Below are positions 1 to 62,482 of a stretch of DNA of 62,482 nt, piece by piece. The position numbers and the translations under genes are program-made. This DNA is from Acidimicrobiia bacterium. Lineage in GTDB: Bacteria; Actinomycetota; Acidimicrobiia; Spongiisociales; UBA5794. The first letter of the stretch is position 1, and each line of letters begins with the position of its first letter. The stretch covers positions 1 through 62,482 of the forward strand of contig JARFRN010000203.1 in assembly GCA_029287195.1 (NCBI GenBank), written 5' to 3'. The notes beneath the pieces are model-generated. The model saw nothing but the letters and a program-made list of their open reading frames with translations, searched no databases and was not told where the DNA came from.

Positions 1-2184
1 GCTCATGCGGGTGCGCACGCCGTCGTCGTAGAGCACCCGCCCCAGGTGGATACCGTACTCAGCGCTGGTCGCGGCCAGGTTTGGATCGACCGGGATGTAC
101 TCGAGCGGCTGGACACCCGCATCGAGCGGCAGGACCAGACCTTCGCGGCCTTCGCCCCAGTCGAGGACGTCCCAGGTGACTCCGTGGTAGGCCGGCGCCA
201 CCCGTTCGATCTCCTTGGCGAGCGTCGCCGCCGACGGAGCACCCAGGTCACCGCCCATTCGCCGTGCCAGGTCGTCGAGCACAGACCAGGCGGGCCGGGT
301 CTGTCCCGGGCCCGGCACCAGGCGGTTCACCTTCTGCACTCGACCCTCGATGTTGGTAACGGTCCCTTCGACTTCGGCGAAGCCGACCACGGGGAACACC
401 ACATCGGCCAGACGACTCGAATCGGTCAGATACTGATCGAACGCAACCACCAGCTCGGCGTTGTCGAGTGCTTGGCGGGCCAGCTGCGGCGTCGGGTGGT
501 CTCGTATCGGATCGGTTCCCAGCAGTAGCAGCGCATTCAATTCACCATCGCGCAGCCCCTCGAGGATCCCGGTCGCGTTCCGTCCCAGACCCTCGGGAAG
601 GGGACCCCACTCTGCTTCCAGGATGTCATGGGCGCTTGTCTCCGACACGCGGCCCGGCAACAGGGTGGGCGCCAGTCCCATGTCGAGCGCACCGACCACA
701 TTGCCGCGGCGCGCCAGCGGGAGAATCTTCCCCTCCGGTAGATCTCGAGCGAATGCTGCTACTGCTTCCGCCAATCTGGCGTCTTCGCCGAGCCCGGTGC
801 GACCAACGACCGCCACCATCGGCCCCTCAGCAAGCGCAGCCGAGATCTCCTCGTAGTCTCCTCGGCCCGCGGCCAGTTCCCGCAGCACATCGGGCCCTCG
901 ACCCGGTTGGTAGCGCACTTTGTGGGTAGCAACGTCATCGAGGCCGGTCCGTCGCGGATGCACGAGGATGAGCGTCGCTCCTAATTCGGTGGCGGCACGC
1001 CGCACCCTGAGGTACAGCACCGGATACTCCTCCTTGAGATCCGCCGCCCACAGCAGGATGGTCTTGGCGGTTTCGAGATCGGGTATTCCGGCGCGGGGGG
1101 TAACACCGATGAGGAAGTGTGGATCCAGCCAGTCGTCGAGCTGTGCATCGATGTGGGGAGTGACCACGATGGTGCGGAGGAACTTGCCAAATACAAAGGC
1201 TTCCTCGTTGGTGCTGTTGGCTCCGCCCAGTCCGGCAACGCCATGTCCCGGATACTTGGCCAGGCGATCCGCAGCCAAATCCAGCGCCTCGCCCCATGTG
1301 GCCTCCCGGAAATCGCCGTTTTCCTTGATCAGCGGCGTGTGCAGCCTGGCTTCGTTGTGGATCGACTCGAAGATGAAGCGATCTTTATCGGAGAGCCACC
1401 CCTGATTTGTCGGCTCGTTGTCGATGCCGTCGATGCGCACCACCCGATTTTGGCTGGATTGCACCGACACCTTGGATCCGATCGAGTCGACCATCGACAC
1501 GCTCTCGACCGCCTCCAGATCCCAGGGCCGCGCCTTGAACCGATACGGAACCGCGGTAAGGGCGCCGACCGGGCAGATCTGCACGGTGTTACCGGAGAAG
1601 TAGGAAGCGAACGGTTCGTCCGGGAAGGTGAGGACCTGGACGGCGTTGCCCCGATCCTTGAACTCGATCAGCGGATCCCCCGAGATCTCGTCGGAAAAGC
1701 GCGTGCAGCGGGCACAAAGGATGCAGCGCTCCCGATCGAGCAGCACCAGCTCAGAAATCGGGATCGGCTTCTCATAGTGCCTCTTCTCCTCTACGAAGCG
1801 GCTCTCCCCGGGGCCATAGGCAAGGGTGTGATCCTGCAGCGGGCACTCGCCGCCCTTGTCGCAGATGGGGCAGTCGAGCGGGTGGTTGATGAGGAGGTAC
1901 TCGAGCACACCCTCCTGCGCCTTCTTCACAACAGCGGATTGGGTATCTACCTCCATCCCGTCGGTGACCCGAGTGGTGCATGACGGCAGCAGCATCGGCC
2001 CGCGGGGTCCCATCACCTCGACCAGGCACATTCGGCACATGCCGACGGGCTTCATCCGCGGGTGCCAGCAGAAACGGGGAATGAAGTTGCCGTTGTCCTC
2101 GGCCACCTTGATGAGAACCTCTCCGGCGGACCCTTGCATCTCGACGCCGTCGACGGTGATGGTGACCGGCTCGCGCTCAGCCAT
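1..2184 (-). CDS. nuoG: NADH-quinone oxidoreductase subunit G (N-terminal 728 codons; runs off the left edge)
   Basis: Absent from the ORF track because it is edge-truncated. Hand translation from ATG 2184..2182 gives MAEREPVTITVDGVEMQGSAGEVLIKVAEDNGNFIPRFCWHPRMKPVGMCRMCLVEV..., then HPLDCPICDKGGECPLQD and RCILCARCTRF (NuoG Fe-S cysteine motifs). The frame stays open to nt 1. The ATG overlaps the nuoF stop (ATGGCTGA). Confidence 0.9.
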   Translation of the reverse strand, partial: MAEREPVTITVDGVEMQGSAGEVLIKVAEDNGNFIPRFCWHPRMKPVGMCRMCLVEVMGPRGPMLLPSCTTRVTDGMEVDTQSAVVKKAQEGVLEYLLINHPLDCPICDKGGECPLQDHTLAYGPGESRFVEEKRHYEKPIPISELVLLDRERCILCARCTRFSDEISGDPLIEFKDRGNAVQVLTFPDEPFASYFSGNTVQICPVGALTAVPYRFKARPWDLEAVESVSMVDSIGSKVSVQSSQNRVVRIDGIDNEPTNQGWLSDKDRFIFESIHNEARLHTPLIKENGDFREATWGEALDLAADRLAKYPGHGVAGLGGANSTNEEAFVFGKFLRTIVVTPHIDAQLDDWLDPHFLIGVTPRAGIPDLETAKTILLWAADLKEEYPVLYLRVRRAATELGATLILVHPRRTGLDDVATHKVRYQPGRGPDVLRELAAGRGDYEEISAALAEGPMVAVVGRTGLGEDARLAEAVAAFARDLPEGKILPLARRGNVVGALDMGLAPTLLPGRVSETSAHDILEAEWGPLPEGLGRNATGILEGLRDGELNALLLLGTDPIRDHPTPQLARQALDNAELVVAFDQYLTDSSRLADVVFPVVGFAEVEGTVTNIEGRVQKVNRLVPGPGQTRPAWSVLDDLARRMGGDLGAPSAATLAKEIERVAPAYHGVTWDVLDWGEGREGLVLPLDAGVQPLEYIPVDPNLAATSAEYGIHLGRVLYDDGVRTRMS

Positions 2185-3454
2185 CTTCACCCCCGATCTT
2201 GGCCTCGACCTCGTCCCGGAAGAACTGCATGAGTGACACGACCGGAGCTGTCGCGGAGGGGCCCAGCGGGCAGATCGTCGTCATCAGCGGCGGCCAGGCC
2301 AGGCCGGGGCTGATGTTGTCGGACACGTCGAGGAGCAGATCCAAATCAGCCCGGCGACCGCGCCCGGTCATGATTCGATAGAGGATCCGCTCCAGCCAGC
2401 TGGTCCCTTCCCGGCAGGGCGTGCATTGCCCACATGACTCGTGGGCGTAGAAACGCACGATGCGATGCGCCGCCGCCACCACGTCGGTGCTGTCATCCAT
2501 GACGATGACCGCCCCCGAGCCCATCATCGATCCGTGTTCACCTGTGTCGTCGATGGTGGCGGGGGTATCGAGATGCTCTTCGGGAACGAACCACGGCGCC
2601 GACGACCCCCCGGGGATCCACGCCTTCAGCTCCCGCCCTTCGGGGATGCCACCTCCAAAATCGTAGATGATGTCACGCCACGGCATGCCCATGACGATTT
2701 CGTAGTTGCCCGGCTTGTTGACATGACCCGACAGGGAGATCATGCGCGTTCCGGCCGAGGTATCGGGGCCGATGCGAGCGTAGGCGGCACCCCCGTTGTT
2801 GACGATCCAGGGCACGTTGGACAGGGTTTCAACATTGTTGACGATGGTCGGCTTCGAATAGAGCCCCTCGACCGCCGGGAATGGGGGCTTGATGCGCGGC
2901 TCGCCGCGGCGACCCTCGAGGCTGTTGAGCAAGGCAGACTCCTCGCCGCAGATATAGGCGCCACCACCAAGATGAACCGTGATATCGAGATCGAACCCCG
3001 AGCCGAGAATGTCGGTTCCCAGGTACCCCTTGGCGTACGCCTCGTCGACGGCACGCTGGACACGCCGCGCCGGCTTCGGGTACTCGCCGCGGATATAGAT
3101 GAAGGCGTGATTCACGCTGAGCGCGAAGGACGTCAAGACCACACCCTCGACCAGCTGATGGGGATCGCGCTCCATCAGCTGGCGATCCTTGTAGGTGCCC
3201 GGCTCCGATTCGTCGGCGTTCACAACGAGGTAGGCGGGCTTGGCGGGAGCCAGGAAGCCCCATTTCACTCCTGCGGGGAAGTTGGCACCGCCGCGCCCGC
3301 GGATGTTGGACGCCTTGACCTCGGCCGTCACTCCCTCGGCTCCGATATCCAACAGCCCCTTGCGCAACGCGGTGTAGCCACCGGTGGCTTCGTAACGCTC
3401 GATGGTGTGGCTATCGCCGCGATGGGCCTCCATCCGCTCGGTGAGGATCTTCAC
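2177..3454 (-). CDS. nuoF: NADH-quinone oxidoreductase subunit F (NADH/FMN-binding)
   Basis: 425-aa ORF. Motifs: GRGGANFPAGVKWGF, ADESEPGTYKDR, ESCGQCTPCREG. Sits between nuoE and nuoG. Confidence 0.95.
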   Translation of the reverse strand: MKILTERMEAHRGDSHTIERYEATGGYTALRKGLLDIGAEGVTAEVKASNIRGRGGANFPAGVKWGFLAPAKPAYLVVNADESEPGTYKDRQLMERDPHQLVEGVVLTSFALSVNHAFIYIRGEYPKPARRVQRAVDEAYAKGYLGTDILGSGFDLDITVHLGGGAYICGEESALLNSLEGRRGEPRIKPPFPAVEGLYSKPTIVNNVETLSNVPWIVNNGGAAYARIGPDTSAGTRMISLSGHVNKPGNYEIVMGMPWRDIIYDFGGGIPEGRELKAWIPGGSSAPWFVPEEHLDTPATIDDTGEHGSMMGSGAVIVMDDSTDVVAAAHRIVRFYAHESCGQCTPCREGTSWLERILYRIMTGRGRRADLDLLLDVSDNISPGLAWPPLMTTICPLGPSATAPVVSLMQFFRDEVEAKIGGEDG

Positions 3455-4176
3455 GGCCGACCCCGGCTTCCTCGGGGGAAGGTTTGAGTTCCCTCTAGCT
3501 CGCCGGGCGAGTTCGGTGATGGAACGTCGCCTGCTGAAGACCCATAGGGGCCAAATGCCGGGACCGGGAGCACCGCTCCTTCCGCCTCTTTGATGCCCCA
3601 GTCAAAAGACCGGGCGCCGCCAAATAGTTGCTGCATCTCTTCCGTGTTGACCACCTCGGGTCGGCCGTGGCGCAGCCAGCGCACCAGTTCGCGAGCCTTC
3701 TCCGGGGTCACGCTCTCGATCATCTCCCAATTGACCAACACCACAGGGGCGCCGCCACAGGCACCGTTGCACTCGACGTGCTCCACGCTGAAGACCCCGT
3801 CGCCGCCGGTTTCGCCGTCGGGGACGCCGGTCTCGTCTTCGACTGCAGCCAGCACATCGTCGGCTCCCAGCAGGAAACAGGAGATGGAGGTACACACCCC
3901 CAGCAGGTAGTCGCCGACGGGTTCCCGCTTGTACATCGTGTAGAAGCTGGCCACCGCCTGCACCTGCGCGGACGAGAGTCCCGTAAGCACACCGACCTGC
4001 CGCATCCCTTCATTGGTCACGTAGCCGTTTTCGATCATCGACAGGTAGAGCAACGGCATCACTGCCGAGCGCTTCTCCGGGTACTGGGACAAGACCTTCT
4101 CGGCACGCTGTCGCGAAGCTTCACTCCAGTCGGCGATGGCGGCGGATTCCTCAGCGCTCAGCACGACGTCCTTCAT
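3451..4176 (-). CDS. nuoE: NADH-quinone oxidoreductase subunit E (2Fe-2S)
   Basis: 241-aa ORF. Motifs: VCTSISCFLLGADD and VECNGACGGAPV (thioredoxin-like 2Fe-2S). 4-nt overlap with nuoF. Confidence 0.9.
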   Translation of the reverse strand: MKDVVLSAEESAAIADWSEASRQRAEKVLSQYPEKRSAVMPLLYLSMIENGYVTNEGMRQVGVLTGLSSAQVQAVASFYTMYKREPVGDYLLGVCTSISCFLLGADDVLAAVEDETGVPDGETGGDGVFSVEHVECNGACGGAPVVLVNWEMIESVTPEKARELVRWLRHGRPEVVNTEEMQQLFGGARSFDWGIKEAEGAVLPVPAFGPYGSSAGDVPSPNSPGELEGTQTFPRGSRGRP

Positions 4177-5609
4177 CGATCAACGTCTCCGAGGACCGGA
4201 TCACAGGACGCAATGGTGGCGACGATGTCTGCCACCAGCGAGTCGGTCATCATCGTCGGCAGCGCCTGCACGTGATTGAAGGAAGGCGTCCGGGCGTGCA
4301 TCCGCCACGGGCGCTCCCGCCCATCGGACACGATGTACATGCCGAGCTCGCCGCGAGGTGACTCCACCGCCCGGTAGGTCTCCCCCACCGGCACCTTGAA
4401 CCCGCTGGTGAATAGTTTGAAGTGATGAATCAGGGCTTCCATGGACTCATCGATCCGCTTCCGCGGCGGGGGGGTCACCTTGCGGTCCGGAGTCCGGTAG
4501 TCACCGGGCGGCATCTTTTCCAGCACCTGTTTGACGATCCCGAGCGACTGCCAGATCTCCGCAATGCGCACCTGGTAGCGGTCCCACACATCCCCGTGCT
4601 TGCCCGTCGGCACCTCGAAGTCATATTTGTCGATACCGCTGTAGGGGAAGGCTTTGCGGATATCCCAATTGATGCCGGAGGCACGAGCAATCGGACCGCT
4701 CGCGCCGAGCGCCTTGCACTCTTCCGGTGTGATGACACCGACGCCGATGGTCCGGTCCTGGAAGATGGGATTGCCGTTGAGCAACTCTTCGTACTCGGCG
4801 ACTCCTTGCGAGACCTTCTCGATGATCCGTTCGACGTCTTCCTCCCAACCGTCGGGAAGGTCGGCGGCTACTCCACCGGGCCGAATGAAGTTGTGGTTCA
4901 TGCGCAAGCCGGTTGTCTTCTCGAAGAACTCGAGGATGTACTCGCGATCGCGCAGCCCGTAGATCAGCATCGACACCGCACCGAGGTCGGTGCCCTGGGT
5001 GGCGGCCCAAACCAGGTGGCTCGACACTCGATTGAGCTCGGTGAGCAGCACCCGGATGGCCTGGCCGCGCTCGGGAATCTCGACACCGAGCAGCGACTCG
5101 ACGGCCAGCGAGAAGGCCAGTTCCATGTGCATCGGTGATAGGTAATCCATCCGAGTGACGTTGGTGGAACCCTGCATGTATGTCAGGGTCTCGGCGGTCT
5201 TCTCCATGCCGGTGTGGAGGTAGCCGATGATCGGCTTGACCCGGCGAATCGTTTCGCCGTCGAGTTCGAGGTGCAAACGCAGAACCCCGTGGGTGGAGGG
5301 GTGCTGCGGTCCCATGTTGAGGATCTGCAGCTCATCGTCGTCGGCGGGTTCCTCGAAGATGAAGTCGTCCTCGACCACCGTGCCTCGGTGGAGATCGACC
5401 GCAGGATCCTGATCCGCCTCGAGCATCTCCTGGGCGCCCTCGTCGGTGTAGCTCCGCATCCATGCTGGCTCTTCGGTACCGGCGACCCACATGTCGTGAA
5501 TCTCGCGGCGCGCCGCGGCCGACTCCGATGCCGTATCGCGCAATTCCTCAGGAGCCTCCGTGGTCGGAGCCTCGAGATCGCCGGTTACTACGTTCGGTGT
5601 ATCGCTCAT
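4173..5609 (-). CDS. nuoD: NADH-quinone oxidoreductase subunit D
   Basis: Motifs: NMGPQHPSTHGVLRL, HTGMEKT, and a C-terminal ...CDPVLGDVDR. The ORF is open to 5687, but ATG 5609 (MSDTPNVV) overlaps the nuoC stop as ATGA and is the preferred start. About 110 aa precede the GPQHP motif, which is long and acidic. Confidence 0.88.
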   Translation of the reverse strand: MSDTPNVVTGDLEAPTTEAPEELRDTASESAAARREIHDMWVAGTEEPAWMRSYTDEGAQEMLEADQDPAVDLHRGTVVEDDFIFEEPADDDELQILNMGPQHPSTHGVLRLHLELDGETIRRVKPIIGYLHTGMEKTAETLTYMQGSTNVTRMDYLSPMHMELAFSLAVESLLGVEIPERGQAIRVLLTELNRVSSHLVWAATQGTDLGAVSMLIYGLRDREYILEFFEKTTGLRMNHNFIRPGGVAADLPDGWEEDVERIIEKVSQGVAEYEELLNGNPIFQDRTIGVGVITPEECKALGASGPIARASGINWDIRKAFPYSGIDKYDFEVPTGKHGDVWDRYQVRIAEIWQSLGIVKQVLEKMPPGDYRTPDRKVTPPPRKRIDESMEALIHHFKLFTSGFKVPVGETYRAVESPRGELGMYIVSDGRERPWRMHARTPSFNHVQALPTMMTDSLVADIVATIASCDPVLGDVDR

Positions 5610-6079
5610 GTCGCCTTGGGAGATCCTTTGAAACGGACGGGTACAGAACCAACCGAGTAGTCCTTGCGCAGCGGGTGACCTTCCCAATCGTCGGGGAGGA
5701 CCAGGCGGGTCAAGTCGGGGTGGCCGGAGAAGAGAATGCCAAAGAGGTCGAAAGTCTCCCTCTCATAGAAGTTGGCGCCGGGAAACACGCCGGTAATGGT
5801 CGGCAGCGTCGGATCAGGCGCCGCAACCCCAACCCGGATGCGGAGCCGCGCCGCCGGGTCCAGACACAGCAAATTGACGACTACTTCAAAACGGGGATTG
5901 CGCCGCAGGTAGTCGACACCGCAGAGATCGATGAAGAAATCAAAGCCGGCAGTCTTGGCGGCGACGACGAAGTCCACATAGGCCTCAGCGGGAACATGAG
6001 CGACATCTTGAGGAGGGTCGAGCACCTGCTCGAATTCGACCCCGGGGAAGGCAGCGGCCAGCCGTTCGAGCATCGTCAT
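5606..6079 (-). CDS. nuoC: NADH-quinone oxidoreductase subunit C
   Basis: Motifs: [38 protein letters not shown]. The start MTMLERL at 6079 overlaps the nuoB stop (ATGA). The ORF track extends to 6157. Confidence 0.85.
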
Positions 6080-6546
6080 CGCCTGATCTCCCCCGCCATG
6101 ACCTTGTCCTGCAACATCAGGATGCCGTGTAGCAAGGACTGGGGACCAGGCGGGCATCCGGGCACATACACGTCAACGGGGACGACCTGGTCGACTCCCT
6201 GTACCAGCGCGTAGTTGTTGAACATGCCTCCTGAGGAGGCACAGGCCCCCATCGAGATGACCCACTTGGGTTCCGACATCTGGTCGTAGACCTGGCGGAG
6301 AACCGGCGCCATCTTCTGCGATACTCGACCGGCGACCACCATCAGATCGGCCTGTCGAGGAGAGGCACGGAATACCTCCATGCCAAAACGAGCCAGGTCG
6401 TTGTGGGCGGCTCCGGTGGCCATCATTTCGATGGCGCAACAGGCCAGGCCGAAAGTGGCCGCCCACATGGAACGAGTCCTCGTCCAATTGACGGCGCTCT
6501 CGTAGGTTGTGAGCAAGAACCCCGAGGGTCCCGACCGATGCGCCAT
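6076..6546 (-). CDS. nuoB: NADH-quinone oxidoreductase subunit B
   Basis: Motifs: [33 protein letters not shown] (N2 cluster cysteines). Confidence 0.92.
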
Positions 6547-6983
6547 TACGCCGCTTCCTCCTGAGTCCCGGTGGGAGCGGACTCAGCGGGGGCAACCACA
6601 CGCCGGTAACGGGCCCGTCTGGCGACATTCCAATCGAGCGCGCCGCGTTTCCACACATAAACGAGGGTTTCGACGATGAGCAGCACGAAGATCCCCATCA
6701 TCAAGATTCCGCCCCACCCGAATGACTCCCAGCGCACCGCCCACGCGAAGAGGAAAACGATCTCGACGTCGAAGATCACAAACAGCATTGCGACGAGATA
6801 GAACTTCACCGGAAAGCGTTGTACCGGCTCCTGCAACGGCACGATCCCGCACTCATATGGGGCGAGCTTCTCGGGGGTAGGCCGTTTCGGGGCAAGGAGC
6901 CCGGAAAGGGTGAGACTGACGGCGGCGAAACCCACGGCGAGGATGAAGGCGAGGGCGATCGGCAGGTAGGCGGACAACGTCAT
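6546..6983 (-). CDS. nuoA: NADH-quinone oxidoreductase subunit A
   Basis: 145 aa with 3 TM segments. Motifs: [16 protein letters not shown]. First gene of the nuo cluster, with a 1-nt overlap with nuoB (TAATG). Confidence 0.9.
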
Positions 6984-7014
6984 TGGGTGATGGAGCTCCT
7001 TCCGTGCCGCAAGA

Positions 7015-7032
7015 TTAGGAATCTATTCACAT
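7015..7032. promoter_or_regulatory. Candidate Rex operator (ROP-like) in the nuoA upstream region
   Basis: TTAGGAATCTATTCACAT is TAGGAA-N4-TTCACA, compared with the recalled Streptomyces ROP TGTGAA-N4-TTCACA. The right half is perfect and the left half matches 4/6. It lies 32-49 nt upstream of the nuoA start. rex is in this window. Confidence 0.3.
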
Positions 7033-7141
7033 GCATCCAAAGCCATTTGGAGTGCACCAGCCTATTGGGTTGTGGCGGGGTTGGATGACGGGGACGGGCG
7101 ACTGATCCTTCCCGTCCGGAGCCCCACCTAGAGTCGAGGCC

Positions 7142-8455
7142 GTGATCGACCAGACTCCGCCGGCCACTACGTCGATGCGTTCCTTCGTCATCGTGTGGTT
7201 CGGCCAGCTCGTATCACTAACCGGTACCGGCTTGACCGCCTTCGGGCTCCAGTTCTTCATCTACATCGAGACCGGTTCGGTGACGCGGGTGGCGCTGATT
7301 GCGCTGGCGTACTCGCTTCCTGCTGTGGTTCTTGCCCCGATCGCCGGTTCCATCGTCGATCGCTCCGACCGCCGGGTCGTAATGCTTTTTGCAGATGTCG
7401 TAGCCGGGGCGGCAACGCTGTCGCTGCTCTGGGCTCTGAGCTTCGGGCCGCTCCCCTTCTGGTTGATCTGCACCGCGACTTCGGTCGGGTCCGCAGCCAA
7501 CGCCTTCCAGGAGCCGGCGTGGCTGGCCTCGATTCCGGTGCTGGTTCCGCGAGCTCAACTGGGTCGCGCCAACGGAATGGTCCAGCTCAACTTCGGGCTT
7601 GCTGTGGTCATTGCCCCGGCTCTGGCCGGTGCGTTGCTTGCCGGGTTCGGTTTGCGGGCGGTGCTAGTGCTCGATGTGCTGACCTTTGCCGTAGGGATCG
7701 CGACACTCGCCGCAGTGCGCTTCCCGCAGTACGAGCGTGACGAGACGCCGGGGCGATCGGTGCGTTCCGATTCCGGGTTTGCCTGGCGCTACCTGCGGGA
7801 GAGACCCGGTTTGCTCTGGCTGCTGTGGATCTACAGCGGCGTGAACTTCATGCTGTCGATGACCAACATCCTCATCATTCCGCTCGTCGTCTCCTTCGCG
7901 ACCGAGGCGGCGGCGGGTGTCGTGCTCTCAATCTCCGGAGCGGGTGCCGTTGTCGGCAGCTTGATACTCAGCGCTTACGGCGAACCAAAGAGACTGGTGC
8001 CAACCATCATGGTGGGCATTGCCGTTTCCGGCTTGCTGACCGCGCTCGCCGGGATCCGCGCTTCTCTAGTTGTGATCACGATCCCCACCGTCCTGGTCCT
8101 GCTCGGTGTTCCCATCATCAATGGGGCAAGTCAGGTCATCTGGCAAACGAAGGTGACTGAAGGCGCCCAGGGTCGAGTTTTCTCGCTCCGACGCATGATC
8201 GGGCAGGCGATCTCTCCGATAGCGATCCTGCTTGCCGGACCCCTTGCCGATGAAGTGTTCGAGCCGGCACTCGCGGCGGGTGGGTCGCTGGCCGATTCGG
8301 TGGGATCGATCATCGGCACCGGTGCCGGCCGCGGCATCGGCGCTCTGTACATCGTCGCCGGGCTCTTCGTCTTCGTGCTGGGAGTGATCGGTTGGCTGCT
8401 CCCGCATGTCCGCAACATCGAGACCGAGCTACCGGACCTCGCCGGCCGCGACTAG
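7142..8455 (+). CDS. MFS transporter (12-TM, EntS/MFS_3-like)
   Basis: 437-aa hydrophobic ORF with a typical MFS loop motif (GSIVDRSDRRVVM) and about 12 predicted TM segments. GTG start; an alternative ATG is at 7175. Confidence 0.8.
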   Translation: MIDQTPPATTSMRSFVIVWFGQLVSLTGTGLTAFGLQFFIYIETGSVTRVALIALAYSLPAVVLAPIAGSIVDRSDRRVVMLFADVVAGAATLSLLWALSFGPLPFWLICTATSVGSAANAFQEPAWLASIPVLVPRAQLGRANGMVQLNFGLAVVIAPALAGALLAGFGLRAVLVLDVLTFAVGIATLAAVRFPQYERDETPGRSVRSDSGFAWRYLRERPGLLWLLWIYSGVNFMLSMTNILIIPLVVSFATEAAAGVVLSISGAGAVVGSLILSAYGEPKRLVPTIMVGIAVSGLLTALAGIRASLVVITIPTVLVLLGVPIINGASQVIWQTKVTEGAQGRVFSLRRMIGQAISPIAILLAGPLADEVFEPALAAGGSLADSVGSIIGTGAGRGIGALYIVAGLFVFVLGVIGWLLPHVRNIETELPDLAGRD

Positions 8456-9068
8456 CTCCGCCACAGGGCCAGCACGCCGTCGGCAACCAGCTGCACCGCC
8501 AGAGCCGCCAAAGTGATTCCGAACACCCGGGTAACGACGTTGATGCCGGTGAAACCGAGTACGTCGGTCACTCGACCGGCGAGCAGCAGCGCCACCCAGG
8601 CGAGCAGCAGCACCAGCAGAACCGATCCGAGCAGGATGGCCAGATACTCCGGCCGGCCGTCGGCGCGCGCCACGAACACGAGCACGGTGGCGAAGGCGCC
8701 GGGCCCGGCAAGGAGCGGGATCGCAAGCGGGAACACGGTCACATCCTCCCGGCCCGCCGCCTCGCTCTGCTCCTCGGCCGTGGTGCGTTCCCGGTGCGCC
8801 AGGATCATGTCGAAGGCCAGCTTGAACAGCAGGATGCCGCCGGCGATCCGCAGCGCTTCGATGCTCACCCCGAGGTGGCCCAGTAGCGACCTGCCCCCGA
8901 TACCGAAGAGGATTATGACCAGGGCAGCAATAAGCACCGCGTTGCGCGCGATGGTGTTCTGCTCGGAGCGCGACCGACCGGCAGTGATGCCCAAAACAGC
9001 GGGGCCAACCCCACCGGGTCCACAATCACCAGGAACGACAAGAAGGCGGATACGGCGAACTCGAGCAT
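8452..9068 (-). pseudogene. MarC-family (UPF0056) membrane protein with an apparent 1-nt deletion in an A4/T4 run
   Basis: Frame A from ATG 9068 reads MLEFAVSAFLSFLVIVDPVGLAPLF. The family-like continuation LGITAGRSRSEQNTIARNAVLIA... to the stop at 8452 is in another frame. The switch maps to the A4 run at 8993-8996. The span is 617 nt (3n+2), consistent with one missing base. The 392-aa track ORF (8452..9630) is an artefactual upstream extension. Confidence 0.6.
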
Positions 9069-9096
9069 GAGGCGGAGACAGTAACTGAATCCGCGG

Positions 9097-9114
9097 ACGG
9101 CGAGATCTCGCCGT
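9097..9114. promoter_or_regulatory. Perfect 18-bp palindrome in a divergent promoter region
   Basis: ACGGCGAGATCTCGCCGT equals its own reverse complement. It lies between the MarC-like start (9068) and the 9127 gene start. Confidence 0.3.
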
Positions 9115-9126
9115 TACGATCGGACC

Positions 9127-9819
9127 ATGAGCGCTTCCCCACCCCACATCGGCACCCTCGGTGAGAAGCCTCTGCACGCCGCGCTCAAGAAGTGGTGCTC
9201 GCAGGAAGGCGACCGGTTCGAGGCGAGCGTCGACGGCTATGTGATCGACGTCGTCAGGGACGATCTGCTCATCGAGGTCCAGACCCGCAGTTTCTCGAAG
9301 ATGAAGCGCAAGCTGATCGAGCTGCTCGCAGCCGGGCACCGCATCCGGGTGGTCTACCCCATACCGGTCGAGAAGACGATCGTGCGCCTCGATCGGGACG
9401 GCTCGATCACCGGTCGCCGCCGCTCGCCACGACGAGGAACCACCAGAGATCTGTTTGCGGAGCTGGTCAGCTTCCCCGAACTGATCGCCCACCCGGGTCT
9501 CGAGATCCAGGTCGTGTTGACCGTAGAGGACGAGTACCGGCACCACGATCCGAAGAAGGCATGGCGACGGCGTGGCTGGGTGGTCACCGAACGGAGATTG
9601 GTACGGGTCGAGGGCGCGACAACCATTCACGGCCCCGGCGACCTCGTCGAACTGCTCCCGGACGACCTACCGGACCGCTTCACCACCGGTGACATCGCTG
9701 GGGCGGCGTCCTGTCCGTTACGAGTGGCCCAACAGATGGCCTACTGCCTGCGACACAGCGGCGCAGTCGAAGCCGTCGGCAAGAGAGGCAGGTCGATCGA
9801 GTACCGCCTGGCGGGATAG
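9127..9819 (+). CDS. Hypothetical protein with a PD-(D/E)xK-nuclease-like N-terminal core and a possible C-terminal winged-helix
   Basis: 230-aa ORF with good codon bias. GYVIDVVRDDLLIEVQTRSFSKMKRK resembles a D...(D/E)xK/Q restriction-endonuclease-fold core. The C-terminus AQQMAYCLRHSGAVEAVGKRGRSIEYRL looks wHTH-like. The fold call is recall-based only. Confidence 0.5.
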   Translation: MSASPPHIGTLGEKPLHAALKKWCSQEGDRFEASVDGYVIDVVRDDLLIEVQTRSFSKMKRKLIELLAAGHRIRVVYPIPVEKTIVRLDRDGSITGRRRSPRRGTTRDLFAELVSFPELIAHPGLEIQVVLTVEDEYRHHDPKKAWRRRGWVVTERRLVRVEGATTIHGPGDLVELLPDDLPDRFTTGDIAGAASCPLRVAQQMAYCLRHSGAVEAVGKRGRSIEYRLAG

Positions 9820-9904
9820 AGCCCCGTTGCCCCGTTCTCTCTCGCGCAAGGCACACGGCCGGTATGAGCCGCCGGCTGCGCAAGGACGGTTGGAGAGCGA
9901 CCGG

Positions 9905-11152
9905 CTATTTGTTCTTGATGAGCGGATCCGGCGTGACGCGGACGATGCTCTCGATCGTCCCGTAGATCCGCTCGCTGAGACCCTTCTCCTCCGGCTCGAG
10001 CAGGTTGGCCATGACCTTGAACGCCCACTCCATCAACGGACGGGAACGCATCCCCAGGTGGGTCAAGCGGCGGATCACAGCCGGGTAGCCGATCACCATA
10101 GCGAAGCGGCGAGCCACTCTCAGGTAGTCGGCGTACATGTCGTCGATGGCCTCCGAGTATCCCCGCAGCACGGCCGGGTTGTTGGTGGCGATCGCGTCGG
10201 CGATGTAGCCGGCAGCCAGGCGAGAAGTCTCGTATGCGTAGTCGATGCCTTCACCGTTGAAAGGATTGACGGCGCCGATCGAATCACCCACAGCCAGCCA
10301 ATTGCGGCCGAAACGGGGCCCCACCGACATCGCCATCGGCAGCTTGCCTCCGATGGGTTGGCGGGTGACCGAACCGTCCGTGAGACCCCAATGATCCGGA
10401 AGCTGCTCGACGTATGCCTCGATCAAGCGGGAGGTGTTGAGATCCTTCCAGCCTTTGAAGGTCGACAGCGCACCCGCCCCGATGTTGATCTCCCCGTCGC
10501 CGAGTGGGAAGACCCAGCCGTAGCCCGGCATTGCTCGACCCTCCCGATCGCGGATGTCGAGCTGGCTCTCCAGGTAGGGGTCTGCGGAGTTGTCGCTCTT
10601 CCAGTAGCCGCGCACCGCAAGCGCAAATGGATAGTCCTTGCGCCGCTGCAGCCCGAGCTTGCGGCCAAAGCGCGACAACGAGCCGTCGGCAATGACGACC
10701 ATCTTCGGGAAGACCCTCTCGTCCTCCAGGCCTTTGCGCTTGAGGGTGACGGCTGTCAGTTCCCCGGCGTCGACCACCGGGACTGCTTCCGTCCCGGTGA
10801 GTACGGTCGCTCCCTGCTTCTCGGCAAGAGCGGCAACCTGCATATCCAGGTCGGCGCGCCGAATCACTGCACCCCAATTGGGATAGATCGAATGCTCCGG
10901 CCACGGCATCTCCAGCCGGACGTCTCCGGCGTACGCCCGCAATCCGACGATGCGGTGGTGACCGTCGAAATCGAACCCCATGTCGACGAGTTGCTTGATG
11001 GCTCGCGGGGTCAGGCCGTCACCACACGCCTTCTCGCGGGGGTACTCCTGCTTCTCGGCAACCAATACCGAGAGGCCACGCCTGGCCAGCCAGTACCCGG
11101 CGGAAGCACCGCCGGGCCCGCCACCAACCACAAGAACATCGGGATCCATCAT
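9905..11152 (-). CDS. Geranylgeranyl reductase family FAD-dependent oxidoreductase
   Basis: DVLVVGGGPGGASAGYWLARRGLSVLVAEK (Rossmann GxGxxG) followed by ACGDGLTPRA. 415 aa. This family is commonly found near nuo in Actinomycetota. Confidence 0.85.
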   Translation of the reverse strand: MMDPDVLVVGGGPGGASAGYWLARRGLSVLVAEKQEYPREKACGDGLTPRAIKQLVDMGFDFDGHHRIVGLRAYAGDVRLEMPWPEHSIYPNWGAVIRRADLDMQVAALAEKQGATVLTGTEAVPVVDAGELTAVTLKRKGLEDERVFPKMVVIADGSLSRFGRKLGLQRRKDYPFALAVRGYWKSDNSADPYLESQLDIRDREGRAMPGYGWVFPLGDGEINIGAGALSTFKGWKDLNTSRLIEAYVEQLPDHWGLTDGSVTRQPIGGKLPMAMSVGPRFGRNWLAVGDSIGAVNPFNGEGIDYAYETSRLAAGYIADAIATNNPAVLRGYSEAIDDMYADYLRVARRFAMVIGYPAVIRRLTHLGMRSRPLMEWAFKVMANLLEPEEKGLSERIYGTIESIVRVTPDPLIKNK

Positions 11153-11195
11153 GAGTATCCGAGGCTAGACGGCCGTACGGATCACGGGAACGCCG

Positions 11196-11648
11196 TCAAG
11201 CGACGAAGAACATCATGAGAAACTCGGTGACCATCGCCGGCTTCTCCTCGCCCTCGATTTCGACCGTGACATCCTGTTTGAGCAGCCACTGGCCGGGACG
11301 CCTCTCAACGGCACTCGCCAGCACCGAGCGCGCCCTAATGCGCTGACCGACCTTCACCGGCTGCACGAAGCGCACCTTGTCGGTCCCGTAGTTGACGGCC
11401 ATCAGCGTCCCCTCGACGGGCACCGATGCGGCCTCGAGGAAGTGCGGCAACAGCGACAGGGTGAGAAAGCCATGGGCGATAGTCCCGCCGAATGGTGTCA
11501 TCGCGGCCTTCTCCGGGTCGATATGAATGAACTGGTGGTCGAGCGTTGCATCGGCGAATGCATTCACTCGATCCTGCTCGATCAACAACCAGTCGGACAC
11601 ACCGAGTTCGGTACCGACAAGTGACGGAAGCTCGGTTGCAGCAACCAT
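11196..11648 (-). CDS. MaoC-like (R)-specific enoyl-CoA hydratase/dehydratase
   Basis: Hot-dog fold motif: DHQFIHIDPEKAAMTPFGGTIAHGFLTLSL. ATG 11648 follows a GGAGAGGAG RBS. The track ORF starts at TTG 11663. Confidence 0.8.
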   Translation of the reverse strand: MVAATELPSLVGTELGVSDWLLIEQDRVNAFADATLDHQFIHIDPEKAAMTPFGGTIAHGFLTLSLLPHFLEAASVPVEGTLMAVNYGTDKVRFVQPVKVGQRIRARSVLASAVERRPGQWLLKQDVTVEIEGEEKPAMVTEFLMMFFVA

Positions 11649-11717
11649 GGGACTCCTCTCCAATCACTCCGGCGTACATGGGACCCCTATGCGGGCCTCA
11701 GGTACGCCGGACGCGGG

Positions 11718-12974
11718 TTAGCCCCCTTCGCCTCCGAGTAGGCCGCACGACTCCTCGGCAAGGGCTATGTCTTCTCCGCCGAAGGCCACCCGTTCGTAGA
11801 GCGAAACGGCGGCAATCTCCTCGGGACTGAGCGAGTTCTGATAGCCCGGCATGACACCGACGCCACCCACGGGCTTGCCGGTGTCCCCGTATGTCGCATC
11901 GGGCCAGTCGTTCGTTCCGATAGCCACCCACTCGACATGGTCGGAACAGGCCGAGAACGTGGCCAACACCGCACCCCCGGTAAACGCCGGGCCGACGCCT
12001 CCACCACCGCCGGCGCCGTGGCATGCCGTGCATTGGGCGTTGTAGATGGCTTGACCGAGGCTGAAGAACGGGCTGGCGTCACCGGCGCAAGCCTGGGCCT
12101 CTCCGGTCAGCGGATTGATGTCGAGCTGGCCCGACCGGCCACAATCAGGACCGTGCGGAGCCAGGCCCGCATAGAGGAGGGCGATCATGGGGATGAGGAC
12201 GAAGGAAGCGGCCAGCCACCGAGGGAACCCGGCGAAAACCGATTGCGGCTCTTCTTCGACGACGGGTTCCTCGGCGGCCGGCTCCTCCTCCGCCGCTTCC
12301 TGTGCTTCGGCAGTCGCCTCGGCATCTGCCTGCACCGCAACCGGCTCGGCGGCCGGCGGGGCAGGCGTTTCTCCCTCGGGACTCAGTCCCATCTCCACTA
12401 AGACTTCATCGAGTGGACGGCCTTCCCGCTTGGCGCGGGCTGCAGCGCTGCGCCGCAACAAGGCCTCGGGCAATTGCCCGGCACCACTCTCGGCGGCGGG
12501 TGCCGGAGTCGGGGCCGGCTCCGCAGGGGCAGCTGCAGGGGTGGGCGCAGCGACGGCGGAAGCGGCGGCTTCCCCACCCGTCCAGCCGGCGACCAGAGCG
12601 GAGACGTCCATTCCCGCCTTTCCGGCGCGAGCCCGAGCAGCGCGCTCCAGGAGATCGACGGGCACGTCGGTGTCGCCGGAGACCCGGCCCAACATCTCAT
12701 CCAGTGACCCACCGGCGGCGGCAGGAGCTGCTGCCGGTTCCGGTTGCGGAGCCACTGGTTCCGGCTCACGAGCTGCGGATGGTGCCGGCGCTGCCGGTTG
12801 CGCCACCGCAGGTGGTGCTTGCTCGGTGTCGCCGCCACCGGGTGCGCCGGCCCACCCCGCCACCAGCCCGGCTGCGTCAACGCCCTGCGCCGTGGCCCGA
12901 GCCCGGGCGGCACGTTCGAGCAGGTCGGCGGGTACACCGGTTTCCTCCGCGATCTGGTTCAGCAGTTCGTCCAT
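11718..12974 (-). CDS. Membrane-anchored mono-haem class I cytochrome c with three cytoplasmic HeH-like repeats
   Basis: The start MDELLNQ at 12974 overlaps the upstream stop by 1 nt (TAATG); the track ORF extension to 13244 is Arg/Cys-rich junk. Three N-terminal repeats (..VPxDLLERAARARA..). One TM segment (WLAASFVLIPMIALLYAGL). CTACH haem motif and GVMPGY Met ligand. Confidence 0.8.
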   Translation of the reverse strand: MDELLNQIAEETGVPADLLERAARARATAQGVDAAGLVAGWAGAPGGGDTEQAPPAVAQPAAPAPSAAREPEPVAPQPEPAAAPAAAGGSLDEMLGRVSGDTDVPVDLLERAARARAGKAGMDVSALVAGWTGGEAAASAVAAPTPAAAPAEPAPTPAPAAESGAGQLPEALLRRSAAARAKREGRPLDEVLVEMGLSPEGETPAPPAAEPVAVQADAEATAEAQEAAEEEPAAEEPVVEEEPQSVFAGFPRWLAASFVLIPMIALLYAGLAPHGPDCGRSGQLDINPLTGEAQACAGDASPFFSLGQAIYNAQCTACHGAGGGGGVGPAFTGGAVLATFSACSDHVEWVAIGTNDWPDATYGDTGKPVGGVGVMPGYQNSLSPEEIAAVSLYERVAFGGEDIALAEESCGLLGGEGG

Positions 12975-14935
12975 TACCTCAACCCGTTGATGTAGGAAAC
13001 AAGCGCAGCGATCTCGGATTGAGACAGATGCTCGTAGGACGGCATCGTCGACCACGGCCGATCGCGGCGCGGCTCGGTGAGCTGCTCGGCAGTCACGCCA
13101 CCGCGACTGGCGACATGCTTCAGATCCGGCCCCATTCTCGCCACACCCAGCAGGACCGGCTGCTCGTGGGCGTAGTCGCCGGCAACGCTCACGGGACCCA
13201 GTCCCAGATCCGTCACAATCGGGCGCACCGCCTGCGTATGGCAATAGGCGCAGCCTTCGCGCACGTAGATGTCACGACCGATGGTGACGTCGGCCCCTTC
13301 CACATAGATGCGCGACTCATCAGCCAGGATCGTCGGCTGGGCGGACTCAGCCTCCTGCGCAGGCAACACGACAACCATCAGGAAGACGGCGACTCCGGTG
13401 ACCAGGGCAATGGAGCCGACACGCAGCCAACCCGGCTCGGCCGATTCCGGCACCTCGAGTTCGACGTTGACTTCCTGCCCGCCGCCGTCCAGTTCGGGAT
13501 CGAGGGCCAATACGGCGTCACGATCCTCGGACAGGAACCACGCAACCGTGGCATAAGAGAACAGCAAGGCCTGTGCGACCGCAATCGTCATCAAGCCAAC
13601 CATGCGGGCGATCGCAAACCCATAGTTCCACATTGCATCAGCGGTCGACTCAAATCCGTCGCCGACCGCAGGGACGCCGTCGGAACCGCCGGCACCCCAG
13701 GTGAGCCCGGCGACGAGACCACCCGCCAGCATGGCGAACACGGCCACAGCCAGGCCCCCGAGAGTGAGCCAGAGGTGCCACTGCTGGACCCTGCGGGCAT
13801 CGGCTGAAACCATCGGCGGCGCTACGTGATAGACATACGCAAACAACCAAACGCTGAAGGCACCGAGCAATACGAGGAGCTCCGTGCCGTAGACCCAGTC
13901 TGTGAAGCCGATGATCCCGCCGGGTGCTCGCAGCGCCTGCCACAGGTTGAGCACCGGCAATGCTGCAAACAATCCGAGACCGAGGTAAACCAACCGCAGC
14001 GACGGTCGGTCCTTCTCCCTGACAACTTCGAGCCGACTACGAATCGTTGAATTCAGGTCCACGATGATCGTGGCGACCGGCAGAAGTAGAGCCATCGAGA
14101 ACATAACGCCGATGGTTTCCAGCCAGTCCGGGACTGCGGTGAAGGTGAGTTCGGCCGTCCCGGTGAATGCCCAGGCGATTCCGAGGCCCCAGAAGCCCAC
14201 AACCGACATCCGGGTTGCCCGGAAGTGGGCAAGGCCGACGAGACGCGGCACGAGGAAATACATCACACCGGCGCCCGCCGTGGCAAACCACATACCGGTG
14301 ATCCCCGCTTTGTAGAAGCCGGCCAGGAGTGCTGTGTTGATGCCGTGCAAGACCGGGGGTTGCGACCAGAACAGAGTTGCCAGCAGCGACAGCATCGTGA
14401 GATTGCCGATGAAGTGGAGCCCCACCAGCCAGACGACGGCGGCCAGCATGAACCACTCAGCGGGGCTACGGCGTCGTCCGTTGCGCCGCGACAGGGTGCG
14501 GGCCAACGAGTGCGCCATGGCCATCATCCCCAGCAACACCATCAAGTCGGCGAGCGGCGGCGCCTCGAGATAGCGGATGCCTTCGCTCTGTCCGGCGAGG
14601 ATGGCGACGCCGCCGATGGCGTAGCCGATAGACATCAGTATGAACCCGATCCGGGCGACGATGGGATCAGTCAGCTTTTCGCCGGTGAGACGAGGTACTG
14701 CGAAATACATGGCGCCGATCAGCCCGAGGGTCAACCAGCCGTACATAAGGAAGTGGACGGCGGCGGGGCGAAGACGTCCGTAGGAGATGGGACCCCAACC
14801 GCTGAGCAAATCGGCGGAGACGTATTGGACACTGGCAATAGCCAGCATGGCAACACCGACAATCAGGAAACCGAGAGAGGCAGCGAGATGATGACGGGCG
14901 ACGCTCTGCGAGGAGGCCGCCGTTTCGGAGATCAT
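12974..14935 (-). CDS. CcoN-CcoO fusion-like protein. The cbb3 subunit-I-like 12-TM domain lacks the canonical His ligands and is fused to a CcoO/FixO-like mono-haem c domain
   Basis: ATG 14935 (MISETAASS) has AGGA 8 nt upstream. CcoN-like blocks: YGRLRPAAVHF, AGVMYFLVPR, FWGLGIAWAFTGTAELTFTAVPDW, FTDWVYGTELLVLLGA. C-terminal CcoO-like blocks: GRDIYVREGCAYCHTQAVRP, ARMGPDL, STMPSY. Confidence 0.75.
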   Translation of the reverse strand: MISETAASSQSVARHHLAASLGFLIVGVAMLAIASVQYVSADLLSGWGPISYGRLRPAAVHFLMYGWLTLGLIGAMYFAVPRLTGEKLTDPIVARIGFILMSIGYAIGGVAILAGQSEGIRYLEAPPLADLMVLLGMMAMAHSLARTLSRRNGRRRSPAEWFMLAAVVWLVGLHFIGNLTMLSLLATLFWSQPPVLHGINTALLAGFYKAGITGMWFATAGAGVMYFLVPRLVGLAHFRATRMSVVGFWGLGIAWAFTGTAELTFTAVPDWLETIGVMFSMALLLPVATIIVDLNSTIRSRLEVVREKDRPSLRLVYLGLGLFAALPVLNLWQALRAPGGIIGFTDWVYGTELLVLLGAFSVWLFAYVYHVAPPMVSADARRVQQWHLWLTLGGLAVAVFAMLAGGLVAGLTWGAGGSDGVPAVGDGFESTADAMWNYGFAIARMVGLMTIAVAQALLFSYATVAWFLSEDRDAVLALDPELDGGGQEVNVELEVPESAEPGWLRVGSIALVTGVAVFLMVVVLPAQEAESAQPTILADESRIYVEGADVTIGRDIYVREGCAYCHTQAVRPIVTDLGLGPVSVAGDYAHEQPVLLGVARMGPDLKHVASRGGVTAEQLTEPRRDRPWSTMPSYEHLSQSEIAALVSYINGLR

Positions 14936-15286
14936 CTTGTCCTGAGAAACTTCGGCAGTCACCCTTTGCCTAGTCCCTTCCTCGCTTCGTCGCCGAGTCC
15001 GTCCGAGTCGGCAGTCCGGCAGAATAGCCCGGAGCGCCACAGATTCCCGAACTCGACTTGGTGGCCGGTTGCAGGTGGTGGCGTGACAGGGTTGCCGCCG
15101 GGGGCACGCTTGCCGAGGGCACCGCAACACATGCTTCGACCTGTCCCAATTTCACCGACGCGCAGAGGCGTGGCAGATGATTCCACGCCGCCGTTGCGGG
15201 ACCACTATGGTTGCGGGCAGCCGTCGGCTGGGTAGGCCATACGCGGCTTAGAATGGCGCAACTTCGACAAGATATGAATCGGATCG

Positions 15287-15895
15287 ATGGCTGAAGGAAG
15301 AGACAGGAACTTCACCCGAGGCGTCGCGGCCATGGCGATTGGGCTGGGCCTAGCGATCCTTGGTGCGTTGTGGGCGCATTTCGCCGAGCTCTCCGAATTC
15401 GACGAGGTTGGCCGGGAGATCTATCCGGCAATTCCGCGAGGCTGGCAGTGGGTCCTGCTCGGGCAGCTGGTATCGCTCGGCGGGGTTCTCGTTCTGATGG
15501 CAGGCATGGCGCTGGCATTCCTCTACGAGAAGAAGATGACCTGGGCCCGCTCCGCCATCGGGGCATTGCTCTTCACCTCACTGATGATCATCCTCTTCGG
15601 CGTCATCCCCAATCAATGGCTCACCTATACCCAGGCGGTGTGGGAGTGGACCGACCAGAAACTCTGGATACAGATCCCACCCGAGTTGTTGGGCGGCAAC
15701 GAGGTCAACATCTCTGCCGCAGCTTTGAAAGACATCATTTCGGGCACATATGTGCTCATTGCCACCGGTGCAGTTGCGGCCGCCATGATCGCCTGGCAGC
15801 GGCGTGACGAGCTCCAGGCCGCTCGAGACAAGAAAAGAGCAGAGAAGAAATCGGTGTCGAGCTACGGGCGGCCGCTGCAGAAGGTCGAGAGGTAG
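15287..15895 (+). CDS. Hypothetical 4-TM membrane protein (first gene of the bc-type operon)
   Basis: 202 aa with four hydrophobic segments and a basic C-terminal tail. Its stop is 2 nt before the ferredoxin gene. I recognise no family. Confidence 0.6.
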   Translation: MAEGRDRNFTRGVAAMAIGLGLAILGALWAHFAELSEFDEVGREIYPAIPRGWQWVLLGQLVSLGGVLVLMAGMALAFLYEKKMTWARSAIGALLFTSLMIILFGVIPNQWLTYTQAVWEWTDQKLWIQIPPELLGGNEVNISAAALKDIISGTYVLIATGAVAAAMIAWQRRDELQAARDKKRAEKKSVSSYGRPLQKVER

Positions 15896-15897
15896 GA

Positions 15898-16341
15898 ATG
15901 GCAAACGAGGCTTGGACGGAACTCATCGATACGCGAGAGGACTATCAGCTCGCAGCGGTCGACGGCTCCTACCTGACTGCCGCCGTGAAGCCCAAGCAGT
16001 TCCTCCACATCAACGAAGCAGAGTGCATCCTGTGCGAGGGGTGTGTCGACATCTGTCCCTGGAAATGCATCCACTACCTTTCGCTCGATGCTATCGAGGA
16101 AGCCGCCAACGTCGAAGACCCGAAGGGCAAGCCGGAGAATGGGGGGTTCTTCGTGGTCGACGAGGACGCTTGTACCCGCTGTGCTCTCTGCATCGATCGT
16201 TGTCCAACCGGTGTCATCTCTCTGGGCAAGTTCACGGGATCTGTCGCGGACCGCACCGGAGACTTCGCAGACAAGCCCTGGGAGTACGACACGGGCGACC
16301 GCGACTTCAAGAACGGCTATATGTACGGCGTACGTTGGTAA
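15898..16341 (+). CDS. 2x[4Fe-4S] ferredoxin-domain protein
   Basis: Two CxxCxxCxxxCP motifs: CILCEGCVDICP and CTRCALCIDRCP. 147 aa. Confidence 0.85.
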   Translation: MANEAWTELIDTREDYQLAAVDGSYLTAAVKPKQFLHINEAECILCEGCVDICPWKCIHYLSLDAIEEAANVEDPKGKPENGGFFVVDEDACTRCALCIDRCPTGVISLGKFTGSVADRTGDFADKPWEYDTGDRDFKNGYMYGVRW

Positions 16342-16366
16342 CAGGAAATCGGACTGAGGAGACGAG

Positions 16367-17143
16367 GTGGCAAACGGAAACGGAAGGGTCGGGCTGAAGG
16401 AGCGTTTCGCTCAGGCCGGCGATCACATCCGCACCAGCCAGGTGTGGAGCAGTATCTTCCGGCCCGGATCTCCATTCCGCCACGGCTACACCGACTCGCC
16501 GCGTAACCGATCCTACGTCATCATGAACAACGTGCTGTATCACCTTCATCCGGTGAAGGTGAAGAGGCACGCCGTCCGTCTCTCCTATACCTTGTGTCTC
16601 GGCGGGCTGAGCTTCTTCCTATTCATCTTGCTGACGATTACCGGCATCTTCCTGATGTTCTACTACCGGCCGACCTCGCCTCAGGCCTATCTCGATATCC
16701 AGGCCCTGTCTACAGACGTAGCCTTCGGGCAGTTGGTGCGCAATATGCACCGTTGGGGTGCCCACCTGATGGTTCTCACCGTGTTTCTCCACATGGCCCG
16801 GGTCTTCTACCACGGTGCCTACAAACCGCCGCGCGAGTTCAACTGGGTCGTCGGAATCGTCCTATTGGTCTTGACCCTGCTGCTTTCGTTCACCGGTTAC
16901 CTGCTGCCGTGGGATCAGCTGGCACTGTGGGCAGTGACGGTCGGTAGCAATATGGGTGCATATGCGCCGGTGATCGGCGATCAAGTGTCGTTTGCCCTGA
17001 TCGGGGGCGTCCAGATCACACCCGACACGCTGTTGCGGTGGTACGTGCTCCACGTCCTGTTCCTGCCGTTCATCATCGTCGTCTTCATGGCCGTCCACTT
17101 CTGGAGGGTGCGCAAAGACGGTGGCATTTCGGGGCCGCTCTAG
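16367..17143 (+). CDS. Cytochrome b6-like protein (N-terminal half of a split cytochrome b)
   Basis: Four His in two TM pairs (NMHRWGAHLMVLTVFLHMARVF; WYVLHVLFLPFIIVVFMAVHFWR). LPWDQ motif. YTLCLGGLSFF matches the b6/Firmicutes CLGG cysteine that binds haem ci (Cys codon 16595-16597). GTG start after AGGAG. Confidence 0.9.
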   Translation: MANGNGRVGLKERFAQAGDHIRTSQVWSSIFRPGSPFRHGYTDSPRNRSYVIMNNVLYHLHPVKVKRHAVRLSYTLCLGGLSFFLFILLTITGIFLMFYYRPTSPQAYLDIQALSTDVAFGQLVRNMHRWGAHLMVLTVFLHMARVFYHGAYKPPREFNWVVGIVLLVLTLLLSFTGYLLPWDQLALWAVTVGSNMGAYAPVIGDQVSFALIGGVQITPDTLLRWYVLHVLFLPFIIVVFMAVHFWRVRKDGGISGPL

Positions 17144-18060
17144 TGGCAGGTCTTCCCGAACACCTGCTCCGCCGGTCGGCCGAGGCACGGGCCAAGGCCG
17201 AAGGACGTGACGTCGAAGAGGTGCTTGCCGAATTGAAGGGCGAAGCTCCCCCGGCCCCTGAGCAAGAGACTCCTGCGGCTGCTCCCGAGCCGGCACCGGC
17301 CGCACCGGCCCCCGAACCCACCCCCACCCGGGCGGCCGCGCCTGCACCCGCAGCCGGGCCGGTACGCGATTTGGAGGCCGAGTCTACCGGCCTCGGTGTG
17401 CCCGTTCCCCTGCTGAGACGGGCAATGGAAGGCCGCGCCCGCAAAGAGGGGAAGCCGGTCCCGGCCATGGCGGGTGCCGCCCCGGCCGCGGCAACGGCGG
17501 CACCGGCGACCAGTGCCCCGGCCCCTGCGGCGCCTGCTGCTGCGGCCCCGGCGATCCCCGAGGGCGTTACCACCCAGCGGCTGCTCACCGTCGTCAAGGC
17601 GGGAGCTATTCAGCAGGTCAAGTCATCACCACAGGACAAGGTCAACGTCTGGCCGCATCTGCTGGCGATCGAATTTGTTGCGTTGATGGTTGTCACTGCG
17701 GGATTGATCGTCTTCTCCGTGTTCGTCGATGCTCCCCTGCTCGAGTTCGCCAATTTCAACGAGCAACCGAACCCGTCGAAGGCTCCGTGGTACTTCCTTG
17801 GTCTGCAGGAGTTGCTCTCATACTTCGACCCGCAGGTCGCCGGCGTAATCATCCCCACATTCGGCCTGATCGGCCTCGCCATCATCCCTTACGTCGACAA
17901 GAACCCTGCAGTGAAGCCATCCGATCGCAAGCTCGCCATCATGATCTTCAGCTTCTTCATTTTCGCCTCCGCGATATTGACCACATACGGCTCGTTCTTC
18001 CGCGGCCCGGGATTCAACTTCTCGTTCCCGTGGGTAGACGGAATCTTCTTCGACTTCTGA
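17143..18060 (+). CDS. Cytochrome bc subunit IV-like (C-terminal cytochrome b half) with two N-terminal HeH-like repeats
   Basis: GTG 17143 overlaps the b6 stop by 1 nt (TAGTG). The C-terminal 3-TM part carries APWYFLGLQELL (the PEWY-equivalent Qo motif). The N-terminus has two copies of ..LLRRSAEARAKAEG.. separated by an Ala/Pro-rich linker. Confidence 0.85.
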   Translation: MAGLPEHLLRRSAEARAKAEGRDVEEVLAELKGEAPPAPEQETPAAAPEPAPAAPAPEPTPTRAAAPAPAAGPVRDLEAESTGLGVPVPLLRRAMEGRARKEGKPVPAMAGAAPAAATAAPATSAPAPAAPAAAAPAIPEGVTTQRLLTVVKAGAIQQVKSSPQDKVNVWPHLLAIEFVALMVVTAGLIVFSVFVDAPLLEFANFNEQPNPSKAPWYFLGLQELLSYFDPQVAGVIIPTFGLIGLAIIPYVDKNPAVKPSDRKLAIMIFSFFIFASAILTTYGSFFRGPGFNFSFPWVDGIFFDF

Positions 18061-18082
18061 TGGAAAAGGACTCAGCCAGAGA

Positions 18083-18931
18083 ATGAGTACAACAGCCATC
18101 TTTGTGATAGCCCTCATCGGAGGGGGGATCCTGGTCGCCGCCGGGATCTTCGCCGTTGCGTGGCGCCGCGGCCCGAGCGCCGAGCCCATCGTCGGTGAAT
18201 TCGACAAGGAAGCGGCGAAGCGAGATATGTCGGCTCGCCCGGCGCCTGAACCTGCGGTCACGACAGCTGAGGCCGTAGCGCCGGAAACGATGCCGGCGGA
18301 GCCGGTACCGCCCTCGATAGAAGACCAGCGAGAGCCGGTCTCCGCCGACGACCTCGGCGTAACCCGCCGCAAGTTCCTCAATCGCGCCGCGCTCGGCCTG
18401 TTTGGGGGCGGATTCCTCGGATCGCTCGGAATCGCCATGCTCGCCTTCCTGTGGCCGAAGCTGAAGGGCGGCTTCGGCAGCAAGATCAATGCCGGCCCGA
18501 TTGCGGCACTCCGCAGTCAGGTGATCCTGGGGGACGGCAGCATCAAGCCGCTGTTCTTCCCCGAGGCGCAGGCCTGGTTGGTCCCGATGGAAGCCTCCCT
18601 GATGCCGGGCAGCTCATTCGATGGCCTCCCCGTGTTGGCCGGGGCCGATGGAGGAGAAACGGGTTTGATGGCGCTGTGGCAGAAGTGCGTTCATCTGGGA
18701 TGCCGGGTTCCCGAGTGCGCCTCGTCGCAAGGCTTCGAGTGCCCGTGCCACGGATCCAAGTACAACTACCACGGGGAATATGACTCCGGGCCGGCTCCGC
18801 GCAACCTCGACCGGTTTGCCCTAGAAGAAGACGCCCAGGGGAACCTGATCATCGACACCGGAACAGTCCTCGAGACACCACGCGCGGTCGTCAAGACGAT
18901 CGCCTACCCGCAGGGACCGAGTTGCTTGTGA
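18083..18931 (+). CDS. Rieske 2Fe-2S subunit
   Basis: CVHLGC...CPCHGS cluster-binding boxes. Internal twin-arginine-like TRRKFLN after an N-terminal TM segment, in the style of actinobacterial QcrA. Confidence 0.9.
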   Translation: MSTTAIFVIALIGGGILVAAGIFAVAWRRGPSAEPIVGEFDKEAAKRDMSARPAPEPAVTTAEAVAPETMPAEPVPPSIEDQREPVSADDLGVTRRKFLNRAALGLFGGGFLGSLGIAMLAFLWPKLKGGFGSKINAGPIAALRSQVILGDGSIKPLFFPEAQAWLVPMEASLMPGSSFDGLPVLAGADGGETGLMALWQKCVHLGCRVPECASSQGFECPCHGSKYNYHGEYDSGPAPRNLDRFALEEDAQGNLIIDTGTVLETPRAVVKTIAYPQGPSCL

Positions 18932-20526
18932 TCGCATCACTGCCCCAGGTCATCGCAGTCGCCGAGAGCAGCGAACCCGTCGGGCCGAGCAACGTCGGTC
19001 TCGGCAGCGTGGTCTTGACGATTGCCGTAGTCATCTTCCTGGGGTGGATCGGCTACCTCGTCATCAACAGCAGGCGGAAGACCCGGCCTCCCGAGGAGGC
19101 CCCACCCAATCAAGAGTTCTTCATGGACGATGAAGGACTCGAGAACAACAGGCTCACCCGCGTCCTCACCGCTGCGGTGATTGCTGCCGGGGTGCTCGCC
19201 ATCGTGATGCCCATCTACTTCGTGAGCGAGACCAGCAGACAGGAGGCCGCAGCCGAGGAAATCAACGAGGACTACATCCACTTTGGTGAGGAGTGGTGGG
19301 TCAAGTTCGAGTGCGGCGCATGTCACGGTCCGGACGGCGGAGGTGGCGCAGCTGAGATCGTCGAGGAACGCTCCGGCCTCAGCGCGAGTTGGGCCGCCCC
19401 AGCCAACAACGACGTGTTCTTCCGCTACAGCGAGGATGAAGTACGGCACTGGATCGTCAACGGCCGGGCCGGCACCCCGATGCCGGCCAGCGGTCTCGAA
19501 GGTGGCGGCGCAATGACGGTGCAGGAAGTCGACCAGGTCATCGCATACCTCCGCAGCCTGCAGATCTCGCAGATGGAGGCGTTCGAAAAGGTAGATGACG
19601 AGGTAGCCGCGGCACTGGACAGGATCGCCGGCGGGGCCGCAACCATCGAGGCGCGAATCGTGGTAGAGAACGCCAAGCTGGCCGATATCGAGGATGGTCC
19701 GGCCCAGTTCGAGGTCATCCGCAGCATGCCGGATGATATCGATGCGCTGCTGAGCGGTCCGGGCACGTGCACCGTCGAGTCGGCGGCGCTGGTCGGCGCC
19801 GCCTGCGCCGAAGAGGGGCCCGATGCGGATCGTGACGGCCTCACCGACGACGTAGAGCCCGCCCTGACGGCACTGGCGCAGCTGGCCTACGAGACGCTGA
19901 CCAAGCGAAGCGTCGATCCGGTGACTCTGGAGGAGACAACGGTCTACGACGACGAATTCGACCTCGAGTTCTCGCCTACCTCACCGTTCTCGATGTCGGA
20001 TGCAACCGGTACGCCGATCCCGGACCTCGAATCGGCACGTGCCTTCATCTCTCACCTCGATACCAAGCATCTGGAATGGTCGCTACTCACCACCCGCAAC
20101 GAACAGTTTGCCGAGCCTGTGATCGACGGTATCGCATTCCTCGAGGATTCGCTGGAGCGTCGCGCCTGGGATGTTGATTTCGATCAGGTTGCTGCCGCCA
20201 CCGGACTGACGCGCACCGAAGCGGAGCGATCGGTTGGGTTGTTCAACGCGTACTGTGCGCGCTGCCACACCGCCGGCTACTCAGCGGGTGTCGAGTTCGA
20301 GCAAGAGCCGGGTTCGGGAGCGTGGGCTCCGGCACTCACCGACGGGCGTACGGTCGTGCAGTTCCCGGACGCGCAGGATCACATCGATTTCATCATCAAC
20401 GGGGCAAATGCCTCCGAACGTTACGGCGTGAACGGGCTGAGCGGCGTCGGTGGTATGCCCGCATTCGGTGCGGTACTCAGCCTCGAGGACATCGAGTTGA
20501 TCGTGAAGTACGAGAGGTCTCTGTAA
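18922..20526 (+). CDS. Membrane-anchored di-haem cytochrome c with a large insertion between the haem domains
   Basis: CGACHG and CARCHT motifs about 330 aa apart. One N-terminal TM segment. C-terminal GGMPAF Met ligand. The start is uncertain (TTG 18922 or GTG 18928). Confidence 0.8.
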   Translation: MLVIASLPQVIAVAESSEPVGPSNVGLGSVVLTIAVVIFLGWIGYLVINSRRKTRPPEEAPPNQEFFMDDEGLENNRLTRVLTAAVIAAGVLAIVMPIYFVSETSRQEAAAEEINEDYIHFGEEWWVKFECGACHGPDGGGGAAEIVEERSGLSASWAAPANNDVFFRYSEDEVRHWIVNGRAGTPMPASGLEGGGAMTVQEVDQVIAYLRSLQISQMEAFEKVDDEVAAALDRIAGGAATIEARIVVENAKLADIEDGPAQFEVIRSMPDDIDALLSGPGTCTVESAALVGAACAEEGPDADRDGLTDDVEPALTALAQLAYETLTKRSVDPVTLEETTVYDDEFDLEFSPTSPFSMSDATGTPIPDLESARAFISHLDTKHLEWSLLTTRNEQFAEPVIDGIAFLEDSLERRAWDVDFDQVAAATGLTRTEAERSVGLFNAYCARCHTAGYSAGVEFEQEPGSGAWAPALTDGRTVVQFPDAQDHIDFIINGANASERYGVNGLSGVGGMPAFGAVLSLEDIELIVKYERSL

Positions 20527-21038
20527 TGGCTTCGCTCCGCACACTCAGACAACGGTTGGTCGAGGACGAACGCGGACTGAGCGCCCTGGAGTGGTTTGGC
20601 ATCTTTGCGGCCATCGTCAGCATCATCGTGTTCATTCCCGCGGTGCGGTCGGTTTTGGGTGCGGCTTTTGATGCAACCCTCGGCCAAAAGGATGACAACG
20701 GCGACCTCACCGGCACCGCCATTGCCTTGCGCGGCATCCTCATCACCATCGTCTCGATCGTGGCGTTCGTCGGCACCGGCTTCCTGCTGCTGTATACGAA
20801 CCTGGGAACCCGCCTTGCCTTTCTCGTCACCGGAGCGGCAACGTTCGGTTGGATGATCGTCGGCTCGATACTGTTCGTTGTGTATGCACCTCGCGGCTTG
20901 CGCCCCGCCAACCTGCAAGGCCTGAATTCGTTTCAGATACGAATTCCGGCAATAGCACTCACTCTGGCATCGCTGATTCTGTTCCTGATGTTCGTTGCTG
21001 CGCTGGATCGGTACGAAAAGGAACAGCCCGAGATCTAG
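20526..21038 (+). CDS. Hypothetical 4-TM membrane protein (last gene of the bc-type operon)
   Basis: ATG 20526 overlaps the cytochrome c stop (TAATG). The protein starts MASLRTLRQRLVEDERGLSALEWFGIFAAIV... and has four hydrophobic segments. The track ORF start at 20322 overlaps the previous gene. Confidence 0.6.
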   Translation: MASLRTLRQRLVEDERGLSALEWFGIFAAIVSIIVFIPAVRSVLGAAFDATLGQKDDNGDLTGTAIALRGILITIVSIVAFVGTGFLLLYTNLGTRLAFLVTGAATFGWMIVGSILFVVYAPRGLRPANLQGLNSFQIRIPAIALTLASLILFLMFVAALDRYEKEQPEI

Positions 21039-21102
21039 ACGTCCTACTCGTTCTTGCGTGATCGAGTCCGCAGTGTCGGACCGACACACGCACGAGCGGA
21101 AG

Positions 21103-22326
21103 ATGGAGGGGTTGATGAGCGGTGAGCGACGGCCCGGTATTGCGACCGAATCTATCCACGCCGGCGAGATTCATGATGGGTCGGGTGCCCACATAGCTCC
21201 GATCTATCAAACCTCTACCTTCACGTTCTCCGACATGCAGGCCGTGAACGATTGGGCCGACGGTAGCGGCGAGGGGTACATCTACTCGCGCGGCGGGAAC
21301 CCCGGCAGGGCCGCATTGGCTGCCAAGCTCGCCGCTCTCGAGGGATACGGCCGGGGTCCAGATGTAGCGGAACCCATTGCTGAGATCTTCTCCTCCGGGA
21401 TGGCCGCGATCGCCGCCGCTCTGATGGGGACGGCGAAGGCCGGCAACCATATTGTGACCCAGCAGGTGCTCTACGGCTCGGCCGACCACTTGATCAGCGG
21501 GATACTCCCTGAGTACGGAATCACCAACAGCAGGATTCCCGGCCTCGACCCGAACCTGCTGGAAAACGAGTTACAACATCGCTCGAATGCGTCGGTCGTC
21601 TACCTAGAGACTCCGGCCAATCCGACTCTGCGGGTCGTCGACATTGCGGAAACCGCCCGAATCGCACACAAGTACGGTGCCCGGTTGGTTGTCGACAACA
21701 CTTTCGCCACACCGGTGCTGCAGCGGCCGCTGCTGCTCGGAGCAGATGTTGTCGTGCACAGCACCACCAAGTACATCAACGGCCACGGAACGGTCATCGG
21801 CGGTGCAGCGATCACCACAGACCGGGATCTGATGGAAACCGAAATAGCCTCGCTAATTCGCTTCACCGGCGGGGTCCCGAGCCCGCTCGACTGCTGGCTG
21901 ACCAACCTGGGGTTGAAGACACTGCCGCTACGAATGGCTCGCCACTGTTCCTCGGCAGCCACCGTCGCTTCCTTCCTCGACGAGAGTCCCCGAGTAGCGG
22001 AAACGCACTACCCCGGTCTGGCTCACCATCCCCAGCACATCATTGCTCGAACACAGATGTCCGATTTTGGGGCGATGCTGGCCTTCGACCTCGGGGACTA
22101 CGGGGCGGCAATGCAGTTCCTCGATCGCCTCGAGCTGTGCACTCTCGCTGTGAGCCTGGGCAACGTCGACACGCTCATTGAGCATCCCGCATCCATGACT
22201 CATCGTGTGGTCCCACCGGAGGAACGGGCGGCTTCGGGAATCAGCGACGGCCTGATCCGCCTGTCCGTCGGTCTGGAGGATCCCGGCGACATAGTCGCCG
22301 ACCTCGCCCAGGCGCTCGGCCGTTGA
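21103..22326 (+). CDS. Cys/Met-metabolism PLP-dependent enzyme (cystathionine gamma-synthase / methionine gamma-lyase / O-acylhomoserine sulfhydrylase family)
   Basis: Motifs: HAGE..., YSRGGNP, HSTTKYINGHGTVIGG (PLP lysine), VSLGNVDTLIEHPASMTH. Alternative start ATG 21115 follows GGAGG. Confidence 0.85.
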   Translation: MEGLMSGERRPGIATESIHAGEIHDGSGAHIAPIYQTSTFTFSDMQAVNDWADGSGEGYIYSRGGNPGRAALAAKLAALEGYGRGPDVAEPIAEIFSSGMAAIAAALMGTAKAGNHIVTQQVLYGSADHLISGILPEYGITNSRIPGLDPNLLENELQHRSNASVVYLETPANPTLRVVDIAETARIAHKYGARLVVDNTFATPVLQRPLLLGADVVVHSTTKYINGHGTVIGGAAITTDRDLMETEIASLIRFTGGVPSPLDCWLTNLGLKTLPLRMARHCSSAATVASFLDESPRVAETHYPGLAHHPQHIIARTQMSDFGAMLAFDLGDYGAAMQFLDRLELCTLAVSLGNVDTLIEHPASMTHRVVPPEERAASGISDGLIRLSVGLEDPGDIVADLAQALGR

Positions 22327-22372
22327 AGGCCGCCTGGCGAGGCCAGAGCACTCCGGGGAGGGACGCGACGCC

Positions 22373-22999
22373 TTAGCCGCCCAAACGGCCTTCGTAGTAC
22401 GCCAGGATCTGCAGCTCGGTTGATAGATCGACTCGGCGTACCTCGACCCCTGCAGGGCGTTTCAGGACCGCAGGCGCGAAGTTGAGTATCGAGCGCACCC
22501 CGGCCTCCACGAAGCGGTCTGCGACCTCCTGGGCCGCTTTCACCGGCGTCGCGATGACCCCTATAGACACGTCCCTGGCTGCAACGATGGTGCCGATCGT
22601 CTCATAGGGCTCAACCGTCAGGGAGTCGATTCGGGTCCCTATCTTGGTGGGATCGGTATCGAAGAGCGCGACTACGTTGAATCCCGACTCGTTGAACCCC
22701 GGGTACATCGTCAGGGCGTTTCCCAGGTTGCCTGCACCGGCAATCGCAACCCGGTGTTCGCGGGTGAGGCCGAGTTCGCGACGCAGCACAGCCCGCAGCT
22801 CGGCAACGTCGTACCCGACACCGCGCACCCCGGGAGGATCGACGTAGGAGAGATCCTTGCGAACCTGAGCAGGGTTCACTCCCGCACTTTCCGCCAACTG
22901 CTCGGACGAACACGTCACCTGGTCGGGGGCTACCTCGCTCACACACCGCAGATAGAGTGGAAGCCGAGCCACGGTCGCAGTCGGAATGGAGCCTTTCAT
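22373..22999 (-). CDS. rex: Redox-sensing transcriptional repressor Rex
   Basis: Motifs: ATVARLPLYLRCV, QVRKDLSY, GVRGVGYDV, IAGAGNLGNAL, SILNFAP. The start MKGSIPT at 22999 gives 208 aa. The track ORF extends to 23152. Confidence 0.9.
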   Translation of the reverse strand: MKGSIPTATVARLPLYLRCVSEVAPDQVTCSSEQLAESAGVNPAQVRKDLSYVDPPGVRGVGYDVAELRAVLRRELGLTREHRVAIAGAGNLGNALTMYPGFNESGFNVVALFDTDPTKIGTRIDSLTVEPYETIGTIVAARDVSIGVIATPVKAAQEVADRFVEAGVRSILNFAPAVLKRPAGVEVRRVDLSTELQILAYYEGRLGG

Positions 23000-23063
23000 C
23001 GCTGCGAGATTAGTGCGCCTACGGGGACGCAAAATCTCACCCGGCCGCGCCTTTGAAGCGGGG

Positions 23064-23318
23064 CTAGAACCACGCCCGCAACGCCGCTCCGTATGCCTGC
23101 CACTGGCTGATTCGTCCTTCTGCGAGGACGTTGCCGCGCCGGTTGAGGACAACCGGGATCCGCATGTTGTAGTTGTCCGTCAGCTCCGGCTCATCGCGAA
23201 TATCCACTGCGATGAGCTCGACTCCGAGCCTCTTGGTCGCTCGCTCCATGATGGGAAGGACCTCATCGCACAGACCGCAACCCGGCTTGGTCAGATACTG
23301 GATTCGCCGATAGCGCAT
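23064..23318 (-). CDS. Glutaredoxin-like (DUF836-type) thioredoxin-fold protein
   Basis: 84 aa with a KPGCGLCDE CxxC motif. AGGAGAAGGA RBS upstream. Confidence 0.7.
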   Translation of the reverse strand: MRYRRIQYLTKPGCGLCDEVLPIMERATKRLGVELIAVDIRDEPELTDNYNMRIPVVLNRRGNVLAEGRISQWQAYGAALRAWF

Positions 23319-23420
23319 TAACGTCCTTCTCCTATGAGACCCGCCACCGCTGCCGTCATCATCGGACTTCTCGTGTTGATTTTGGGTTCTTCACTCATCT
23401 GGCTGATACGCAGCTTCTAG

Positions 23421-24254
23421 CTAGCCCGGCAAGATTTGCAGACCAGGCCTACCCGAACGAATCGTGACCGCAGTGCCCGCAGCCAGCGGGTATGAGTCGA
23501 CGGCGCTGCCGTTGCGGACTGCAATCGCAATCTGGCCGTAGCTGTCGATGTGCAGCAGGCCCTCTCCCTCATCGACATTGCCGTAGGCATCCACCCACTC
23601 GATGCCGAATTCGGCGGATGCGATCTTGAGGACGATGTCGGTGCCGGGAGCGATTCCGACCAATTGCAGATCCTGCGGGGTGATGTTGAGCTGGCAATTG
23701 CCGAAGTGATCCACCCACAGCACCTCGCCGACTACCGCGTCTTCGCTGTGCTCGACGAGCGGCAGCATCAAGGGAACAACGGAATCGGGATCCATCTCGG
23801 GACCCAGCTCTCGCAGCGTCGCCTGGCCGGAAGCAATCACCGCTGCAGCAGGGCCAAATAGGTCTCTTCCGTGGAACGTGGCACCCGGAGCCGGCAACAT
23901 CACCTCCGGGTTCTCTATCGAAACGACCTTGTCGGCACCCCCGACCATGGCAACCGCCGGAGCCAGCAAACCGTTGTCCGGACCGATCAGTGTCCCCCAC
24001 TCGGTGCCGGTTGCTATTGCCTTGCGCTCGGTGCCGACCCCGGGATCGATCACCGCAAGGGCAACCCCCTGCGGCAGGTACTGAATCGCCCGCATCAACG
24101 CCAGGGCCCCGGCCCGGATATCGCCCTGGACGAAATCATGGCCCACATCGATGACTCGCACTTCCGGGGCGATGCGGGCGATCACGCCGTGCACAACGCC
24201 GACAAACTCGTCATCACGGCCGAAGTCGGACAAGAAGGAGATGGGGAGACTCAT
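23421..24254 (-). CDS. SAM hydrolase / SAM hydroxide adenosyltransferase family protein (DUF62)
   Basis: Motifs: ISFLSDFGRDDEFVGVVHGVI, VIDPGVGTERKAIA, GPDNGLL. Confidence 0.85.
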   Translation of the reverse strand: MSLPISFLSDFGRDDEFVGVVHGVIARIAPEVRVIDVGHDFVQGDIRAGALALMRAIQYLPQGVALAVIDPGVGTERKAIATGTEWGTLIGPDNGLLAPAVAMVGGADKVVSIENPEVMLPAPGATFHGRDLFGPAAAVIASGQATLRELGPEMDPDSVVPLMLPLVEHSEDAVVGEVLWVDHFGNCQLNITPQDLQLVGIAPGTDIVLKIASAEFGIEWVDAYGNVDEGEGLLHIDSYGQIAIAVRNGSAVDSYPLAAGTAVTIRSGRPGLQILPG

Positions 24255-24303
24255 GTGCGAGATGGTACCCGCCGCGGCCTGCCTGCGGCTCCTTGCCGAG
24301 CCA

Positions 24304-25974
24304 TCAGCGCATGTGCATGTAGAAACCGCCGACTTCGAGGTCGAGCACGCTGATTAGGCGACCGAACGCTGCGGGATCACCGCTCACAGTTGTTGCCGCC
24401 GATGGATTGCTTGCCAGGTCGGCAAGGGTCAGCTCAACAACGGCATCGACATCATCTGCAACGCCATCGTCCGTGTTGAGCACGCTGTTGCGCAGCCGCA
24501 CCGTGACCTCTTCACCGCTGTCTGTCGCCCTCACCCCGACGCTGATGCGAGCATCCCCGGCCGCTGTGGCATCGAGCTGATACCGCCACCCGCCGATGAT
24601 CTCCTCGGCCGATGCCTGCCCCGCAAGCATGCCGAGCATTGCATTGACGATGAGGTCGGGGTCGATGGCCCCTTCCAGTTCCAGAGCGCCGGTGAGATAC
24701 CAGGAACGGGCAATCGGGTTCAGTTCCTGATAGCCCCTGGCGCGCAATGCAGCGGCCTTGACCAGCTTGCCGTCTTCGTTGTCGGGCTCGGCGCGGACAA
24801 CGAGCTGTGCCAGCTCCGCGGCGTATTGGTGATCTCCGTCGGCATGGGCCGCCTTGGCGGCGTCGAGCACCTCGTCGGCCCCTCCCATCAGCTCGACGAA
24901 TCCCTCCGCCCGCCGCTTCGGCTCTGAGGGAAACATGTCGGTCGCATCACCGTTGAACCAGCTGACCCAACCCGTGAAGAACTCGGGAACGGTTGTGAAC
25001 GGCGTCCCGTAGGTCGGCACCGAATACGGTGGCTCGTAGAGATGATCGGGCAGTTCCTTGAGAGCGTGCTGCAGCTCTACCGGTGTGTAGCCCTTATTGA
25101 TCAAACGGATCGACTGATCCCACAGGTACTGAGTCGCATCGCGGTAGCGGGTGATGGTTTCCTCTATGAAGCCCTTCCCTTGTATCGGCATGATGTGCGA
25201 ACCCAGCAGCCATTCGGGTCTGATCTCGAGCACCCGATCGAGCGCCTGCAAGTAGTTGTCAGGGATCCGCGGCTTGGAGCCGCGGATCGAATGCATGTTG
25301 GGGATTCCCGTGAAGAACTCGTCGGCGATGATCACCATGTCGAACTCGGGAATGTGGATTCCGAACTCGGAGATCGCCTCCCCCCCGGTGTAGAAGACCT
25401 CGAGGGTGACCCCGGCGATCGTCAGCTCCGTGTCCGTCGACAGGGTATGGGTTGGAGGGATGTACCCCGCGGTGCCGCCCGCCGGGATGGTGCCGATGCC
25501 GTGATGGTGCAGATCCTCGGGGGGAAGGAAGGCGCCCCCGTAATAGCCGACGCCCATGGATTGGCGGACCAGTATCTCGCCGAACTCGTTGGCTCGTTCC
25601 TCTTCGAAGTTGTCCCAGGCATAGATCGCAGTCTTGCCTGCGGCAACATCTGCAGGATCGACGATGGCCGCCGTCCCGTTGTAGTGATCCCCGTGGTGGT
25701 GCGAATAGAAGATCGCCTCGACGGGCTTGTCGGAGACCTTCTCGATCTCGGCAGCAATGTGGGCACCGGCTTCGGCGTTGACCCCCGTGTCATAGACGAT
25801 GAGGCCGTCGTCACCTTCGATGATGGTGCCGTTGCCCAGGTAGCCCAGTGGGCAGTGGACGGTCCACACCGGCAGACTGTCGCACCTGTAAGTTCCCTGC
25901 TTCTCCACGGTGAGACGACGATGCTCGAGGAAGTAATCCGGCCAGGAGCGCTCCACGTCGTACGGGTTTGCCAT
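24304..25974 (-). CDS. MBL-fold alkyl/aryl-sulfatase-like hydrolase
   Basis: YSHHHGDHYNG metallo-beta-lactamase motif. The 556-aa length and C-terminal SCP2-like region fit the SdsA1/BDS1-type architecture. Confidence 0.75.
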   Translation of the reverse strand: MANPYDVERSWPDYFLEHRRLTVEKQGTYRCDSLPVWTVHCPLGYLGNGTIIEGDDGLIVYDTGVNAEAGAHIAAEIEKVSDKPVEAIFYSHHHGDHYNGTAAIVDPADVAAGKTAIYAWDNFEEERANEFGEILVRQSMGVGYYGGAFLPPEDLHHHGIGTIPAGGTAGYIPPTHTLSTDTELTIAGVTLEVFYTGGEAISEFGIHIPEFDMVIIADEFFTGIPNMHSIRGSKPRIPDNYLQALDRVLEIRPEWLLGSHIMPIQGKGFIEETITRYRDATQYLWDQSIRLINKGYTPVELQHALKELPDHLYEPPYSVPTYGTPFTTVPEFFTGWVSWFNGDATDMFPSEPKRRAEGFVELMGGADEVLDAAKAAHADGDHQYAAELAQLVVRAEPDNEDGKLVKAAALRARGYQELNPIARSWYLTGALELEGAIDPDLIVNAMLGMLAGQASAEEIIGGWRYQLDATAAGDARISVGVRATDSGEEVTVRLRNSVLNTDDGVADDVDAVVELTLADLASNPSAATTVSGDPAAFGRLISVLDLEVGGFYMHMR

Positions 25975-26070
25975 TGCTCCATCCCTTTCGAGTTCGATCC
26001 GGCGCCGAGGCTAGCAAGCTGGATTGCCCACCAACCTGGATCGTGGTTTCGGCCCCGAGATACGGTGCGA

Positions 26071-27087
26071 TCAGGGCTCGACCGGGCGGGGATCGAGGTG
26101 TTGCTGGGCGCCGGTGCGGAGATGACAAGCCGCCCGCCGATAACCGTCCTCTTCGGGCGCCAGCAAGGCCGGCACCTCGACATCACATATACCCTCGACC
26201 GCAATCGGGCACCGGGGATGGAAGTGACACCCCGTGGGCGGATTCAAGGGCGATGGGATCTCCCCGCTGAGGATCTGCCGGTTCTTCGGCCGATCAGGGT
26301 CGGGGATCGGAATGGCGGATAGCAGGGCTTCGGTGTAGGGGTGCAGCGGCTTGCGATACAGGGACTCACGATCGTTGATCTCGACGATCCGGCCCAGGTA
26401 CATAACCGCCACTTGATCTGAAATGTGCTCGACCACGGCCAGGTTGTGGGCCACGAACAGCAAGGTCAGATCCAGCTCCGCCTGCAGGTCCTTCAGCAGA
26501 TTCAGCACCTGGGATTGCACCGACACATCCAGGGCCGAGACCGGCTCGTCGGCCACGACCAGATCCGGCTTGAGGATGAGGGCGCGGGCGATGCCGATGC
26601 GCTGCCGCTGCCCGCCGGAAAACTCATGGGGGTAACGGCCGGCGTGGGCACCTTTCAGACCCACCAGCTTCAGCATCTCCTTCACCCGTTCCTGCCGCTC
26701 GTCCTTGTCGTCAACGCCGTGCAGACGCAATCCTTCGGAAATAGACGCCCCCACCTGGGTACGAGGGTCGAGCGAACCGTAAGGGTCCTGGAAGATGATC
26801 TGCATACGGCGGCGGAACCGCTTGAGCTTCTGACCCTTGACGTGGGTGATGTCTTCACCATCGAATTTGATGGTGCCGCTGGTCGGTTCGAGAAGGCGAA
26901 CGAGCATCCGCCCCAGGGTTGTCTTGCCACAACCCGACTCCCCCACCAGACCGATGGATTGACCGCTGGGAATATCGAGATCGACGTCGGCGACCGCTTT
27001 GACGCTGGCGACCTGCCGCTGGAAGACGCCGCCCTTGATGGGAAACTCCTTGACCAGGTTCCTGATCTCTACGAGGTTCTCAGCCAT
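26071..27087 (-). CDS. Peptide/nickel ABC transporter ATP-binding protein (DppF/OppF-like)
   Basis: Walker [10 protein letters not shown], signature FSGGQRQR, Walker B LVVADEP, and a C-terminal oligopeptide-type extension with CHFHPRC. Confidence 0.9.
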
Positions 27088-28129
27088 CAGCGGGACCGTC
27101 CTGATACAGCCAGCAGCGCACCTTGTGACCGGGCTCTACCTCCTCGAATACCGGTTTATGGGTGGTGCAGATCTCCAGCCCGTTTTGGACTCGGTCGACG
27201 CAGCGCTCCGCAAAGCGGCATCCCGGCGGCAGGTCGATCAACGAAGGCACGACGCCGGGGATGGTGTCGAGCACATCTTTCATCACCCCCAGCACCGGGA
27301 TCGATCCGATCAGCCCCTGCGTATAGGGATGCTTCGGCCTGTGGAAGATGGTGCGCACATCAGCTTCCTCGACGATCTCGCCGGCGTACATCACCGCCAC
27401 CCGATGCGCCATCTCAGCGACCACGCCTAGGTCGTGGGTGATGAGCAGCACGGCGGTGTTGGAGGATGCCTGGAGGTCGCGGATCAGGTCGAGGATCTGC
27501 GCCTGGATGGTGACGTCGAGCGCCGTCGTCGGCTCGTCGGCGATCAGCAGCTCGGGCTCGCAGGAGAGCGCCATCGCGATCATCACCCGTTGCGCCATTC
27601 CGCCGGACAACTCATGCGGGTAGGCGCGGGCGCGAGTTTTGGGGTCGGGGATACCGACCCTGGCCAGCATGTCGATCACTTTTTCTTCTTCAACGTCCTT
27701 GGACCAGTCGCGATGCAGCTCGAAGACTTCCTTGATCTGGGCACCGGCCCGGTAAACGGGGTTGAGCGCCCCCGTGGGTTGCTGGAAGATCATCGAGATG
27801 TGCTCGCCGCGCAGCTCCCTGACTTCCGACTTCTTCATCTTGGCAATGTCCTTGCCACCGAAGAGAATCTCGCCGGCGACGATCTCGCCGGGATGGGCGA
27901 TCAACCCCATCACCGACAGCGACGTGACCGACTTGCCGCATCCCGATTCGCCCACAATCCCGAGGACCTCGCCGCGATCAACGTGAAGATCCACCGCGTC
28001 GACCGCTTTGACGACGCCGTCACGAGTGTCGAAGTGGGTCTTCAGGCCGCGGATCTCCAGCAGTCTCTCGCCGGGCGCGACGGCGACGATGTCGCCTGAG
28101 TCCTCGGGAATCGATGCCGGCGCCGTCAT
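27080..28129 (-). CDS. Peptide/nickel ABC transporter ATP-binding protein (DppD/OppD-like)
   Basis: Motifs: [29 protein letters not shown], and C-terminal CRFAERC. Confidence 0.9.
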
Positions 28130-29088
28130 CGGTTCAACGTGGGGTCGAGGGCGTCGCGCAGGCCGTCACCCATGAGATTGAAACCAAGCACGGTGATCAT
28201 GATGGCCAGCCCCGGGTAGAACACCAGGTGGGGTGCGGTGAACACTTGGTTGCGGTAGGTGGCCAGCATCGAGCCCCATTCGGCGAGAGGCGGCTGGGCA
28301 CCCAGGCCGAGGAACGAAAGCCCGGCTGCTTCGAGGATGGCTGTGGCGATGCCGAGCGTGGCGAGCACTACCAGCGGTGTCATCGCGTTTGGTATCACCC
28401 TCCGCACGAGAATCTGCATCGGTGAGGCGCCAAGGGCACGCGAAGCAGCCACGTAATCGCTTTCTTTGATGGCAAGCACCTGAGCCCGCATCACCCGGGC
28501 GTATCCGGGCAACGTGACGATGGCGATGGCTATCAACGCGTTGCGCAGCCCGGGCCCGAGCACGGCCACGATGGCGATGGCCAGCAACAACGACGGGAAG
28601 CCGAGGATGACGTCCATGAACCTCATGACGATGTTGTCGAACCAACCCCCCAGGTAACCCGCAACCGCCCCGATCGCCGACCCGACCACCAAGGCGAGCG
28701 TGACGGTGAAGAACCCGAGTTGCAGGCTGACCCGCGAACCGTAGACCACGCGGGAGAAGTAATCGCGTACGTTGCCGTCGATGCCCATCAGGTGCTGCGG
28801 CTGGTCTTCGGGACATCCCAGCAAGTGAATACAGGGGGCCTGATAACGCCGCACATCCTCCTCACCGATGAGATCTTCATTCGGATCGTACGGTGCGATC
28901 AGCGGAGCAAAGACCGCAACGAGAATGAGCGAGGTGATCATGAAGAGCCCCACCATGCCCGACTTGCGACCGCGGAAACGTCGCAACGCCAGTCGCCACT
29001 GAGGTAGCGGCTTCTCATACAGCTTCTCCGAAGCTGCAGCCTCGGCAACCAGCTGGTCGAGTGCCTCTTGACGGCTGATTTTGCTCAT
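28126..29088 (-). CDS. Peptide ABC transporter permease (DppC/OppC-like)
   Basis: BPD-transporter EAA-like segment (YVAASRALGASPMQILVRRVIPN) with 6 TM segments. 4-nt overlaps on both sides. Confidence 0.9.
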   Translation of the reverse strand: MSKISRQEALDQLVAEAAASEKLYEKPLPQWRLALRRFRGRKSGMVGLFMITSLILVAVFAPLIAPYDPNEDLIGEEDVRRYQAPCIHLLGCPEDQPQHLMGIDGNVRDYFSRVVYGSRVSLQLGFFTVTLALVVGSAIGAVAGYLGGWFDNIVMRFMDVILGFPSLLLAIAIVAVLGPGLRNALIAIAIVTLPGYARVMRAQVLAIKESDYVAASRALGASPMQILVRRVIPNAMTPLVVLATLGIATAILEAAGLSFLGLGAQPPLAEWGSMLATYRNQVFTAPHLVFYPGLAIMITVLGFNLMGDGLRDALDPTLNR

Positions 29089-30164
29089 TCGAGTCTGATC
29101 CTCGGGTCGAGATAGGCGTACGAGAGATCGACGAGAAGATTTACGATCACGTAACCGGCGGCGACGATCACCGTGAAGCCCTGGACCACCGCGTAGTCAC
29201 GGCCGGTGATAGCGTCGAAGAGAGCGCGGCCAACACCGCCCAGGTTGAACACGGTCTCGGTGAGCACCGCCCCGCCCAGCAGAGCACCCAGCTGCAACCC
29301 CACGATGGTCACCACCGGAAGCAGCGCATTGCGGAAAGCGTGGCTGCGGACCACAGTCCATTCGGAGACGCCCTTGGCGCGCGCCGTGCGCACGTAGTCC
29401 TTGCTCATCACCTCGAGCAGCGAGCTACGTGTGATGCGGGCGATGATCGACAGCGGGATCGTGGCCAAGGCAACTGCCGGCAGGATCATGTGTCTGACCG
29501 CGTCCCAGAACACCTCCCACTGCCCCGTTATGAAGTTGTTGAAGATGTAGTGGTTGGCCACGTACTCATGAAACTTCGACCAGAAGGAGCCTTCCTGCAG
29601 CTGCCACCCCCAAACCTCGTAGTACGGCGTTGAAGAAAGCCCGGCGCTGAGCCGACCCGATGGAGGTAGGACGAATGGCGTGTCCTTCAATACCAGGGCG
29701 AAGACATAGGCAAGCATCAGGCCGAGCCAGAAGACCGGCATCGAAACCCCCACGTTCGCCAGCGCCATAGTGCCGGTATCGACGAGAGTGTTGTGGCGGC
29801 GGGCGGCGATGACACCCATCGGAATCCCCACCAACACCGCCAGCGCCAGCGCGCTCAAGGCCAGCTCAGTCGTGAGAGGCAGCCGCTCGATCAGCAACTG
29901 GTTTACAGGGCGCGAGAAGCGGATCGACTCGCCGAGGTCAAAGGTGACCACGTTCTTCATGTAGATGCCGAGTTGCACCCAAACCGGCTCGTTGAGTCCG
30001 TTGGCCTCGTTGAACACCTCGCAAGCCTCTTCGGTCGCCCGCTCCCCCAACAGCGAAGTGCACGGATCGCCCGGGATCGCCCGCACCAAGATGAACACCA
30101 CCACCATGATCCCGATCAGAACCGGAATAGCCAGCAGCACGCGGCGGGTGATATAGCTCAGCAT
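29085..30164 (-). CDS. Peptide ABC transporter permease (DppB/OppB-like)
   Basis: Starts MLSYITRRVLLAIPVLIGIMVVVF. Contains DYVRTARAKGVSEWTVVRSHAFRNALLP. Confidence 0.9.
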   Translation of the reverse strand: MLSYITRRVLLAIPVLIGIMVVVFILVRAIPGDPCTSLLGERATEEACEVFNEANGLNEPVWVQLGIYMKNVVTFDLGESIRFSRPVNQLLIERLPLTTELALSALALAVLVGIPMGVIAARRHNTLVDTGTMALANVGVSMPVFWLGLMLAYVFALVLKDTPFVLPPSGRLSAGLSSTPYYEVWGWQLQEGSFWSKFHEYVANHYIFNNFITGQWEVFWDAVRHMILPAVALATIPLSIIARITRSSLLEVMSKDYVRTARAKGVSEWTVVRSHAFRNALLPVVTIVGLQLGALLGGAVLTETVFNLGGVGRALFDAITGRDYAVVQGFTVIVAAGYVIVNLLVDLSYAYLDPRIRLE

Positions 30165-30236
30165 CAGTGGACGGATCTTAGAGCTTTGTAACCCGAGCTG
30201 ATCGATTGGGCGCGATCTTCGTCTCTTCGCGGCGTG

Positions 30237-30274
30237 TCACAAAAGGAGGGGAGGCGCCTGTGGCGCCTCCCCTC
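30237..30274 (-). terminator. Intrinsic terminator/attenuator between the binding-protein gene and the permease genes
   Basis: The minus strand reads GAGGGGAGGCGCC-ACA-GGCGCCTCCCCTC followed by CTTTTGTG. That is a 13-bp GC stem (30246-30258 with 30262-74) plus a short U tract, 24 nt after the 30298 stop. Confidence 0.6.
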
Positions 30275-30297
30275 GGCTTGTCGATATTGTTGGTCGA

Positions 30298-32037
30298 CTA
30301 CTCCTCTTCGGGAGCGTTGATCAGGCCGTTCCACAGGTAGTCGTAGTACTCGAACACGCCGCTGTTGCCCACATGAAGCGGGCTGGCGGCGTCGAGACCG
30401 GCCGTGTAGGAAGCCACTACGTCGTTGGCGTCGAAAGTCGACCCGTCGTGGAACATCACGCCCTGGCGGAGCGAGCAAGTCCAGACGCTCAGGTCTTCGT
30501 TCGGCGCACACTCGGTGGCGAGCTGCGGCCGGACGTTGCCTTCGACGTCGTACGAGTAGAGGGCTTCTACGGTCTGGCCACAAGCACGTAGCGACTCACC
30601 GTCGGTTTCATCGGAGCAGTAGAGCGAGATCGGCTCGTTGCCCTGCATGAAGACCAGAGTGTCGGTGCCGTTGTCCCACAGGTTCAACTGCACGTGACCC
30701 CACGGCGGGGCGTTGGAACCCTCGACTGCCGCGCTGGCGCCGAAGAAAGCGCCGGCATGGGCAATAGGCACCATCGGGACCAGCTCCTTGATGGCATTGT
30801 TTGCCTCTTCATAGAGCGGCGCCGCTTCGGCTGGGTCTGTCAGCTGGGAAGCTTGCTCCAGCGGTTCGTAGATCTCCGGATGCGGCTCACCAAACTGAGC
30901 ATTGCCGGCCGCAAAGTGGAAGTCCAGGAAGTTGGTGACGTGCGGATAGTCGCCCGTCCAGCCCAACAAGTGGATTCCGTCGCAAGTCCCGGCCGTGGAG
31001 CATGCCTGGATGAACTCGGCCGATTCCATCTGCACGATCTCGGCGTTGATACCCAGATTCTCCCGCAGCTGGGTCTGGATGTCGGCTGCCACATCACCCG
31101 GTGTCGGCAGGTAACCGCGGGTCACATCCCGGTAGTAGATCGACGTGTCGAATCCATCCGGGAACCCGGCGTCGGACAGCATCTGCTTGGCTGCCTCCGG
31201 ATCGAACTCGTACCACGAATCGCCTTCGCAGCCGTTCTCAACAGAGCACGGAGTGAAGTGTGACGCGGCCTCCGACCCGGGCGGGTAGAAGATGTCGACG
31301 ATCCGTTGCCGGTCGATGCCCATTCCGATGGCCTTGCGGACGTCGGGATTGTCGAACGGCTCGAAGATGTTGGTGAATCCGACGTAGAAGATGTTCGGCT
31401 CAGGCTTGCTGAGCAGGGTCAGATTCGGATCTGATTCGATCACCGCCAGATCCTCTGTGCCCGGGAACGTGATGCCGTCCACGGTGCCGGACTGCAACTC
31501 GAGCAGTCGCCCTGCACTCTCCGTCGCCCACTTCAGGACCAGAGTCGAGTGCGTCGGCTGCTCCCCGTAGTAGTCGTCGAAGCGTGAGTAGTTGACGGAG
31601 TCGCCACGAACCCACTCTTCGAGCACGTACGGACCGGTGCCAACCGGGTTGTCGAGCGGTGCACCGCCCGTCGCCTCCAGGTGCTCTTCCGGCTGGATGC
31701 CGAACACACCAAACGCGATCTGTGCCAGGAACGCGGGGTGCGGTCCGCACAGGTCGAATTCGACTGTGAACTCGTCAACGGCAGTGATCGTCTCGACACG
31801 GCCGCCGTAGTCGCACCCACCGGCGTCGAGGACATATCCCTCGAAGTCGGGGCTGGGCGCCGCCGTGGTCGTTTCTTCTGGTGCGGCAGTAGTGGTCTCC
31901 TCCGGAGCCGCCGTGGTGGTGGTCTCTTCTGGAGCCGCGGTCGTTGTGTCATCGCCGGAGTCGTCGTCACCACCGCAGGCTGCGGCGATCAACGCGAATA
32001 CCACGAGAATCCACAACGCCTTGAGGGTTGTTTTCAT
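30298..32037 (-). CDS. Peptide/nickel ABC transporter substrate-binding lipoprotein (family 5)
   Basis: Lipobox LIAAAC-GG, a Thr/Pro/Glu linker with a 3x AAPEETTT repeat, and a 579-aa SBP_bac_5-like body. First gene of the five-gene importer. Confidence 0.9.
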   Translation of the reverse strand: MKTTLKALWILVVFALIAAACGGDDDSGDDTTTAAPEETTTTAAPEETTTAAPEETTTAAPSPDFEGYVLDAGGCDYGGRVETITAVDEFTVEFDLCGPHPAFLAQIAFGVFGIQPEEHLEATGGAPLDNPVGTGPYVLEEWVRGDSVNYSRFDDYYGEQPTHSTLVLKWATESAGRLLELQSGTVDGITFPGTEDLAVIESDPNLTLLSKPEPNIFYVGFTNIFEPFDNPDVRKAIGMGIDRQRIVDIFYPPGSEAASHFTPCSVENGCEGDSWYEFDPEAAKQMLSDAGFPDGFDTSIYYRDVTRGYLPTPGDVAADIQTQLRENLGINAEIVQMESAEFIQACSTAGTCDGIHLLGWTGDYPHVTNFLDFHFAAGNAQFGEPHPEIYEPLEQASQLTDPAEAAPLYEEANNAIKELVPMVPIAHAGAFFGASAAVEGSNAPPWGHVQLNLWDNGTDTLVFMQGNEPISLYCSDETDGESLRACGQTVEALYSYDVEGNVRPQLATECAPNEDLSVWTCSLRQGVMFHDGSTFDANDVVASYTAGLDAASPLHVGNSGVFEYYDYLWNGLINAPEEE

Positions 32038-32254
32038 CTGCGGCTTTCCCCTTCCTTCTCTTTATGCACCGCGCCCAGTATTTCCAGACGCGACAAACAG
32101 CTAGCTGGTTGTGGGGTTGGTTGTGAAACGCATTGACCCCTCCTCGGGCAAGCTGCGTATCTCGCGCAGCCTACCCCCATGAAAGGGAAGGTGCGAGAAG
32201 GGTCTGGCATTATATACCAGGTGGTGCGGCGTTCCTCGGTGGCCGGGTATCGAA

Positions 32255-32518
32255 TCAAACCCTGTGGTCCGCCGCGAAGACGCCCTGCACCAGCGTGAAC
32301 AAGTCCTCGTCGGTGAACTGGCTGAGGGCTCCGTCGAGCCACAAGGTGGCCAACCCGTGGACTGTCGCCCAGGCCCCCATGGCAACATGCATCGGGTCGG
32401 CACCACCCAGCTCTGCGGGACTCATCGCCTCGACGACACCCATCAGAACCCCGAATGAGCCGTGGCTGATGGACTTGAACTCGGGATCGTCGTTGTCATG
32501 CATCTCGGAGCGGAACAT
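32255..32518 (-). pseudogene. TetR-family regulator remnant (C-terminal ligand domain only, no HTH)
   Basis: The 87-aa ORF ends with ...AMGAWATVHGLATLWLDGAL..., which is TetR_C-like. No N-terminal HTH coding is possible upstream, because the mmpL remnant starts within about 15-30 nt. Confidence 0.55.
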
Positions 32519-32531
32519 GACCTCGAAGTAG

Positions 32532-33005
32532 GGCTGCCGCTCTACGGCGAATCGCTACGGCCTGGTCGCGATCGTCCCGATCCTGATCGTCGTGTCCTGG
32601 CTCTGCGCCTTCATGTACCCGTTCGGGTACTCGATCAATCTGGTGACGGCGACGATCGGCGCAGTCTCGATCGGAATCGGCATCGATTTCGCCATCCATT
32701 TTGCGATGCGCTACCGCGAGGAGCCGGAACGCACCGGCCACCGGGAGACCGCAGTGCGTGCCGCCGGCGAAGGCACCGGGGTTGCTCTGGTCGGCTCTGC
32801 GGTCTCGTCGATGGTGGGCTTCGCCATCCTGGCGTTCGCCCCGATGCCGTTGTTTGCGTCGTATGGCTTCCTCACCGCGGTGATGATCGCCACGGCGGGC
32901 GCGGCATCCCTGCTGGTGTTGCCTTCGCTGCTGATGGTGATCACCAAGGATCGCGCTGCCGTCAGCGAACTGATGTACCAAGAGCCGGAAGATGCCGCCG
33001 CCTGA
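32532..33005 (+). pseudogene. MMPL/RND transporter remnant (last ~150 aa only)
   Basis: The open frame from 32532 reads ...NRYGLVAIVPILIVVSWLCAFMYPFGYSINLVTATIGAVSIGIGIDFAIHFAMRYREE..., which is the C-terminal TM bundle of MMPL proteins. The roughly 600 N-terminal residues are absent. Confidence 0.6.
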
Positions 33006-33063
33006 GGACTCCGCAGGCGGCAGAGGCAAACCGGTAGGCCGACGTTTGCGTGGCAAACTCGAA

Positions 33064-33092
33064 CCTGTTCCCGCCCCCGGGGCGGGAACAGG
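33064..33092. repeat. 29-nt GC-rich hairpin/palindrome upstream of the ABC exporter gene
   Basis: CCTGTTCCCGCC-CCCGG-GGCGGGAACAGG has perfect 12-bp arms. It lies 59 nt after the mmpL-remnant stop and 25 nt before ATG 33117. There is no clear U tract. Confidence 0.4.
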
Positions 33093-33116
33093 CGGGCTGC
33101 CGTAACATCCGAACCC

Positions 33117-34919
33117 ATGCGGCCCATGCGAAGACGACCGGTGACCACCCCCGACGCGGAGCGGCCGCGCCTCAGTCTCGGTCAGCTCGTCCAGGTACGA
33201 CGCTTGTTCGTGTTCGCCCGGCCCTACCGGGGCAGGATCATCGCGGCCACCGTGGCCGTGGCTTTCGCCAGCGGGCTCGGCCTGGTGTTTCCCCGCATCA
33301 TGGGGGATCTGGTCGACTCCGCCCTAGGCGAAGTGGGCAGCTCCGACACCAGCAGCCTCGATCGTTTTGCGCTGATCCTGGTCGGGGTCTTCCTGGCACA
33401 GGCCGGCTTCAATTTCCTCCGCACCTATTGGTTGGCGATTGCGGGAGAGGGCGTAGTTGCGGATCTGCGGCGAGCAGTATTCGATCGAGTGGTCCGCCTC
33501 GGGGTCCCGTTCTTCGACGAGCGCAAGACCGGCGAGATCACCTCCAGACTGACGGCCGATGCTGCCGTGGTGCAGGCAACCGTATCGACGGCAGTTGCCC
33601 AGGCGCTGGCGCAGGGCATCACCCTGATCGGCAGCGTCATCCTCTTGCTTCTGCTGAGCCCTCGTCTGTCACTTACGGTGCTGACGTTCCTTCCGGTTGT
33701 GATCATCGCCGCCGCGTTCTTCGGCCGCCGGCTGCGCCGGGTCTCGACCAACTTCCAAGACCGCCTCGCCGAAGCCAACAGCCTTGCGGAGGAAGCAATC
33801 GCTTCGGTACGGGTGGTCAAATGGTTCACTGCCGAGGACGAGACCGCCCGGCTCTACGATCACCACATTCGCGCCTCGTATGACGTGGCAATACGTCGTG
33901 CCCGGCTGCGAGCCATATTCGTGCCAACTGTGACCTTCGTCATGTTCAGCACCATCGCATTGGTGCTGTGGCAAGGCGGTCGCCTGGTAATCGACGGCAC
34001 ACTCACCGCCGGCGACCTGGTCACCTTCTTGCTCTACACACTCACCGTGGCAGGCGCCATCGGCACCTTCACCGGCCTGTACGCCCAGCTCCAGGAGGCC
34101 CTCGGCGCATCACAACGCATCTTCGAGCTGCTCGACGAACCACCCGAGGTCGCCAAGACCGACACCACCGAGCAGCCGCCGCGGCTCGGCACAGTCAGCT
34201 TGGAAGACGTCTCCTTCGCCTATGCAGAACGCTCAGGCGATGTGCTGCGTGGGATCAACCTCGATGTGGAACCGGGGGAGATGGTGGCCCTCGTCGGCCC
34301 TTCGGGCGCCGGCAAGACCACGCTCGTACAACTGATACCCCGCTTCTACGACGTAACGTCCGGTCGGATCCTCGTCGATGGGACCGACGTTCGACGACAA
34401 GACATCGAGCAACTGCGATCTCGGATGGCGGCCGTCCCCCAGGAGGTAGAGCTGTTCTCGGGGACGATCGCCGAAAACCTGCGGGTAGCCAAGGCCGACG
34501 CTACCGATCAGGAGCTCGTTGAAGCGTGCATCGCAGCCAATGCCCATCAGTTCGTCACAGAATTTCCGGATGGGTACGCAACCGTGGTCGGCGAAAGAGG
34601 CATCAAGCTGTCCGGCGGACAGCGGCAACGGGTAGCGATCGCCCGTGCGCTGCTCGCAGACCCGAGCATCTTGATCCTGGACGAGGCAACCAGCTCACTC
34701 GACGCAGAGTCTGAGGCGCTCGTACAGTCGGCCCTCGAGGTGCTGATGCGAGGGCGCACCACCCTGGTGATTGCTCACCGGCTCAGCACGGTGCGCCGGG
34801 CGGACCGTCTGATTGTGTTGGCAGAGGGCCGCATCATCGAGGAGGGCCGGCACGAAGAACTCCTGGCCGTCGGCGGACTCTACGCCGAGTTGTACGGCCG
34901 TCAGCTCGACCCAGACTGA
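33117..34919 (+). CDS. ABC exporter, fused permease/ATPase (MsbA/multidrug type)
   Basis: 6-TM ABC_membrane domain followed by GPSGAGKTT, LSGGQRQR and ILILDEATSSLD. Confidence 0.9.
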   Translation: MRPMRRRPVTTPDAERPRLSLGQLVQVRRLFVFARPYRGRIIAATVAVAFASGLGLVFPRIMGDLVDSALGEVGSSDTSSLDRFALILVGVFLAQAGFNFLRTYWLAIAGEGVVADLRRAVFDRVVRLGVPFFDERKTGEITSRLTADAAVVQATVSTAVAQALAQGITLIGSVILLLLLSPRLSLTVLTFLPVVIIAAAFFGRRLRRVSTNFQDRLAEANSLAEEAIASVRVVKWFTAEDETARLYDHHIRASYDVAIRRARLRAIFVPTVTFVMFSTIALVLWQGGRLVIDGTLTAGDLVTFLLYTLTVAGAIGTFTGLYAQLQEALGASQRIFELLDEPPEVAKTDTTEQPPRLGTVSLEDVSFAYAERSGDVLRGINLDVEPGEMVALVGPSGAGKTTLVQLIPRFYDVTSGRILVDGTDVRRQDIEQLRSRMAAVPQEVELFSGTIAENLRVAKADATDQELVEACIAANAHQFVTEFPDGYATVVGERGIKLSGGQRQRVAIARALLADPSILILDEATSSLDAESEALVQSALEVLMRGRTTLVIAHRLSTVRRADRLIVLAEGRIIEEGRHEELLAVGGLYAELYGRQLDPD

Positions 34920-35050
34920 CAACACTCTGTGTATTCCCCCGACCACGAGAATGACTAGTCCATCCTGAGTCACGAGAAACCCTCCTACCGGGCATCCCGG
35001 TTCCGGATTACTGTCAAACGTGGGCTGCAAAAACCAGAAAGCAACCCAAA

Positions 35051-35080
35051 ACAGGGCCAGACAGGGAAAGACAGGGGGTA
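35051..35080 (+). repeat. Three exactly phased 10-bp direct repeats, ACAGGGnnnn
   Basis: ACAGGGCCAG / ACAGGGAAAG / ACAGGGGGTA start at 35051, 35061 and 35071. They lie 40-70 nt upstream of the PAS-LuxR start (35120). Confidence 0.4.
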
Positions 35081-35119
35081 AGGGCTGATGAATATCTATC
35101 CGATGCGACTGGGGCGAGC

Positions 35120-35836
35120 ATGACGGCGCGCAACGGTGCCGGCACTGTGGTGGTGCCACTTCAGGAGCTGCTCGAGGCAATGAGCGACGGTGTCTTGATC
35201 ACCGACGAGAACGGTCGCTGCACCTACTCCAATCCGTCGCTGGACCTCTTGGTCGGCATGAAAGCGTGTGACCCGGCAAACCACGAAGATGCCCCGATTT
35301 GGATCTCGCTCTCCCACCAAGCGGAGTACCGCCGGCTCATCACCCGCTCGCTGAACGGCAGGATCCCGCGCCGGCCGCAATCCATCGAGTGGGATCTGAC
35401 GGGCCCCGACGGGGATCCAATTCCAACGACGACGAAGATCATCCCGATGCATAACGGCGTCGGACCGTCCGCAGCACTGCTGTGGATCTTCAGTCCGGCA
35501 CCCGGGGAAATGCGAATGGTGCAGGATCCAAGACGCCGCGAGCTAGAAGACACGATGCGGCGGATCTCCGATGAACTGGCGCGGGTTGGCGTCGGAGGAG
35601 GACCCGTCGTTCCGGATAGCGCACCAGCGCACCCGGATCTCGAGCTGCTGTCCCGGCGCGAACGAGACGTTGTGACCCACCTGATGCAGGGGCACCGCGT
35701 GGTCTCGATTGCCGAACTGCTCGAAGTGAGCGAGCACACCGTGCGCAACCATCTCAAGTCGATCTTCCGCAAGCTCGGGGTTCATTCCCAGGCGGAGCTG
35801 GTCGACCGCTTGCACAGCACAGCAGTCGCCAGCTAG
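35120..35836 (+). CDS. PAS-domain LuxR-family transcriptional regulator
   Basis: The N-terminus LLEAMSDGVLITDENGRCTYSNPS is PAS-like. The C-terminus LSRRERDVVTHLMQGHRVVSIAELLEVSEHTVRNHLKSIFRKLGV is a LuxR/GerE HTH. Confidence 0.8.
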   Translation: MTARNGAGTVVVPLQELLEAMSDGVLITDENGRCTYSNPSLDLLVGMKACDPANHEDAPIWISLSHQAEYRRLITRSLNGRIPRRPQSIEWDLTGPDGDPIPTTTKIIPMHNGVGPSAALLWIFSPAPGEMRMVQDPRRRELEDTMRRISDELARVGVGGGPVVPDSAPAHPDLELLSRRERDVVTHLMQGHRVVSIAELLEVSEHTVRNHLKSIFRKLGVHSQAELVDRLHSTAVAS

Positions 35837-35917
35837 CGCTGCCGACACGACCGCGGAGAGCACGGCGACTACGCTGCGGCCTGTGACTGCACAGGTATCA
35901 ACTGTGGCGGGCCTCTG

Positions 35918-36907
35918 ATGGCACGTCTGCGACTCTTTGCGAATCTGCGCGAAGCGGCCGGCACCGGCCAAACTGAAATCGGGGGAAAAACCGTGGCTGA
36001 GGTGCTGGATGCTGCCAGGGCCGAATTCGGCGAGGACTTCGCTCGTAGCCTCACCATTGCCAAGGTGTGGGTAAACGGGGAACCGGCACAGCCCGAGGAC
36101 ACGGTGACCGAAACCGACGAAATCGCGCTCATCCCGCCGGTGTCGGGGGGAGCCCTCGCTGCTCGCGCCGTGGACGGCTCGGGAGCGCTGTTGGTCATTG
36201 CGCTGCTGGCTGCGCTGGTGATATCCAACTTCGTCGATCGGACGACCTTCGTCTTTGTCCTCGTCGGTACGGCGTTGGCCTGGTTGTGGGACACGACCGA
36301 TGTGCTCAAGCTGCGCCGGCTGACGGTGAACCCAATTCCGCTGATGGTTGGGGCCACGGCTACAGCCAATGGCGCATACCGATGGGGTACGACGGGGTTC
36401 GCCGGTGGGATTGCCGTCGCGATCATGCTGACCCTCGTCTGGAGCGTGCTCGACAAGCAGCAACGCACCACTCGCGCCGTCGGCGTCGCCATGAGTTTGG
36501 CTCTGTTGTCCAGCCTGGCCACCGGAGGACTCACCCTGCTCCATCTCTTCTCTGTTCCCACGGTCAACGCCGCATTGGCCGTGGCGGCTGCAGCCGGCTT
36601 CGCAGCTTGGGGAGTTCAGCAATCGGGCGGCGAAGTTGGCGGGCTCGATCCCAATCTGGGAATGGTGCTGGGAGCCGTCATCGCCGGGCTGATCAGCGGA
36701 CTCGCGGCCGACACCCTCGACACCATCACGATGGTCCTGGCGGCGGCCGCAAGCGCCGCCGGGTTGATCGCAGGACGTGCCTACGGTTCTCTGCTACGTA
36801 CCGGATCCGTCGTTCACACCGCCCGTGCTCCAGGGCTGCTCACTATGTTCGACGGAGCTGTGCTGGGCGTGGCAGCATTCTGGGCAGCCATCTGGATATT
36901 CGCCTGA
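35918..36907 (+). CDS. MoaD/ThiS-like ubiquitin-fold domain (ending in an internal PPVSGG) fused to a ~250-aa polytopic membrane domain
   Basis: Residues 1-78 read MARLRLFANLREAAG...TDEIALIPPVSGG, a canonical MoaD signature (GG codons 36146-36151). The ORF continues without a stop into 7-8 hydrophobic segments of a family I do not recognise. Confidence 0.7.
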   Translation: MARLRLFANLREAAGTGQTEIGGKTVAEVLDAARAEFGEDFARSLTIAKVWVNGEPAQPEDTVTETDEIALIPPVSGGALAARAVDGSGALLVIALLAALVISNFVDRTTFVFVLVGTALAWLWDTTDVLKLRRLTVNPIPLMVGATATANGAYRWGTTGFAGGIAVAIMLTLVWSVLDKQQRTTRAVGVAMSLALLSSLATGGLTLLHLFSVPTVNAALAVAAAAGFAAWGVQQSGGEVGGLDPNLGMVLGAVIAGLISGLAADTLDTITMVLAAAASAAGLIAGRAYGSLLRTGSVVHTARAPGLLTMFDGAVLGVAAFWAAIWIFA

Positions 36908-37316
36908 TCTTCCCGTCGCAGCCACGCCGTCCCGGGAACCAAGCGACTCGCCGATCAGGATTCCTGCAAACGCAGCAACAAGGCCGGCGATCATGGAGAC
37001 GGTCACGTTCCCGAACGCTGCAACCGCCGAGCCGGCACGAGCCAACACGACCGTCTCGGCTGTGAATGTAGAAAATGTCGTATACCCACCGAGCAGGGCG
37101 AAGAAGACGGCAAGCCGCATGGTGGAACCGACTCGCCCGGCATAGACACCTGCCGGCAATCCGAGCAGAAAGCTGCCGGTGAAGTTCACAAACACGGTCG
37201 CCCACGGGAAGCCACCCGAGGTGCCAACCATCCGCCACACGAGATACCGCAGTGCGCTGCCGACGGCGCCGCCGGCCCCGGACCCACACGAGCTGCCTGA
37301 TCACGAGTAGGAGCAT
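36794..37316 (-). pseudogene. crcB: CrcB/FluC fluoride channel with an apparent 1-nt insertion near the 5' end (uninterrupted part 36794..37240)
   Basis: The 36794..37240 frame has FPWATVFVNFTGSFLLG and GGYTTFSTF. The family N-terminus (MLLLVIRQLVWV then GAGGAVGSALRYLVW) is split across two frames around the C4/G4 run at 37276-37279. The span is 523 nt (3n+1). Confidence 0.6.
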
Positions 37317-37399
37317 GGGGCGAGACCTCGAAGCGACCGAGACCCCGCACCTCCGCAGAAGAACGCGTCGCGAAGTGGGATAGCACTCAAGCCCAAACT

Positions 37400-38506
37400 A
37401 TGCTTATGCCGATCATGGGCCATATGCGACGTCGACGCGTTTTGCTTCCATTCCTACTGCTTGCCCTTCTCGGCTTGGCGCCGGTCGGCGCTCTCGCGCA
37501 AACAGACTCCATTGAGGAAGCCAAGGAGGAGAAGGAGGATGCTCTCGCTGCGCTCAAGGCAGCCCAGGCCGAGCTCGACGAGGCTCTGGTCGTGTTCGTC
37601 AATCTCCACTCCGAGTTGGAGGACCTGGAGTACCGCATCGGCCGGATGGAAGGCCGCATCGGCGAAGACGAGGACAACCTCGCCGGCCTCCGCTCGACCG
37701 CGCAGAACCTGGTCACCAGCGCCTACGTCAACAGTGGTTCGAGCACCCTCGAGTCGGCACTGGATGCAGCGAACATCCAGGACATATTGACGGCACAGCA
37801 CATCATCGCCCGCGCCGCCGACAAGGGAACCGCAACACTCGATCGACTGGATGCGATCACCCGTGACTTGATCCGTAAGACGGCAACCTTGGAACAGGAC
37901 CGGCAGCGCGTCGCCGAACTCGAGAGGCAACAGGCCGAGATGATTGCTCAGCTCGACGAGATGCGCGCCGAGCAGGAAGCCCGATACGAAGAGGCTCGCG
38001 AGAAGTATGCCGCCGAAGTGCGGGCTTGGGAGGCAGCCGAGAGAGCTCGCAAGATTGCTGAAGCCGCCAAGAAGAGCGGCGCCGCCGGTGGGCTACCCCC
38101 GGGGACGATTCCTGATTTCATTTGCCCGGTGGCCGGATCAAATCACTTCACCAACGACTGGGGCAATCCCCGCTCCGGCGGCCGCACCCACAAAGGTACC
38201 GACGTATTTGCCGCCAGAGGAACACCACTGGTTGCCGTCACCGACGGAACCCTGCGCTTCAGCGACGGCGGCCTCGGCGGTATCGCCATCTGGCTCAAGG
38301 GCAGCGGGGCCAGCTACTACTATGCCCACCTCGACGGCCGAGCTGCCGGCCTCTCGCCGGGCTCATATGTCACCCGGGGCACGGTGATCGGGTACGTCGG
38401 CAACACCGGCAATGCCTACGGCGGCGCACACCACCTCCACTTCCAAATCCACCCCGGGCATGGCAGCGCGGTCAACCCATACCCAACGCTGGCGAGCGTT
38501 TGTTAA
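37400..38506 (+). CDS. Secreted M23-family metallopeptidase with an N-terminal coiled coil
   Basis: Signal peptide (RRRRVLLPFLLLALLGLAPVGALA) and a long coiled coil. M23 motifs: HKGTDVFAARGTPL, HLHFQIHPG. Confidence 0.85.
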   Translation: MLMPIMGHMRRRRVLLPFLLLALLGLAPVGALAQTDSIEEAKEEKEDALAALKAAQAELDEALVVFVNLHSELEDLEYRIGRMEGRIGEDEDNLAGLRSTAQNLVTSAYVNSGSSTLESALDAANIQDILTAQHIIARAADKGTATLDRLDAITRDLIRKTATLEQDRQRVAELERQQAEMIAQLDEMRAEQEARYEEAREKYAAEVRAWEAAERARKIAEAAKKSGAAGGLPPGTIPDFICPVAGSNHFTNDWGNPRSGGRTHKGTDVFAARGTPLVAVTDGTLRFSDGGLGGIAIWLKGSGASYYYAHLDGRAAGLSPGSYVTRGTVIGYVGNTGNAYGGAHHLHFQIHPGHGSAVNPYPTLASVC

Positions 38507-38512
38507 GGCTCG

Positions 38513-39109
38513 GTGCCACGGACTGGTACCCTCTCCTACCGCAAACTCACCTCGAAAGGGCGCACTCTGAATCAGCATCGCAGGCGAATCGACCAAGTCC
38601 TCGATCCCGAGTTCATAGAGGCAATCGAGCAAGTTCCGCTCGACGAGCTGCGGCGACGACGCAGCACGTGTGACGAGCTCGACGGCGAGCTGTCCTATTA
38701 CCGTCGCCTACTACACGGCCGCATGGACCTCCTGTCGTTTGAGATGCGGCGGCGTAGTGGGGAGGAGTCCCGCTCCCTGCTCGAGGCGCTGCCCGACATT
38801 CTCGCCGACGGCGATGGTGAAGGCTCCCCCTATTTCATGGTCCCAAAATCCCTGCCGGTTGAGCCTCCCGACACCCCGGACGAGGGACGTCGCTCCATCG
38901 ACCGTGTGCTCGGCGACGACTTCCTCGCTCATCTGACGGAGATCGAAGATGAAGAGTTGCGGTCGATCCAGCTGACACTTACCGATGCCGAGCGCAGAGT
39001 CTCCGATCAGCGCCGTTCCGTCTATGAGGTGTTGGAAATCCTGACGCGAGAAGTGGCCAGGCGCTATCGCGACGGATTGGCTTCAGTCACCGAGCTGCTC
39101 GATCAGTAG
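38513..39109 (+). CDS. RsiG-like coiled-coil protein (possible c-di-GMP-binding anti-sigma family)
   Basis: Two helices carry variants of the recalled RsiG motif E-x3-S-x2-R-x3-Q-x3-D: DGELSYYRRLLHGRMD and ERRVSDQRRSVYEVLE. The first is preceded by LDELRRRR. Confidence 0.45.
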   Translation: MPRTGTLSYRKLTSKGRTLNQHRRRIDQVLDPEFIEAIEQVPLDELRRRRSTCDELDGELSYYRRLLHGRMDLLSFEMRRRSGEESRSLLEALPDILADGDGEGSPYFMVPKSLPVEPPDTPDEGRRSIDRVLGDDFLAHLTEIEDEELRSIQLTLTDAERRVSDQRRSVYEVLEILTREVARRYRDGLASVTELLDQ

Positions 39110-40047
39110 TGCTCTTCGCTACGGTTCGGTCGGGCGAGATCGAGGCGACCCACGATGTTTCGATCATCGCCGTCGACGAGGCCGGCAGAGAAATCCGTAG
39201 CTGGGGCGACCGGGAGGTCGAGTTCTTCTACCGCTCTGCCATCAAGCCCTTCCAGGCAACGGCTTCACTGGAGTCTGGAGCCAAACTGGCCCCGGAGCAA
39301 CTGGCAGTAGCGTGCGCCAGTCACGGCGGCTACCCGATCCACCTCTATCTCGTTGAATCGATCCTGGCCGACGCCGGCCTCCCGAAGACGACACTGCAAT
39401 GCCCCCCGGCCTGGCCGCGCGACGCGCAGGCAAAGGATCTGCTGATTGCCGCGGGACATCGGCACGCGCAACGCCTCTACCACAACTGCTCGGGCAAACA
39501 CGCAGGGTGGCTTGCCGCCTGTGCCGCGGGCGATGAGCCAACCGCAACCTATCTCGATCCTTCTCATCCGCTTCAGCTGCGAATCCGCGCGTTGATCGAG
39601 GAAGTGACCGGAGTGGGCGGTGATCGAGTCGGCGTCGACGGGTGCGGCGCACCGACGCTACGCGGCGGGTTGCCGGGCTTGGCTCGAGCCTTCTCCAGGC
39701 TATCGACCGAGCCCCGATTCGAGCAGGCCCGACTGGCGATGCATCGCTTCCCTGCCCTAGTGGCCGCCAACACGCTGGCCGACGCCACATTTGCGGCGTG
39801 GTGGGGAGGTCCGGTGAAGGTAGGCGCCCAGGGACTGATCGCCGCAGGACGCAACGGCGTCGGGATCGCCGCCAAGAGCCACGAGGGATCAGTCGACATC
39901 GCAACCGCCGGGATTGCCGAAGCGGCCCGGCAGATCGGCCTGCTACCAGCAGCGGCAGAAGAGGCTCTCAACGACGTGCGCAGGATTCCGGTGCTTGGCG
40001 GCGGACGCCGGGTCGGGTCGATTCAGCCAATCGCTAACGGGCGGTAA
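39109..40047 (+). CDS. Asparaginase family 2 (PF06089-like) protein
   Basis: Motifs: RSAIKPFQA, CASHGG, CSGKHAGWLAAC, GCGAPT. GTG start overlaps the previous stop (TAGTG). Confidence 0.75.
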   Translation: MLFATVRSGEIEATHDVSIIAVDEAGREIRSWGDREVEFFYRSAIKPFQATASLESGAKLAPEQLAVACASHGGYPIHLYLVESILADAGLPKTTLQCPPAWPRDAQAKDLLIAAGHRHAQRLYHNCSGKHAGWLAACAAGDEPTATYLDPSHPLQLRIRALIEEVTGVGGDRVGVDGCGAPTLRGGLPGLARAFSRLSTEPRFEQARLAMHRFPALVAANTLADATFAAWWGGPVKVGAQGLIAAGRNGVGIAAKSHEGSVDIATAGIAEAARQIGLLPAAAEEALNDVRRIPVLGGGRRVGSIQPIANGR

Positions 40048-40050
40048 AAG

Positions 40051-40968
40051 GTGAGCGACACCAGTCCCTGGCACTCAGCAAGTTTTGAGCTTCCGCCGAT
40101 TGCCCGCGCCGTTGGGCCCTTCCCGCGTCGAGAATTCCTGGAGGCATGGTGGCACCGGCGCGGGTCGGGCAAGCTGCTGAGCGCAGACACCGGCGACAGC
40201 ATTGTCGTTCTCACCGTCGCGGACGGCGTCGTTGAGTTTGCCGGGGAAGCGGACCTCACCGACTACCACACACCCTTGGGGTCGCCCGACGTGCCCGCGC
40301 TGGCCAAAGCGGTCTCGGAGTTGCCCGAAGGCTACCGGCTGGAGCTCGACAGCCTTCCCGAGGAAGCCCGCAATGCCGTTGTTGCCGTATTGCGGGCGGT
40401 CGGACTGGCCCCAGTTTACGAGCAACACGAGCTGAGCGCCGTGCTGCGACTGCCCGACAGCTTCGACGAGTACCTAATGTCGCTCGGTAGGAAGGAGCGT
40501 CACGAGCTGCGCCGCAAACGCCGCCGCTTCGAGAACGAACGGGGCACTACCTCTCTCGAGCGTCGGACAGGCCCGGAAGCAGTCCGCCTGTTCGCAGACC
40601 TGCACCGGCGCAGCTCCGGCGACAAAGGCAGCTTCATGTCGGACGCAATGGAACAGTTCTTCGTCGAGCTGCACGATCAGGCCGGTGGGGCAATCGATGT
40701 GCTGGTTGACGCATCCGGCACCGTTGCCTCTGCTGTTTTTCTCTTCGAAACCGGGAACGAGACCTACCTATACAACAGCGCTTTCAACCCTGACCTCGGC
40801 CACCTCTCCCCCGGCAATGTGTTGATTTCGAGCCTGATCGAGCAAGCCATCTCTGTTGAACACCAGATCTTCGACTTTCTCAAGGGAAACGAGGCCTACA
40901 AGTTTCGCCTCGGCGCCGAAGCACGGCCTCTATACAAGGTAGCGGCGACGATCGGACCAGGAAGATGA
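40051..40968 (+). CDS. GNAT-fold acetyltransferase, CelD/BioF2-like (Acetyltransf_6-like)
   Basis: 305 aa. LGRKERHELRRKRRRFE and a C-terminal ...FDFLKGNEAYKFRLGA are typical of this family. Confidence 0.65.
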   Translation: MSDTSPWHSASFELPPIARAVGPFPRREFLEAWWHRRGSGKLLSADTGDSIVVLTVADGVVEFAGEADLTDYHTPLGSPDVPALAKAVSELPEGYRLELDSLPEEARNAVVAVLRAVGLAPVYEQHELSAVLRLPDSFDEYLMSLGRKERHELRRKRRRFENERGTTSLERRTGPEAVRLFADLHRRSSGDKGSFMSDAMEQFFVELHDQAGGAIDVLVDASGTVASAVFLFETGNETYLYNSAFNPDLGHLSPGNVLISSLIEQAISVEHQIFDFLKGNEAYKFRLGAEARPLYKVAATIGPGR

Positions 40969-42185
40969 TCAACCGGGTTGCCTACTTGTCGCTACACAGC
41001 TGCCCGCTAGTTCAACCCGGCAGCGGCGATTCGGGCGGAATGAACGTGTACATCCGCGAACTCAGCCGAGCCATGGCCGAGCGAGGAGTCGAGGTGGTGG
41101 TGTTCACTCGAAGGACCGACGAGACCACTGCTGAGGTAACCAAGGTAATGCCCGGCTTCAGCGTGGTCCATATCGAGGCGGGCCCGCCGGCCCCGGTATC
41201 GATTCGAAGCCTTCCCGGCCTGGTGGGTGAGTTTGCCGAGGCAACCCTCCGCTGGATCGACGAGCAGGGGGAGCCGTTCGACCTGATCCACAGCCACTAT
41301 TGGCTGTCGGGCTGGGCCGGTGTGCTGCTCAAGGAGAAACTCGGCATCCCGCTGGCCAACTCCTTCCACACTCTCGGCCGAGTCAAGGACCTCAACCGGC
41401 ATCCCGACGACGGCCCCGAAGGGGCGATCCGCACCCTCACGGAGGAAGAGGTAATCGCCCGCTCCGATTGTGTAGTGGCGTCTACACCCTTCGAGTTCGA
41501 GGACTTGCTGGAGCACTATGCCGCCGACCCGGCTCGACTGTGCACATCGCCTCCCGGTATCGACCATTCCGTCTTCAAGCCGGGCGACAAGGCAGCCGCC
41601 AGACTTCGCAGCGGTATCGGGAAGAGGCCGATGGTCTTGTTCGCCGGTCGCATCCAGCCCCTCAAAGGGGTAAACACCGCCATCGCCGCGCTCGAACACG
41701 TGACGACCGCAGAGCCGCCACAGCTGATCGTCATCGGAGGGCCCAGTGGAAGCGGCGGTGCGGCTGAGGTCGCCCGTCTCCGGAGGCTGGTTGGTGAGCT
41801 ACAGCTCGAGGGACGCGTCCACTTCGTTCCCCCGCTGCGCCGCGAGCAGCTGGTCACTTTCTATCAAGCCGCCGACGCCGTGATCATGCCGTCGCGCTCC
41901 GAGACGTTTGGTTTGGTAGCTGCCGAGGCGCAAAGCTGCGGGGCCCCGGTGATAGCGGCAGCGGTCGGAGGGCTGCCTTACATCATCGAACACGAAACCT
42001 CGGGGTTGCTCGTCACCGGCCACGATCCGACCGACTACGCCGCTGCAATCGAGCGAGTGCTCAACGACCGGGTCTTTGCGCGACGGTTGAGCGCAGGCGC
42101 CGTCGAGCTTTCGCAGCGCTTCTCCTGGGACGCCACTGTTGCTCGCTTCCTCGAGCTCTACGACGGGATCACCGGTGGCGACTAG
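40965..42185 (+). CDS. mshA: GT4 glycosyltransferase, MshA-like (D-inositol-3-phosphate glycosyltransferase, mycothiol synthesis)
   Basis: Motifs: YLSLHSCPLVQPGSGDSGGMNVYIREL, and C-terminal SRSETFGLVAAEAQSCGAPVIAAAVGGL. Confidence 0.75.
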   Translation: MINRVAYLSLHSCPLVQPGSGDSGGMNVYIRELSRAMAERGVEVVVFTRRTDETTAEVTKVMPGFSVVHIEAGPPAPVSIRSLPGLVGEFAEATLRWIDEQGEPFDLIHSHYWLSGWAGVLLKEKLGIPLANSFHTLGRVKDLNRHPDDGPEGAIRTLTEEEVIARSDCVVASTPFEFEDLLEHYAADPARLCTSPPGIDHSVFKPGDKAAARLRSGIGKRPMVLFAGRIQPLKGVNTAIAALEHVTTAEPPQLIVIGGPSGSGGAAEVARLRRLVGELQLEGRVHFVPPLRREQLVTFYQAADAVIMPSRSETFGLVAAEAQSCGAPVIAAAVGGLPYIIEHETSGLLVTGHDPTDYAAAIERVLNDRVFARRLSAGAVELSQRFSWDATVARFLELYDGITGGD

Positions 42186-42612
42186 CGCGGCGGCGGATCA
42201 CCTCGTCGCCGTGTTGTCGTCCTGGGTCGCCGATGCCGAGAACGACGCCGAATGGACGGGTATCCACGAAGGGAAGGTCGGTCTTCGCATAGCGCAGCGT
42301 GCTCGCGACTACACCACAATCTGGTTCGAGGTGGGTCAGCGGACTGTCGGCGTCGAGGCCTTCCTGGTGTCGGCTCCCCAAGAGAACCGCGTCGCGGTCT
42401 ACGAGTATTGCCTCAATCGCAACCGAACCTCATGGCCGGCGTACATCGGGCGCGACCGGCAAGGAGATCTCTATGTGATGGCGCGACATCCGGTCACTGA
42501 ATTCGACGCCAAGGCGATCGAGGACCTCGTTGGGGCGATCTACGAGACGGTCGAACTCGCCTTCCCGACACTGCTCCAGATCGCTTACCGCGGTCGCGAA
42601 AAATCCTATTGA
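42175..42612 (+). CDS. YbjN-domain-like protein
   Basis: GTG 42175 overlaps the mshA 3' end. About 145 aa. The position directly after mshA mirrors the mycobacterial arrangement as I recall it. The sequence-level call is weak. Confidence 0.55.
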   Translation: MATSAAADHLVAVLSSWVADAENDAEWTGIHEGKVGLRIAQRARDYTTIWFEVGQRTVGVEAFLVSAPQENRVAVYEYCLNRNRTSWPAYIGRDRQGDLYVMARHPVTEFDAKAIEDLVGAIYETVELAFPTLLQIAYRGREKSY

Positions 42613-42617
42613 GGAAC

Positions 42618-42672
42618 TTGTGAACACCCGTTGTGCACAAGCCCCTGTGGATAGTTGTGGATATGTGGACAT
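42618..42672. promoter_or_regulatory. Cluster of five DnaA-box-like 9-mers
   Basis: TTGTGAACA (42618-26) and TTGTGCACA (42631-39) are in one orientation. TGTGGATAG (42646-54), TGTGGATAT (42656-64) and TGTGGACAT (42664-72) are in the other. Four of five match TTATCCACA or TTGTCCACA at 8/9, and one at 7/9. Confidence 0.45.
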
Positions 42673-42737
42673 ATGGCCCGTCACAGCCAATTTGAGCACC
42701 ATCTATGGCTAATTAACACGAATAACAAAGCAAGAAT

Positions 42738-42958
42738 CCACCAAAACGGCGGACTTGAAACCGGTTGATTCAGTCCCTAGGTTCGGTATTGCAAAGCCCA
42801 AGGTGCTCAGACATACAAACCTCGTCCGGGGAAGTGCGGGGGGATGTGTAGTCGGGGTTCCTTGGGCTTTTGCATTCGGCACATCCGACAATCCCGTTCC
42901 TGAGTAGCCGAGGCCGAAGTATCAGAGCGGCTTGTTCAACGCAAGAACGGTTCAGCCG
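42738..42958. ncRNA. Candidate structured non-coding RNA or 3'-UTR element (unclassified)
   Basis: 347-bp gene-free, lower-GC gap between convergent genes. GCAAAGCCCAAGG (42791-42803) pairs with CCTTGGGCTTTTGC (42860-73), interleaved with GGATGTG (42842-48) pairing with CACATCC (42880-86). The minus strand ends in CCGCC-GUUUU-GGUGG plus a U-rich tail (42738-52). Confidence 0.2.
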
Positions 42959-43846
42959 CTAGATCCCGAAGATCAGCTGGCGCAGACGAACCCGGCTCGT
43001 CTCGTAGGTTTCGAGATCGATCCGCATCGAACCCAAGCGGAGCCCCCGCATCTGATCACCGTGCCGGGTGGCGACCCTGATGACACCGTCGTCGTGTTCG
43101 AGCGCACCCAAGCCGAGGCATTCGCCCGATTCGTTCTGCACGCCGACGAGCATTCCTTCCAAACGCGACAGATCGAACGCCTCCGGCAACGTCGGCGCAA
43201 ATACCGACGAGTGGACCCGCCACCGCTGCAGATCAGGCTCGAACGCGCTACGAAACGCCGCGATCAGCTGCGCCCTCAGCTCGAGTGGCCCCTTTACATC
43301 GAGACCCGGTGGTGGTTCGGATTTGGCAACTCGGGCACCCAGGAATCGACGCAACATACCTATTGCCGGCTCCAGTTCCTCGCCCCGCTGGATGGCAATG
43401 ATGAGCGCCGGGGCGCACAGCTCGGTGATGTGATAGATGAGCGTCTGCCCGACTACCCCGGACACGACACTGCTCGTATCCAGCACGATGAAGTCGGCGC
43501 CTTGCCTCGCCTCCTCGACCAAGGTCGCAGTGGCAACCACGTGCGGGAGCACCACCCCCTGGGGCTGTATGGACCCGACAAATCGAACCGAGTCGGCGCG
43601 CGAAAGGTCTTTCAGGTCGGCCTCGGATCGGACCCAGCGGAGCCCCACGCAGGCCGGCGGACCCGTGGTGGATGCGGCAACGTCGGAGTCGACGTATGCG
43701 ACGGAACGGCCGGCAAGCAGTGCGTCGCGCAGGAGGAGGCGAGCCATCGTAGTCTTCCCGGTGTTGGCGGCGCCCATGACCATGACGACACCGCGTTCGC
43801 CGACAACGCGCTCCCGCAATGACGCGTACGGCTCGGTCTGCTCCAC
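42959..43846 (-). CDS. Clp1/Grc3/Nol9-family P-loop polynucleotide 5'-hydroxyl kinase-like protein
   Basis: Motifs: VMVMGAANTGKTTMARLLL (Walker A), VAYVDSDVAASTTGPPACVGL, FIVLDTSSVVSG (Walker B region), and LIIAIQRGEELE. Their order and spacing are as in Clp1_P domains. Confidence 0.65.
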   Translation of the reverse strand: MEQTEPYASLRERVVGERGVVMVMGAANTGKTTMARLLLRDALLAGRSVAYVDSDVAASTTGPPACVGLRWVRSEADLKDLSRADSVRFVGSIQPQGVVLPHVVATATLVEEARQGADFIVLDTSSVVSGVVGQTLIYHITELCAPALIIAIQRGEELEPAIGMLRRFLGARVAKSEPPPGLDVKGPLELRAQLIAAFRSAFEPDLQRWRVHSSVFAPTLPEAFDLSRLEGMLVGVQNESGECLGLGALEHDDGVIRVATRHGDQMRGLRLGSMRIDLETYETSRVRLRQLIFGI

Positions 43847-43919
43847 GAAGCCTCCTGTGAGATCCCTACAACCGGATTCTATGACGACCCGGCGCCATTC
43901 CGATCACGCGTGATCGAGA

Positions 43920-45053
43920 TCACGTTCGATCCGGATCATGTTCGGAGCTGTGGAGTCGCCTACCGAAGCGCCGGACGCGGGGGCGCTGGTGGCTGGGGCC
44001 GGAGCGATCGGAACTCCACACCGCAAACGGCGCCATCGTGATTTGTGCCAGCGCGAGCAGCACAGTGTCGTAATTGACCCGCCACCCGGCGAAGTCTCGC
44101 CACGCCTGATCGCGGTCTGTCTTGAGCGGCAGGCTTGCGGCCGCCATCTGGTCCCAAGCAGCATCGAACTCCGCTCGGCTGATCGAGATCGGGTCGTCGG
44201 GGGCGGGATCGGCATCGAATTCGATCCCGAAGAAGTCCGCCAGCCGGCGCAGGGCAAGAAAGCCGGAGCGAATGCAGACGCCGGCGGGCCCGATACGAAT
44301 CCCTTCGAGGCAGGACATGTACAGGGCAGCAGTGTCGAGGACGGTACCGGAAGCCGTGACCCACGATCGCTGCGGCTGGGGCGAGCGAAAGAACGGCAGG
44401 ATGGGGAAAGTCGTGTGCGACTCCTCCAGCTCCGCAAACCAGCGCTCCCAATCCAGCCAGGTGCCGTCGATGTCATCCAGCCAACCGATGCGGTGGTGAC
44501 GTAGCAGCATCTCGACCGCACTTGGAGGATCCCCGGCACGGACTTCGAGCATTGCTACTTGTGCCTCTCTGCGCGAGAACACCGAGTAGATCGACGGCAG
44601 GAAAGTGATCATGAGAGCCACGAGGATGAGTCCCCATCCAGCCTCGGTAAACGCCAGTAGCCGCTCGGCAGCCGTCTCCTTGGAGACGAAACCCAGCGTT
44701 GTCAGCGAAGACCCGCTCAGTGCCATCGCTTGCGCAAAGGATTCCGTGTCGATCGCCCAGAACATGAGGGCGTAGGCCAATCCGATGAGGAGCAGCCAGA
44801 CCAGCGGCAGGGCCAGCAGGCTGATGGGGGCATAGAGCGCCATCACCCGATCGCGCCTGACAAAGTCATCGGTGCGACGAATTGCCAACTCGAACACCCG
44901 GCGCAGGAAGCTGAAGACCCAACGACTTATCGCAACCTGCGCGCTGCGGGGCAGCACCGTCGTCCGGATGGCGGACAGAACCGTCCACAGGGCGAGCCCG
45001 ACTCCGGCACCGAATACGAGAACTCTCACTGCGATCACGACGCAACCGTACAA
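43920..45053 (-). CDS. Ion-channel-like membrane protein (degenerate K+-channel pore motif) with a ~230-aa cytoplasmic domain
   Basis: 2-3 TM segments flank SGSSLTTLGFVS (compare the TxTTxGYG pore signature). The long soluble C-terminal domain is of unknown family. Confidence 0.55.
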   Translation of the reverse strand: MYGCVVIAVRVLVFGAGVGLALWTVLSAIRTTVLPRSAQVAISRWVFSFLRRVFELAIRRTDDFVRRDRVMALYAPISLLALPLVWLLLIGLAYALMFWAIDTESFAQAMALSGSSLTTLGFVSKETAAERLLAFTEAGWGLILVALMITFLPSIYSVFSRREAQVAMLEVRAGDPPSAVEMLLRHHRIGWLDDIDGTWLDWERWFAELEESHTTFPILPFFRSPQPQRSWVTASGTVLDTAALYMSCLEGIRIGPAGVCIRSGFLALRRLADFFGIEFDADPAPDDPISISRAEFDAAWDQMAAASLPLKTDRDQAWRDFAGWRVNYDTVLLALAQITMAPFAVWSSDRSGPSHQRPRVRRFGRRLHSSEHDPDRT

Positions 45054-45084
45054 GCTCGGAGCCGCGGTCGCAGCCGACCCGGCG

Positions 45085-47199
45085 CTACCGCTCTACGCCG
45101 GCACGCGGCAATAGGGCCGGGATGACAACAAGAGCGGTGACGGCCGCCGTGCTCATCGCCACCCACATGATCATGGAAACCTGGGGATGGACCTTCAGCG
45201 GCGACAGCCACAGCGCGGAGAGGGCCAGCGCAATGCCGAGGGCATTGGCAACGATGGGACGGCCGGCGCGATCGATTGCGCGGTAGACGTATCCGGGGCC
45301 GTCGCGCCTGGCGAAGTCGATCGCCGCGATGAAGTGAATGGAGTAGTCGATGCCGACGCCGATGACGATGCCGGAGATCACCGCGGTGAGCAGATTCAGC
45401 TGGATCCCGGAAACAGCGACAAACCCGAGCATGACCATGATCGTCAGAGCGATCGGAACCAGCGACACCAGCGTCTCGCGGAGCCGACGGTACGCAAGCA
45501 GCAGCATTACCGTCACCATGATGAACGCCACCGCAAGCGACACCACCTGGGCACGCAGCACTAGTCGGGCTATCTCGTCCCAGACGACGGGCATCCCGGT
45601 GAGCGCGCGGATCTCCGGGGTCGCTGCGGCGTAATCGAGCCAACTTCGCAGGTCATCGGTCGTGAAGCCCGCCGGGAGCAACATGAAGCGTATGCCGTCC
45701 TCGCTGACCAGGTCTCCGACGGGAAGCTCGACCCGGCCGCCCAGGACGGCCTCCAACTGCTCGGGGGGAAGGGTGGCCGCGAGATCGGGCAGCGAGAAGA
45801 CTTGGCGTACCCCCGGCAGTGCCTCGAGGCCATCCGAGACTACCGCCAGTTGCTCCAGCTGGCCGACACCGGCGGCAGGATCAAATACGAACTCGCCCAT
45901 CAGCGGGGTGGCTCCCCCGAATAGCTCCTCGGTGCGCTGAAAGGCGACACGTACGGGGTCATCGTCCTTGAAGAAGAACAGCTGGTCGGGATTGACGTCG
46001 AGGCGGGGAAGAGTGACCGCCGCGAACGCCAGCAGGCCCAACGCGATCACAATGGCGGGGGTCCGAGTCCGCACCAATCTCTTCAGTCCGGTGGTGACTC
46101 GCGGACCCAGCAGCGCCTGATGGTGCCGGGGCTCGATATCCGTCCGACTCAGCAACGCCGGCAGCGAGAAGAAGGAGATGATGCCGGCGAAGGTGATACC
46201 GATCGCCGTGAACAGCCCCAGCTGCTGGATCGGGTGAACACCCGTGGCTACTAGGGAGAGGAACCCGGCAGCCGTACTGATCGTGGTGAGAATCATCGGG
46301 ACCCCGACATGTGACAGAGCAGAGCTCACGCGAGCAACCGGATCTGGGTTCTCAGCCTCTTCCTGGAAGTGAGAGACGAAGTGGAGCCCATCAGCGGACC
46401 CCATGACTATGACGAAGATGGGGACGATCACGGTGACTATGTCGATCTCGTTGCCCAGACCGAAGATGAGCCCAAATGTCCAAATGGCGCCGAGGGCAGC
46501 GGGGATGAGCGCCATCACGCTGAGCCTGCGGTCACCAATGGTGGCGAAGAAGGTCCCCACCAGCAGAATGATTACAACCGGAGGGATGAACAGCAGAAAC
46601 AGCGACAGCAGGTCGATGACCGAGGCAAACACGACCGGGTTTCCGGAGAATGTCAGCTCCAGGCCGTCGGGCGGAACGACATCGTCGACCCGCCGCGCCA
46701 CCGAAAGTGTGTCGCCTTCGGGGTTCACCATCATCAGCGCATGCCGCTCGTCTTCACTGAGCAGCAGCGCCTTAACCGGGCTCTGTTCGAGCAGTTGCGC
46801 GACGGCATCATCCGGAGCCAGCAAGATCATCGATGCCGTCAGAGAACCACCGGTGATCGGGTTCGTCTCGGGGACTATCGATGCGATCGCGGTGACCCCG
46901 TCGATGCCTGCAATTTCGTCGCGCAAGCGAACGAGTGCAGCCAACGATTCCTTGTCACGAAACGTTGAACCGTCCTCGAGCGACACCAGAACGTTGATGG
47001 GATCCCCTGCCCGATACTTCTCCTGAAGGTTCTTGAAGGTTTCGCCCGTTTCGTTGCCTTCGAGCACGAAGGAAGCAACGTCGCCGTTGAAGTCCATGCG
47101 TAGCAGCATGAGTAGGGCCAGCAGTGTGATGACACCGGTGAGAGCAAGAATGCGGTGCGAGTGCTTGACGATGATGCGAGCAACGCGGTCCAAGTCCAC
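45085..47199 (-). CDS. MMPL/RND-family transporter
   Basis: Two 6-TM bundles with MMPL blocks (MGSADGLHFVSHFQEE; GVGIDYSIHFIAAIDF). The start is taken as GTG 47199 or TTG 47193 after GGAGG. The track ORF to 47514 overlaps the upstream gene. Confidence 0.85.
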   Translation of the reverse strand: MDLDRVARIIVKHSHRILALTGVITLLALLMLLRMDFNGDVASFVLEGNETGETFKNLQEKYRAGDPINVLVSLEDGSTFRDKESLAALVRLRDEIAGIDGVTAIASIVPETNPITGGSLTASMILLAPDDAVAQLLEQSPVKALLLSEDERHALMMVNPEGDTLSVARRVDDVVPPDGLELTFSGNPVVFASVIDLLSLFLLFIPPVVIILLVGTFFATIGDRRLSVMALIPAALGAIWTFGLIFGLGNEIDIVTVIVPIFVIVMGSADGLHFVSHFQEEAENPDPVARVSSALSHVGVPMILTTISTAAGFLSLVATGVHPIQQLGLFTAIGITFAGIISFFSLPALLSRTDIEPRHHQALLGPRVTTGLKRLVRTRTPAIVIALGLLAFAAVTLPRLDVNPDQLFFFKDDDPVRVAFQRTEELFGGATPLMGEFVFDPAAGVGQLEQLAVVSDGLEALPGVRQVFSLPDLAATLPPEQLEAVLGGRVELPVGDLVSEDGIRFMLLPAGFTTDDLRSWLDYAAATPEIRALTGMPVVWDEIARLVLRAQVVSLAVAFIMVTVMLLLAYRRLRETLVSLVPIALTIMVMLGFVAVSGIQLNLLTAVISGIVIGVGIDYSIHFIAAIDFARRDGPGYVYRAIDRAGRPIVANALGIALALSALWLSPLKVHPQVSMIMWVAMSTAAVTALVVIPALLPRAGVER

Positions 47200-47234
47200 C
47201 TCCAGCGTGGAGGTTAGCCAGGGACATCGCTCGT

Positions 47235-47936
47235 TCAGCTGCCTGCCGCCACCACCTCTTGCAGCCAAGCGGCGAACATTGCAGCCGCCCGATTTGCATT
47301 GGCGCCTTCGGCGGCGGCCATGTCCGCGAGCAGCCGTTCGGGGTCGATGCCTTCCGACCGCAACTTGTCCCTGCCGTATCGCTCGACCCAGTTCCGGGCG
47401 ATTTCCGGCGAGGCCTCCGGATGTGCCTGCACCCCCACGGCTGAGCCCAATCGGAAGGCGTGCGGGTAGCGACTGCTCGTCGCCAGTACCTCCACCCCGG
47501 GAGGCGGCTCCCAAGTGTCACCGTGGAAGGAGAGCACTGCGTTCGCCAGCGGCGCGATGACAGCGTCCTCGATACCGCTCGGCGCAACCCACAGCGGACC
47601 GAACTCGACCTCGTGTGAATCCGCTTTGAAGGCGGAGCCGCCCAGGGCGGCGGCGAGCAATTGACATCCGAGGCAGATGCCGAGGATCGGGATATCTCGA
47701 GCCACGGCCCGTCGCAGCAGCTCCTTCTCCGGAGCAAGGAATGCGTACTGGTCCTCTTCGTAAGCACCCATGACTCCGCCCAACGAGACCAGCCCGCGCA
47801 CATCGTCTAGATCGGGAAGCGGCTGACCGAGATCGAGACGAACAACGACGCTGGGCAGCTCGGCCTCGTCAATGGCGTCGGCCAGGTAACCAGGAGGTAC
47901 CTCGTCGTTGTGTTGCAGTATCGCGATCGGCTTCAT
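47235..47936 (-). CDS. Class I glutamine amidotransferase-like protein (GMP-synthase-type GATase domain)
   Basis: PILGICLGCQLL nucleophile elbow and a downstream H..E (VQAHPE). 233 aa. Confidence 0.85.
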   Translation of the reverse strand: MKPIAILQHNDEVPPGYLADAIDEAELPSVVVRLDLGQPLPDLDDVRGLVSLGGVMGAYEEDQYAFLAPEKELLRRAVARDIPILGICLGCQLLAAALGGSAFKADSHEVEFGPLWVAPSGIEDAVIAPLANAVLSFHGDTWEPPPGVEVLATSSRYPHAFRLGSAVGVQAHPEASPEIARNWVERYGRDKLRSEGIDPERLLADMAAAEGANANRAAAMFAAWLQEVVAAGS

Positions 47937-48044
47937 GAGTCGAAGTTAGCCACATCAGACCTGGTCGGCGGAAAGCCGACTCGACCTGAAAACCTGCTCA
48001 CAACGGCTTCAGTCGGAAGCGGCGAGAGCCCGCCGTGCAAGCAC

Positions 48045-49661
48045 ATGCCACATATGCCACCCGTATCGACATCCGACTCGGATATCGGCATAACTCAGGA
48101 GACTCCTAGTCTCCCCTCGATGGAATCCTCGAGCCGGATCTCCGGCCCGCTGCGGGCGGCGATCATCCTGTTTGGCATCTTGGCGGCGACGGCCGCCGGG
48201 GCCTTGGCGTTGTTCACGATCGGCGAGACGTACGCAGTCGTCACTGCCGCCACAATTCTGGTGACTTCGCTCGTGATTGCGTTTACGGCATCGCTGCTGC
48301 TCGGACGAATGGTGCTCGCGGTCCTCATCGTGGCCTTCGCCGGGTCCCTCACGATCGGAGCATTCGGGGCAATCCAGATCGTCGCCGCTCTGGCCGGAGA
48401 TCAATCAGGTCCGGTCGAGCCGCCGAATCCCGATGCGCTGGCGAGCGCAGAGCACAAGATCGACCAGTCCGCCGACGACAATACGTTCCGGGTCGAACTC
48501 AGCGAGGGTGAACTGAATGCCGTACTCCAGGATGCACTCGCAGAGGTAGACACACCGTTCTCGCGAATCACCCTCGACATCCTCAACACGGTGTCCGAGC
48601 CTGCCCTGGTCGGCTTCAGGGGCGAGTTCAAGAACGGACGCCTTGCGGTGGAAGGCGAGCTGACGGCCCAGACAGTCGGGGGCCAGATGCAGGTGGAGCT
48701 GCTCGAAGCCGACGTTGGGATGTTCACCATGCCGGGGGTTGCCCGCGACGCCGTGGAAGACATGATCGGCCGGGTCGCAGACCTCAACAGAGCACTTGCC
48801 GAGGAGGGAGCCGATATGCAGAGCGTCGTCATTGGAGACGATGTGATCACCGTAACCGGAGTAACCAGCGATGGGGAAATCATCGACGCCGGTGTGTTGC
48901 TGGCCTCGTTTGGCAACCTGGGAAACCTCGAGATCCCCCAGGTTGATGCGCTTCCGTACGCCCCGGGGGTTGACTCCACCGAAGCCGGCGGCGACGTCTA
49001 CTACGTGGCACTCGGTGACTCGCTCGCAGCGTCGGTCGGTGTGGAAGGCTTCGCCGACGGATACGTGTCCCAAGTGCATCACGAGCTGAGCTTGACCGAC
49101 GGAATACCCTACGGACTGCGCAACTTCGGCAGAACCGGAGAGACCTCAGGCACAATGCTGCTCGGTAGTCAGCTCGAAGATGCGATTGCGTTCGGCAAGA
49201 CCGCACAGGTCCGCTATGTCACGATCGACATTGGGGCCAACGATCTTCTCGGTCACCTAGCTTCTGCCGACTGTAGCGAGGACATCGACTCGGATGCTTG
49301 CCGGGTTCGCATCGACGCGTCGCTACGTGCGTACGCGGACAATTTGCCTCTGATCTTCTCCGAAATCGAAGACTCCTTCTCCGACGCAACGGTCGTTTTC
49401 CTGCTGGCATACAACCCATTCAGTCTGGGCTTTGAAGATCAGGTCCGATTCGAAGCGCGTAGCAACGAGGTCCTGGAATCGTTGAACTCCATCGCAACCG
49501 GGGCAGCAGAGGAGTTCGAGTTCCTGGTCGCCGACGGCTATGCGCCGATGCGAGGAACCGCCACTGCAACGACCCACATGACCGACACTCCGCCGGATAT
49601 CCATCCCAACGAGATGGGATACGACGTTCTGACCGCCGCGGTGCTCGACGCCCTGAGTTAG
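48045..49661 (+). CDS. Membrane-anchored SGNH/GDSL hydrolase
   Basis: Two N-terminal TM segments. Blocks: VALGDSLAAS (I), DIGANDL (III), DIHPNEMGY (V). Start uncertain (ATG 48045 or 48120). Confidence 0.75.
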   Translation: MPHMPPVSTSDSDIGITQETPSLPSMESSSRISGPLRAAIILFGILAATAAGALALFTIGETYAVVTAATILVTSLVIAFTASLLLGRMVLAVLIVAFAGSLTIGAFGAIQIVAALAGDQSGPVEPPNPDALASAEHKIDQSADDNTFRVELSEGELNAVLQDALAEVDTPFSRITLDILNTVSEPALVGFRGEFKNGRLAVEGELTAQTVGGQMQVELLEADVGMFTMPGVARDAVEDMIGRVADLNRALAEEGADMQSVVIGDDVITVTGVTSDGEIIDAGVLLASFGNLGNLEIPQVDALPYAPGVDSTEAGGDVYYVALGDSLAASVGVEGFADGYVSQVHHELSLTDGIPYGLRNFGRTGETSGTMLLGSQLEDAIAFGKTAQVRYVTIDIGANDLLGHLASADCSEDIDSDACRVRIDASLRAYADNLPLIFSEIEDSFSDATVVFLLAYNPFSLGFEDQVRFEARSNEVLESLNSIATGAAEEFEFLVADGYAPMRGTATATTHMTDTPPDIHPNEMGYDVLTAAVLDALS

Positions 49662-49748
49662 CCCCGGGAGCAGTCCGGAGAAAGCGGGAACCCTGCGGCG
49701 CTCCTGATGCATCAGAAGAGGGACAAGCCAGAACGACCGGGGGTCGAC

Positions 49749-51806
49749 ATGAGACGCTTGACCATCGCAATCGCGGCACTCATAGTGCTCGCCGCAGCTT
49801 GCACCTCGACATCGGAATCGGCAACGACTACCTCGATCGGGACGACCGCAACCCGGCCGCCGATCGAAGCAGTTCCAGTTTCGTACGGGCTTCAGACATT
49901 TGACGCATGCGACGACTTCCTCGACTACGTGAAGAGCCACGCGGTCGATCTGGTAGGCCCGTACGGCTTCGAGTTCGGTTACTACGGGCCGTGGTTCCGG
50001 GGTGGCTTCGCCGACGACGCCGCGGTCTTGGAAGAGGCAGCGGCCGGGGATGGCAGCGAGGAGCCGGTTCCGGCAACCGCCGCTCCCGGGCTGCAACAAG
50101 GCGTCGACTACTCAGGAACGAATATTCAGGAGCTCGGTGTCGATGAGCCCGACATCATCAAGACCGACGGCACAAAGATCGTGGTCACCAGCGGCAACGT
50201 GCTCTACGTTGTCGATGTGACCGGCGAGGAGCCGCGCCTCGCCGGTCAGGTCAATCTCGAGATGGGCTGGGCATCGGATCTGCTCATCTCGGGCGATCGT
50301 GTGCTGGTGATGGGTCACGGCGACAGCTACCCCGCGCCGCTCGTGGAGACCGGCATGACGTCCGAGGCGGTGCCTGAGGTCTGGTACCCCACCCCGATCG
50401 CAACGCTGATGGAAGTCGACATCTCCAACATCGACGACCCCCAGATCGAGCGCACGCTGTTCATCGACGGCAGCAAGGTCAGTGCACGAATGGTGGGTGG
50501 CTCGGCGCGGATCGTTGTCAGCTCAATGCCGACCGGTCTCGAGTTCCGCTACCCGGAGACGGGCGGTCTCAAAGCCGAGCGTGAAGCCACGGAGTACAAC
50601 CGCCAGGTGGTCTTGGACTCGACGGTCGACAACTGGGTTCCCTACTACGTGCTCGAAGACGGCTCCGGTCGGGTCATCCGGGAAGGTTCCCTGCTCGACT
50701 GCACGAGTGCCCACCACCCCGAGGAGTTCTCCGGCCTCGAGATGCTCAGCGTGCTGTCCGTGGACCTGGACAACAGTCTCAGCATCGACGACGCCGTCGG
50801 CGTGATGGCCGCCGGGAATATCGTCTACTCATCGACCGACGCCATGTACATCGCCTCTGCGGCTTGGCAGAACTGGCAGGTGTTCGACGAATCCGACGCC
50901 GCGGAGGCAATGGACCGCTATACGACCGACATCCACAAGTTCGACATCTCAGACCCGAGGAGCACGGAGTACGTCGCCACCGGACGGGTCGAGGGATTCA
51001 TGCTGAGCCAGTGGTCGATGTCGGAGTACGACGGACACCTCCGGGTGGCCACGACCTCACAGCCCGACTGGTGGTGGGGCTCCGAGCGCAGCTCCGAGAG
51101 CTTCGTGACGGTGCTCGAGCAGCAGGGTGGCGAACTGGTCGGGGTCGGCAAGGTCGGCGGCCTGGGAAAGGGTGAGCGCATCTACTCGGTGCGTTTCATC
51201 GACGACATCGGCTACGTGGTCACCTTCCGGCAGACCGATCCGCTCTACACGATCGACTTGTCCGAACCGACAGATCCGACGGTGGTCGGCGAGCTGAAGA
51301 TCCTCGGCTACTCGGCATACCTGCATCCGGTCGGTGACGGCCTGCTGCTCGGCATCGGCCAGGACGCAACCGAAGAGGGACGTACGCTGGGTAGCCAGAT
51401 CTCGCTGTTTGATGTGAGCGATCTGGCCGACCCGAAGCGGATCCACAATTACACGCTCAGCGATGGCTATTCGAGCGTCGAATACGACCATCGCGCCTTC
51501 CTCCACTGGCCGCAGACCGGCCTGACCGTGATCCCGATCCAGCAGTGGAGCTGGGACGAGGACAGCGGGGAGGAGAGCGGATTCTCCGGAGCCATCGCCG
51601 TCGAGGCAACCCGTGACGGGATCAAGGAGGTCGGACGGATCACCCACGGCGTCGATAAGGAAGCCGAGGAGTACTGGTGGGCACCGGCGATCGAGCGATC
51701 GCTGGTCGTCGGTGACAGTCTCTACACCTACTCCTACGACGGGATCCTACAAAGCGATCTCGAGACGGTCGAAGCCGGCACCTATCTCAGCTTCTGGGGT
51801 TCATGA
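49749..51806 (+). CDS. Secreted beta-propeller-domain lipoprotein (Beta_propel / COG4880-like)
   Basis: Lipobox LVLAAAC. The characteristic block is YSVRFIDDIGYVVTFRQTDPLYTIDLSEPTDPTVVGELKILGYSAYLHPV. Confidence 0.8.
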   Translation: MRRLTIAIAALIVLAAACTSTSESATTTSIGTTATRPPIEAVPVSYGLQTFDACDDFLDYVKSHAVDLVGPYGFEFGYYGPWFRGGFADDAAVLEEAAAGDGSEEPVPATAAPGLQQGVDYSGTNIQELGVDEPDIIKTDGTKIVVTSGNVLYVVDVTGEEPRLAGQVNLEMGWASDLLISGDRVLVMGHGDSYPAPLVETGMTSEAVPEVWYPTPIATLMEVDISNIDDPQIERTLFIDGSKVSARMVGGSARIVVSSMPTGLEFRYPETGGLKAEREATEYNRQVVLDSTVDNWVPYYVLEDGSGRVIREGSLLDCTSAHHPEEFSGLEMLSVLSVDLDNSLSIDDAVGVMAAGNIVYSSTDAMYIASAAWQNWQVFDESDAAEAMDRYTTDIHKFDISDPRSTEYVATGRVEGFMLSQWSMSEYDGHLRVATTSQPDWWWGSERSSESFVTVLEQQGGELVGVGKVGGLGKGERIYSVRFIDDIGYVVTFRQTDPLYTIDLSEPTDPTVVGELKILGYSAYLHPVGDGLLLGIGQDATEEGRTLGSQISLFDVSDLADPKRIHNYTLSDGYSSVEYDHRAFLHWPQTGLTVIPIQQWSWDEDSGEESGFSGAIAVEATRDGIKEVGRITHGVDKEAEEYWWAPAIERSLVVGDSLYTYSYDGILQSDLETVEAGTYLSFWGS

Positions 51807-51861
51807 GCGATGCAATCGCTTGGAAGTATGAGGAAATGACACCCTGAACAGTTGAGAACTC

Positions 51862-51891
51862 GAGGGGCCTCTCTCCACGGAGGGGCCCCTC
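51862..51891 (+). terminator. Possible weak terminator hairpin after the beta-propeller gene
   Basis: GAGGGGCC...GGCCCCTC is an 8-bp GC stem followed by TTCACG. The U tract is poor. Confidence 0.3.
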
Positions 51892-51979
51892 TTCACGTCC
51901 TTGCGCAGCTCACGGCACAGATGAGCCGCGGGTTACCCGGGAACGGGTTGGAGGGGCGCCTGGCCCGGCCCCTGCCAGA

Positions 51980-53431
51980 ATGCGCCGCATGACGAAGAGG
52001 TCGCAGCCCGGCTGGTGGGGAGGGAGGGGTCACATCGTCTTCACCATTGTCGTGTTTGTCACGCTGGCCTCTCTCGACAATGCCGCCCTGGCCACCATCC
52101 CGTCGATGGTGCTGCCGATAACCGAGGCGCTCGACACCTCCGAAGCCGCGATAGGATTCCTCACCGCAACCGTGATCCTGGTCACGGCAATCAGCGCGGT
52201 TGGGTGGGGCTACTGGGGCGATAGGTCGGATCGGAAACGCCTCCTCTTCTGGGGTACGCTGGTCTGGGCGGCCGGAGCCGGACTTTCATCGACGGCGTCG
52301 GTCTTCTGGCAGCTCTTTGTGTGGCAACTGGTCACCGCAGTCGGCCTCGGGGTCATCGCTTCGGTGGGCTTCTCCGTAATCAGCGACTTCGTGTCCCCCC
52401 GGCGACGTGGCCTGGCGATGAGCTTCTGGGGGCTCTCTCAAGGTATCGGCGGAATCGTCGGCGGCTTGCTCGCCAGCCAGATCGGCGCAGACGACTTCTC
52501 TCGTGCGTTACAGGTAATCGCCGTGCTGGGGGTGCTGACTGCGGCCCTGTACCTATTCACCTACAACCCGCCGCGAGGTTTACGGGAACCGGCTCTTGCT
52601 GAACTGCACGAAAGCGGAGCCGACTACGAATATCGAATCGAACCCCAGCAGATCCCGGAGCTGTTCCGGCGACGCACCAACATCTGGCTGATCATTCAGG
52701 GATTGAGCGCCCAGGTGGCCTACGGTTCGATCATCTGGGTGCCGTTGCTCTATCAGGAGAAGGTGATTGCCGCCGGATATGACTCGGCGACCGCCACCAA
52801 GGTGGGCGGGATCTTCGCAGCCGTCTTCCAAATCGGCGGCATCTTCTCGATCCTCGCAGGCCACATCGGGGACCGGATGCAGCGCCGCTCCTTGAGCGGT
52901 CGGGCAATAGTGTCCACCGTCGGGATCCTGGGGGCAATCCCTTTCTTCCTGATCTTCTTCTTCATCCCGCTGCGGGGCCTCGACGTGACCAACGGTGCCG
53001 GCACCGCCACCTTGATTCCAGAGGTATTCCGCAACCTCGTCACCAACCCGTGGGCTGCCGGAGCGTTCCTCTCCGCGCTGCTTGCCGTTGCCTTCACCGG
53101 AGCAGACTCACCGAACTGGTTCGCCCTCATCTCCGACGTCAACCTCCCCGAACACAGGGGCACGATCTTTGGACTCGCCAACTTCTCCAATGGTGTCGGG
53201 CGCGCTGCCGGCAACGGCTTGACCGGAGCCGTCGCCGGAGCTTTCGAGACCGCCTTCCCTCCTCCTCTCAACTGGGCGGTTGGACTGAGTGTCTTTCAGA
53301 TCTTCTTCTTGCCCACCGGGTATTGCTACTACCGCGCCGCCGGCAGTTCCCCCGGGGATATCGGCGAGGTGAAGCGCATTTTGAGCAAGCGCGCCGCAGA
53401 AACCCACGGCAGTGAACGGCCGGATCGGTAG
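51980..53431 (+). CDS. MFS transporter
   Basis: 483 aa with about 12 TM segments. WGYWGDRSDRKRLL is an MFS loop 2-3 motif. Confidence 0.8.
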   Translation: MRRMTKRSQPGWWGGRGHIVFTIVVFVTLASLDNAALATIPSMVLPITEALDTSEAAIGFLTATVILVTAISAVGWGYWGDRSDRKRLLFWGTLVWAAGAGLSSTASVFWQLFVWQLVTAVGLGVIASVGFSVISDFVSPRRRGLAMSFWGLSQGIGGIVGGLLASQIGADDFSRALQVIAVLGVLTAALYLFTYNPPRGLREPALAELHESGADYEYRIEPQQIPELFRRRTNIWLIIQGLSAQVAYGSIIWVPLLYQEKVIAAGYDSATATKVGGIFAAVFQIGGIFSILAGHIGDRMQRRSLSGRAIVSTVGILGAIPFFLIFFFIPLRGLDVTNGAGTATLIPEVFRNLVTNPWAAGAFLSALLAVAFTGADSPNWFALISDVNLPEHRGTIFGLANFSNGVGRAAGNGLTGAVAGAFETAFPPPLNWAVGLSVFQIFFLPTGYCYYRAAGSSPGDIGEVKRILSKRAAETHGSERPDR

Positions 53432-53506
53432 GCCTTCGAAAGAAACCGACCGGGAGGAGGCTATGGCACGCAAGCTACTGTTTTGCTCAGTGCTCCCGGG
53501 CCGATC

Positions 53507-53764
53507 ATGTCCTCAGCCCCCGGGGTCGCTTTCAGCGATGTCAACGAGGAGTCGAGGCTGCTCCGCTCGGCGGTGTTGTGGGATGGATCGCCTCGTCATT
53601 CTGGTGTCACACCGCTCGATACGGTCACGACGGTGGTCGTGCCGCCGGCGCTCGGCGTTATTGCCCCGGTACTGCGCTCACCCGTTCCCGCCGGGTGCTC
53701 TGAGTCGACCGAAAGTGGACGACGCCGACCACGACCGGTGGTGCTAGATGCACAAATGGGCTGA
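53507..53764 (+). CDS. Possible small ORF (85 aa) in the gap upstream of pgsB
   Basis: Third-position GC looks elevated by eye. There is no recognisable family and no clear RBS. A competing frame (ATG 53464 after GGGAGGAGG) is Cys/Arg-rich. Confidence 0.2.
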   Translation: MSSAPGVAFSDVNEESRLLRSAVLWDGSPRHSGVTPLDTVTTVVVPPALGVIAPVLRSPVPAGCSESTESGRRRPRPVVLDAQMG

Positions 53765-53821
53765 AGGACTCATAAAGGACCGGGCCTTCTCCGGCCGATA
53801 AGCCGGGAGGAGGTCCGCTCA

Positions 53822-55069
53822 GTGGCATCGCAATTCGTCTTCTTCACCATCGCCGTCGTTGCGGCCGTTGCGATGTTGTTGCGCTGGTTCGGCGAATCCG
53901 TAGGCCACAGTCGACGGCTTCGCATGGTTCCGTACCGCATCCACGTCAACGGCATCCGGGGAAAGTCCACCGTTACCCGCCTCATCGCAGGAATGCTGCG
54001 GGAGGCCGATCTGGTCACGGTTGGCAAATCAACTGGGAGTTTCGCAGCCGTCATCGACCCCAAGGGCGAGGATCGGCCCCTGCACCGCACCGGCTCGCCG
54101 ACCATCCTCGAACAGATAAACGTGGTGAAGGACTGGGTCACCCCGTTTGTCGACGCCATCGTCATGGAGTGCATGGCGGTCAACCCGCGCTATCAGAAAG
54201 TCAGTGAGGAGCGCATCATCCGCTCGACCATCGGAGTCATCACCAATGTACGTGAGGACCACCAGGACGTGATGGGCGAGACGCTGCCGGAGATCGCCCG
54301 GTCGCTGATGTCGAGTTGCCCCAAGAACGGCATCCTCGTCACCGCCGAGCAGAATCCAGAGATTCTCGACATCATGTTCCACGAGGCCCGCAAGCGCGGC
54401 ACCAGCCTGATCGTTGCCGATGCAAGCAAGGTCCGCCCTGAGGAGGTGGCTGCATTCGACTACATCTCGTTCGAGGAGAATATCGCGATCGTTCTGGCCA
54501 TGGCTGAGTTGCTCGGTATTCCCCGCCCCGTGGCAATGGCAGGTATGGCAAAGGCACCTCCTGATCCCGGCGTGCTGCGCATCGAGCGGTACAAGGTGGC
54601 CGGCAAGAATCTGACATGGGCCAATCTGTTTGCCGTCAACGACCGCGAGTCGATGATCGCCGCCGCCGAGAAGCTGAAGCCCTACATCGGAGAACACACG
54701 ACGTCGGTAGGGATCTTGAACAACCGGACGGATCGGCAGCGGCGAGCTCTCCAATTCGCCGATATTGCCGTCAACGACCTGAGCTTCGATCGGCTGGTCA
54801 CCTTCGGAGACTATGAGGATTTGGTGACGAACGTCCTGCGCCGCAACGGCTACCCGACCAAGCACATCATCAACCTGGGCGAGCGGCGCAACCCGACCAT
54901 CGAGCAAATCATCCAGGAGGTCGTGGCCAACATGCCTTCGAGAGATGTGCTTCTAGTCGGTTTCGTCAACATCCACACCCACCAAGCGGAGATGATGCTG
55001 GAGTACTTCGAGAAGGTCGCGCAGAAAGACGAGCGTAGAGGGAAGAAGCACCTCGTCGCGGTGGCGTGA
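53822..55069 (+). CDS. pgsB: Poly-gamma-glutamate synthase PgsB/CapB (Mur-ligase-like amide ligase)
   Basis: Close block-by-block resemblance to recalled B. subtilis PgsB: HVNGIRGKSTVTRL, ECMAVNPRYQ, ITNVREDHQDVMG, APPDPGVLRI, NRTDRQRR. The N-terminal TM anchor is present. GTG start after GGGAGGAGG. Confidence 0.85.
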   Translation: MASQFVFFTIAVVAAVAMLLRWFGESVGHSRRLRMVPYRIHVNGIRGKSTVTRLIAGMLREADLVTVGKSTGSFAAVIDPKGEDRPLHRTGSPTILEQINVVKDWVTPFVDAIVMECMAVNPRYQKVSEERIIRSTIGVITNVREDHQDVMGETLPEIARSLMSSCPKNGILVTAEQNPEILDIMFHEARKRGTSLIVADASKVRPEEVAAFDYISFEENIAIVLAMAELLGIPRPVAMAGMAKAPPDPGVLRIERYKVAGKNLTWANLFAVNDRESMIAAAEKLKPYIGEHTTSVGILNNRTDRQRRALQFADIAVNDLSFDRLVTFGDYEDLVTNVLRRNGYPTKHIINLGERRNPTIEQIIQEVVANMPSRDVLLVGFVNIHTHQAEMMLEYFEKVAQKDERRGKKHLVAVA

Positions 55070-55090
55070 TGACGGGCAGGTCACCTCCTC

Positions 55091-56245
55091 GTGCATGACT
55101 ATCTCTTCGACATCAACACCGTGCGGTTTGCGTTCATCGTCGGTGTTCTCGCTTCGGTGTTCATCTACGAGCGCCACCACATAACGTCGGGCAGCATCGT
55201 CGTGCCCGGCTATGTGGCCGTCTTCGTGCTGCAGCCGCTGGTGCTGCTGGTGACCTTTCTCAATGCGCTGTTTTCCTATTGGCTGGTGAACCGGGTGCTG
55301 GTGAAACGTTTCCTACTCGATGGGCGCAATAAGTTCTCGATGGTGATGATTGTCTCGGCGACGGTACAGGTGATGCTTCTCAAGGTCAGCCCGGAGACGC
55401 CGTACCTGTGGGAGTCGAGCATCCCGCTACTCGTCGGCGTCGGCTACCTGGTACCGGCCCTCATCGCCCACGACTTTGCCCGGCAAGGGATCAAGCTGAC
55501 GATGCGGGCGGTCGGCATGGCTTCGGCACTGGTTGCAGTGCCCATGACGCTGGCGATCATGTTCTTCCCGGAGGCGCAGGCGGGAGCCCGGCTGTCCGGC
55601 TTCGGTGTGTTGGCTTTTCCCCCGGAGTGGATCCCTTTCGCGGTTCTGCTTTCCGCAGCAGCCGCCTGGGCACTGCAGCACAACTACGGGTTCCGCTCCG
55701 GCGGATATGTCGGTGCCGCGTACCTTGCCATGCTCACAACCAGTCCAATCAATCTGATATTTCTGGCTGCCATCGGCATTGCTGCGTGGCTGCTGGTGAC
55801 CAGGGTCTTCATGCGAACGATGATCGTATTCGGCCGCCGCAAGTTTGCCCTGATGATGGTGAGCGCCAGCATCATCTCGTGGGCCGGCCTATGGGCATCC
55901 ACCGCGATATTGAACATCACCGCAGTCTCCTACGAATCACTGGCCAGCGTGGCGCTTACGCCTCTCTTCGTACCCGGCCTGGTTGCCAACGACGTGGAAC
56001 GGTCATCGCCTTTCCACGTGGTGTCCGGACTGGTGTACTCACTGAGCTTTGTGCTGACGGCCACGTGGGTCGCAGTTGCGATCGCCACCGGCTCCTACGT
56101 AGGTTGGATCTCCCACCCGATAACAGTCGTAGTAGCCGTGATCAGTGGACTGATCATCTTCGGCAGCCAGTTTGTGCTGCTCGCCAAGTATGCCTGGAGG
56201 GAGACGCTCGGACGGCTGCTGGCACCGTCACCGGCACGCAGCTAA
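55091..56245 (+). CDS. Tandem-duplicated PgsC/CapC-like membrane protein (two PgsC modules in one 384-aa polypeptide)
   Basis: Module 1: SGSIVVPGYVAVFVLQP, DGRNKFSMVMIVS, VGYLVPALIAHDFARQG. Module 2: GGYVGAAYLAMLT, FGRRKFALMMVSA, LFVPGLVANDVERS. B. subtilis PgsC is about 149 aa with one such set. Confidence 0.7.
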   Translation: MHDYLFDINTVRFAFIVGVLASVFIYERHHITSGSIVVPGYVAVFVLQPLVLLVTFLNALFSYWLVNRVLVKRFLLDGRNKFSMVMIVSATVQVMLLKVSPETPYLWESSIPLLVGVGYLVPALIAHDFARQGIKLTMRAVGMASALVAVPMTLAIMFFPEAQAGARLSGFGVLAFPPEWIPFAVLLSAAAAWALQHNYGFRSGGYVGAAYLAMLTTSPINLIFLAAIGIAAWLLVTRVFMRTMIVFGRRKFALMMVSASIISWAGLWASTAILNITAVSYESLASVALTPLFVPGLVANDVERSSPFHVVSGLVYSLSFVLTATWVAVAIATGSYVGWISHPITVVVAVISGLIIFGSQFVLLAKYAWRETLGRLLAPSPARS

Positions 56246-56342
56246 CGAACATCGACCGCGACGAGGCCTGCACGCTGCAGTTCCCGGCGTGCCGCCCGGG
56301 CACCCGGGAACTGCCGACGAACCTGCCGGCCGGGTTTCGCGC

Positions 56343-56990
56343 TCACTTCCACACCGGCTGGCTGACACCTTCGATCACGATCCATGGTCCGCCGCTGCCG
56401 TCGAGCGCAACAGCGAGTATTCGATCCTCGCTGTCACAAACCCAGGCGTAGTTCTCATCAGCGGTGATCCCGAACTCAAAGAATGCGTAGTTACGGGGCC
56501 CGGTGACATCGATGAGAGTGGTTTCTCCGCCCGACCCGTCGTGGACCAACGTTGCGCGCCCATCTTTGGAACGGGCCCGCAGCGCATCGGGGAACGGAGG
56601 AGGTCGGATATCACCCTCGACGAACTCGCCCCATTCGAGTACTTCGCCGGTGGCAGGGTCGATCACCGAGACGTACTCCCGGCCGTTGCCCGAGTGGATC
56701 CGGAGGTTGCCCTCGGAATCCCAGCCCTCGAGATGGAGCCAGTCATCGCAATAGACCTCTCCCAACTCACCGGTAGCAACGTCGACGACGTGCACACAGT
56801 CGTCTGGTCCATACTCGACGAAAGCAAGCGAGCCCTCGATCGTTGGCGCCTCTTGTGCATACAGGCTGGGGAATTCGGGAGCAGAGGTTATGCCAAACAG
56901 CAGGACCACCGCGACCACGACGACTACAACGATTCCGGCTGCACCAAGCCACAGTTTGGATTGACGCGTCATCCTCGATGTCGCCGTCAT
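56343..56990 (-). CDS. Membrane-anchored hypothetical protein (beta-rich ectodomain)
   Basis: 215 aa with an N-terminal TM segment (LGAAGIVVVVVVAVVLLFGI). 4-nt overlap with the upstream gene. Confidence 0.55.
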   Translation of the reverse strand: MTATSRMTRQSKLWLGAAGIVVVVVVAVVLLFGITSAPEFPSLYAQEAPTIEGSLAFVEYGPDDCVHVVDVATGELGEVYCDDWLHLEGWDSEGNLRIHSGNGREYVSVIDPATGEVLEWGEFVEGDIRPPPFPDALRARSKDGRATLVHDGSGGETTLIDVTGPRNYAFFEFGITADENYAWVCDSEDRILAVALDGSGGPWIVIEGVSQPVWK

Positions 56991-57940
56991 AGCGCCTCCC
57001 GGTGACGGCCAAACCAGATGGCAAGGCCGATGATCAGCATCCCGGTGACGAAGATCCCGAACATGCCGCCGAATGTCTCACCAAAGAAGTGGAACATCGC
57101 TTGCGGCACGAACCAGAAGATCCCGATACCGCCGAGGATGATGGCAAGCCTATCCCTCATCATCACCCCGGCAGTGGCGAACAGCGCGGCGGTTGCCAGG
57201 CCGAGGAAGATACCGAAGGTATCAGTCTCCCCCTCGATAGCCGCTATCTGGGCACCGTACAGCATCGCAATCGCACCGAGCACAATCCCGACGCTGAAGG
57301 GCTGCAGAATGCCGGACCGGCTGACGAGAAGCCATGTCAATCCGACGCCCCAGGCTACGAATCCGTAGACGAAGAACTCGGGTTCGGGCCCCAGGCTGAT
57401 CGCCGACATGATCGTGGTCATGGCTGCACCGAACAGCACCAAGTGCTGAGCCACCGACGGCTGCCGGCGCAACATCAGACCGCCGACAACAACCCCGATG
57501 GCGCCAATCAGCGTCCAGGTCGTCTGAGGGCTGTAGCTGAGGATCGGATCGAAGACGATGAAGAGAGCGCCACCACCGGCCAGGACGCTACCTGCCCACA
57601 GCACAGAGGACAGCCGGCGGAACGCCGGCTCGATCGTGTCGAGCAGAGTGGCCCCGGATGCGAACAGCACAATGCCCAGGGCACCGAACAGACCTGCCTG
57701 CGCCCAGTCGGACAAATTTTCCCAGAACTCGGACACCAGGAACATCACCGCCCAAATGGCAAGAGCGGCTCCGACGTAGCCGAGGATCTCGGTGATTATC
57801 GGAATTCGCCCTTCCTCCACGTCGGGCAGCTCCGGCGGCGGCTCGGGCTGCAGCACCGAATGCCGCATCAACTCGGCCTGCTCGCTGGTGATGATCCCGT
57901 CGCCGATCCACCGTTCTAGCTGACGATTGAGATCGATCAT
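56987..57940 (-). CDS. Polytopic membrane protein, DUF2157-like
   Basis: ATG 57940 follows a perfect AAGGAGG RBS. The N-terminus LERWIGDGIITSEQAELM is followed by about 9 TM segments. Confidence 0.6.
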   Translation of the reverse strand: MIDLNRQLERWIGDGIITSEQAELMRHSVLQPEPPPELPDVEEGRIPIITEILGYVGAALAIWAVMFLVSEFWENLSDWAQAGLFGALGIVLFASGATLLDTIEPAFRRLSSVLWAGSVLAGGGALFIVFDPILSYSPQTTWTLIGAIGVVVGGLMLRRQPSVAQHLVLFGAAMTTIMSAISLGPEPEFFVYGFVAWGVGLTWLLVSRSGILQPFSVGIVLGAIAMLYGAQIAAIEGETDTFGIFLGLATAALFATAGVMMRDRLAIILGGIGIFWFVPQAMFHFFGETFGGMFGIFVTGMLIIGLAIWFGRHREAL

Positions 57941-58064
57941 GGTTCCTCCTTTCTCCATCATCGTCTCTCCCCAGGGCCGGCGGCGACAGGGGGTTTCACC
58001 CCCAATGAGACCTGGGGGTGTAGACGACGCAAACGACAGCAGCAGCCCATTAACCTCAGCCGTC

Positions 58065-58910
58065 ATGCCTGGCTTACTTGCTTTTCACGCCCATCCCGAT
58101 GATGAAGTCACCTCGACCGGGGGCACACTCGCCCACTACGCCGCCGCAGGCGAACAGGTCGTCGTGGTCACCGCTACCGACGGAGCCGAAGGGGAGGTGC
58201 ACAACTACGACAACCCGGAAGAGATCAAAGGACGATTGCCCGCAGTTCGCGCGGAAGAACTCGCGGCCGCGCTCGAGATTCTGGGAGTCGAGCAATACGA
58301 GTTCCTCGGCTATCGCGACTCGGGGATGATGGGCGAGCCTTCCAACAAACATCCGGACTGCTTCTGGCAGGCGGATTTCGACGAGGCCGTCGGTCGCATG
58401 GTCAAGCTGATCCGCCACTACCAGCCGGAGGTCATGACCATCTACGACCCATTTGGCGGCTACGGCCACCCGGACCACATCCAGGTTCATCGGGTAGGGC
58501 TGGCCGCCTTCTACGCAGCCCGAGATCTGGGCCGCTATCCATTGGGGGACGGCGAGGCCGAGTGGGCTCCCGCCAAGCTCTACTGGACGGCTTGGCCTCG
58601 TTCCCGGGTACGAGCCTTTGCCGACGCTCGCCTCGAACAGGGCACGATTGACCATTCCACCCACGAACGGATGGCAGCAGCAGGTTTCCCCGACGACCAG
58701 GTGACGGCATGGATCGACGTTCGCAGCCGCTGGAAGCAGAAGGAAGCGGCCTGGAAGGCCCACCGCAGCCAGATACCCGAGGACTGGTTCCTGCTGAATG
58801 TTCCCGATTCGGTCGAGGAGGAGATCCTGGGACGGGAGGCGTTCGCCCGCATAGCTTCCTCGGTCGCCTGCAAAGAGCTCGAAGACGACCTCTTCGCCGG
58901 TCTCCGCTGA
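58065..58910 (+). CDS. PIG-L family deacetylase (MshB/Mca-like)
   Basis: Motifs: LLAFHAHPDDE, YGHPDHIQVH, AHRSQ. 281 aa starting from ATG 58065. Confidence 0.8.
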   Translation: MPGLLAFHAHPDDEVTSTGGTLAHYAAAGEQVVVVTATDGAEGEVHNYDNPEEIKGRLPAVRAEELAAALEILGVEQYEFLGYRDSGMMGEPSNKHPDCFWQADFDEAVGRMVKLIRHYQPEVMTIYDPFGGYGHPDHIQVHRVGLAAFYAARDLGRYPLGDGEAEWAPAKLYWTAWPRSRVRAFADARLEQGTIDHSTHERMAAAGFPDDQVTAWIDVRSRWKQKEAAWKAHRSQIPEDWFLLNVPDSVEEEILGREAFARIASSVACKELEDDLFAGLR

Positions 58911-58971
58911 GGAATCGTGCAATCTCAGCACCGCTAGCCTGAGGAAATCGGCAACGACCCAGGGGATTGCG

Positions 58972-60204
58972 ATGGATATTGCCTCGATCGACGAATTCGA
59001 CGTAGCGGGTAAGCGAGTGTTGTTGCGGGTGGACATCAACTCGCCGTTGGATCCGGAGACAAAACGGATCAGCAACGAGAATCGCCTCAACAAGAGTATC
59101 CCGACAATCGCCGATCTCGCCGCCGCCGGGGCCCGGCTGGTGATCATCGCCCATCAAGGTGACGTGCTCGACTACCACAACCTCATCACAACTGAGGAGC
59201 ACGCCGACAAACTCAGCGAGAAGCTGGGCCGTCCCGTCGCATTCATCGACGACGTAGCCGGACCGGCGGCCCGGGCTCGGATCACCGAGCTGCAGGACGG
59301 TGAGATCCTGCTCCTCGACAACATCCGCATCTACGGCGAGGAGCTGAGTAGTTTCGAGCTGGCGGTGAAGCAGACACCGGCGGAGATGACCCAGACCTAT
59401 CTGGTTCGCCACCTTGCCCCATTGTTCGACCTCTACGTCAACGATGCTTTTGCCGCAGCCCACCGCAATGCGCCATCGATGGTGGCGTTCCAGGAGCTGC
59501 TTCCCTCAGCCGGCGGAAGGCTGTTGATCCGTGAGGTCGAGATGCTGCAATCCGTTGCGGTCGACCCGAAGCGGCCCTGCGTGTTCGCTCTCGGCGGCCT
59601 GAAGATCAGCGACGCCTTCTCGATGATGAGCCAGGTGCTGAGCCAGGGCACCGCCGATCTCGTCATCACCAGCGGAGTCACCGGAGAGATCATGCTGCTC
59701 GCCTCCGGCCACAGCCTGGGCAGCGGGTCGGAGAATTTCATCAGCGACCGGGGCTTGGAGACCTTCGTGCCAATCGCCAAGGACTATCTGGAGCGCTTCC
59801 CCGGGCAGATTCTGACGCCGACCGATGTTGCCATCGACGACGCAGGGCGTCACGAGCTACCGGTGACCGCTCTGCCCGTTGATGATCTGATCATCGACAT
59901 CGGCGAGGAGACGATCGCACGTTACGAGGAGATCCTTGCGGGCGCCCAAACGATTTTTGTCAACGGACCTCCCGGAATCTACGAGCGGGAGGAGGGTGCT
60001 GAGGGAACCCGGAGGCTGTGGAATGCGGTGGCGGCTTCATCCGGGACGACTGTGATCGGCGGCGGCGATACAGTCGCCAGCGCCGCCGCCTTCGTCGACC
60101 TGGACGACATTTCCTACGTAAGCACCGGAGGCGGGGCGCTGGTGCGCTACTTGAGCGGTGCCGAACTGCCGCTGCTCAAGGCGATGCGGCGGCGGGACGG
60201 CTGA
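58972..60204 (+). CDS. pgk: Phosphoglycerate kinase, archaeal-type sequence signature
   Basis: Motifs: RVDINSPLD, IIAHQGD...TTEEHA, NDAFAAAHRNAPSMVAF, GGGDT. These resemble archaeal PGK blocks rather than the bacterial FNVP / SHLGRP / NDAFGTAHRAHAS blocks. Confidence 0.85.
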   Translation: MDIASIDEFDVAGKRVLLRVDINSPLDPETKRISNENRLNKSIPTIADLAAAGARLVIIAHQGDVLDYHNLITTEEHADKLSEKLGRPVAFIDDVAGPAARARITELQDGEILLLDNIRIYGEELSSFELAVKQTPAEMTQTYLVRHLAPLFDLYVNDAFAAAHRNAPSMVAFQELLPSAGGRLLIREVEMLQSVAVDPKRPCVFALGGLKISDAFSMMSQVLSQGTADLVITSGVTGEIMLLASGHSLGSGSENFISDRGLETFVPIAKDYLERFPGQILTPTDVAIDDAGRHELPVTALPVDDLIIDIGEETIARYEEILAGAQTIFVNGPPGIYEREEGAEGTRRLWNAVAASSGTTVIGGGDTVASAAAFVDLDDISYVSTGGGALVRYLSGAELPLLKAMRRRDG

Positions 60205-60328
60205 GGCCTGCTTTCGACGGGTGGCGGCTGTGACGCGAGACATGCCGAGCGCCTCCCCAAGATCGCTCCAAACCAGATTCACAGTCGACGCCCGACCGCC
60301 TATGCCGTTCCCGTCGAGCCAAGTCGTC

Positions 60329-60784
60329 TCAGGCTGCAGCCTCGACGATCCGCTTCAAGTTGTAGGACTCCTCTGCCAGGTGGGTCCGCAGTTGCCTCAC
60401 GCGCTTGCGGAAGAGTCGCTCGGTGAACAGTCCGTAGCGATAGGCGATCCGCGCAGTGAAATAGCACCCACCCGCAGGATCAGGCTCGATCTCGAAAGCG
60501 CCCCCCGGAAGCAACAGACCGATCGATCGACCGATGCGGTAGGCGTAGCGACAAGGCGGATCGAATTCGATGAGCTCGAGAAGTAGTTCCTCCTCGTGAT
60601 CCCCAATCAGCTCGACCGTGCGCATGACCGAACCGACCCGATTCGGCGGACCGGCCAGCCACTCGGCAAGGACGTGATCCGGATGCCAGTCCCGGTAGTT
60701 GTCGACTAGATGGCACAGCCATCCCCAGACTTCGAGCGGGGACGCATCGATGTGAACAGTGTCCTCCAGGTAGCGCATGTGCAC
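60329..60784 (-). CDS. SRPBCC (START/polyketide-cyclase-like) family protein
   Basis: 151 aa. VHIDASPLEVWGWL...WHPDH is a typical SRPBCC N-terminus. Confidence 0.7.
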   Translation of the reverse strand: MHMRYLEDTVHIDASPLEVWGWLCHLVDNYRDWHPDHVLAEWLAGPPNRVGSVMRTVELIGDHEEELLLELIEFDPPCRYAYRIGRSIGLLLPGGAFEIEPDPAGGCYFTARIAYRYGLFTERLFRKRVRQLRTHLAEESYNLKRIVEAAA

Positions 60785-61041
60785 CCCCTTCCACTATTTC
60801 CATTGTCCTCCGCCGGCGGTTGATTTGGGAAGGGGATTTTCACCTTCCGCGGCGCGCCTGGAACATTGCGCCAGCGCGAAAACTGCGTCTGTGTCGCGAA
60901 ACAAAACCAGTCTCCGAGCTTGCCTGGTCCCCCATAGAGCCAGTAGAAATGGGGCCTTCTTCCCCAGGTCGCCGGCCGTGGCTGCGCGTAGCGAATGACT
61001 CTTGCGTAGTTACAACGGTGTAACTATGATTGACTTCCCCT

Positions 61042-61090
61042 GCGCAACATATGGGGTTCACATGCCGCAGTGGCCCACAATATGTTGTGG
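61042..61090 (+). promoter_or_regulatory. Tandem NrdR boxes overlapping a putative nrdJ promoter
   Basis: Box 1 is GCGCAACATATGGGGT (61042-57) and box 2 is CCACAATATGTTGTGG (61075-90), compared with the recalled consensus acaCwAtATaTwGtgt. Their centres are 33 bp apart. A TTCACA (-35, 61057-62) - 18 nt - TATGTT (-10, 61081-86) pair lies inside the boxes. Confidence 0.5.
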
Positions 61091-61149
61091 TTGTTAGTAG
61101 ATCTGTGGATAAGTACACGTCTGGTTGGCGTGGCGGGAAGGGTGACAAC

Positions 61150-62482
61150 ATGGGCCAAGGACTGACCATTGAGCGGAGGTTCACCACCGGGGGCCAGGAT
61201 GTCTACGACACGGTGGAGTGGAGTAGTAGGGATTCCCGGATCACCAATCCCGACGGATCGATAGTCTTTGAGATGCTGGGGGCAGAGATCCCGGCACAAT
61301 GGTCACAGGTGGCCGCCGACATCATGGTCTCCAAGTACTTCAGGAAGGCCGGCGTCCCCCAGTACGACGAAGCAGGCAATGTAATCCTCGACGAGGACGG
61401 CAACCCGGTTACCGGTTCCGAGACGTCGGCCCGCCAGGTCATCGAGCGCCTCTCCTCAACGTGGCGGTGGTGGGGCGAAACTCATGGCTACTTCGCCACC
61501 GAGGATGATGCCGCGGCCTTCGAGGACGAGCTTGCGTACATGCTGCTGCACCAGATGGCGGCTCCCAACTCGCCCCAGTGGTTCAACACCGGGCTGGCGC
61601 ACCAGTACGGGATCAAGGGCACCGAACAGGGCTTCTGGTTCGTGGATCCCGAGACAGAAGAGCCGACCCTCTCTGAGGACGCATACAGCCGCCCTGCCCC
61701 GCACGCCTGTTTCATCAACTCGATCGACGACGATCTCGTCAACGAGGGCGGCATCATGGATCTGTGGGTCCGGGAAGCGCGCCTGTTCAAGATGGGTGCC
61801 GGCTCGGGAGCCAACTTCTCCAACCTGCGTGCCGAAGGCGAGCCGCTCTCGGGTGGGGGCAAGTCGTCGGGGCTGATGTCGTTCCTCAAGGTCGGTGACC
61901 GCGCCGCCGGTGCCATCAAGTCGGGCGGCACCACCCGGCGCGCCGCCAAGATGGTCATCGTCGACATCGACCACCCCGACATCGAGGCCTTCATCAACTG
62001 GAAGGCCGAGGAGGAAAGGAAGGTACGGGCGCTGGTGGCCGGCGGCTACTCCCCGGACTTCAACGGCGAGGCATACGCCACCGTGTCCGGCCAGAACTCC
62101 AACAACTCGGTCCGGCTGTCGAACGCCTTTCTCAGGGCCGTTGTGAAGGATGAGGACTGGGATCTGCTGGCGCGCACCGACGGTTCCGTCATGAAGACCG
62201 TGCGAGCTCGTGACTTATGGGACAAGATCGCCGACGCTGCCTGGCAATCGGCCGACCCGGGTCTTCAATTCCATGGAACCATCAACGAATGGCACACCTG
62301 CCCCACCGAGGTCGAGATCCGCGCTTCCAACCCCTGCTCGGAATACATGTTCCTCGACAACACCGCATGCAATCTGGCCAGCCTCAACCTGGGCAAGTTC
62401 TACAACGACCACACCGGCGCCTTCGACCTAACCGGCTACCAGCACGCCGTCCGGCTGTGGACGGTGGTGCTCGAGATATCGG
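61150..62482 (+). CDS. nrdJ: Class II (adenosylcobalamin-dependent) ribonucleotide reductase NrdJ, N-terminal 444 codons (runs off the right edge)
   Basis: Absent from the ORF track because it is edge-truncated. Hand translation from ATG 61150 gives MGQGLTIERRFTTGGQDVYDTVEWSSRDSRITNPDGS...VSKYFRKAG...PHACFINSIDDDL...GSGANFSNLR...SNPCSEYMFLDNTACNLASLNL (active-site Cys/Asn/Glu block). Confidence 0.9.
   Translation, partial: MGQGLTIERRFTTGGQDVYDTVEWSSRDSRITNPDGSIVFEMLGAEIPAQWSQVAADIMVSKYFRKAGVPQYDEAGNVILDEDGNPVTGSETSARQVIERLSSTWRWWGETHGYFATEDDAAAFEDELAYMLLHQMAAPNSPQWFNTGLAHQYGIKGTEQGFWFVDPETEEPTLSEDAYSRPAPHACFINSIDDDLVNEGGIMDLWVREARLFKMGAGSGANFSNLRAEGEPLSGGGKSSGLMSFLKVGDRAAGAIKSGGTTRRAAKMVIVDIDHPDIEAFINWKAEEERKVRALVAGGYSPDFNGEAYATVSGQNSNNSVRLSNAFLRAVVKDEDWDLLARTDGSVMKTVRARDLWDKIADAAWQSADPGLQFHGTINEWHTCPTEVEIRASNPCSEYMFLDNTACNLASLNLGKFYNDHTGAFDLTGYQHAVRLWTVVLEIS

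Follow-up and report, generated by a model that had tools for sequence, protein, structure and literature searches.

The 'APWY' clade of split cytochromes b was described in 2014, with Ilumatobacter included, and is uncharacterized (PMC4122944). Its members include Geobacter ExtOPQ, the p-cresol (Pcm) bc-like complex and representatives from Planctomycetes and Nitrospirae, and Kao and Hunte suggested that APWY complexes may operate in reverse (PMC4122944). A separate subunit IV is also found in the cytochrome b6f complexes of cyanobacteria and chloroplasts and in the b6c complexes of Bacillus and Heliobacteria. Within the same phylum as the genome studied here, QcrCAB-CtaCDEF (bcc-aa3) of Mycobacterium and Corynebacterium has an unsplit cytochrome b of another clade, uses a membrane-anchored dihaem cytochrome c in place of a soluble one, and hard-wires complex III to an oxidase. 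The closest systems on the oxidase side are the cbb3 oxidases CcoNO(Q)P (P. stutzeri, 3MK7), the known fused CcoN-CcoO form (NCBIfam PRK14485) and the bc1-cbb3 supercomplexes (6XKW, 8SMR).

We analyzed a 62,482-nt window of an Acidimicrobiia genome, in which positions 11718–21038 carry two divergent gene sets with nine genes in total, as confirmed by an ORF and domain check. The nine genes, domains and tight spacing reported in the initial annotation were borne out by the ORFs, by profile-HMM annotation of all nine proteins (Pfam, NCBIfam) and by the junction lengths. Its statement that the layout is none of qcrCAB-ctaE, ccoNOQP and petCA/petBD also stands, with the NCBIfam cut-offs for QcrA/B/C, ccoN and ccoO widely missed. 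The layout recurs in dozens of species-level genomes, and the arrangement is thus far from chance.

The rightward (plus-strand) operon starts with mem1 (15287–15895), a 202-aa protein of pI 9.2 with four transmembrane (TM) segments and no known family, whose gene is always the first of the bc operon and is followed at once by the ferredoxin gene. The latter (15898–16341, gap of 2 nt) encodes a 147-aa 2x[4Fe-4S] ferredoxin-like protein with a pI of 4.4, two CxxCxxCxxxCP motifs, matches to Pfam Fer4 families and a conserved C-terminal tail (...FKNGY.YG.RW); its best NCBIfam match, NuoI (1e-9), is sub-threshold. Identity is 64–88% across group A loci and ∼50% in group B, and 2235 protein clusters are related to this subunit. 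Conservation of the ferredoxin gene is the second highest in the operon, and no operon copy lacks it, whether or not CcoN is there. Its product had been described as a soluble Fe-S protein. A TM segment and a signal peptide are missing, but the unchanging place of the gene in the operon speaks for a bound subunit and not for a freely soluble ferredoxin.

The third gene encodes cytochrome b6 (16367–17143, 258 aa; gap of 25 nt after the ferredoxin gene; Pfam Cytochrome_B 8.5e-49), which possesses four His ligands for haems bL and bH, the haem ci/cn attachment site Cys77 within LCLGG, a PetB-like C-terminus (...RKDGGISGPL) and a basic N-terminal extension of 50 aa (pI 10.9), and is 82–91% identical in distant loci. 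Subunit IV (17143–18060, 305 aa; overlap of 1 nt with b6; Pfam Cytochrom_B_C 8.4e-8) spans the membrane with three helices and carries APWY as its Qo motif (nt 17782–17793). The Rieske [2Fe-2S] protein (18083–18931, 282 aa; gap of 22 nt; Pfam Rieske 8.5e-8) is characterized by the CVHLGC...CPCHGS signature and two hydrophobic segments, with a Tat-like RRKFL before the second; among NCBIfam models it comes closest to those for b6f PetC without reaching their cut-offs, and its PDB matches are 9RK4, 9RK3 and PetC. The membrane-anchored dihaem cytochrome c (18922–20526, 534 aa; overlap of 10 nt; CGACH, CARCH) contains two TM helices and a ∼200-aa helical insert between the haem domains. The last gene, mem2 (20526–21038, 170 aa; overlap of 1 nt), encodes another 4-TM protein of no known family.

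Judged by sequence, the rightward operon encodes a split cytochrome b6/subunit IV Rieske complex of the 'APWY' clade. The bc part has been recognized before, in that its cytochrome b falls in this known, itself uncharacterized clade (PMC4122944). The features in common are the split b6 and subunit IV, the APWY motif, the CxGG haem-ci motif and a score above the cut-off of the NCBIfam ExtP model (307 bits, cut-off 290). In contrast to other members, the complex looks like the housekeeping complex III of the whole class Acidimicrobiia and has a ferredoxin-like subunit, two 4-TM proteins, the b6 N-terminal extension and N-terminal motif repeats. Unlike Geobacter Ext, it is accompanied by no multihaem cytochromes or porin, and ExtQ reaches 55 bits against a cut-off of 150. 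The solved structure closest to this cytochrome b is the cyanobacterial b6 (1VF5_A, 2e-49), and the two match in the alignment at Cys35, at the four His residues and at the C-terminus. However, cytochrome f and PetG/L/M/N are not present here, a dihaem cytochrome c being encoded instead; the Qo motif is APWY rather than PEWY/PDWY, and the ferredoxin-like protein is operon-encoded. The membrane-anchored dihaem cytochrome c is shared with QcrCAB-CtaCDEF, whereas the gene order differs, QcrB scores 116 bits against a cut-off of 500, and the oxidase-type partner here is of the C-family and catalytically dead.

This partner is encoded by the first gene of the leftward operon, a CcoN-CcoO fusion-like gene (12974–14962 or 14935, minus strand; Pfam COX1 2.9e-29, FixO 3.2e-20) of 662 aa from GTG 14962 or 653 aa from ATG 14935. 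The start is probably GTG 14962, because the N-terminal 'TAEVSQD' is conserved and the orthologue P0001 has 662 aa; the gene had been recognized correctly, but its start and the adjoining control region (14936–15286) would then shift, leaving an intergenic region of 14963–15286. A 12-TM haem-copper-oxidase fold is followed by a linker TM helix and a CcoO-type haem-c domain. In the alignment with P. stutzeri CcoN (3MK7_A), H60, H207, H257, H258, H345 and H347 are replaced by A, A, A, E, T and L, respectively, and the cross-link Tyr is also missing. The description of the protein as ligand-less is thus confirmed for all six His ligands of haem b, haem b3 and CuB. The same loss is observed in 92 ligand-less homologues and in every bc-adjacent copy (42 GTDB species loci with one), except for a single metagenomic subclade (represented by locus L002) that keeps H257 only. 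Among the ligand-less homologues any of A, G, S, V, T, R and Q may occupy a former ligand position, and no replacement polar site was found: the N-domain residues conserved at 90% or more are almost all structural G/W/P/R that are also conserved in canonical CcoN. We found no description of such a ligand-less CcoN family in the literature.

The haem-c part, by comparison with cbb3, is retained. The single CxxCH of the fusion, CAYCH (13238–13252, minus strand), is followed by the Met ligand motif WSTMP, and the C, C, H and M are each conserved in more than 90% of the ligand-less set, short of 100% because of unfused CcoN-like sequences without an O domain. The AF2 model of the fusion has a pTM of 0.87, and its best Foldseek matches are all cbb3 CcoN (TM 0.84–0.89, with 3MK7 at 0.89). 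More than 40 species have the ∼650-codon reading frame uninterrupted, and dN/dS, which is 0.085 for subunit IV and 0.035 for b6, comes to 0.066 for the whole gene and 0.074 for the N-domain. At the same time, divergence is much faster in the CcoN-like part, where 25–40% identity is left over distances at which the bc core retains 82–91%. The protein is a true C-family haem-copper oxidase homologue, with the fold retained in the predicted structure. Its CcoN homology amounts to ∼21–25% identity, and it scores far under the ccoN, ccoO and PRK14485 cut-offs. Further similarity to cbb3 lies in the c-type cytochrome gene that comes next. The differences are the loss of the His and Tyr residues, and with them of haem b, haem b3, CuB and the oxygen chemistry, the lack of ccoQ and ccoGHIS nearby, and a third subunit that is monohaem and bears cytoplasmic motif repeats.

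Since all metal ligands are lost, the residues present predict that the CcoN-like protein cannot reduce O2 or NO and is not a conventional oxidase despite its database name, in agreement with the initial annotation; the predicted electron carriers of the leftward operon are the CcoO haem-c domain and the partner cytochrome c only. The further claim that the terminal partner cannot be a conventional oxidase goes too far, as nothing follows from a dead CcoN for an aa3 or bd oxidase whose genes lie elsewhere. No terminal oxidase is encoded within the window, and coxABCD is usually reported in published Acidimicrobiia genome surveys.

The second leftward gene (11718–12974, minus strand; Pfam Cytochrom_C 1.3e-7, Cytochrome_CBB3 3.4e-7) overlaps the CcoN-CcoO gene by 1 nt (TAATG) and encodes a membrane-anchored monohaem cytochrome c of 418 aa, with orthologues in loci L001–L003. 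One TM helix (∼aa 254–272) precedes a class I haem-c domain with CTACH at aa 315. The N-terminal cytoplasmic region contains, on Pro/Ala-rich linkers, three copies of a 30-aa helix-loop-helix motif, (V/L)P..LL.R(S/A)A.ARA...G......L(V/A)..(W/M).G (12846–12935, 12576–12665 and 12384–12473; span 12384–12935, minus strand), which matches no Pfam family. Two more copies are located in the N-terminal cytoplasmic region of subunit IV (17152–17241 and 17398–17475, plus strand). A search of six-frame ORFs from 88 loci found the motif in three proteins only: subunit IV, the monohaem cytochrome c and, where it is a separate protein, CcoO. A feature common to the two operons had been noted earlier, and subunits of both do share this specific motif; it is a protein-level repeat, with no DNA repeat detected. 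The motif is also present in genomes lacking CcoN and thus is not specific to a bc-CcoN contact.

Relatives of the cytochrome b6 were found in at least 555 species genomes. We inspected the best 80 b6 loci, all labelled as or resembling Acidimicrobiia, and nearly all of them possess the bc operon; in Microthrix it runs straight into nuoA. Of the 60 species loci that were informative, 34 have the ligand-less gene beside the bc operon; it is divergent in all 34, with only mem1 between it and the ferredoxin gene in all but one. The linkage is also seen in a more distant lineage, and the same nine genes are found in loci where CcoN identity drops to 25–40%. The synteny search thus supports the proposed co-conservation of the two operons. 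In the other 26 loci, which include Ilumatobacteraceae and Microthrix, the CcoN-like gene is absent as a clade, and the seven-gene bc operon is accompanied only by a divergent cytochrome c. Therefore, the CcoN module is dispensable for complex III as such, and the proposal of a distinct module holds for the layout and co-conservation but not for the nine genes as an obligate unit.

The explanation we favor, with belief and doubt about evenly balanced, is that a dead cbb3 oxidase has been kept as the haem-c scaffold of a bc supercomplex, beside a b6c-type complex III with a ferredoxin subunit that is typical of Acidimicrobiia. The rightward operon would encode a menaquinol:cytochrome c oxidoreductase, with the Rieske protein and the dihaem cytochrome c as its high-potential branch and the two 4-TM proteins and the acidic cytoplasmic 2x[4Fe-4S] protein as lineage-specific additions. 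The most likely docking place of the Fe-S protein is the n-side, close to haem ci and to the N-terminal extension of b6, where the charges match (pI 4.4 against 10.9); there it would connect a cytoplasmic redox partner with the quinone-reduction site. The leftward operon would represent a degenerate cbb3 oxidase with the 12-helix fold kept and the CcoO haem-c and CcoP-like monohaem cytochrome c intact, serving as a non-catalytic membrane scaffold that keeps one or two additional c-type haems close against the bc complex. In the resulting bc-'pseudo-cbb3' supercomplex, these haems may take over electrons from the dihaem cytochrome c and deliver them to a genuine terminal oxidase whose genes lie elsewhere, and the helix-loop-helix motif may aid the association. 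Such an assembly would resemble the bc1-cbb3 supercomplexes and, in principle, QcrCAB-CtaCDEF in joining an oxidase-type module to complex III, an association that we infer here from the genes. The Core 1 and 2 proteins of the mitochondrial bc1 complex are former enzymes, derived from the MPP peptidase, that are now non-catalytic complex III subunits. The likeness is conceptual and an analogy only, a former enzyme under selection with a putative structural role in our case; moreover, the Core proteins have an unrelated fold and are soluble, whereas the CcoN-like protein is membrane-embedded.

It can also be speculated that the adjacency is historical only and that the CcoNO-like protein and its cytochrome c work apart from the bc complex, for instance as a separate membrane-bound c-type cytochrome station that trades electrons with a different enzyme or with some donor or acceptor outside. 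This would fit the 26 of 60 species loci with a bc operon and no module, the 5 kb of cytochrome c maturation genes that separate the modules in one lineage, and the fact that we found no shared operator of the two operons in the intergenic region. We consider it unlikely, as orientation and direct adjacency are kept in all 34 gene-bearing loci at identities down to 25% and the N-terminal motif is exclusive to subunits of both operons. Simple decay of the CcoN-like gene into a functionless pseudogene is scarcely credible, even with every catalytic ligand lost, fast divergence relative to the bc core and loss from a whole clade: the frame conservation in more than 40 species and dN/dS values like those of other subunits effectively refute it, and the structural residues, CxxCH and Met ligand are conserved. 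To anchor a single haem with a 12-helix protein is costly, a hint that the protein does something more. The cofactor-less CcoN might have acquired a non-redox membrane role beyond a passive scaffold, for instance in sensing gases or redox state, or in conducting protons or cations along a path that opens and closes with the redox state of the CcoO haem; purifying selection across the entire 12-helix domain and the confidently predicted fold agree with this. However, the conserved intramembrane residues are shared with canonical CcoN, none that is polar or charged being family-specific, and the former ligand positions are free to vary, so that we regard a new function as quite improbable.

Finally, the key novelty may lie in the bc part, with the bound 2x[4Fe-4S] subunit making it a ferredoxin-linked enzyme and the cbb3 relic a side issue. 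Low-potential cytoplasmic electrons could enter menaquinone via haem ci, similarly to the ferredoxin:quinone reductase long proposed for b6f, the source of the idea that ferredoxin feeds haem ci; alternatively, the low-potential branch could run outward, as proposed for 'reverse' or bifurcating complexes of the APWY clade and of anammox bacteria. This is in line with the conservation of the ferredoxin gene in every operon copy irrespective of CcoN, the retained haem-ci Cys, the reverse operation suggested by Kao and Hunte, and the co-occurrence of the b6 N-terminal extension with the ferredoxin, the extension being absent from the ExtP model of Geobacter, whose cluster has no ferredoxin. On the other hand, transfer from Qo to an n-side ferredoxin runs against the membrane potential, and the cbb3-like module is left unexplained. 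As the main account we find it rather doubtful, although it is compatible with the scaffold explanation rather than exclusive of it.

The divergent intergenic region contains blocks conserved among close relatives, namely GGCAGAATAGCC (15016–15027), ATTCCCGAA (15043–15051), CACTATGGTTGC (15203–15214) and GCTTAGAATG (15248–15257), the last with a TAGAAT -10-like hexamer; the Rex-operator consensus is not present in this region. A Rex-type redox-sensing regulator (22373–23152, minus strand; Pfam Put_DNA-bind_N and CoA_binding) is encoded next to the bc operon, as is also the case in L001, L002 and L003, and because it is a conserved neighbor of this operon in related loci, it is a candidate regulator.

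The nine genes proposed by the initial annotation for the two divergent operons of the window (62-65% G+C) were confirmed by open reading frames, start-codon context and domain scans. The leftward operon on the minus strand consists of a CcoN-CcoO fusion-like gene ending at 12974, whose product is recognised by Pfam COX1 at 2.9e-29 and FixO at 3.2e-20 and contains a single CAYCH motif, and a gene for a 418-aa monohaem cytochrome c (11718-12974), the two overlapping by 1 nt (TAATG). The rightward operon on the plus strand encodes mem1, a 4-TM protein (15287-15895), a 2x[4Fe-4S] ferredoxin-like protein (15898-16341), cytochrome b6 (16367-17143), subunit IV (17143-18060), a Rieske protein (18083-18931), a dihaem cytochrome c (18922-20526), and mem2, a second 4-TM protein (20526-21038), with gaps of 2-25 nt or overlaps of 1-10 nt at the junctions. 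The existence of the CcoNO-like gene was borne out, but the ATG start assigned to it earlier is probably wrong. Orthologues keep a TAEVSQD peptide upstream of this ATG, and the closest of them (P0001, 91% identical) is 662 aa long; therefore, the gene probably starts at GTG 14962, which would leave an intergenic region of 14963-15286.

The CcoN-like protein has the 12-TM fold of haem-copper oxidase subunit I with detectable sequence homology. It scores 102.7 bits against Pfam COX1 (cut-off 34.8) and matches the cbb3 structures 6XKW_n and 3MK7_A at about 1e-22 in phmmer. The AlphaFold2 model of the CcoNO-like protein (pTM 0.87, N-domain pLDDT about 90) superimposes on 3MK7 with a TM score of 0.89 and an rmsd of 2.6-3.0 Å in Foldseek, and its best matches are cbb3 CcoN chains only (target-normalised TM 0.84-0.89). 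All six metal ligands are lost from this fold, as the description of the protein as ligand-less had stated: in the alignment to P. stutzeri CcoN (3MK7_A), the haem b ligands H60 and H347 are replaced by A and L, the haem b3 ligand H345 by T, and the CuB ligands H207, H257 and H258 by A, A and E. The protein also misses the equivalog models TIGR00780 for ccoN (122 versus 583 bits) and TIGR00781 for ccoO (71 versus 201 bits), as well as the fused N/O model PRK14485 (201 versus 1080 bits).

Ligand loss characterises the whole family and is not confined to a single member. Of 98 aligned homologues, only four canonical controls (P0088, P0095-P0097) keep the six histidines; 92 homologues have lost the ligands, one subclade having H257 as the sole remainder, and two (P0091 and P0092) keep a subset. 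All bc-adjacent CcoN-like copies share the six-histidine loss. Within the ligand-less family, the column of the cross-link tyrosine (Y251 in P. stutzeri) holds I, F, G, L, V or A, and the ex-ligand positions are free to take various small or polar residues. The residues of the ligand-less N-domains conserved at 90% or more are almost all structural Gly, Trp, Pro and Arg, as in canonical CcoN, and no new conserved polar site was found among them. The CcoO domain retains CAYCH and WSTMP (Met as the sixth ligand), each more than 90% conserved across the ligand-less set.

A pseudogene was considered and rejected. Compared with the 91%-identical orthologue, the N-domain and O-domain of the CcoNO-like protein have dN/dS values of 0.074 and 0.086, next to values of 0.085 in subunit IV, 0.091 in cytochrome c and 0.035 in both b6 and ferredoxin, which shows that the gene is not decaying. 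Also discarded was the canonical CcoN P0096 as an active ancestor at the same locus, as it sits in an unrelated sox-type cluster. The two homologues with an intermediate pattern (P0091, at 279-1760 of locus L089, and P0092 in locus L090), both on short contigs, retain H60, P0091 additionally H347, while their CuB and haem b3 ligands are replaced by N, Q, R and Y and a FixO gene comes next; they may represent evolutionary intermediates or a different variant family. In one further MAG (L005, 5962-7832), the CcoNO-like gene appears split into two overlapping frames giving two ORF hits, which may reflect a frameshift or an assembly error.

The rightward operon encodes a bc complex of the b6 type. 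Cytochrome b is split, Pfam Cytochrome_B and Cytochrom_B_C lying on separate genes, and the nearest solved structures of the b6 protein are cyanobacterial and chloroplast b6 (1VF5_A, 2e-49), with actinobacterial QcrB far behind (about 1e-23). The four haem-ligating histidines of this 4-helix protein align with those of 1VF5_A, its C-terminus (GISGPL) is PetB-like, and its LCLGG aligns with the YCLGG of cytochrome b6, in which Cys35 attaches haem ci (cn); the cysteine of this CxGG is thus a putative haem ci attachment site. Subunit IV has three TM segments and the Qo motif KAPWYF (aa 214-217), and APWY is also found in five related loci (L001-L003, L041 of Microthrix and L085 of a distant lineage). 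With this motif at the Qo position, the enzyme falls into Kao and Hunte's APWY clade, a phylogenetically mixed and biochemically uncharacterised group of split cytochromes b with CxGG, which already counted Ilumatobacter as a member and whose complexes were suspected by these authors of operating in reverse (PMC4122944). The Rieske protein matches the Pfam Rieske family, has both boxes (CVHLGC and CPCHGS), and is nearest to PetC and to two Rieske domains of recent deposition. In loci with a CcoN-like gene, an insert between the haem domains makes the dihaem cytochrome c longer by about 100-130 residues (490-534 aa); its length is 404 aa in Microthrix (L041, 12437-13651) and 306 aa in the distant L085 lineage. 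This comparison is confounded with phylogeny.

That this operon does not follow the actinobacterial qcrCAB-ctaE layout was confirmed by the scores against QcrA (21.5 versus 275 bits), QcrB (115.8 versus 500) and QcrC (19.7 versus 200); QcrB is moreover unsplit in QcrCAB. Unlike the cyanobacterial and chloroplast b6f, the operon has no genes for PetA (cytochrome f) or PetG/L/M/N, and in their place encodes the dihaem class I cytochrome c and the two unrelated 4-TM proteins. The b6 protein exceeds the NCBIfam ExtP cut-off (307.5 versus 290 bits) and carries an additional basic N-terminal extension of ~50 residues (pI 10.9) that is missing from the ExtP model. In contrast to Geobacter ExtOPQ, the ExtQ score fails (55 versus 150 bits), and the Geobacter cluster consists of multihaem cytochromes (ExtM/N/S) and the ExtI porin without a ferredoxin, whereas the window operon has neither multihaem cytochromes nor a porin; the name ExtP is therefore misleading here. 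Automatic annotation would put this Geobacter-specific name (selenite/tellurite reduction operon b-type cytochrome ExtP) on a complex III subunit of Acidimicrobiia. The suggestion that ExtM is a ferredoxin, by which the combination of a ferredoxin with an APWY-type bc complex would already be known, was rejected, since ExtM is a 12-haem cytochrome.

The ferredoxin-like protein is acidic (pI 4.4) and carries two CxxCxxCxxxCP motifs, both complete; it has neither a TM segment nor a signal peptide, and its best matches are NuoI-type subunits at sub-threshold scores. A repeat common to both operons, noted in the initial annotation, exists at the protein level, while no DNA repeat of 24 nt or more was detected between them. 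It is a 30-residue helix-loop-helix motif, (V/I)PE.LL.R(S/A)A.ARA.A.G....E.LA.W.G, present in one to three copies on Pro/Ala-rich linkers at the cytoplasmic N-termini of subunit IV, of the monohaem cytochrome c and, in loci with unfused N and O, of the separate CcoO-like protein. A profile of the motif run against six-frame ORFs of 88 loci gave 47 hits in subunit IV, 64 in the monohaem cytochrome c, 11 in fragments of these genes and none elsewhere, and no Pfam family gave a credible match even at E ≤10. The motif may resemble the peripheral-subunit-binding domains of E2 in architecture. Since it also occurs in genomes without CcoN, it does not serve specifically for contact with CcoN; a cytoplasmic partner common to its carriers may dock on it, and the acidic ferredoxin subunit would be an obvious candidate.

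Scanning the b6 protein against one genome per GTDB species revealed relatives in at least 555 species genomes. The best 80 of these relatives, 73-98% identical, are nearly all labelled as Acidimicrobiia or unclassified Actinomycetota (Ilumatobacteraceae, Microthrix, Iamiaceae, Spongiisociaceae, Desertimonas), the few loci with other taxon labels being probably mis-binned. The gene order mem1-ferredoxin-b6-subunit IV-Rieske-dihaem c, with or without mem2 at the end, is kept in practically all of the best 80 loci, and in Microthrix the operon leads directly into nuoA. The bc operon thus appears to encode the housekeeping complex III of Acidimicrobiia as a class. Two Ilumatobacteraceae MAGs (L039 and L073) have a b6 gene at about 10001-10768 that is 75-76% identical to that of the window, and other bc-operon genes were not detectable within 10 kb of it; it may be a second, orphan paralogue.

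Co-conservation of the two operons held in part. Among 60 loci with enough upstream sequence, profile searches of six-frame translations detected a CcoN-like gene in 34, always on the opposite strand and in 33 of them with only mem1 between it and the ferredoxin gene; in the other 26, the same searches found no CcoN-like gene within 10 kb. The ferredoxins split cleanly between these sets, with 63-88% identity to the window protein in loci with a CcoN-like gene and 47-56% in loci without it, so presence and absence follow clades. About half of the positive loci encode CcoN-like and CcoO-like proteins as separate genes, and in Microthrix the divergent position is occupied by cytochrome c alone. 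A distant lineage (b6 69% and ferredoxin 38% identical) possesses a ligand-less CcoN and a small CcoO, which 5 kb with cytochrome c maturation genes separate from the bc operon; given this occurrence, secondary loss in Ilumatobacteraceae and Microthrix would be the more parsimonious explanation of the absence. At distances where b6 is 82-91% identical, the identity of CcoN(O)-like proteins falls to 25-40%.

The gene content, the ligand loss and the other descriptive conclusions are secure, and we infer that the two modules work jointly. It can be proposed, with about an even chance of being right, that a former cbb3 oxidase is retained as a scaffold or electron relay of the bc complex. An ancestral cbb3 oxidase, once coupled to the bc complex, would have lost its redox centre, and the dead CcoN would have been kept as a scaffold positioning the CcoO haem and the partner cytochrome c, which would relay electrons from the dihaem cytochrome c to a real oxidase encoded elsewhere. 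No terminal oxidase was found among the 45 called genes scanned in the window; coxABCD is generally reported by Acidimicrobiia genome papers. The CcoNO-like module could instead function independently despite its adjacency to the bc operon, a reading to be set beside the separated gene pair of the distant lineage on one side and the recurrent divergent arrangement on the other, and one that we regard as unlikely. Still more improbable, in our estimate, is a new non-redox membrane function of the 12-helix CcoN domain; the purifying selection on this domain would fit such a function, but against it stands that the conserved residues are those also conserved in canonical CcoN.

It is also conceivable, if doubtful, that the real novelty lies in a link between the ferredoxin and haem ci. 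A broader reading, which we hold just as tentatively, is that an exapted, cofactor-free haem-copper oxidase subunit belongs to a new type of respiratory supercomplex in a large uncultured part of Acidimicrobiia, in which a b6-type bc core would have a hard-wired ferredoxin exchanging electrons with haem ci, and the docking motif shared by the two modules, sitting on flexible linkers, would bring the same partner to each of them. If true, this would be a natural, obligatory form of the ferredoxin:quinone route long debated for b6f.

Both modules are of already known kinds, a C-family oxidase and an APWY b6c complex; what is new is that the oxidase is dead and that the b6c complex has extra subunits. 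In the full-text literature searched, from which subscription journals are mostly absent, we found no published description of a ligand-less C-family CcoN homologue or of a ferredoxin-bearing bc operon of Acidimicrobiia. The latest broad survey of haem-copper oxidases, from 2024, describes the active-site histidines as fully conserved in every family but gNOR (PMC11214002); a large clade under purifying selection without the six histidines and both haems would thus be a new state for the superfamily and a clear case of a respiratory enzyme that has become a pseudoenzyme. Public annotation names the CcoNO-like protein "cbb3-type cytochrome c oxidase subunit I/II", which, judged by its sequence, it cannot be, and for many Acidimicrobiia MAGs (marine, sponge, soil and freshwater) it would be wrong to infer high-affinity, microaerobic respiration from this gene. 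For a whole class of actinobacteria that is abundant in the environment, complex III appears to be a b6-type enzyme, so far uncharacterised, that has a 2x[4Fe-4S] subunit built in beside the putative haem ci site; this would offer a tractable system for asking whether ferredoxin talks to haem ci and would also bear on the working of APWY-type Qo sites.

Alignment of the divergent intergenic region among close relatives revealed conserved blocks beside each start, including a TAGAAT -10-like hexamer before mem1, and no shared palindrome. The Rex operator TGTGAA-N6-TTCACA, with up to three mismatches allowed, has no site in this region, and its matches across the window are fewer than expected by chance. 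Co-regulation of the two operons is plausible from their architecture. A Rex-type redox regulator (22373-23152, minus strand) and a SAM hydroxide adenosyltransferase (23421-24254, minus strand) recur beside the bc operon in L001-L003 as conserved neighbours, and these, the nuo operon and a geranylgeranyl-reductase-like flavoprotein surround the cluster in the window as in related loci. The last, a FAD protein (9905-11152, minus strand) conserved beside the cluster in five loci (L001, L002, L041, L085 and L087), could by its position be a MenJ-like menaquinone side-chain reductase.

The start of the complex I operon lies at 2177-6983 on the minus strand and comprises nuoA (6546-6983), nuoB (6076-6546), a gene for a 504-aa NuoD-containing protein long enough for a NuoC-NuoD fusion (4173-5687), nuoE (3451-4176) and nuoF (2177-3454). 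The nuo genes also stand beside the bc/cco-like region in L001, L085 and, directly downstream, L041. Elsewhere in the window, a 329-aa protein (35918-36907, plus strand) has a ThiS/MoaD-like ubiquitin-fold domain confined to its first 78 residues, with no family match beyond residue 78. Finally, a Mur-ligase-domain protein followed by a 384-aa CapC-domain protein with two CapC stretches (53822-56245, plus strand) resembles the CapB/CapC pair of poly-gamma-glutamate synthesis.

Follow-up and report, generated by a model that had tools for sequence, protein, structure and literature searches.

Why does an actinobacterial respiratory operon encode a small di-cluster ferredoxin directly in front of a cytochrome b6 that keeps the cysteine associated with haem ci (haem cn)? 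We addressed this question in a contig of 62,482 nucleotides from an Acidimicrobiia bacterium; this whole stretch of DNA is called the window below. A first-pass annotation had described a 147-aa di-cluster ferredoxin that lacks a transmembrane (TM) segment and is encoded 25 nt before the b6 gene, and these coordinates and features all held. The operon runs in the order small membrane protein, ferredoxin, b6, subunit IV, Rieske protein, dihaem cytochrome c and small membrane protein, with the following features:

15287..15895, plus strand: small membrane protein of 202 aa, first gene of the operon, with four predicted TM helices and a pI of 9.2 (hydropathy)
15898..16341, plus strand: 2x[4Fe-4S] ferredoxin-family protein of 147 aa, acidic and cytoplasmic, a proposed peripheral n-side subunit (Pfam Fer4, family alignments, dN/dS, synteny)
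16024..16059, plus strand: first cluster motif, C43-x2-C46-x2-C49-x3-C53-P54 (sequence; invariant in family alignment A2)
16171..16206, plus strand: second cluster motif, C92-x2-C95-x2-C98-x3-C102-P103 (sequence; invariant in A2)
16367..17143, plus strand: cytochrome b6 of 258 aa (Pfam Cytochrome_B, PDB b6 chains, NCBIfam ExtP equivalog)
16541..16597, plus strand: invariant n-side stretch of b6, H59-L-H61-P-V-K-x-K-R-H68 ... Y-T-x-C77-L-G-G (alignment to 1vf5_A and others)
17143..18060, plus strand: subunit IV of 305 aa (Pfam Cytochrom_B_C, alignment to PetD chains, motif counts)
18083..18931, plus strand: Rieske protein (Pfam Rieske, motif conservation)
18922..20526, plus strand: dihaem cytochrome c of 534 aa (Pfam Cytochrom_C and Cytochrome_CBB3)
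20526..21038, plus strand: small membrane protein of 170 aa, last gene of the operon (ORF list)

A gap of 2 nt separates the stop codon of the 202-aa membrane protein gene from the ferredoxin start. The ferredoxin stop (16339-16341) is followed by a 25-nt spacer carrying a GAGGAG ribosome-binding site and then by the GTG start of b6 at 16367; the b6 stop overlaps the GTG start of subunit IV (TAGTG), and the cytochrome c stop is overlapped by the ATG of the 170-aa membrane protein gene. Pfam searches found no flavin or NAD(P) module encoded in the b6 operon. No Rex operator was found in the control region (14936-15286), and the lone match in the window, at 7015, is at chance level. The b6c complex was the sole Rieske/cytochrome b enzyme detected in the genome to which the window belongs (83% complete). 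The canonical actinobacterial bcc complex (QcrCAB) was not recovered in this 83% complete genome: the bc1_QcrB_actin model gave 115.8 bits against a cut-off of 500, with no other match.

The ferredoxin contains two CxxCxxCxxxCP motifs and matched Pfam Fer4 families above their cut-offs, as found in bacterial-type 2x[4Fe-4S] ferredoxins. No hydrophobic segment and no signal or Tat motif were found in the 147 residues, and the pI is 4.4. The eight cysteines are invariant in the family alignments A1 and A2, from 28% identity upward across the phylum, and both alignments revealed the family-specific motifs DY..VD..WL..VKPK and CPW.C / CTRC. Family members are 113-150 aa long and carry an N-terminal extension of 35 residues of their own. 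The median dN/dS of 0.06 across 55 within-genus pairs indicated strong purifying selection on the gene. AlphaFold2 modelling of the ferredoxin alone (46-row alignment) gave a mean pLDDT of 58.7, rising to about 70 in the core. Generic di-cluster ferredoxin domains (FwdF, MvhB, NuoI/NdhI, PscB, PsaC) were the only matches from Foldseek against the PDB and from a profile search over PDB sequences, and the fold gave no functional lead; the database names were likewise generic ('4Fe-4S binding protein', 'ferredoxin', 'PreA subunit', 'NuoI'). Such names and matches would suit an ordinary soluble carrier that works for other enzymes and only shares its transcript with a respiratory operon, whereas a family-specific 35-residue extension is not expected of a free carrier. 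NuoI/NdhI, PsaC and PscB, which ranked high among the structural and profile hits behind the polyferredoxins FwdF and MvhB, share the 2x[4Fe-4S] fold class with the window ferredoxin and are peripheral subunits relaying electrons between a membrane complex and soluble carriers. They differ from it in belonging to complex I or reaction centres, and share no specific sequence kinship beyond the cluster motifs.

A 407-aa in-frame ferredoxin-b6 fusion (P0316) was detected once, as a singleton on a 2.7-kb contig, and its AlphaFold2 model (pTM 0.40) contained no confident interface. The other 'fused' ferredoxin-b6 proteins from the long-protein search were rejected as assembly errors with Arg/Pro-rich frameshift stretches.

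The b6 protein aligned with solved cytochrome b6 chains at an E-value of 2e-49. The first-pass annotation had matched the cysteine of YTLCLGG to the haem-ci/cn ligand, and the structures bore this out: Cys77 (TGT, 16595-16597) aligned with the haem-cn Cys35 of 1vf5_A, 7r0w_I, 2zt9_A and 6rqf_I in four independent PDB alignments. All four histidines that ligate haems bL and bH, on helices B and D, aligned with ligands in the same four chains. The C-terminal R.RK..ISGPL was aligned too, and the Arg of HFWR.RKDGGISGPL falls in the C-terminus of b6, which makes it a candidate counterpart of Arg207, an n-side residue associated with the haem cn propionates. Cytochrome b is split: 16367-17143 matched Pfam Cytochrome_B, and the gene that follows matched Cytochrom_B_C. 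Compared with cyanobacterial b6, the basic n-side N-terminal extension is longer by about 42 residues. By these alignments, Cys77 is the equivalent of Cys35 in a CxGG-type b6, and a covalently bound haem is predicted.

Subunit IV has a long Ala/Pro-rich N-terminal extension and a (W/F)PHL..E motif whose Glu (E177, 17671-17673) and His are invariant. A weak alignment to PetD (E 0.014) puts this Glu beside, not on, Phe40, the residue near the haem in b6f; the invariant Glu of the window family lies one position earlier. The Qo motif is APWY (17782-17793), and KAPWYF occurs in the window as it does in each of the 61 family loci that were scored. The Rieske protein carries CVHLGC and CPCHGSKY (18740-18763), with both potential-raising residues, Ser and Tyr; the motif reads CPCHGS[KR]Y across the family versus CPCHGSxF in a paralogue, and is of the high-potential type. 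Actinomycetota use menaquinone, and the combination of menaquinone with a high-potential Rieske protein parallels the anammox Rieske proteins, for which +303 and +335 mV were measured. The dihaem cytochrome c, a homologue of which follows the Rieske gene in many other loci, is likely the electron acceptor of the Rieske protein.

The two small membrane proteins were followed by targeted comparisons of neighbouring genes, single-linkage clustering of all ORFs having been swamped by spurious high-GC ORFs. The 202-aa protein matched no Pfam or NCBIfam family above the cut-offs, and homologues lie directly upstream of the ferredoxin gene in other classes (28% identity and E 1e-8 to the locus L076; E 1e-3 to L031). 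The 170-aa protein matched no Pfam family and has homologues at the equivalent position in four loci (L017, L018, L081 and L088).

The proposal of a dedicated Fe-S protein had been made dependent on its gene being conserved beside cytochrome b in relatives, and this conservation extends to the level of the phylum. Among order-level relatives, an orthologue of the ferredoxin (60-95% identity) is present in 35 of 41 genomes, in every case immediately in front of the b6 orthologue. In a sample of 401 genomes from the phylum, the ferredoxin family was present in 157 and the b6 orthologue in 163, with matching tallies per family, and the two genes were adjacent on the same strand in all 60+ genomes with both in which their places were compared. 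A scan of public genomes matched at least 589 species genomes. Of these matches 80 records were kept, and all named ones are Actinomycetota, the exceptions being an 'uncultured bacterium' and a contig of 2 kb assigned to an archaeal bin; the order ferredoxin, b6, subunit IV, Rieske was found in 75 of the 75 loci with enough downstream DNA. The gene-context comparison covered the family up to, and excluding, its most divergent members (P0222, P0155 and P0147). Every ferredoxin-linked b6 keeps YHLHPVK.KRH...CLGG (about 90 loci across the phylum). Because the cysteine and the gene pair are invariant in these loci and the ferredoxin gene evolves at a dN/dS of 0.06, the pairing is more than chance.

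This distribution bears on the soluble-carrier explanation. A free carrier would not be expected to stay at precisely the same place in the gene order in several classes of one phylum, nor to be essentially limited to genomes with this particular b6. Five genomes (G024 and four of the family f65) have cleanly lost the ferredoxin gene and retain the upstream membrane protein and a b6 in which every motif is intact; the retained membrane protein is seen at the loci L099 and L102. That the ferredoxin can be lost with no visible change in b6 would suit a soluble carrier. Clean loss in a few lineages also indicates that the ferredoxin is auxiliary and dispensable. The b6c complex, the sole complex III detected, keeps its Qn-site residues, which means that an ordinary Q cycle can do without a ferredoxin.

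The nearest relatives beyond the ferredoxin family, among 1.84 billion representatives, were the C-terminal di-cluster domains of GltD-like NAD(P)/FAD proteins of 550-615 aa. The ferredoxin shares 34-44% identity with the C-terminal di-cluster domain of the large subunit over residues 36-114 (E 2e-14). In relatives, a large-subunit gene with this homologous domain lies directly upstream of a paralogous b6, the same position as that of the ferredoxin. The paralogous 668-aa subunit of relatives has the NAD(P)/FAD domain Pyr_redox_2 and an N-terminal Fer4_20; the 147-aa protein lacks both. Small and large forms separated on one branch of the tree (99/98 support) as sister groups with an undefined root. 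By this homology, the ferredoxin is a minimal, free-standing form of the b6-proximal di-cluster domain of the large subunit. Its sister relationship to a domain built into the polypeptide chain of b6-linked subunits argues further against a soluble carrier, which we consider improbable. The first-pass annotation had called a dedicated Fe-S protein in a bc operon unusual: the pairing is real, but large NAD(P)-binding Fe-S subunits were already known in the same b6 clade (PMC5600118, PMC12954380).

The same homology would also fit a structural relic, that is, a docking domain left over from a larger NAD(P) oxidoreductase subunit, which stabilises the n-side of the dimer while its clusters are idle. 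The operon without a flavin or NAD(P) module and the dispensability of the ferredoxin in some lineages are compatible with such a relic. However, eight invariant cluster ligands and a dN/dS of 0.06 exceed the needs of a purely structural role, and the tree gives no derivation of the small form from the large one, its root being undefined. We therefore hold the relic explanation to be quite unlikely.

In the paralogous b6 that is paired with the large subunit, the cysteine is lost and the motif reads YSW[FY]LGV. The small ferredoxin, by comparison, always stands beside a CxGG b6, which could suggest a maturation or assembly factor, for example one that, possibly with the upstream membrane protein, supplies cytoplasmic reducing power for linking haem cn covalently to Cys77. 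Searches of the genome of the window for the haem-ci maturation factors CCB1 and CCB2/4 found none, so another system must act there if a haem is attached. Against such a factor, genomes without the ferredoxin retain CLGG and every n-side motif, and the nearest relatives of the ferredoxin are electron-relay domains of oxidoreductases. The missing CCB matches are uninformative, since Bacillus subtilis in the control set had no match to the CCB models either; its b6 is generally held to bind haem ci, and its qcr operon is not known to carry such a ferredoxin gene. A maturation factor thus has a low probability in our view.

The ferredoxin as a redox partner of b6 finds its closest counterpart in the anammox bacterium Kuenenia stuttgartiensis, whose Rieske/cytochrome b complexes (Kuste4569-4574 and Kustd1480-1485) include a GltD-like NAD(P) oxidoreductase subunit (Kuste4570/Kustd1483), an architecture shared by 'subfamily G' (PMC5600118, PMC12954380). 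In AlphaFold3 models of these complexes, an Arg of the NAD(P) subunit (511 or 550) lies beside an additional haem that is predicted to sit on the n-side, between the two cytochrome b monomers, and a chain of four Fe-S clusters leads from this haem to FAD (PMC12954380). Like the anammox complexes, the window complex has a split b6 that bears CxGG, a subunit IV and a Rieske protein in which the potential-raising Ser is present. In both, a cytoplasmic Fe-S protein is encoded beside b6, the window ferredoxin being a homologue of the di-cluster domain at the C-terminus of such NAD(P) subunits, a comparison that runs via homologues in relatives of this genome rather than the Kuenenia sequences themselves. 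In contrast to the anammox complexes, the window has the di-cluster domain alone, without a Fer4_20, FAD or NAD(P) domain, and its cytochrome c is dihaem rather than multihaem. The spacing from H59 to R247 in the window b6 is 188, versus a published His-to-Arg spacing of 204 in Kuenenia, where the His is the proposed ligand of the extra interfacial haem; H59, H61 and H68 would be the candidate counterparts of this His. The hosts of the window family, unlike anammox bacteria, are mostly aerobic-looking Actinomycetota in which the complex is apparently the main complex III.

The APWY clade of split cytochrome b (Kao & Hunte 2014) includes an Acidimicrobidae strain, Ilumatobacter (PMC4122944), as well as Geobacter ExtO/ExtP/ExtQ (PMC5877670). 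The window shares with this clade the Qo motif APWY, CxGG in b6 and an NCBIfam cytb_ExtP equivalog score above the cut-off (307.5 bits against 290). On this profile score and the Qo motif, the b6 appears to group with the APWY clade / subfamily G, no member of which clade has been biochemically characterised. The Geobacter ext cluster, as described, contains multihaem cytochromes and a porin and no ferredoxin gene, whereas the window has a ferredoxin. The cyanobacterial and chloroplast b6f complexes share with the window a b6 core of about 50% identity, Cys35, the haem ligands and the R.K..ISGPL C-terminus. They differ from it in having no dedicated ferredoxin subunit gene, the Qo motif PEWY, cytochrome f as acceptor and plastoquinone; ferredoxin or FNR has long been proposed as feeding haem cn in cyclic electron flow (PMC5600118). 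We found no published description of the ferredoxin-b6 pairing; the neighbourhood figures of Dibrova et al. 2013 and of the supplements to the 2017 paper may already show the gene.

A fusion of cytochrome b to 4Fe-4S and MvhD/FlpD domains is known from the 'PDWF-FeS' branches (PMC4122944). The genome of the window contains one copy of this type (L108:2253-4580), another b-type cytochrome wired to cytoplasmic Fe-S domains. This copy differs from the window complex in being a single polypeptide of 775 aa with 26% identity in the cytochrome b part, located behind COX2-COX1 with no adjacent Rieske or subunit IV gene. Dibrova's subfamily H, which consists of large cytochrome-b-domain proteins, may be of the PDWF-FeS kind too.

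From this evidence, a Rieske/cytochrome b6c complex that oxidises menaquinol probably has in the ferredoxin a dedicated Fe-S partner on its cytoplasmic n-side, most likely bound to it as a peripheral subunit. We infer binding, cluster occupancy, proximity to haem cn and the direction of electron flow from the comparisons above. The charges are complementary, with a pI of 4.3-5.0 for the ferredoxin and 11.5 for the b6 N-terminus, and the acidic ferredoxin would dock on the strongly basic n-side face made by this extended N-terminus. Its two [4Fe-4S] clusters would then connect the haem bH/haem cn pair of the Qn site, by a short relay, with a soluble redox partner in the cytoplasm, and would give a Q-cycle enzyme an auxiliary third electron port. 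By analogy with the proposal for the anammox enzymes, we tentatively give slight preference to outward flow, in which a low-potential electron from quinol oxidation would pass to a cytoplasmic acceptor. Inward flow, with the complex acting as a ferredoxin:menaquinone reductase, is unlikely, although conceivable. The boldest version, a three-port b6c that serves as a quinol-driven electron bifurcase in aerobic bacteria or as a built-in ferredoxin:menaquinone reductase via haem cn, is in our estimate rather unlikely.

Annotation pipelines name the ferredoxin generically and would name the b6 after a selenite/tellurite operon of Geobacter. About four in ten of the sampled Actinomycetota genomes carry the operon, and a major, unstudied type of respiratory enzyme would thus have an extra cytoplasmic redox subunit. 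The ferredoxin family is a pared-down version of the cytoplasmic module that has been proposed for the anammox complexes, itself so far based on models only. If the bifurcase or reductase version were true, it would provide the first example, natural and fixed in the genome, of electron exchange between ferredoxin-type clusters and the haems on the n-side of a b6-type complex; the step from ferredoxin to n-side haem has been debated for chloroplast cyclic electron flow since the discovery of haem cn. A cultivable aerobic carrier of the operon would permit a direct test of electron exchange between n-side haem and Fe-S clusters in b6-type complexes, and the outcome would matter both for ferredoxin-dependent cyclic electron flow in chloroplasts and for electron bifurcation from quinol.

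The 147-aa ferredoxin is encoded within a run of seven plus-strand genes (15287-21038) that are separated by gaps of 2-25 nt or overlap by 1-10 nt:

15287-15895, plus strand, membrane protein with 4 TM segments
15898-16341, plus strand, 147-aa protein with two CxxCxxCxxxCP motifs (Pfam Fer4)
16367-17143, plus strand, cytochrome b6 (Pfam Cytochrome_B)
17143-18060, plus strand, subunit IV, its GTG at 17143 overlapping the b6 stop (Pfam Cytochrom_B_C)
18083-18931, plus strand, Rieske protein (Pfam Rieske)
18922-20526, plus strand, dihaem cytochrome c (Pfam cytochrome c families)
20526-21038, plus strand, small membrane protein

The coordinates and the 25-nt ferredoxin-b6 spacing given by the first-pass annotation were exact when the sequence was re-read. 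The ferredoxin lacks hydrophobic segments as well as signal and twin-arginine motifs, and its pI is 4.4; it is therefore predicted to be cytoplasmic, on the same side as the b6 N-terminus and haem cn. The membrane protein upstream of it is conserved across classes and thus belongs to the module. A divergent COX1+FixO fusion-like gene (Pfam; 12974-15130, minus strand) stands beside the operon in this taxonomic order, and a normal COX1 gene lies upstream instead in other Actinomycetota clades (locus L027:571-2439). Just downstream is a gene for a Rex-type redox-sensing repressor (22373-23152, minus strand). Of the 80 other loci, 24 have a gene cluster downstream of their b6 operon whose one tested member (L072) carries Rex-type Pfam domains. 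A search of the control region of the window's b6 operon gave no Rex operator.

By the sources named for near-identical proteins, the organism belongs to Acidimicrobiia. We compared 41 genomes of the same order, including the unpublished G027 and G038. A ferredoxin orthologue (60-95% identity) was present in 35, in every case immediately before the b6 orthologue. In G024, b6 was present without the ferredoxin, and five genomes had neither gene, two of these being less than 80% complete. In family f6, two complete genomes carried only a paralogous b6 operon. In a phylum sample of 401 genomes, the ferredoxin family (E ≤ 1e-15) was detected in 157 and b6 (E ≤ 1e-60) in 163, with matching per-family tallies; some families were full (e.g. 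25-26/26, 21/22) and others empty (e.g. 0/31, 0/28). The ferredoxin lay directly upstream of b6 on the same strand in all of the 60+ genomes whose two positions were compared. These counts take in 13 unpublished genomes (G041, G057, G086, G126, G157, G184, G210, G262, G274, G303, G371, G378 and G426), each of which has both genes; leaving them out gives 144/388 and 150/388, and the conclusions are independent of the unpublished genomes in either sample.

A scan of public species genomes matched at least 589. Among the best 80 of these loci, the named ones were all Actinomycetota (Acidimicrobiia, Nitriliruptoria/Euzebyales, Egibacteraceae, unclassified lineages and a few MAGs labelled Frankiaceae or Mycobacteriales), bar one 'uncultured bacterium' and one archaeon-binned contig. 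The latter (L050, 2010 bp, labelled uncultured Methanomassiliicoccales archaeon) holds an Actinomycetota-type ferredoxin-b6 pair whose ferredoxin is 72% identical to that of the unclassified actinobacterial clade; most likely the contig is mis-binned rather than an archaeal occurrence. The order ferredoxin, b6, subunit IV, Rieske was found in 75/75 of these best loci with enough downstream DNA, with b6 65-75% identical and cytochrome c usually following the Rieske gene. Within genera, the ferredoxin gene has a median dN/dS of 0.06. The placement beside cytochrome b noted at first pass is thus kept in relatives, in 35 of 41 same-order genomes and by phylum-wide synteny, and the ferredoxin-b6 pairing is a real, strongly conserved feature.

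Residues 73-258 of b6 match solved cytochrome b6 chains (E 2e-49). Cys77 of YTLCLGG (TGT, 16595-16597) falls on Cys35 in four separate alignments to solved b6, which bears out the earlier proposal that the CLGG cysteine occupies the haem-ci/cn position; the alignments to these chains also show all four haem-b histidines and R.RK..ISGPL at the C-terminus conserved. Every ferredoxin-linked b6 has YHLHPVK.KRH...YT.CLGG, and HFWR.RKDGGISGPL in b6, (W/F)PHL..E and APWY in subunit IV and CPCHGS[KR]Y in the Rieske protein are kept across these complexes. By its Qo motif APWY and its CxGG motif, the complex is assigned on sequence to the APWY clade of Kao & Hunte, which lists an Acidimicrobidae strain and has no characterised member (PMC4122944). 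With the NCBIfam equivalog 'selenite/tellurite reduction operon b-type cytochrome ExtP', b6 (16367-17143) reaches 307 bits (cut-off 290), so automatic annotation is likely to give a misleading functional name; the model's name comes from a Geobacter selenite/tellurite cluster lacking a ferredoxin (PMC5877670). No specific NCBIfam model matched the ferredoxin, and source databases name it only generically.

The ferredoxin family is compact: at E 1e-10 it numbers only 125 among 1.84 billion representatives, with 113-150 aa, eight invariant cysteines, a family-specific N-terminal DY..VD..WL..VKPK stretch and CPW.C and CTRC motifs. The best matches outside it are C-terminal di-cluster domains of 550-615-aa proteins. 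The paralogous operon of relatives (L013:3549-7768, G016:C7; also L014, L015 and L016) has, immediately before a b6 that is 52-58% identical, the gene for a 668-aa GltD-like NAD(P)/FAD Fe-S protein whose domains are, in order, Fer4_20, Pyr_redox_2 and a di-cluster domain at the C-terminus; genes for subunit IV, the Rieske protein and cytochrome c come after b6. The window's own genome (83% complete) yielded no such operon. The window ferredoxin is 34-44% identical to this C-terminal domain (E 2e-14), in an alignment that spans a long insert between the two cluster motifs. In an unrooted maximum-likelihood tree one branch (99/98) parts small from large forms, either of which may be the ancestral one. 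In contrast to the small-ferredoxin type, which keeps both the haem-cn cysteine and the Rieske Ser/Tyr pair, the Acidimicrobiia large-subunit paralogue has a b6 without this cysteine (YSW[FY]LGV) and a CPCHGSxF Rieske protein. The only clean in-frame ferredoxin-b6 fusion (P0316, 407 aa, four-residue linker ENNI; 2.7-kb contig of a JGI metagenome) has a topology consistent with both parts being on the cytoplasmic side; it occurs only once, and a sequencing error at the stop codon could account for it.

The same genome also encodes, just downstream of COX2 and COX1, a 775-aa fusion of cytochrome b, 2x[4Fe-4S] and MvhD/FlpD domains (L108:2253-4580, minus strand; G000:C239), and similar long ORFs occur in many relatives. 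It matches the uncharacterised 'PDWF-FeS' type (PMC4122944) and may also be of the subfamily H type.

The best-supported reading, and on sequence grounds a rather probable one, is that the ferredoxin is a bound n-side two-cluster relay on the b6 complex. This reading rests on the strict gene linkage and family-specific extensions, on homology to a domain that b6-linked subunits contain, and on charge complementarity between the b6 N-terminus (pI 11.5) and the ferredoxin (pI 4.4). Repeated basic helix modules, LPEHLLRRSAEARAKAEG-like and set on Ala/Pro-rich linkers, occur both at the N-terminus of subunit IV (17143-17560) and in the cytochrome c that the divergent operon encodes (11718-13244, minus strand); since lineages that lack the ferredoxin keep this module, the two are probably not partners. 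For a bound ferredoxin relay, outward electron flow would be favoured by a Rieske motif of the high-potential type in a phylum that uses menaquinone, the Actinomycetota, in parallel to anammox. Anammox Rieske potentials were measured above +300 mV, and it was argued that this lets haem bL lie at very low potential and electrons leave to NAD(P) (PMC12954380). AlphaFold3 models of the Kuenenia complexes predict an additional n-side haem, located between the two cytochrome b monomers, with an Arg of the NAD(P) subunit next to it and four Fe-S clusters leading from this haem to FAD (PMC12954380). Inward flow to quinone would be favoured by the intact haem-cn pocket and by an old chloroplast proposal, in which ferredoxin or FNR feeds haem cn in cyclic electron flow (PMC5600118).

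Five genomes, G024 (same family), G200, G213, G239 and G265 (family f65), lack the ferredoxin family altogether; in each, b6 retains all its n-side motifs, and the gene for the upstream membrane protein immediately precedes it. The ferredoxin was cleanly lost there and is therefore auxiliary. The canonical actinobacterial QcrB model matches only the b6 of the window in its own genome (83% complete); the b6 complex thus appears to be the organism's complex III, and must then, irrespective of any contribution from the ferredoxin, carry out an ordinary Q cycle.

Among the papers searched, none described a small ferredoxin subunit for the b6 complexes of Actinomycetota. The large-subunit architecture has already been described for 'subfamily G' and Kuenenia complexes (PMC5600118). 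Rieske/cytochrome b complexes of the b6 type that carry a cytoplasmic Fe-S module are known, and what is new is the minimal stand-alone ferredoxin. The ferredoxin-b6 feature is widespread, unstudied and open to experiment.
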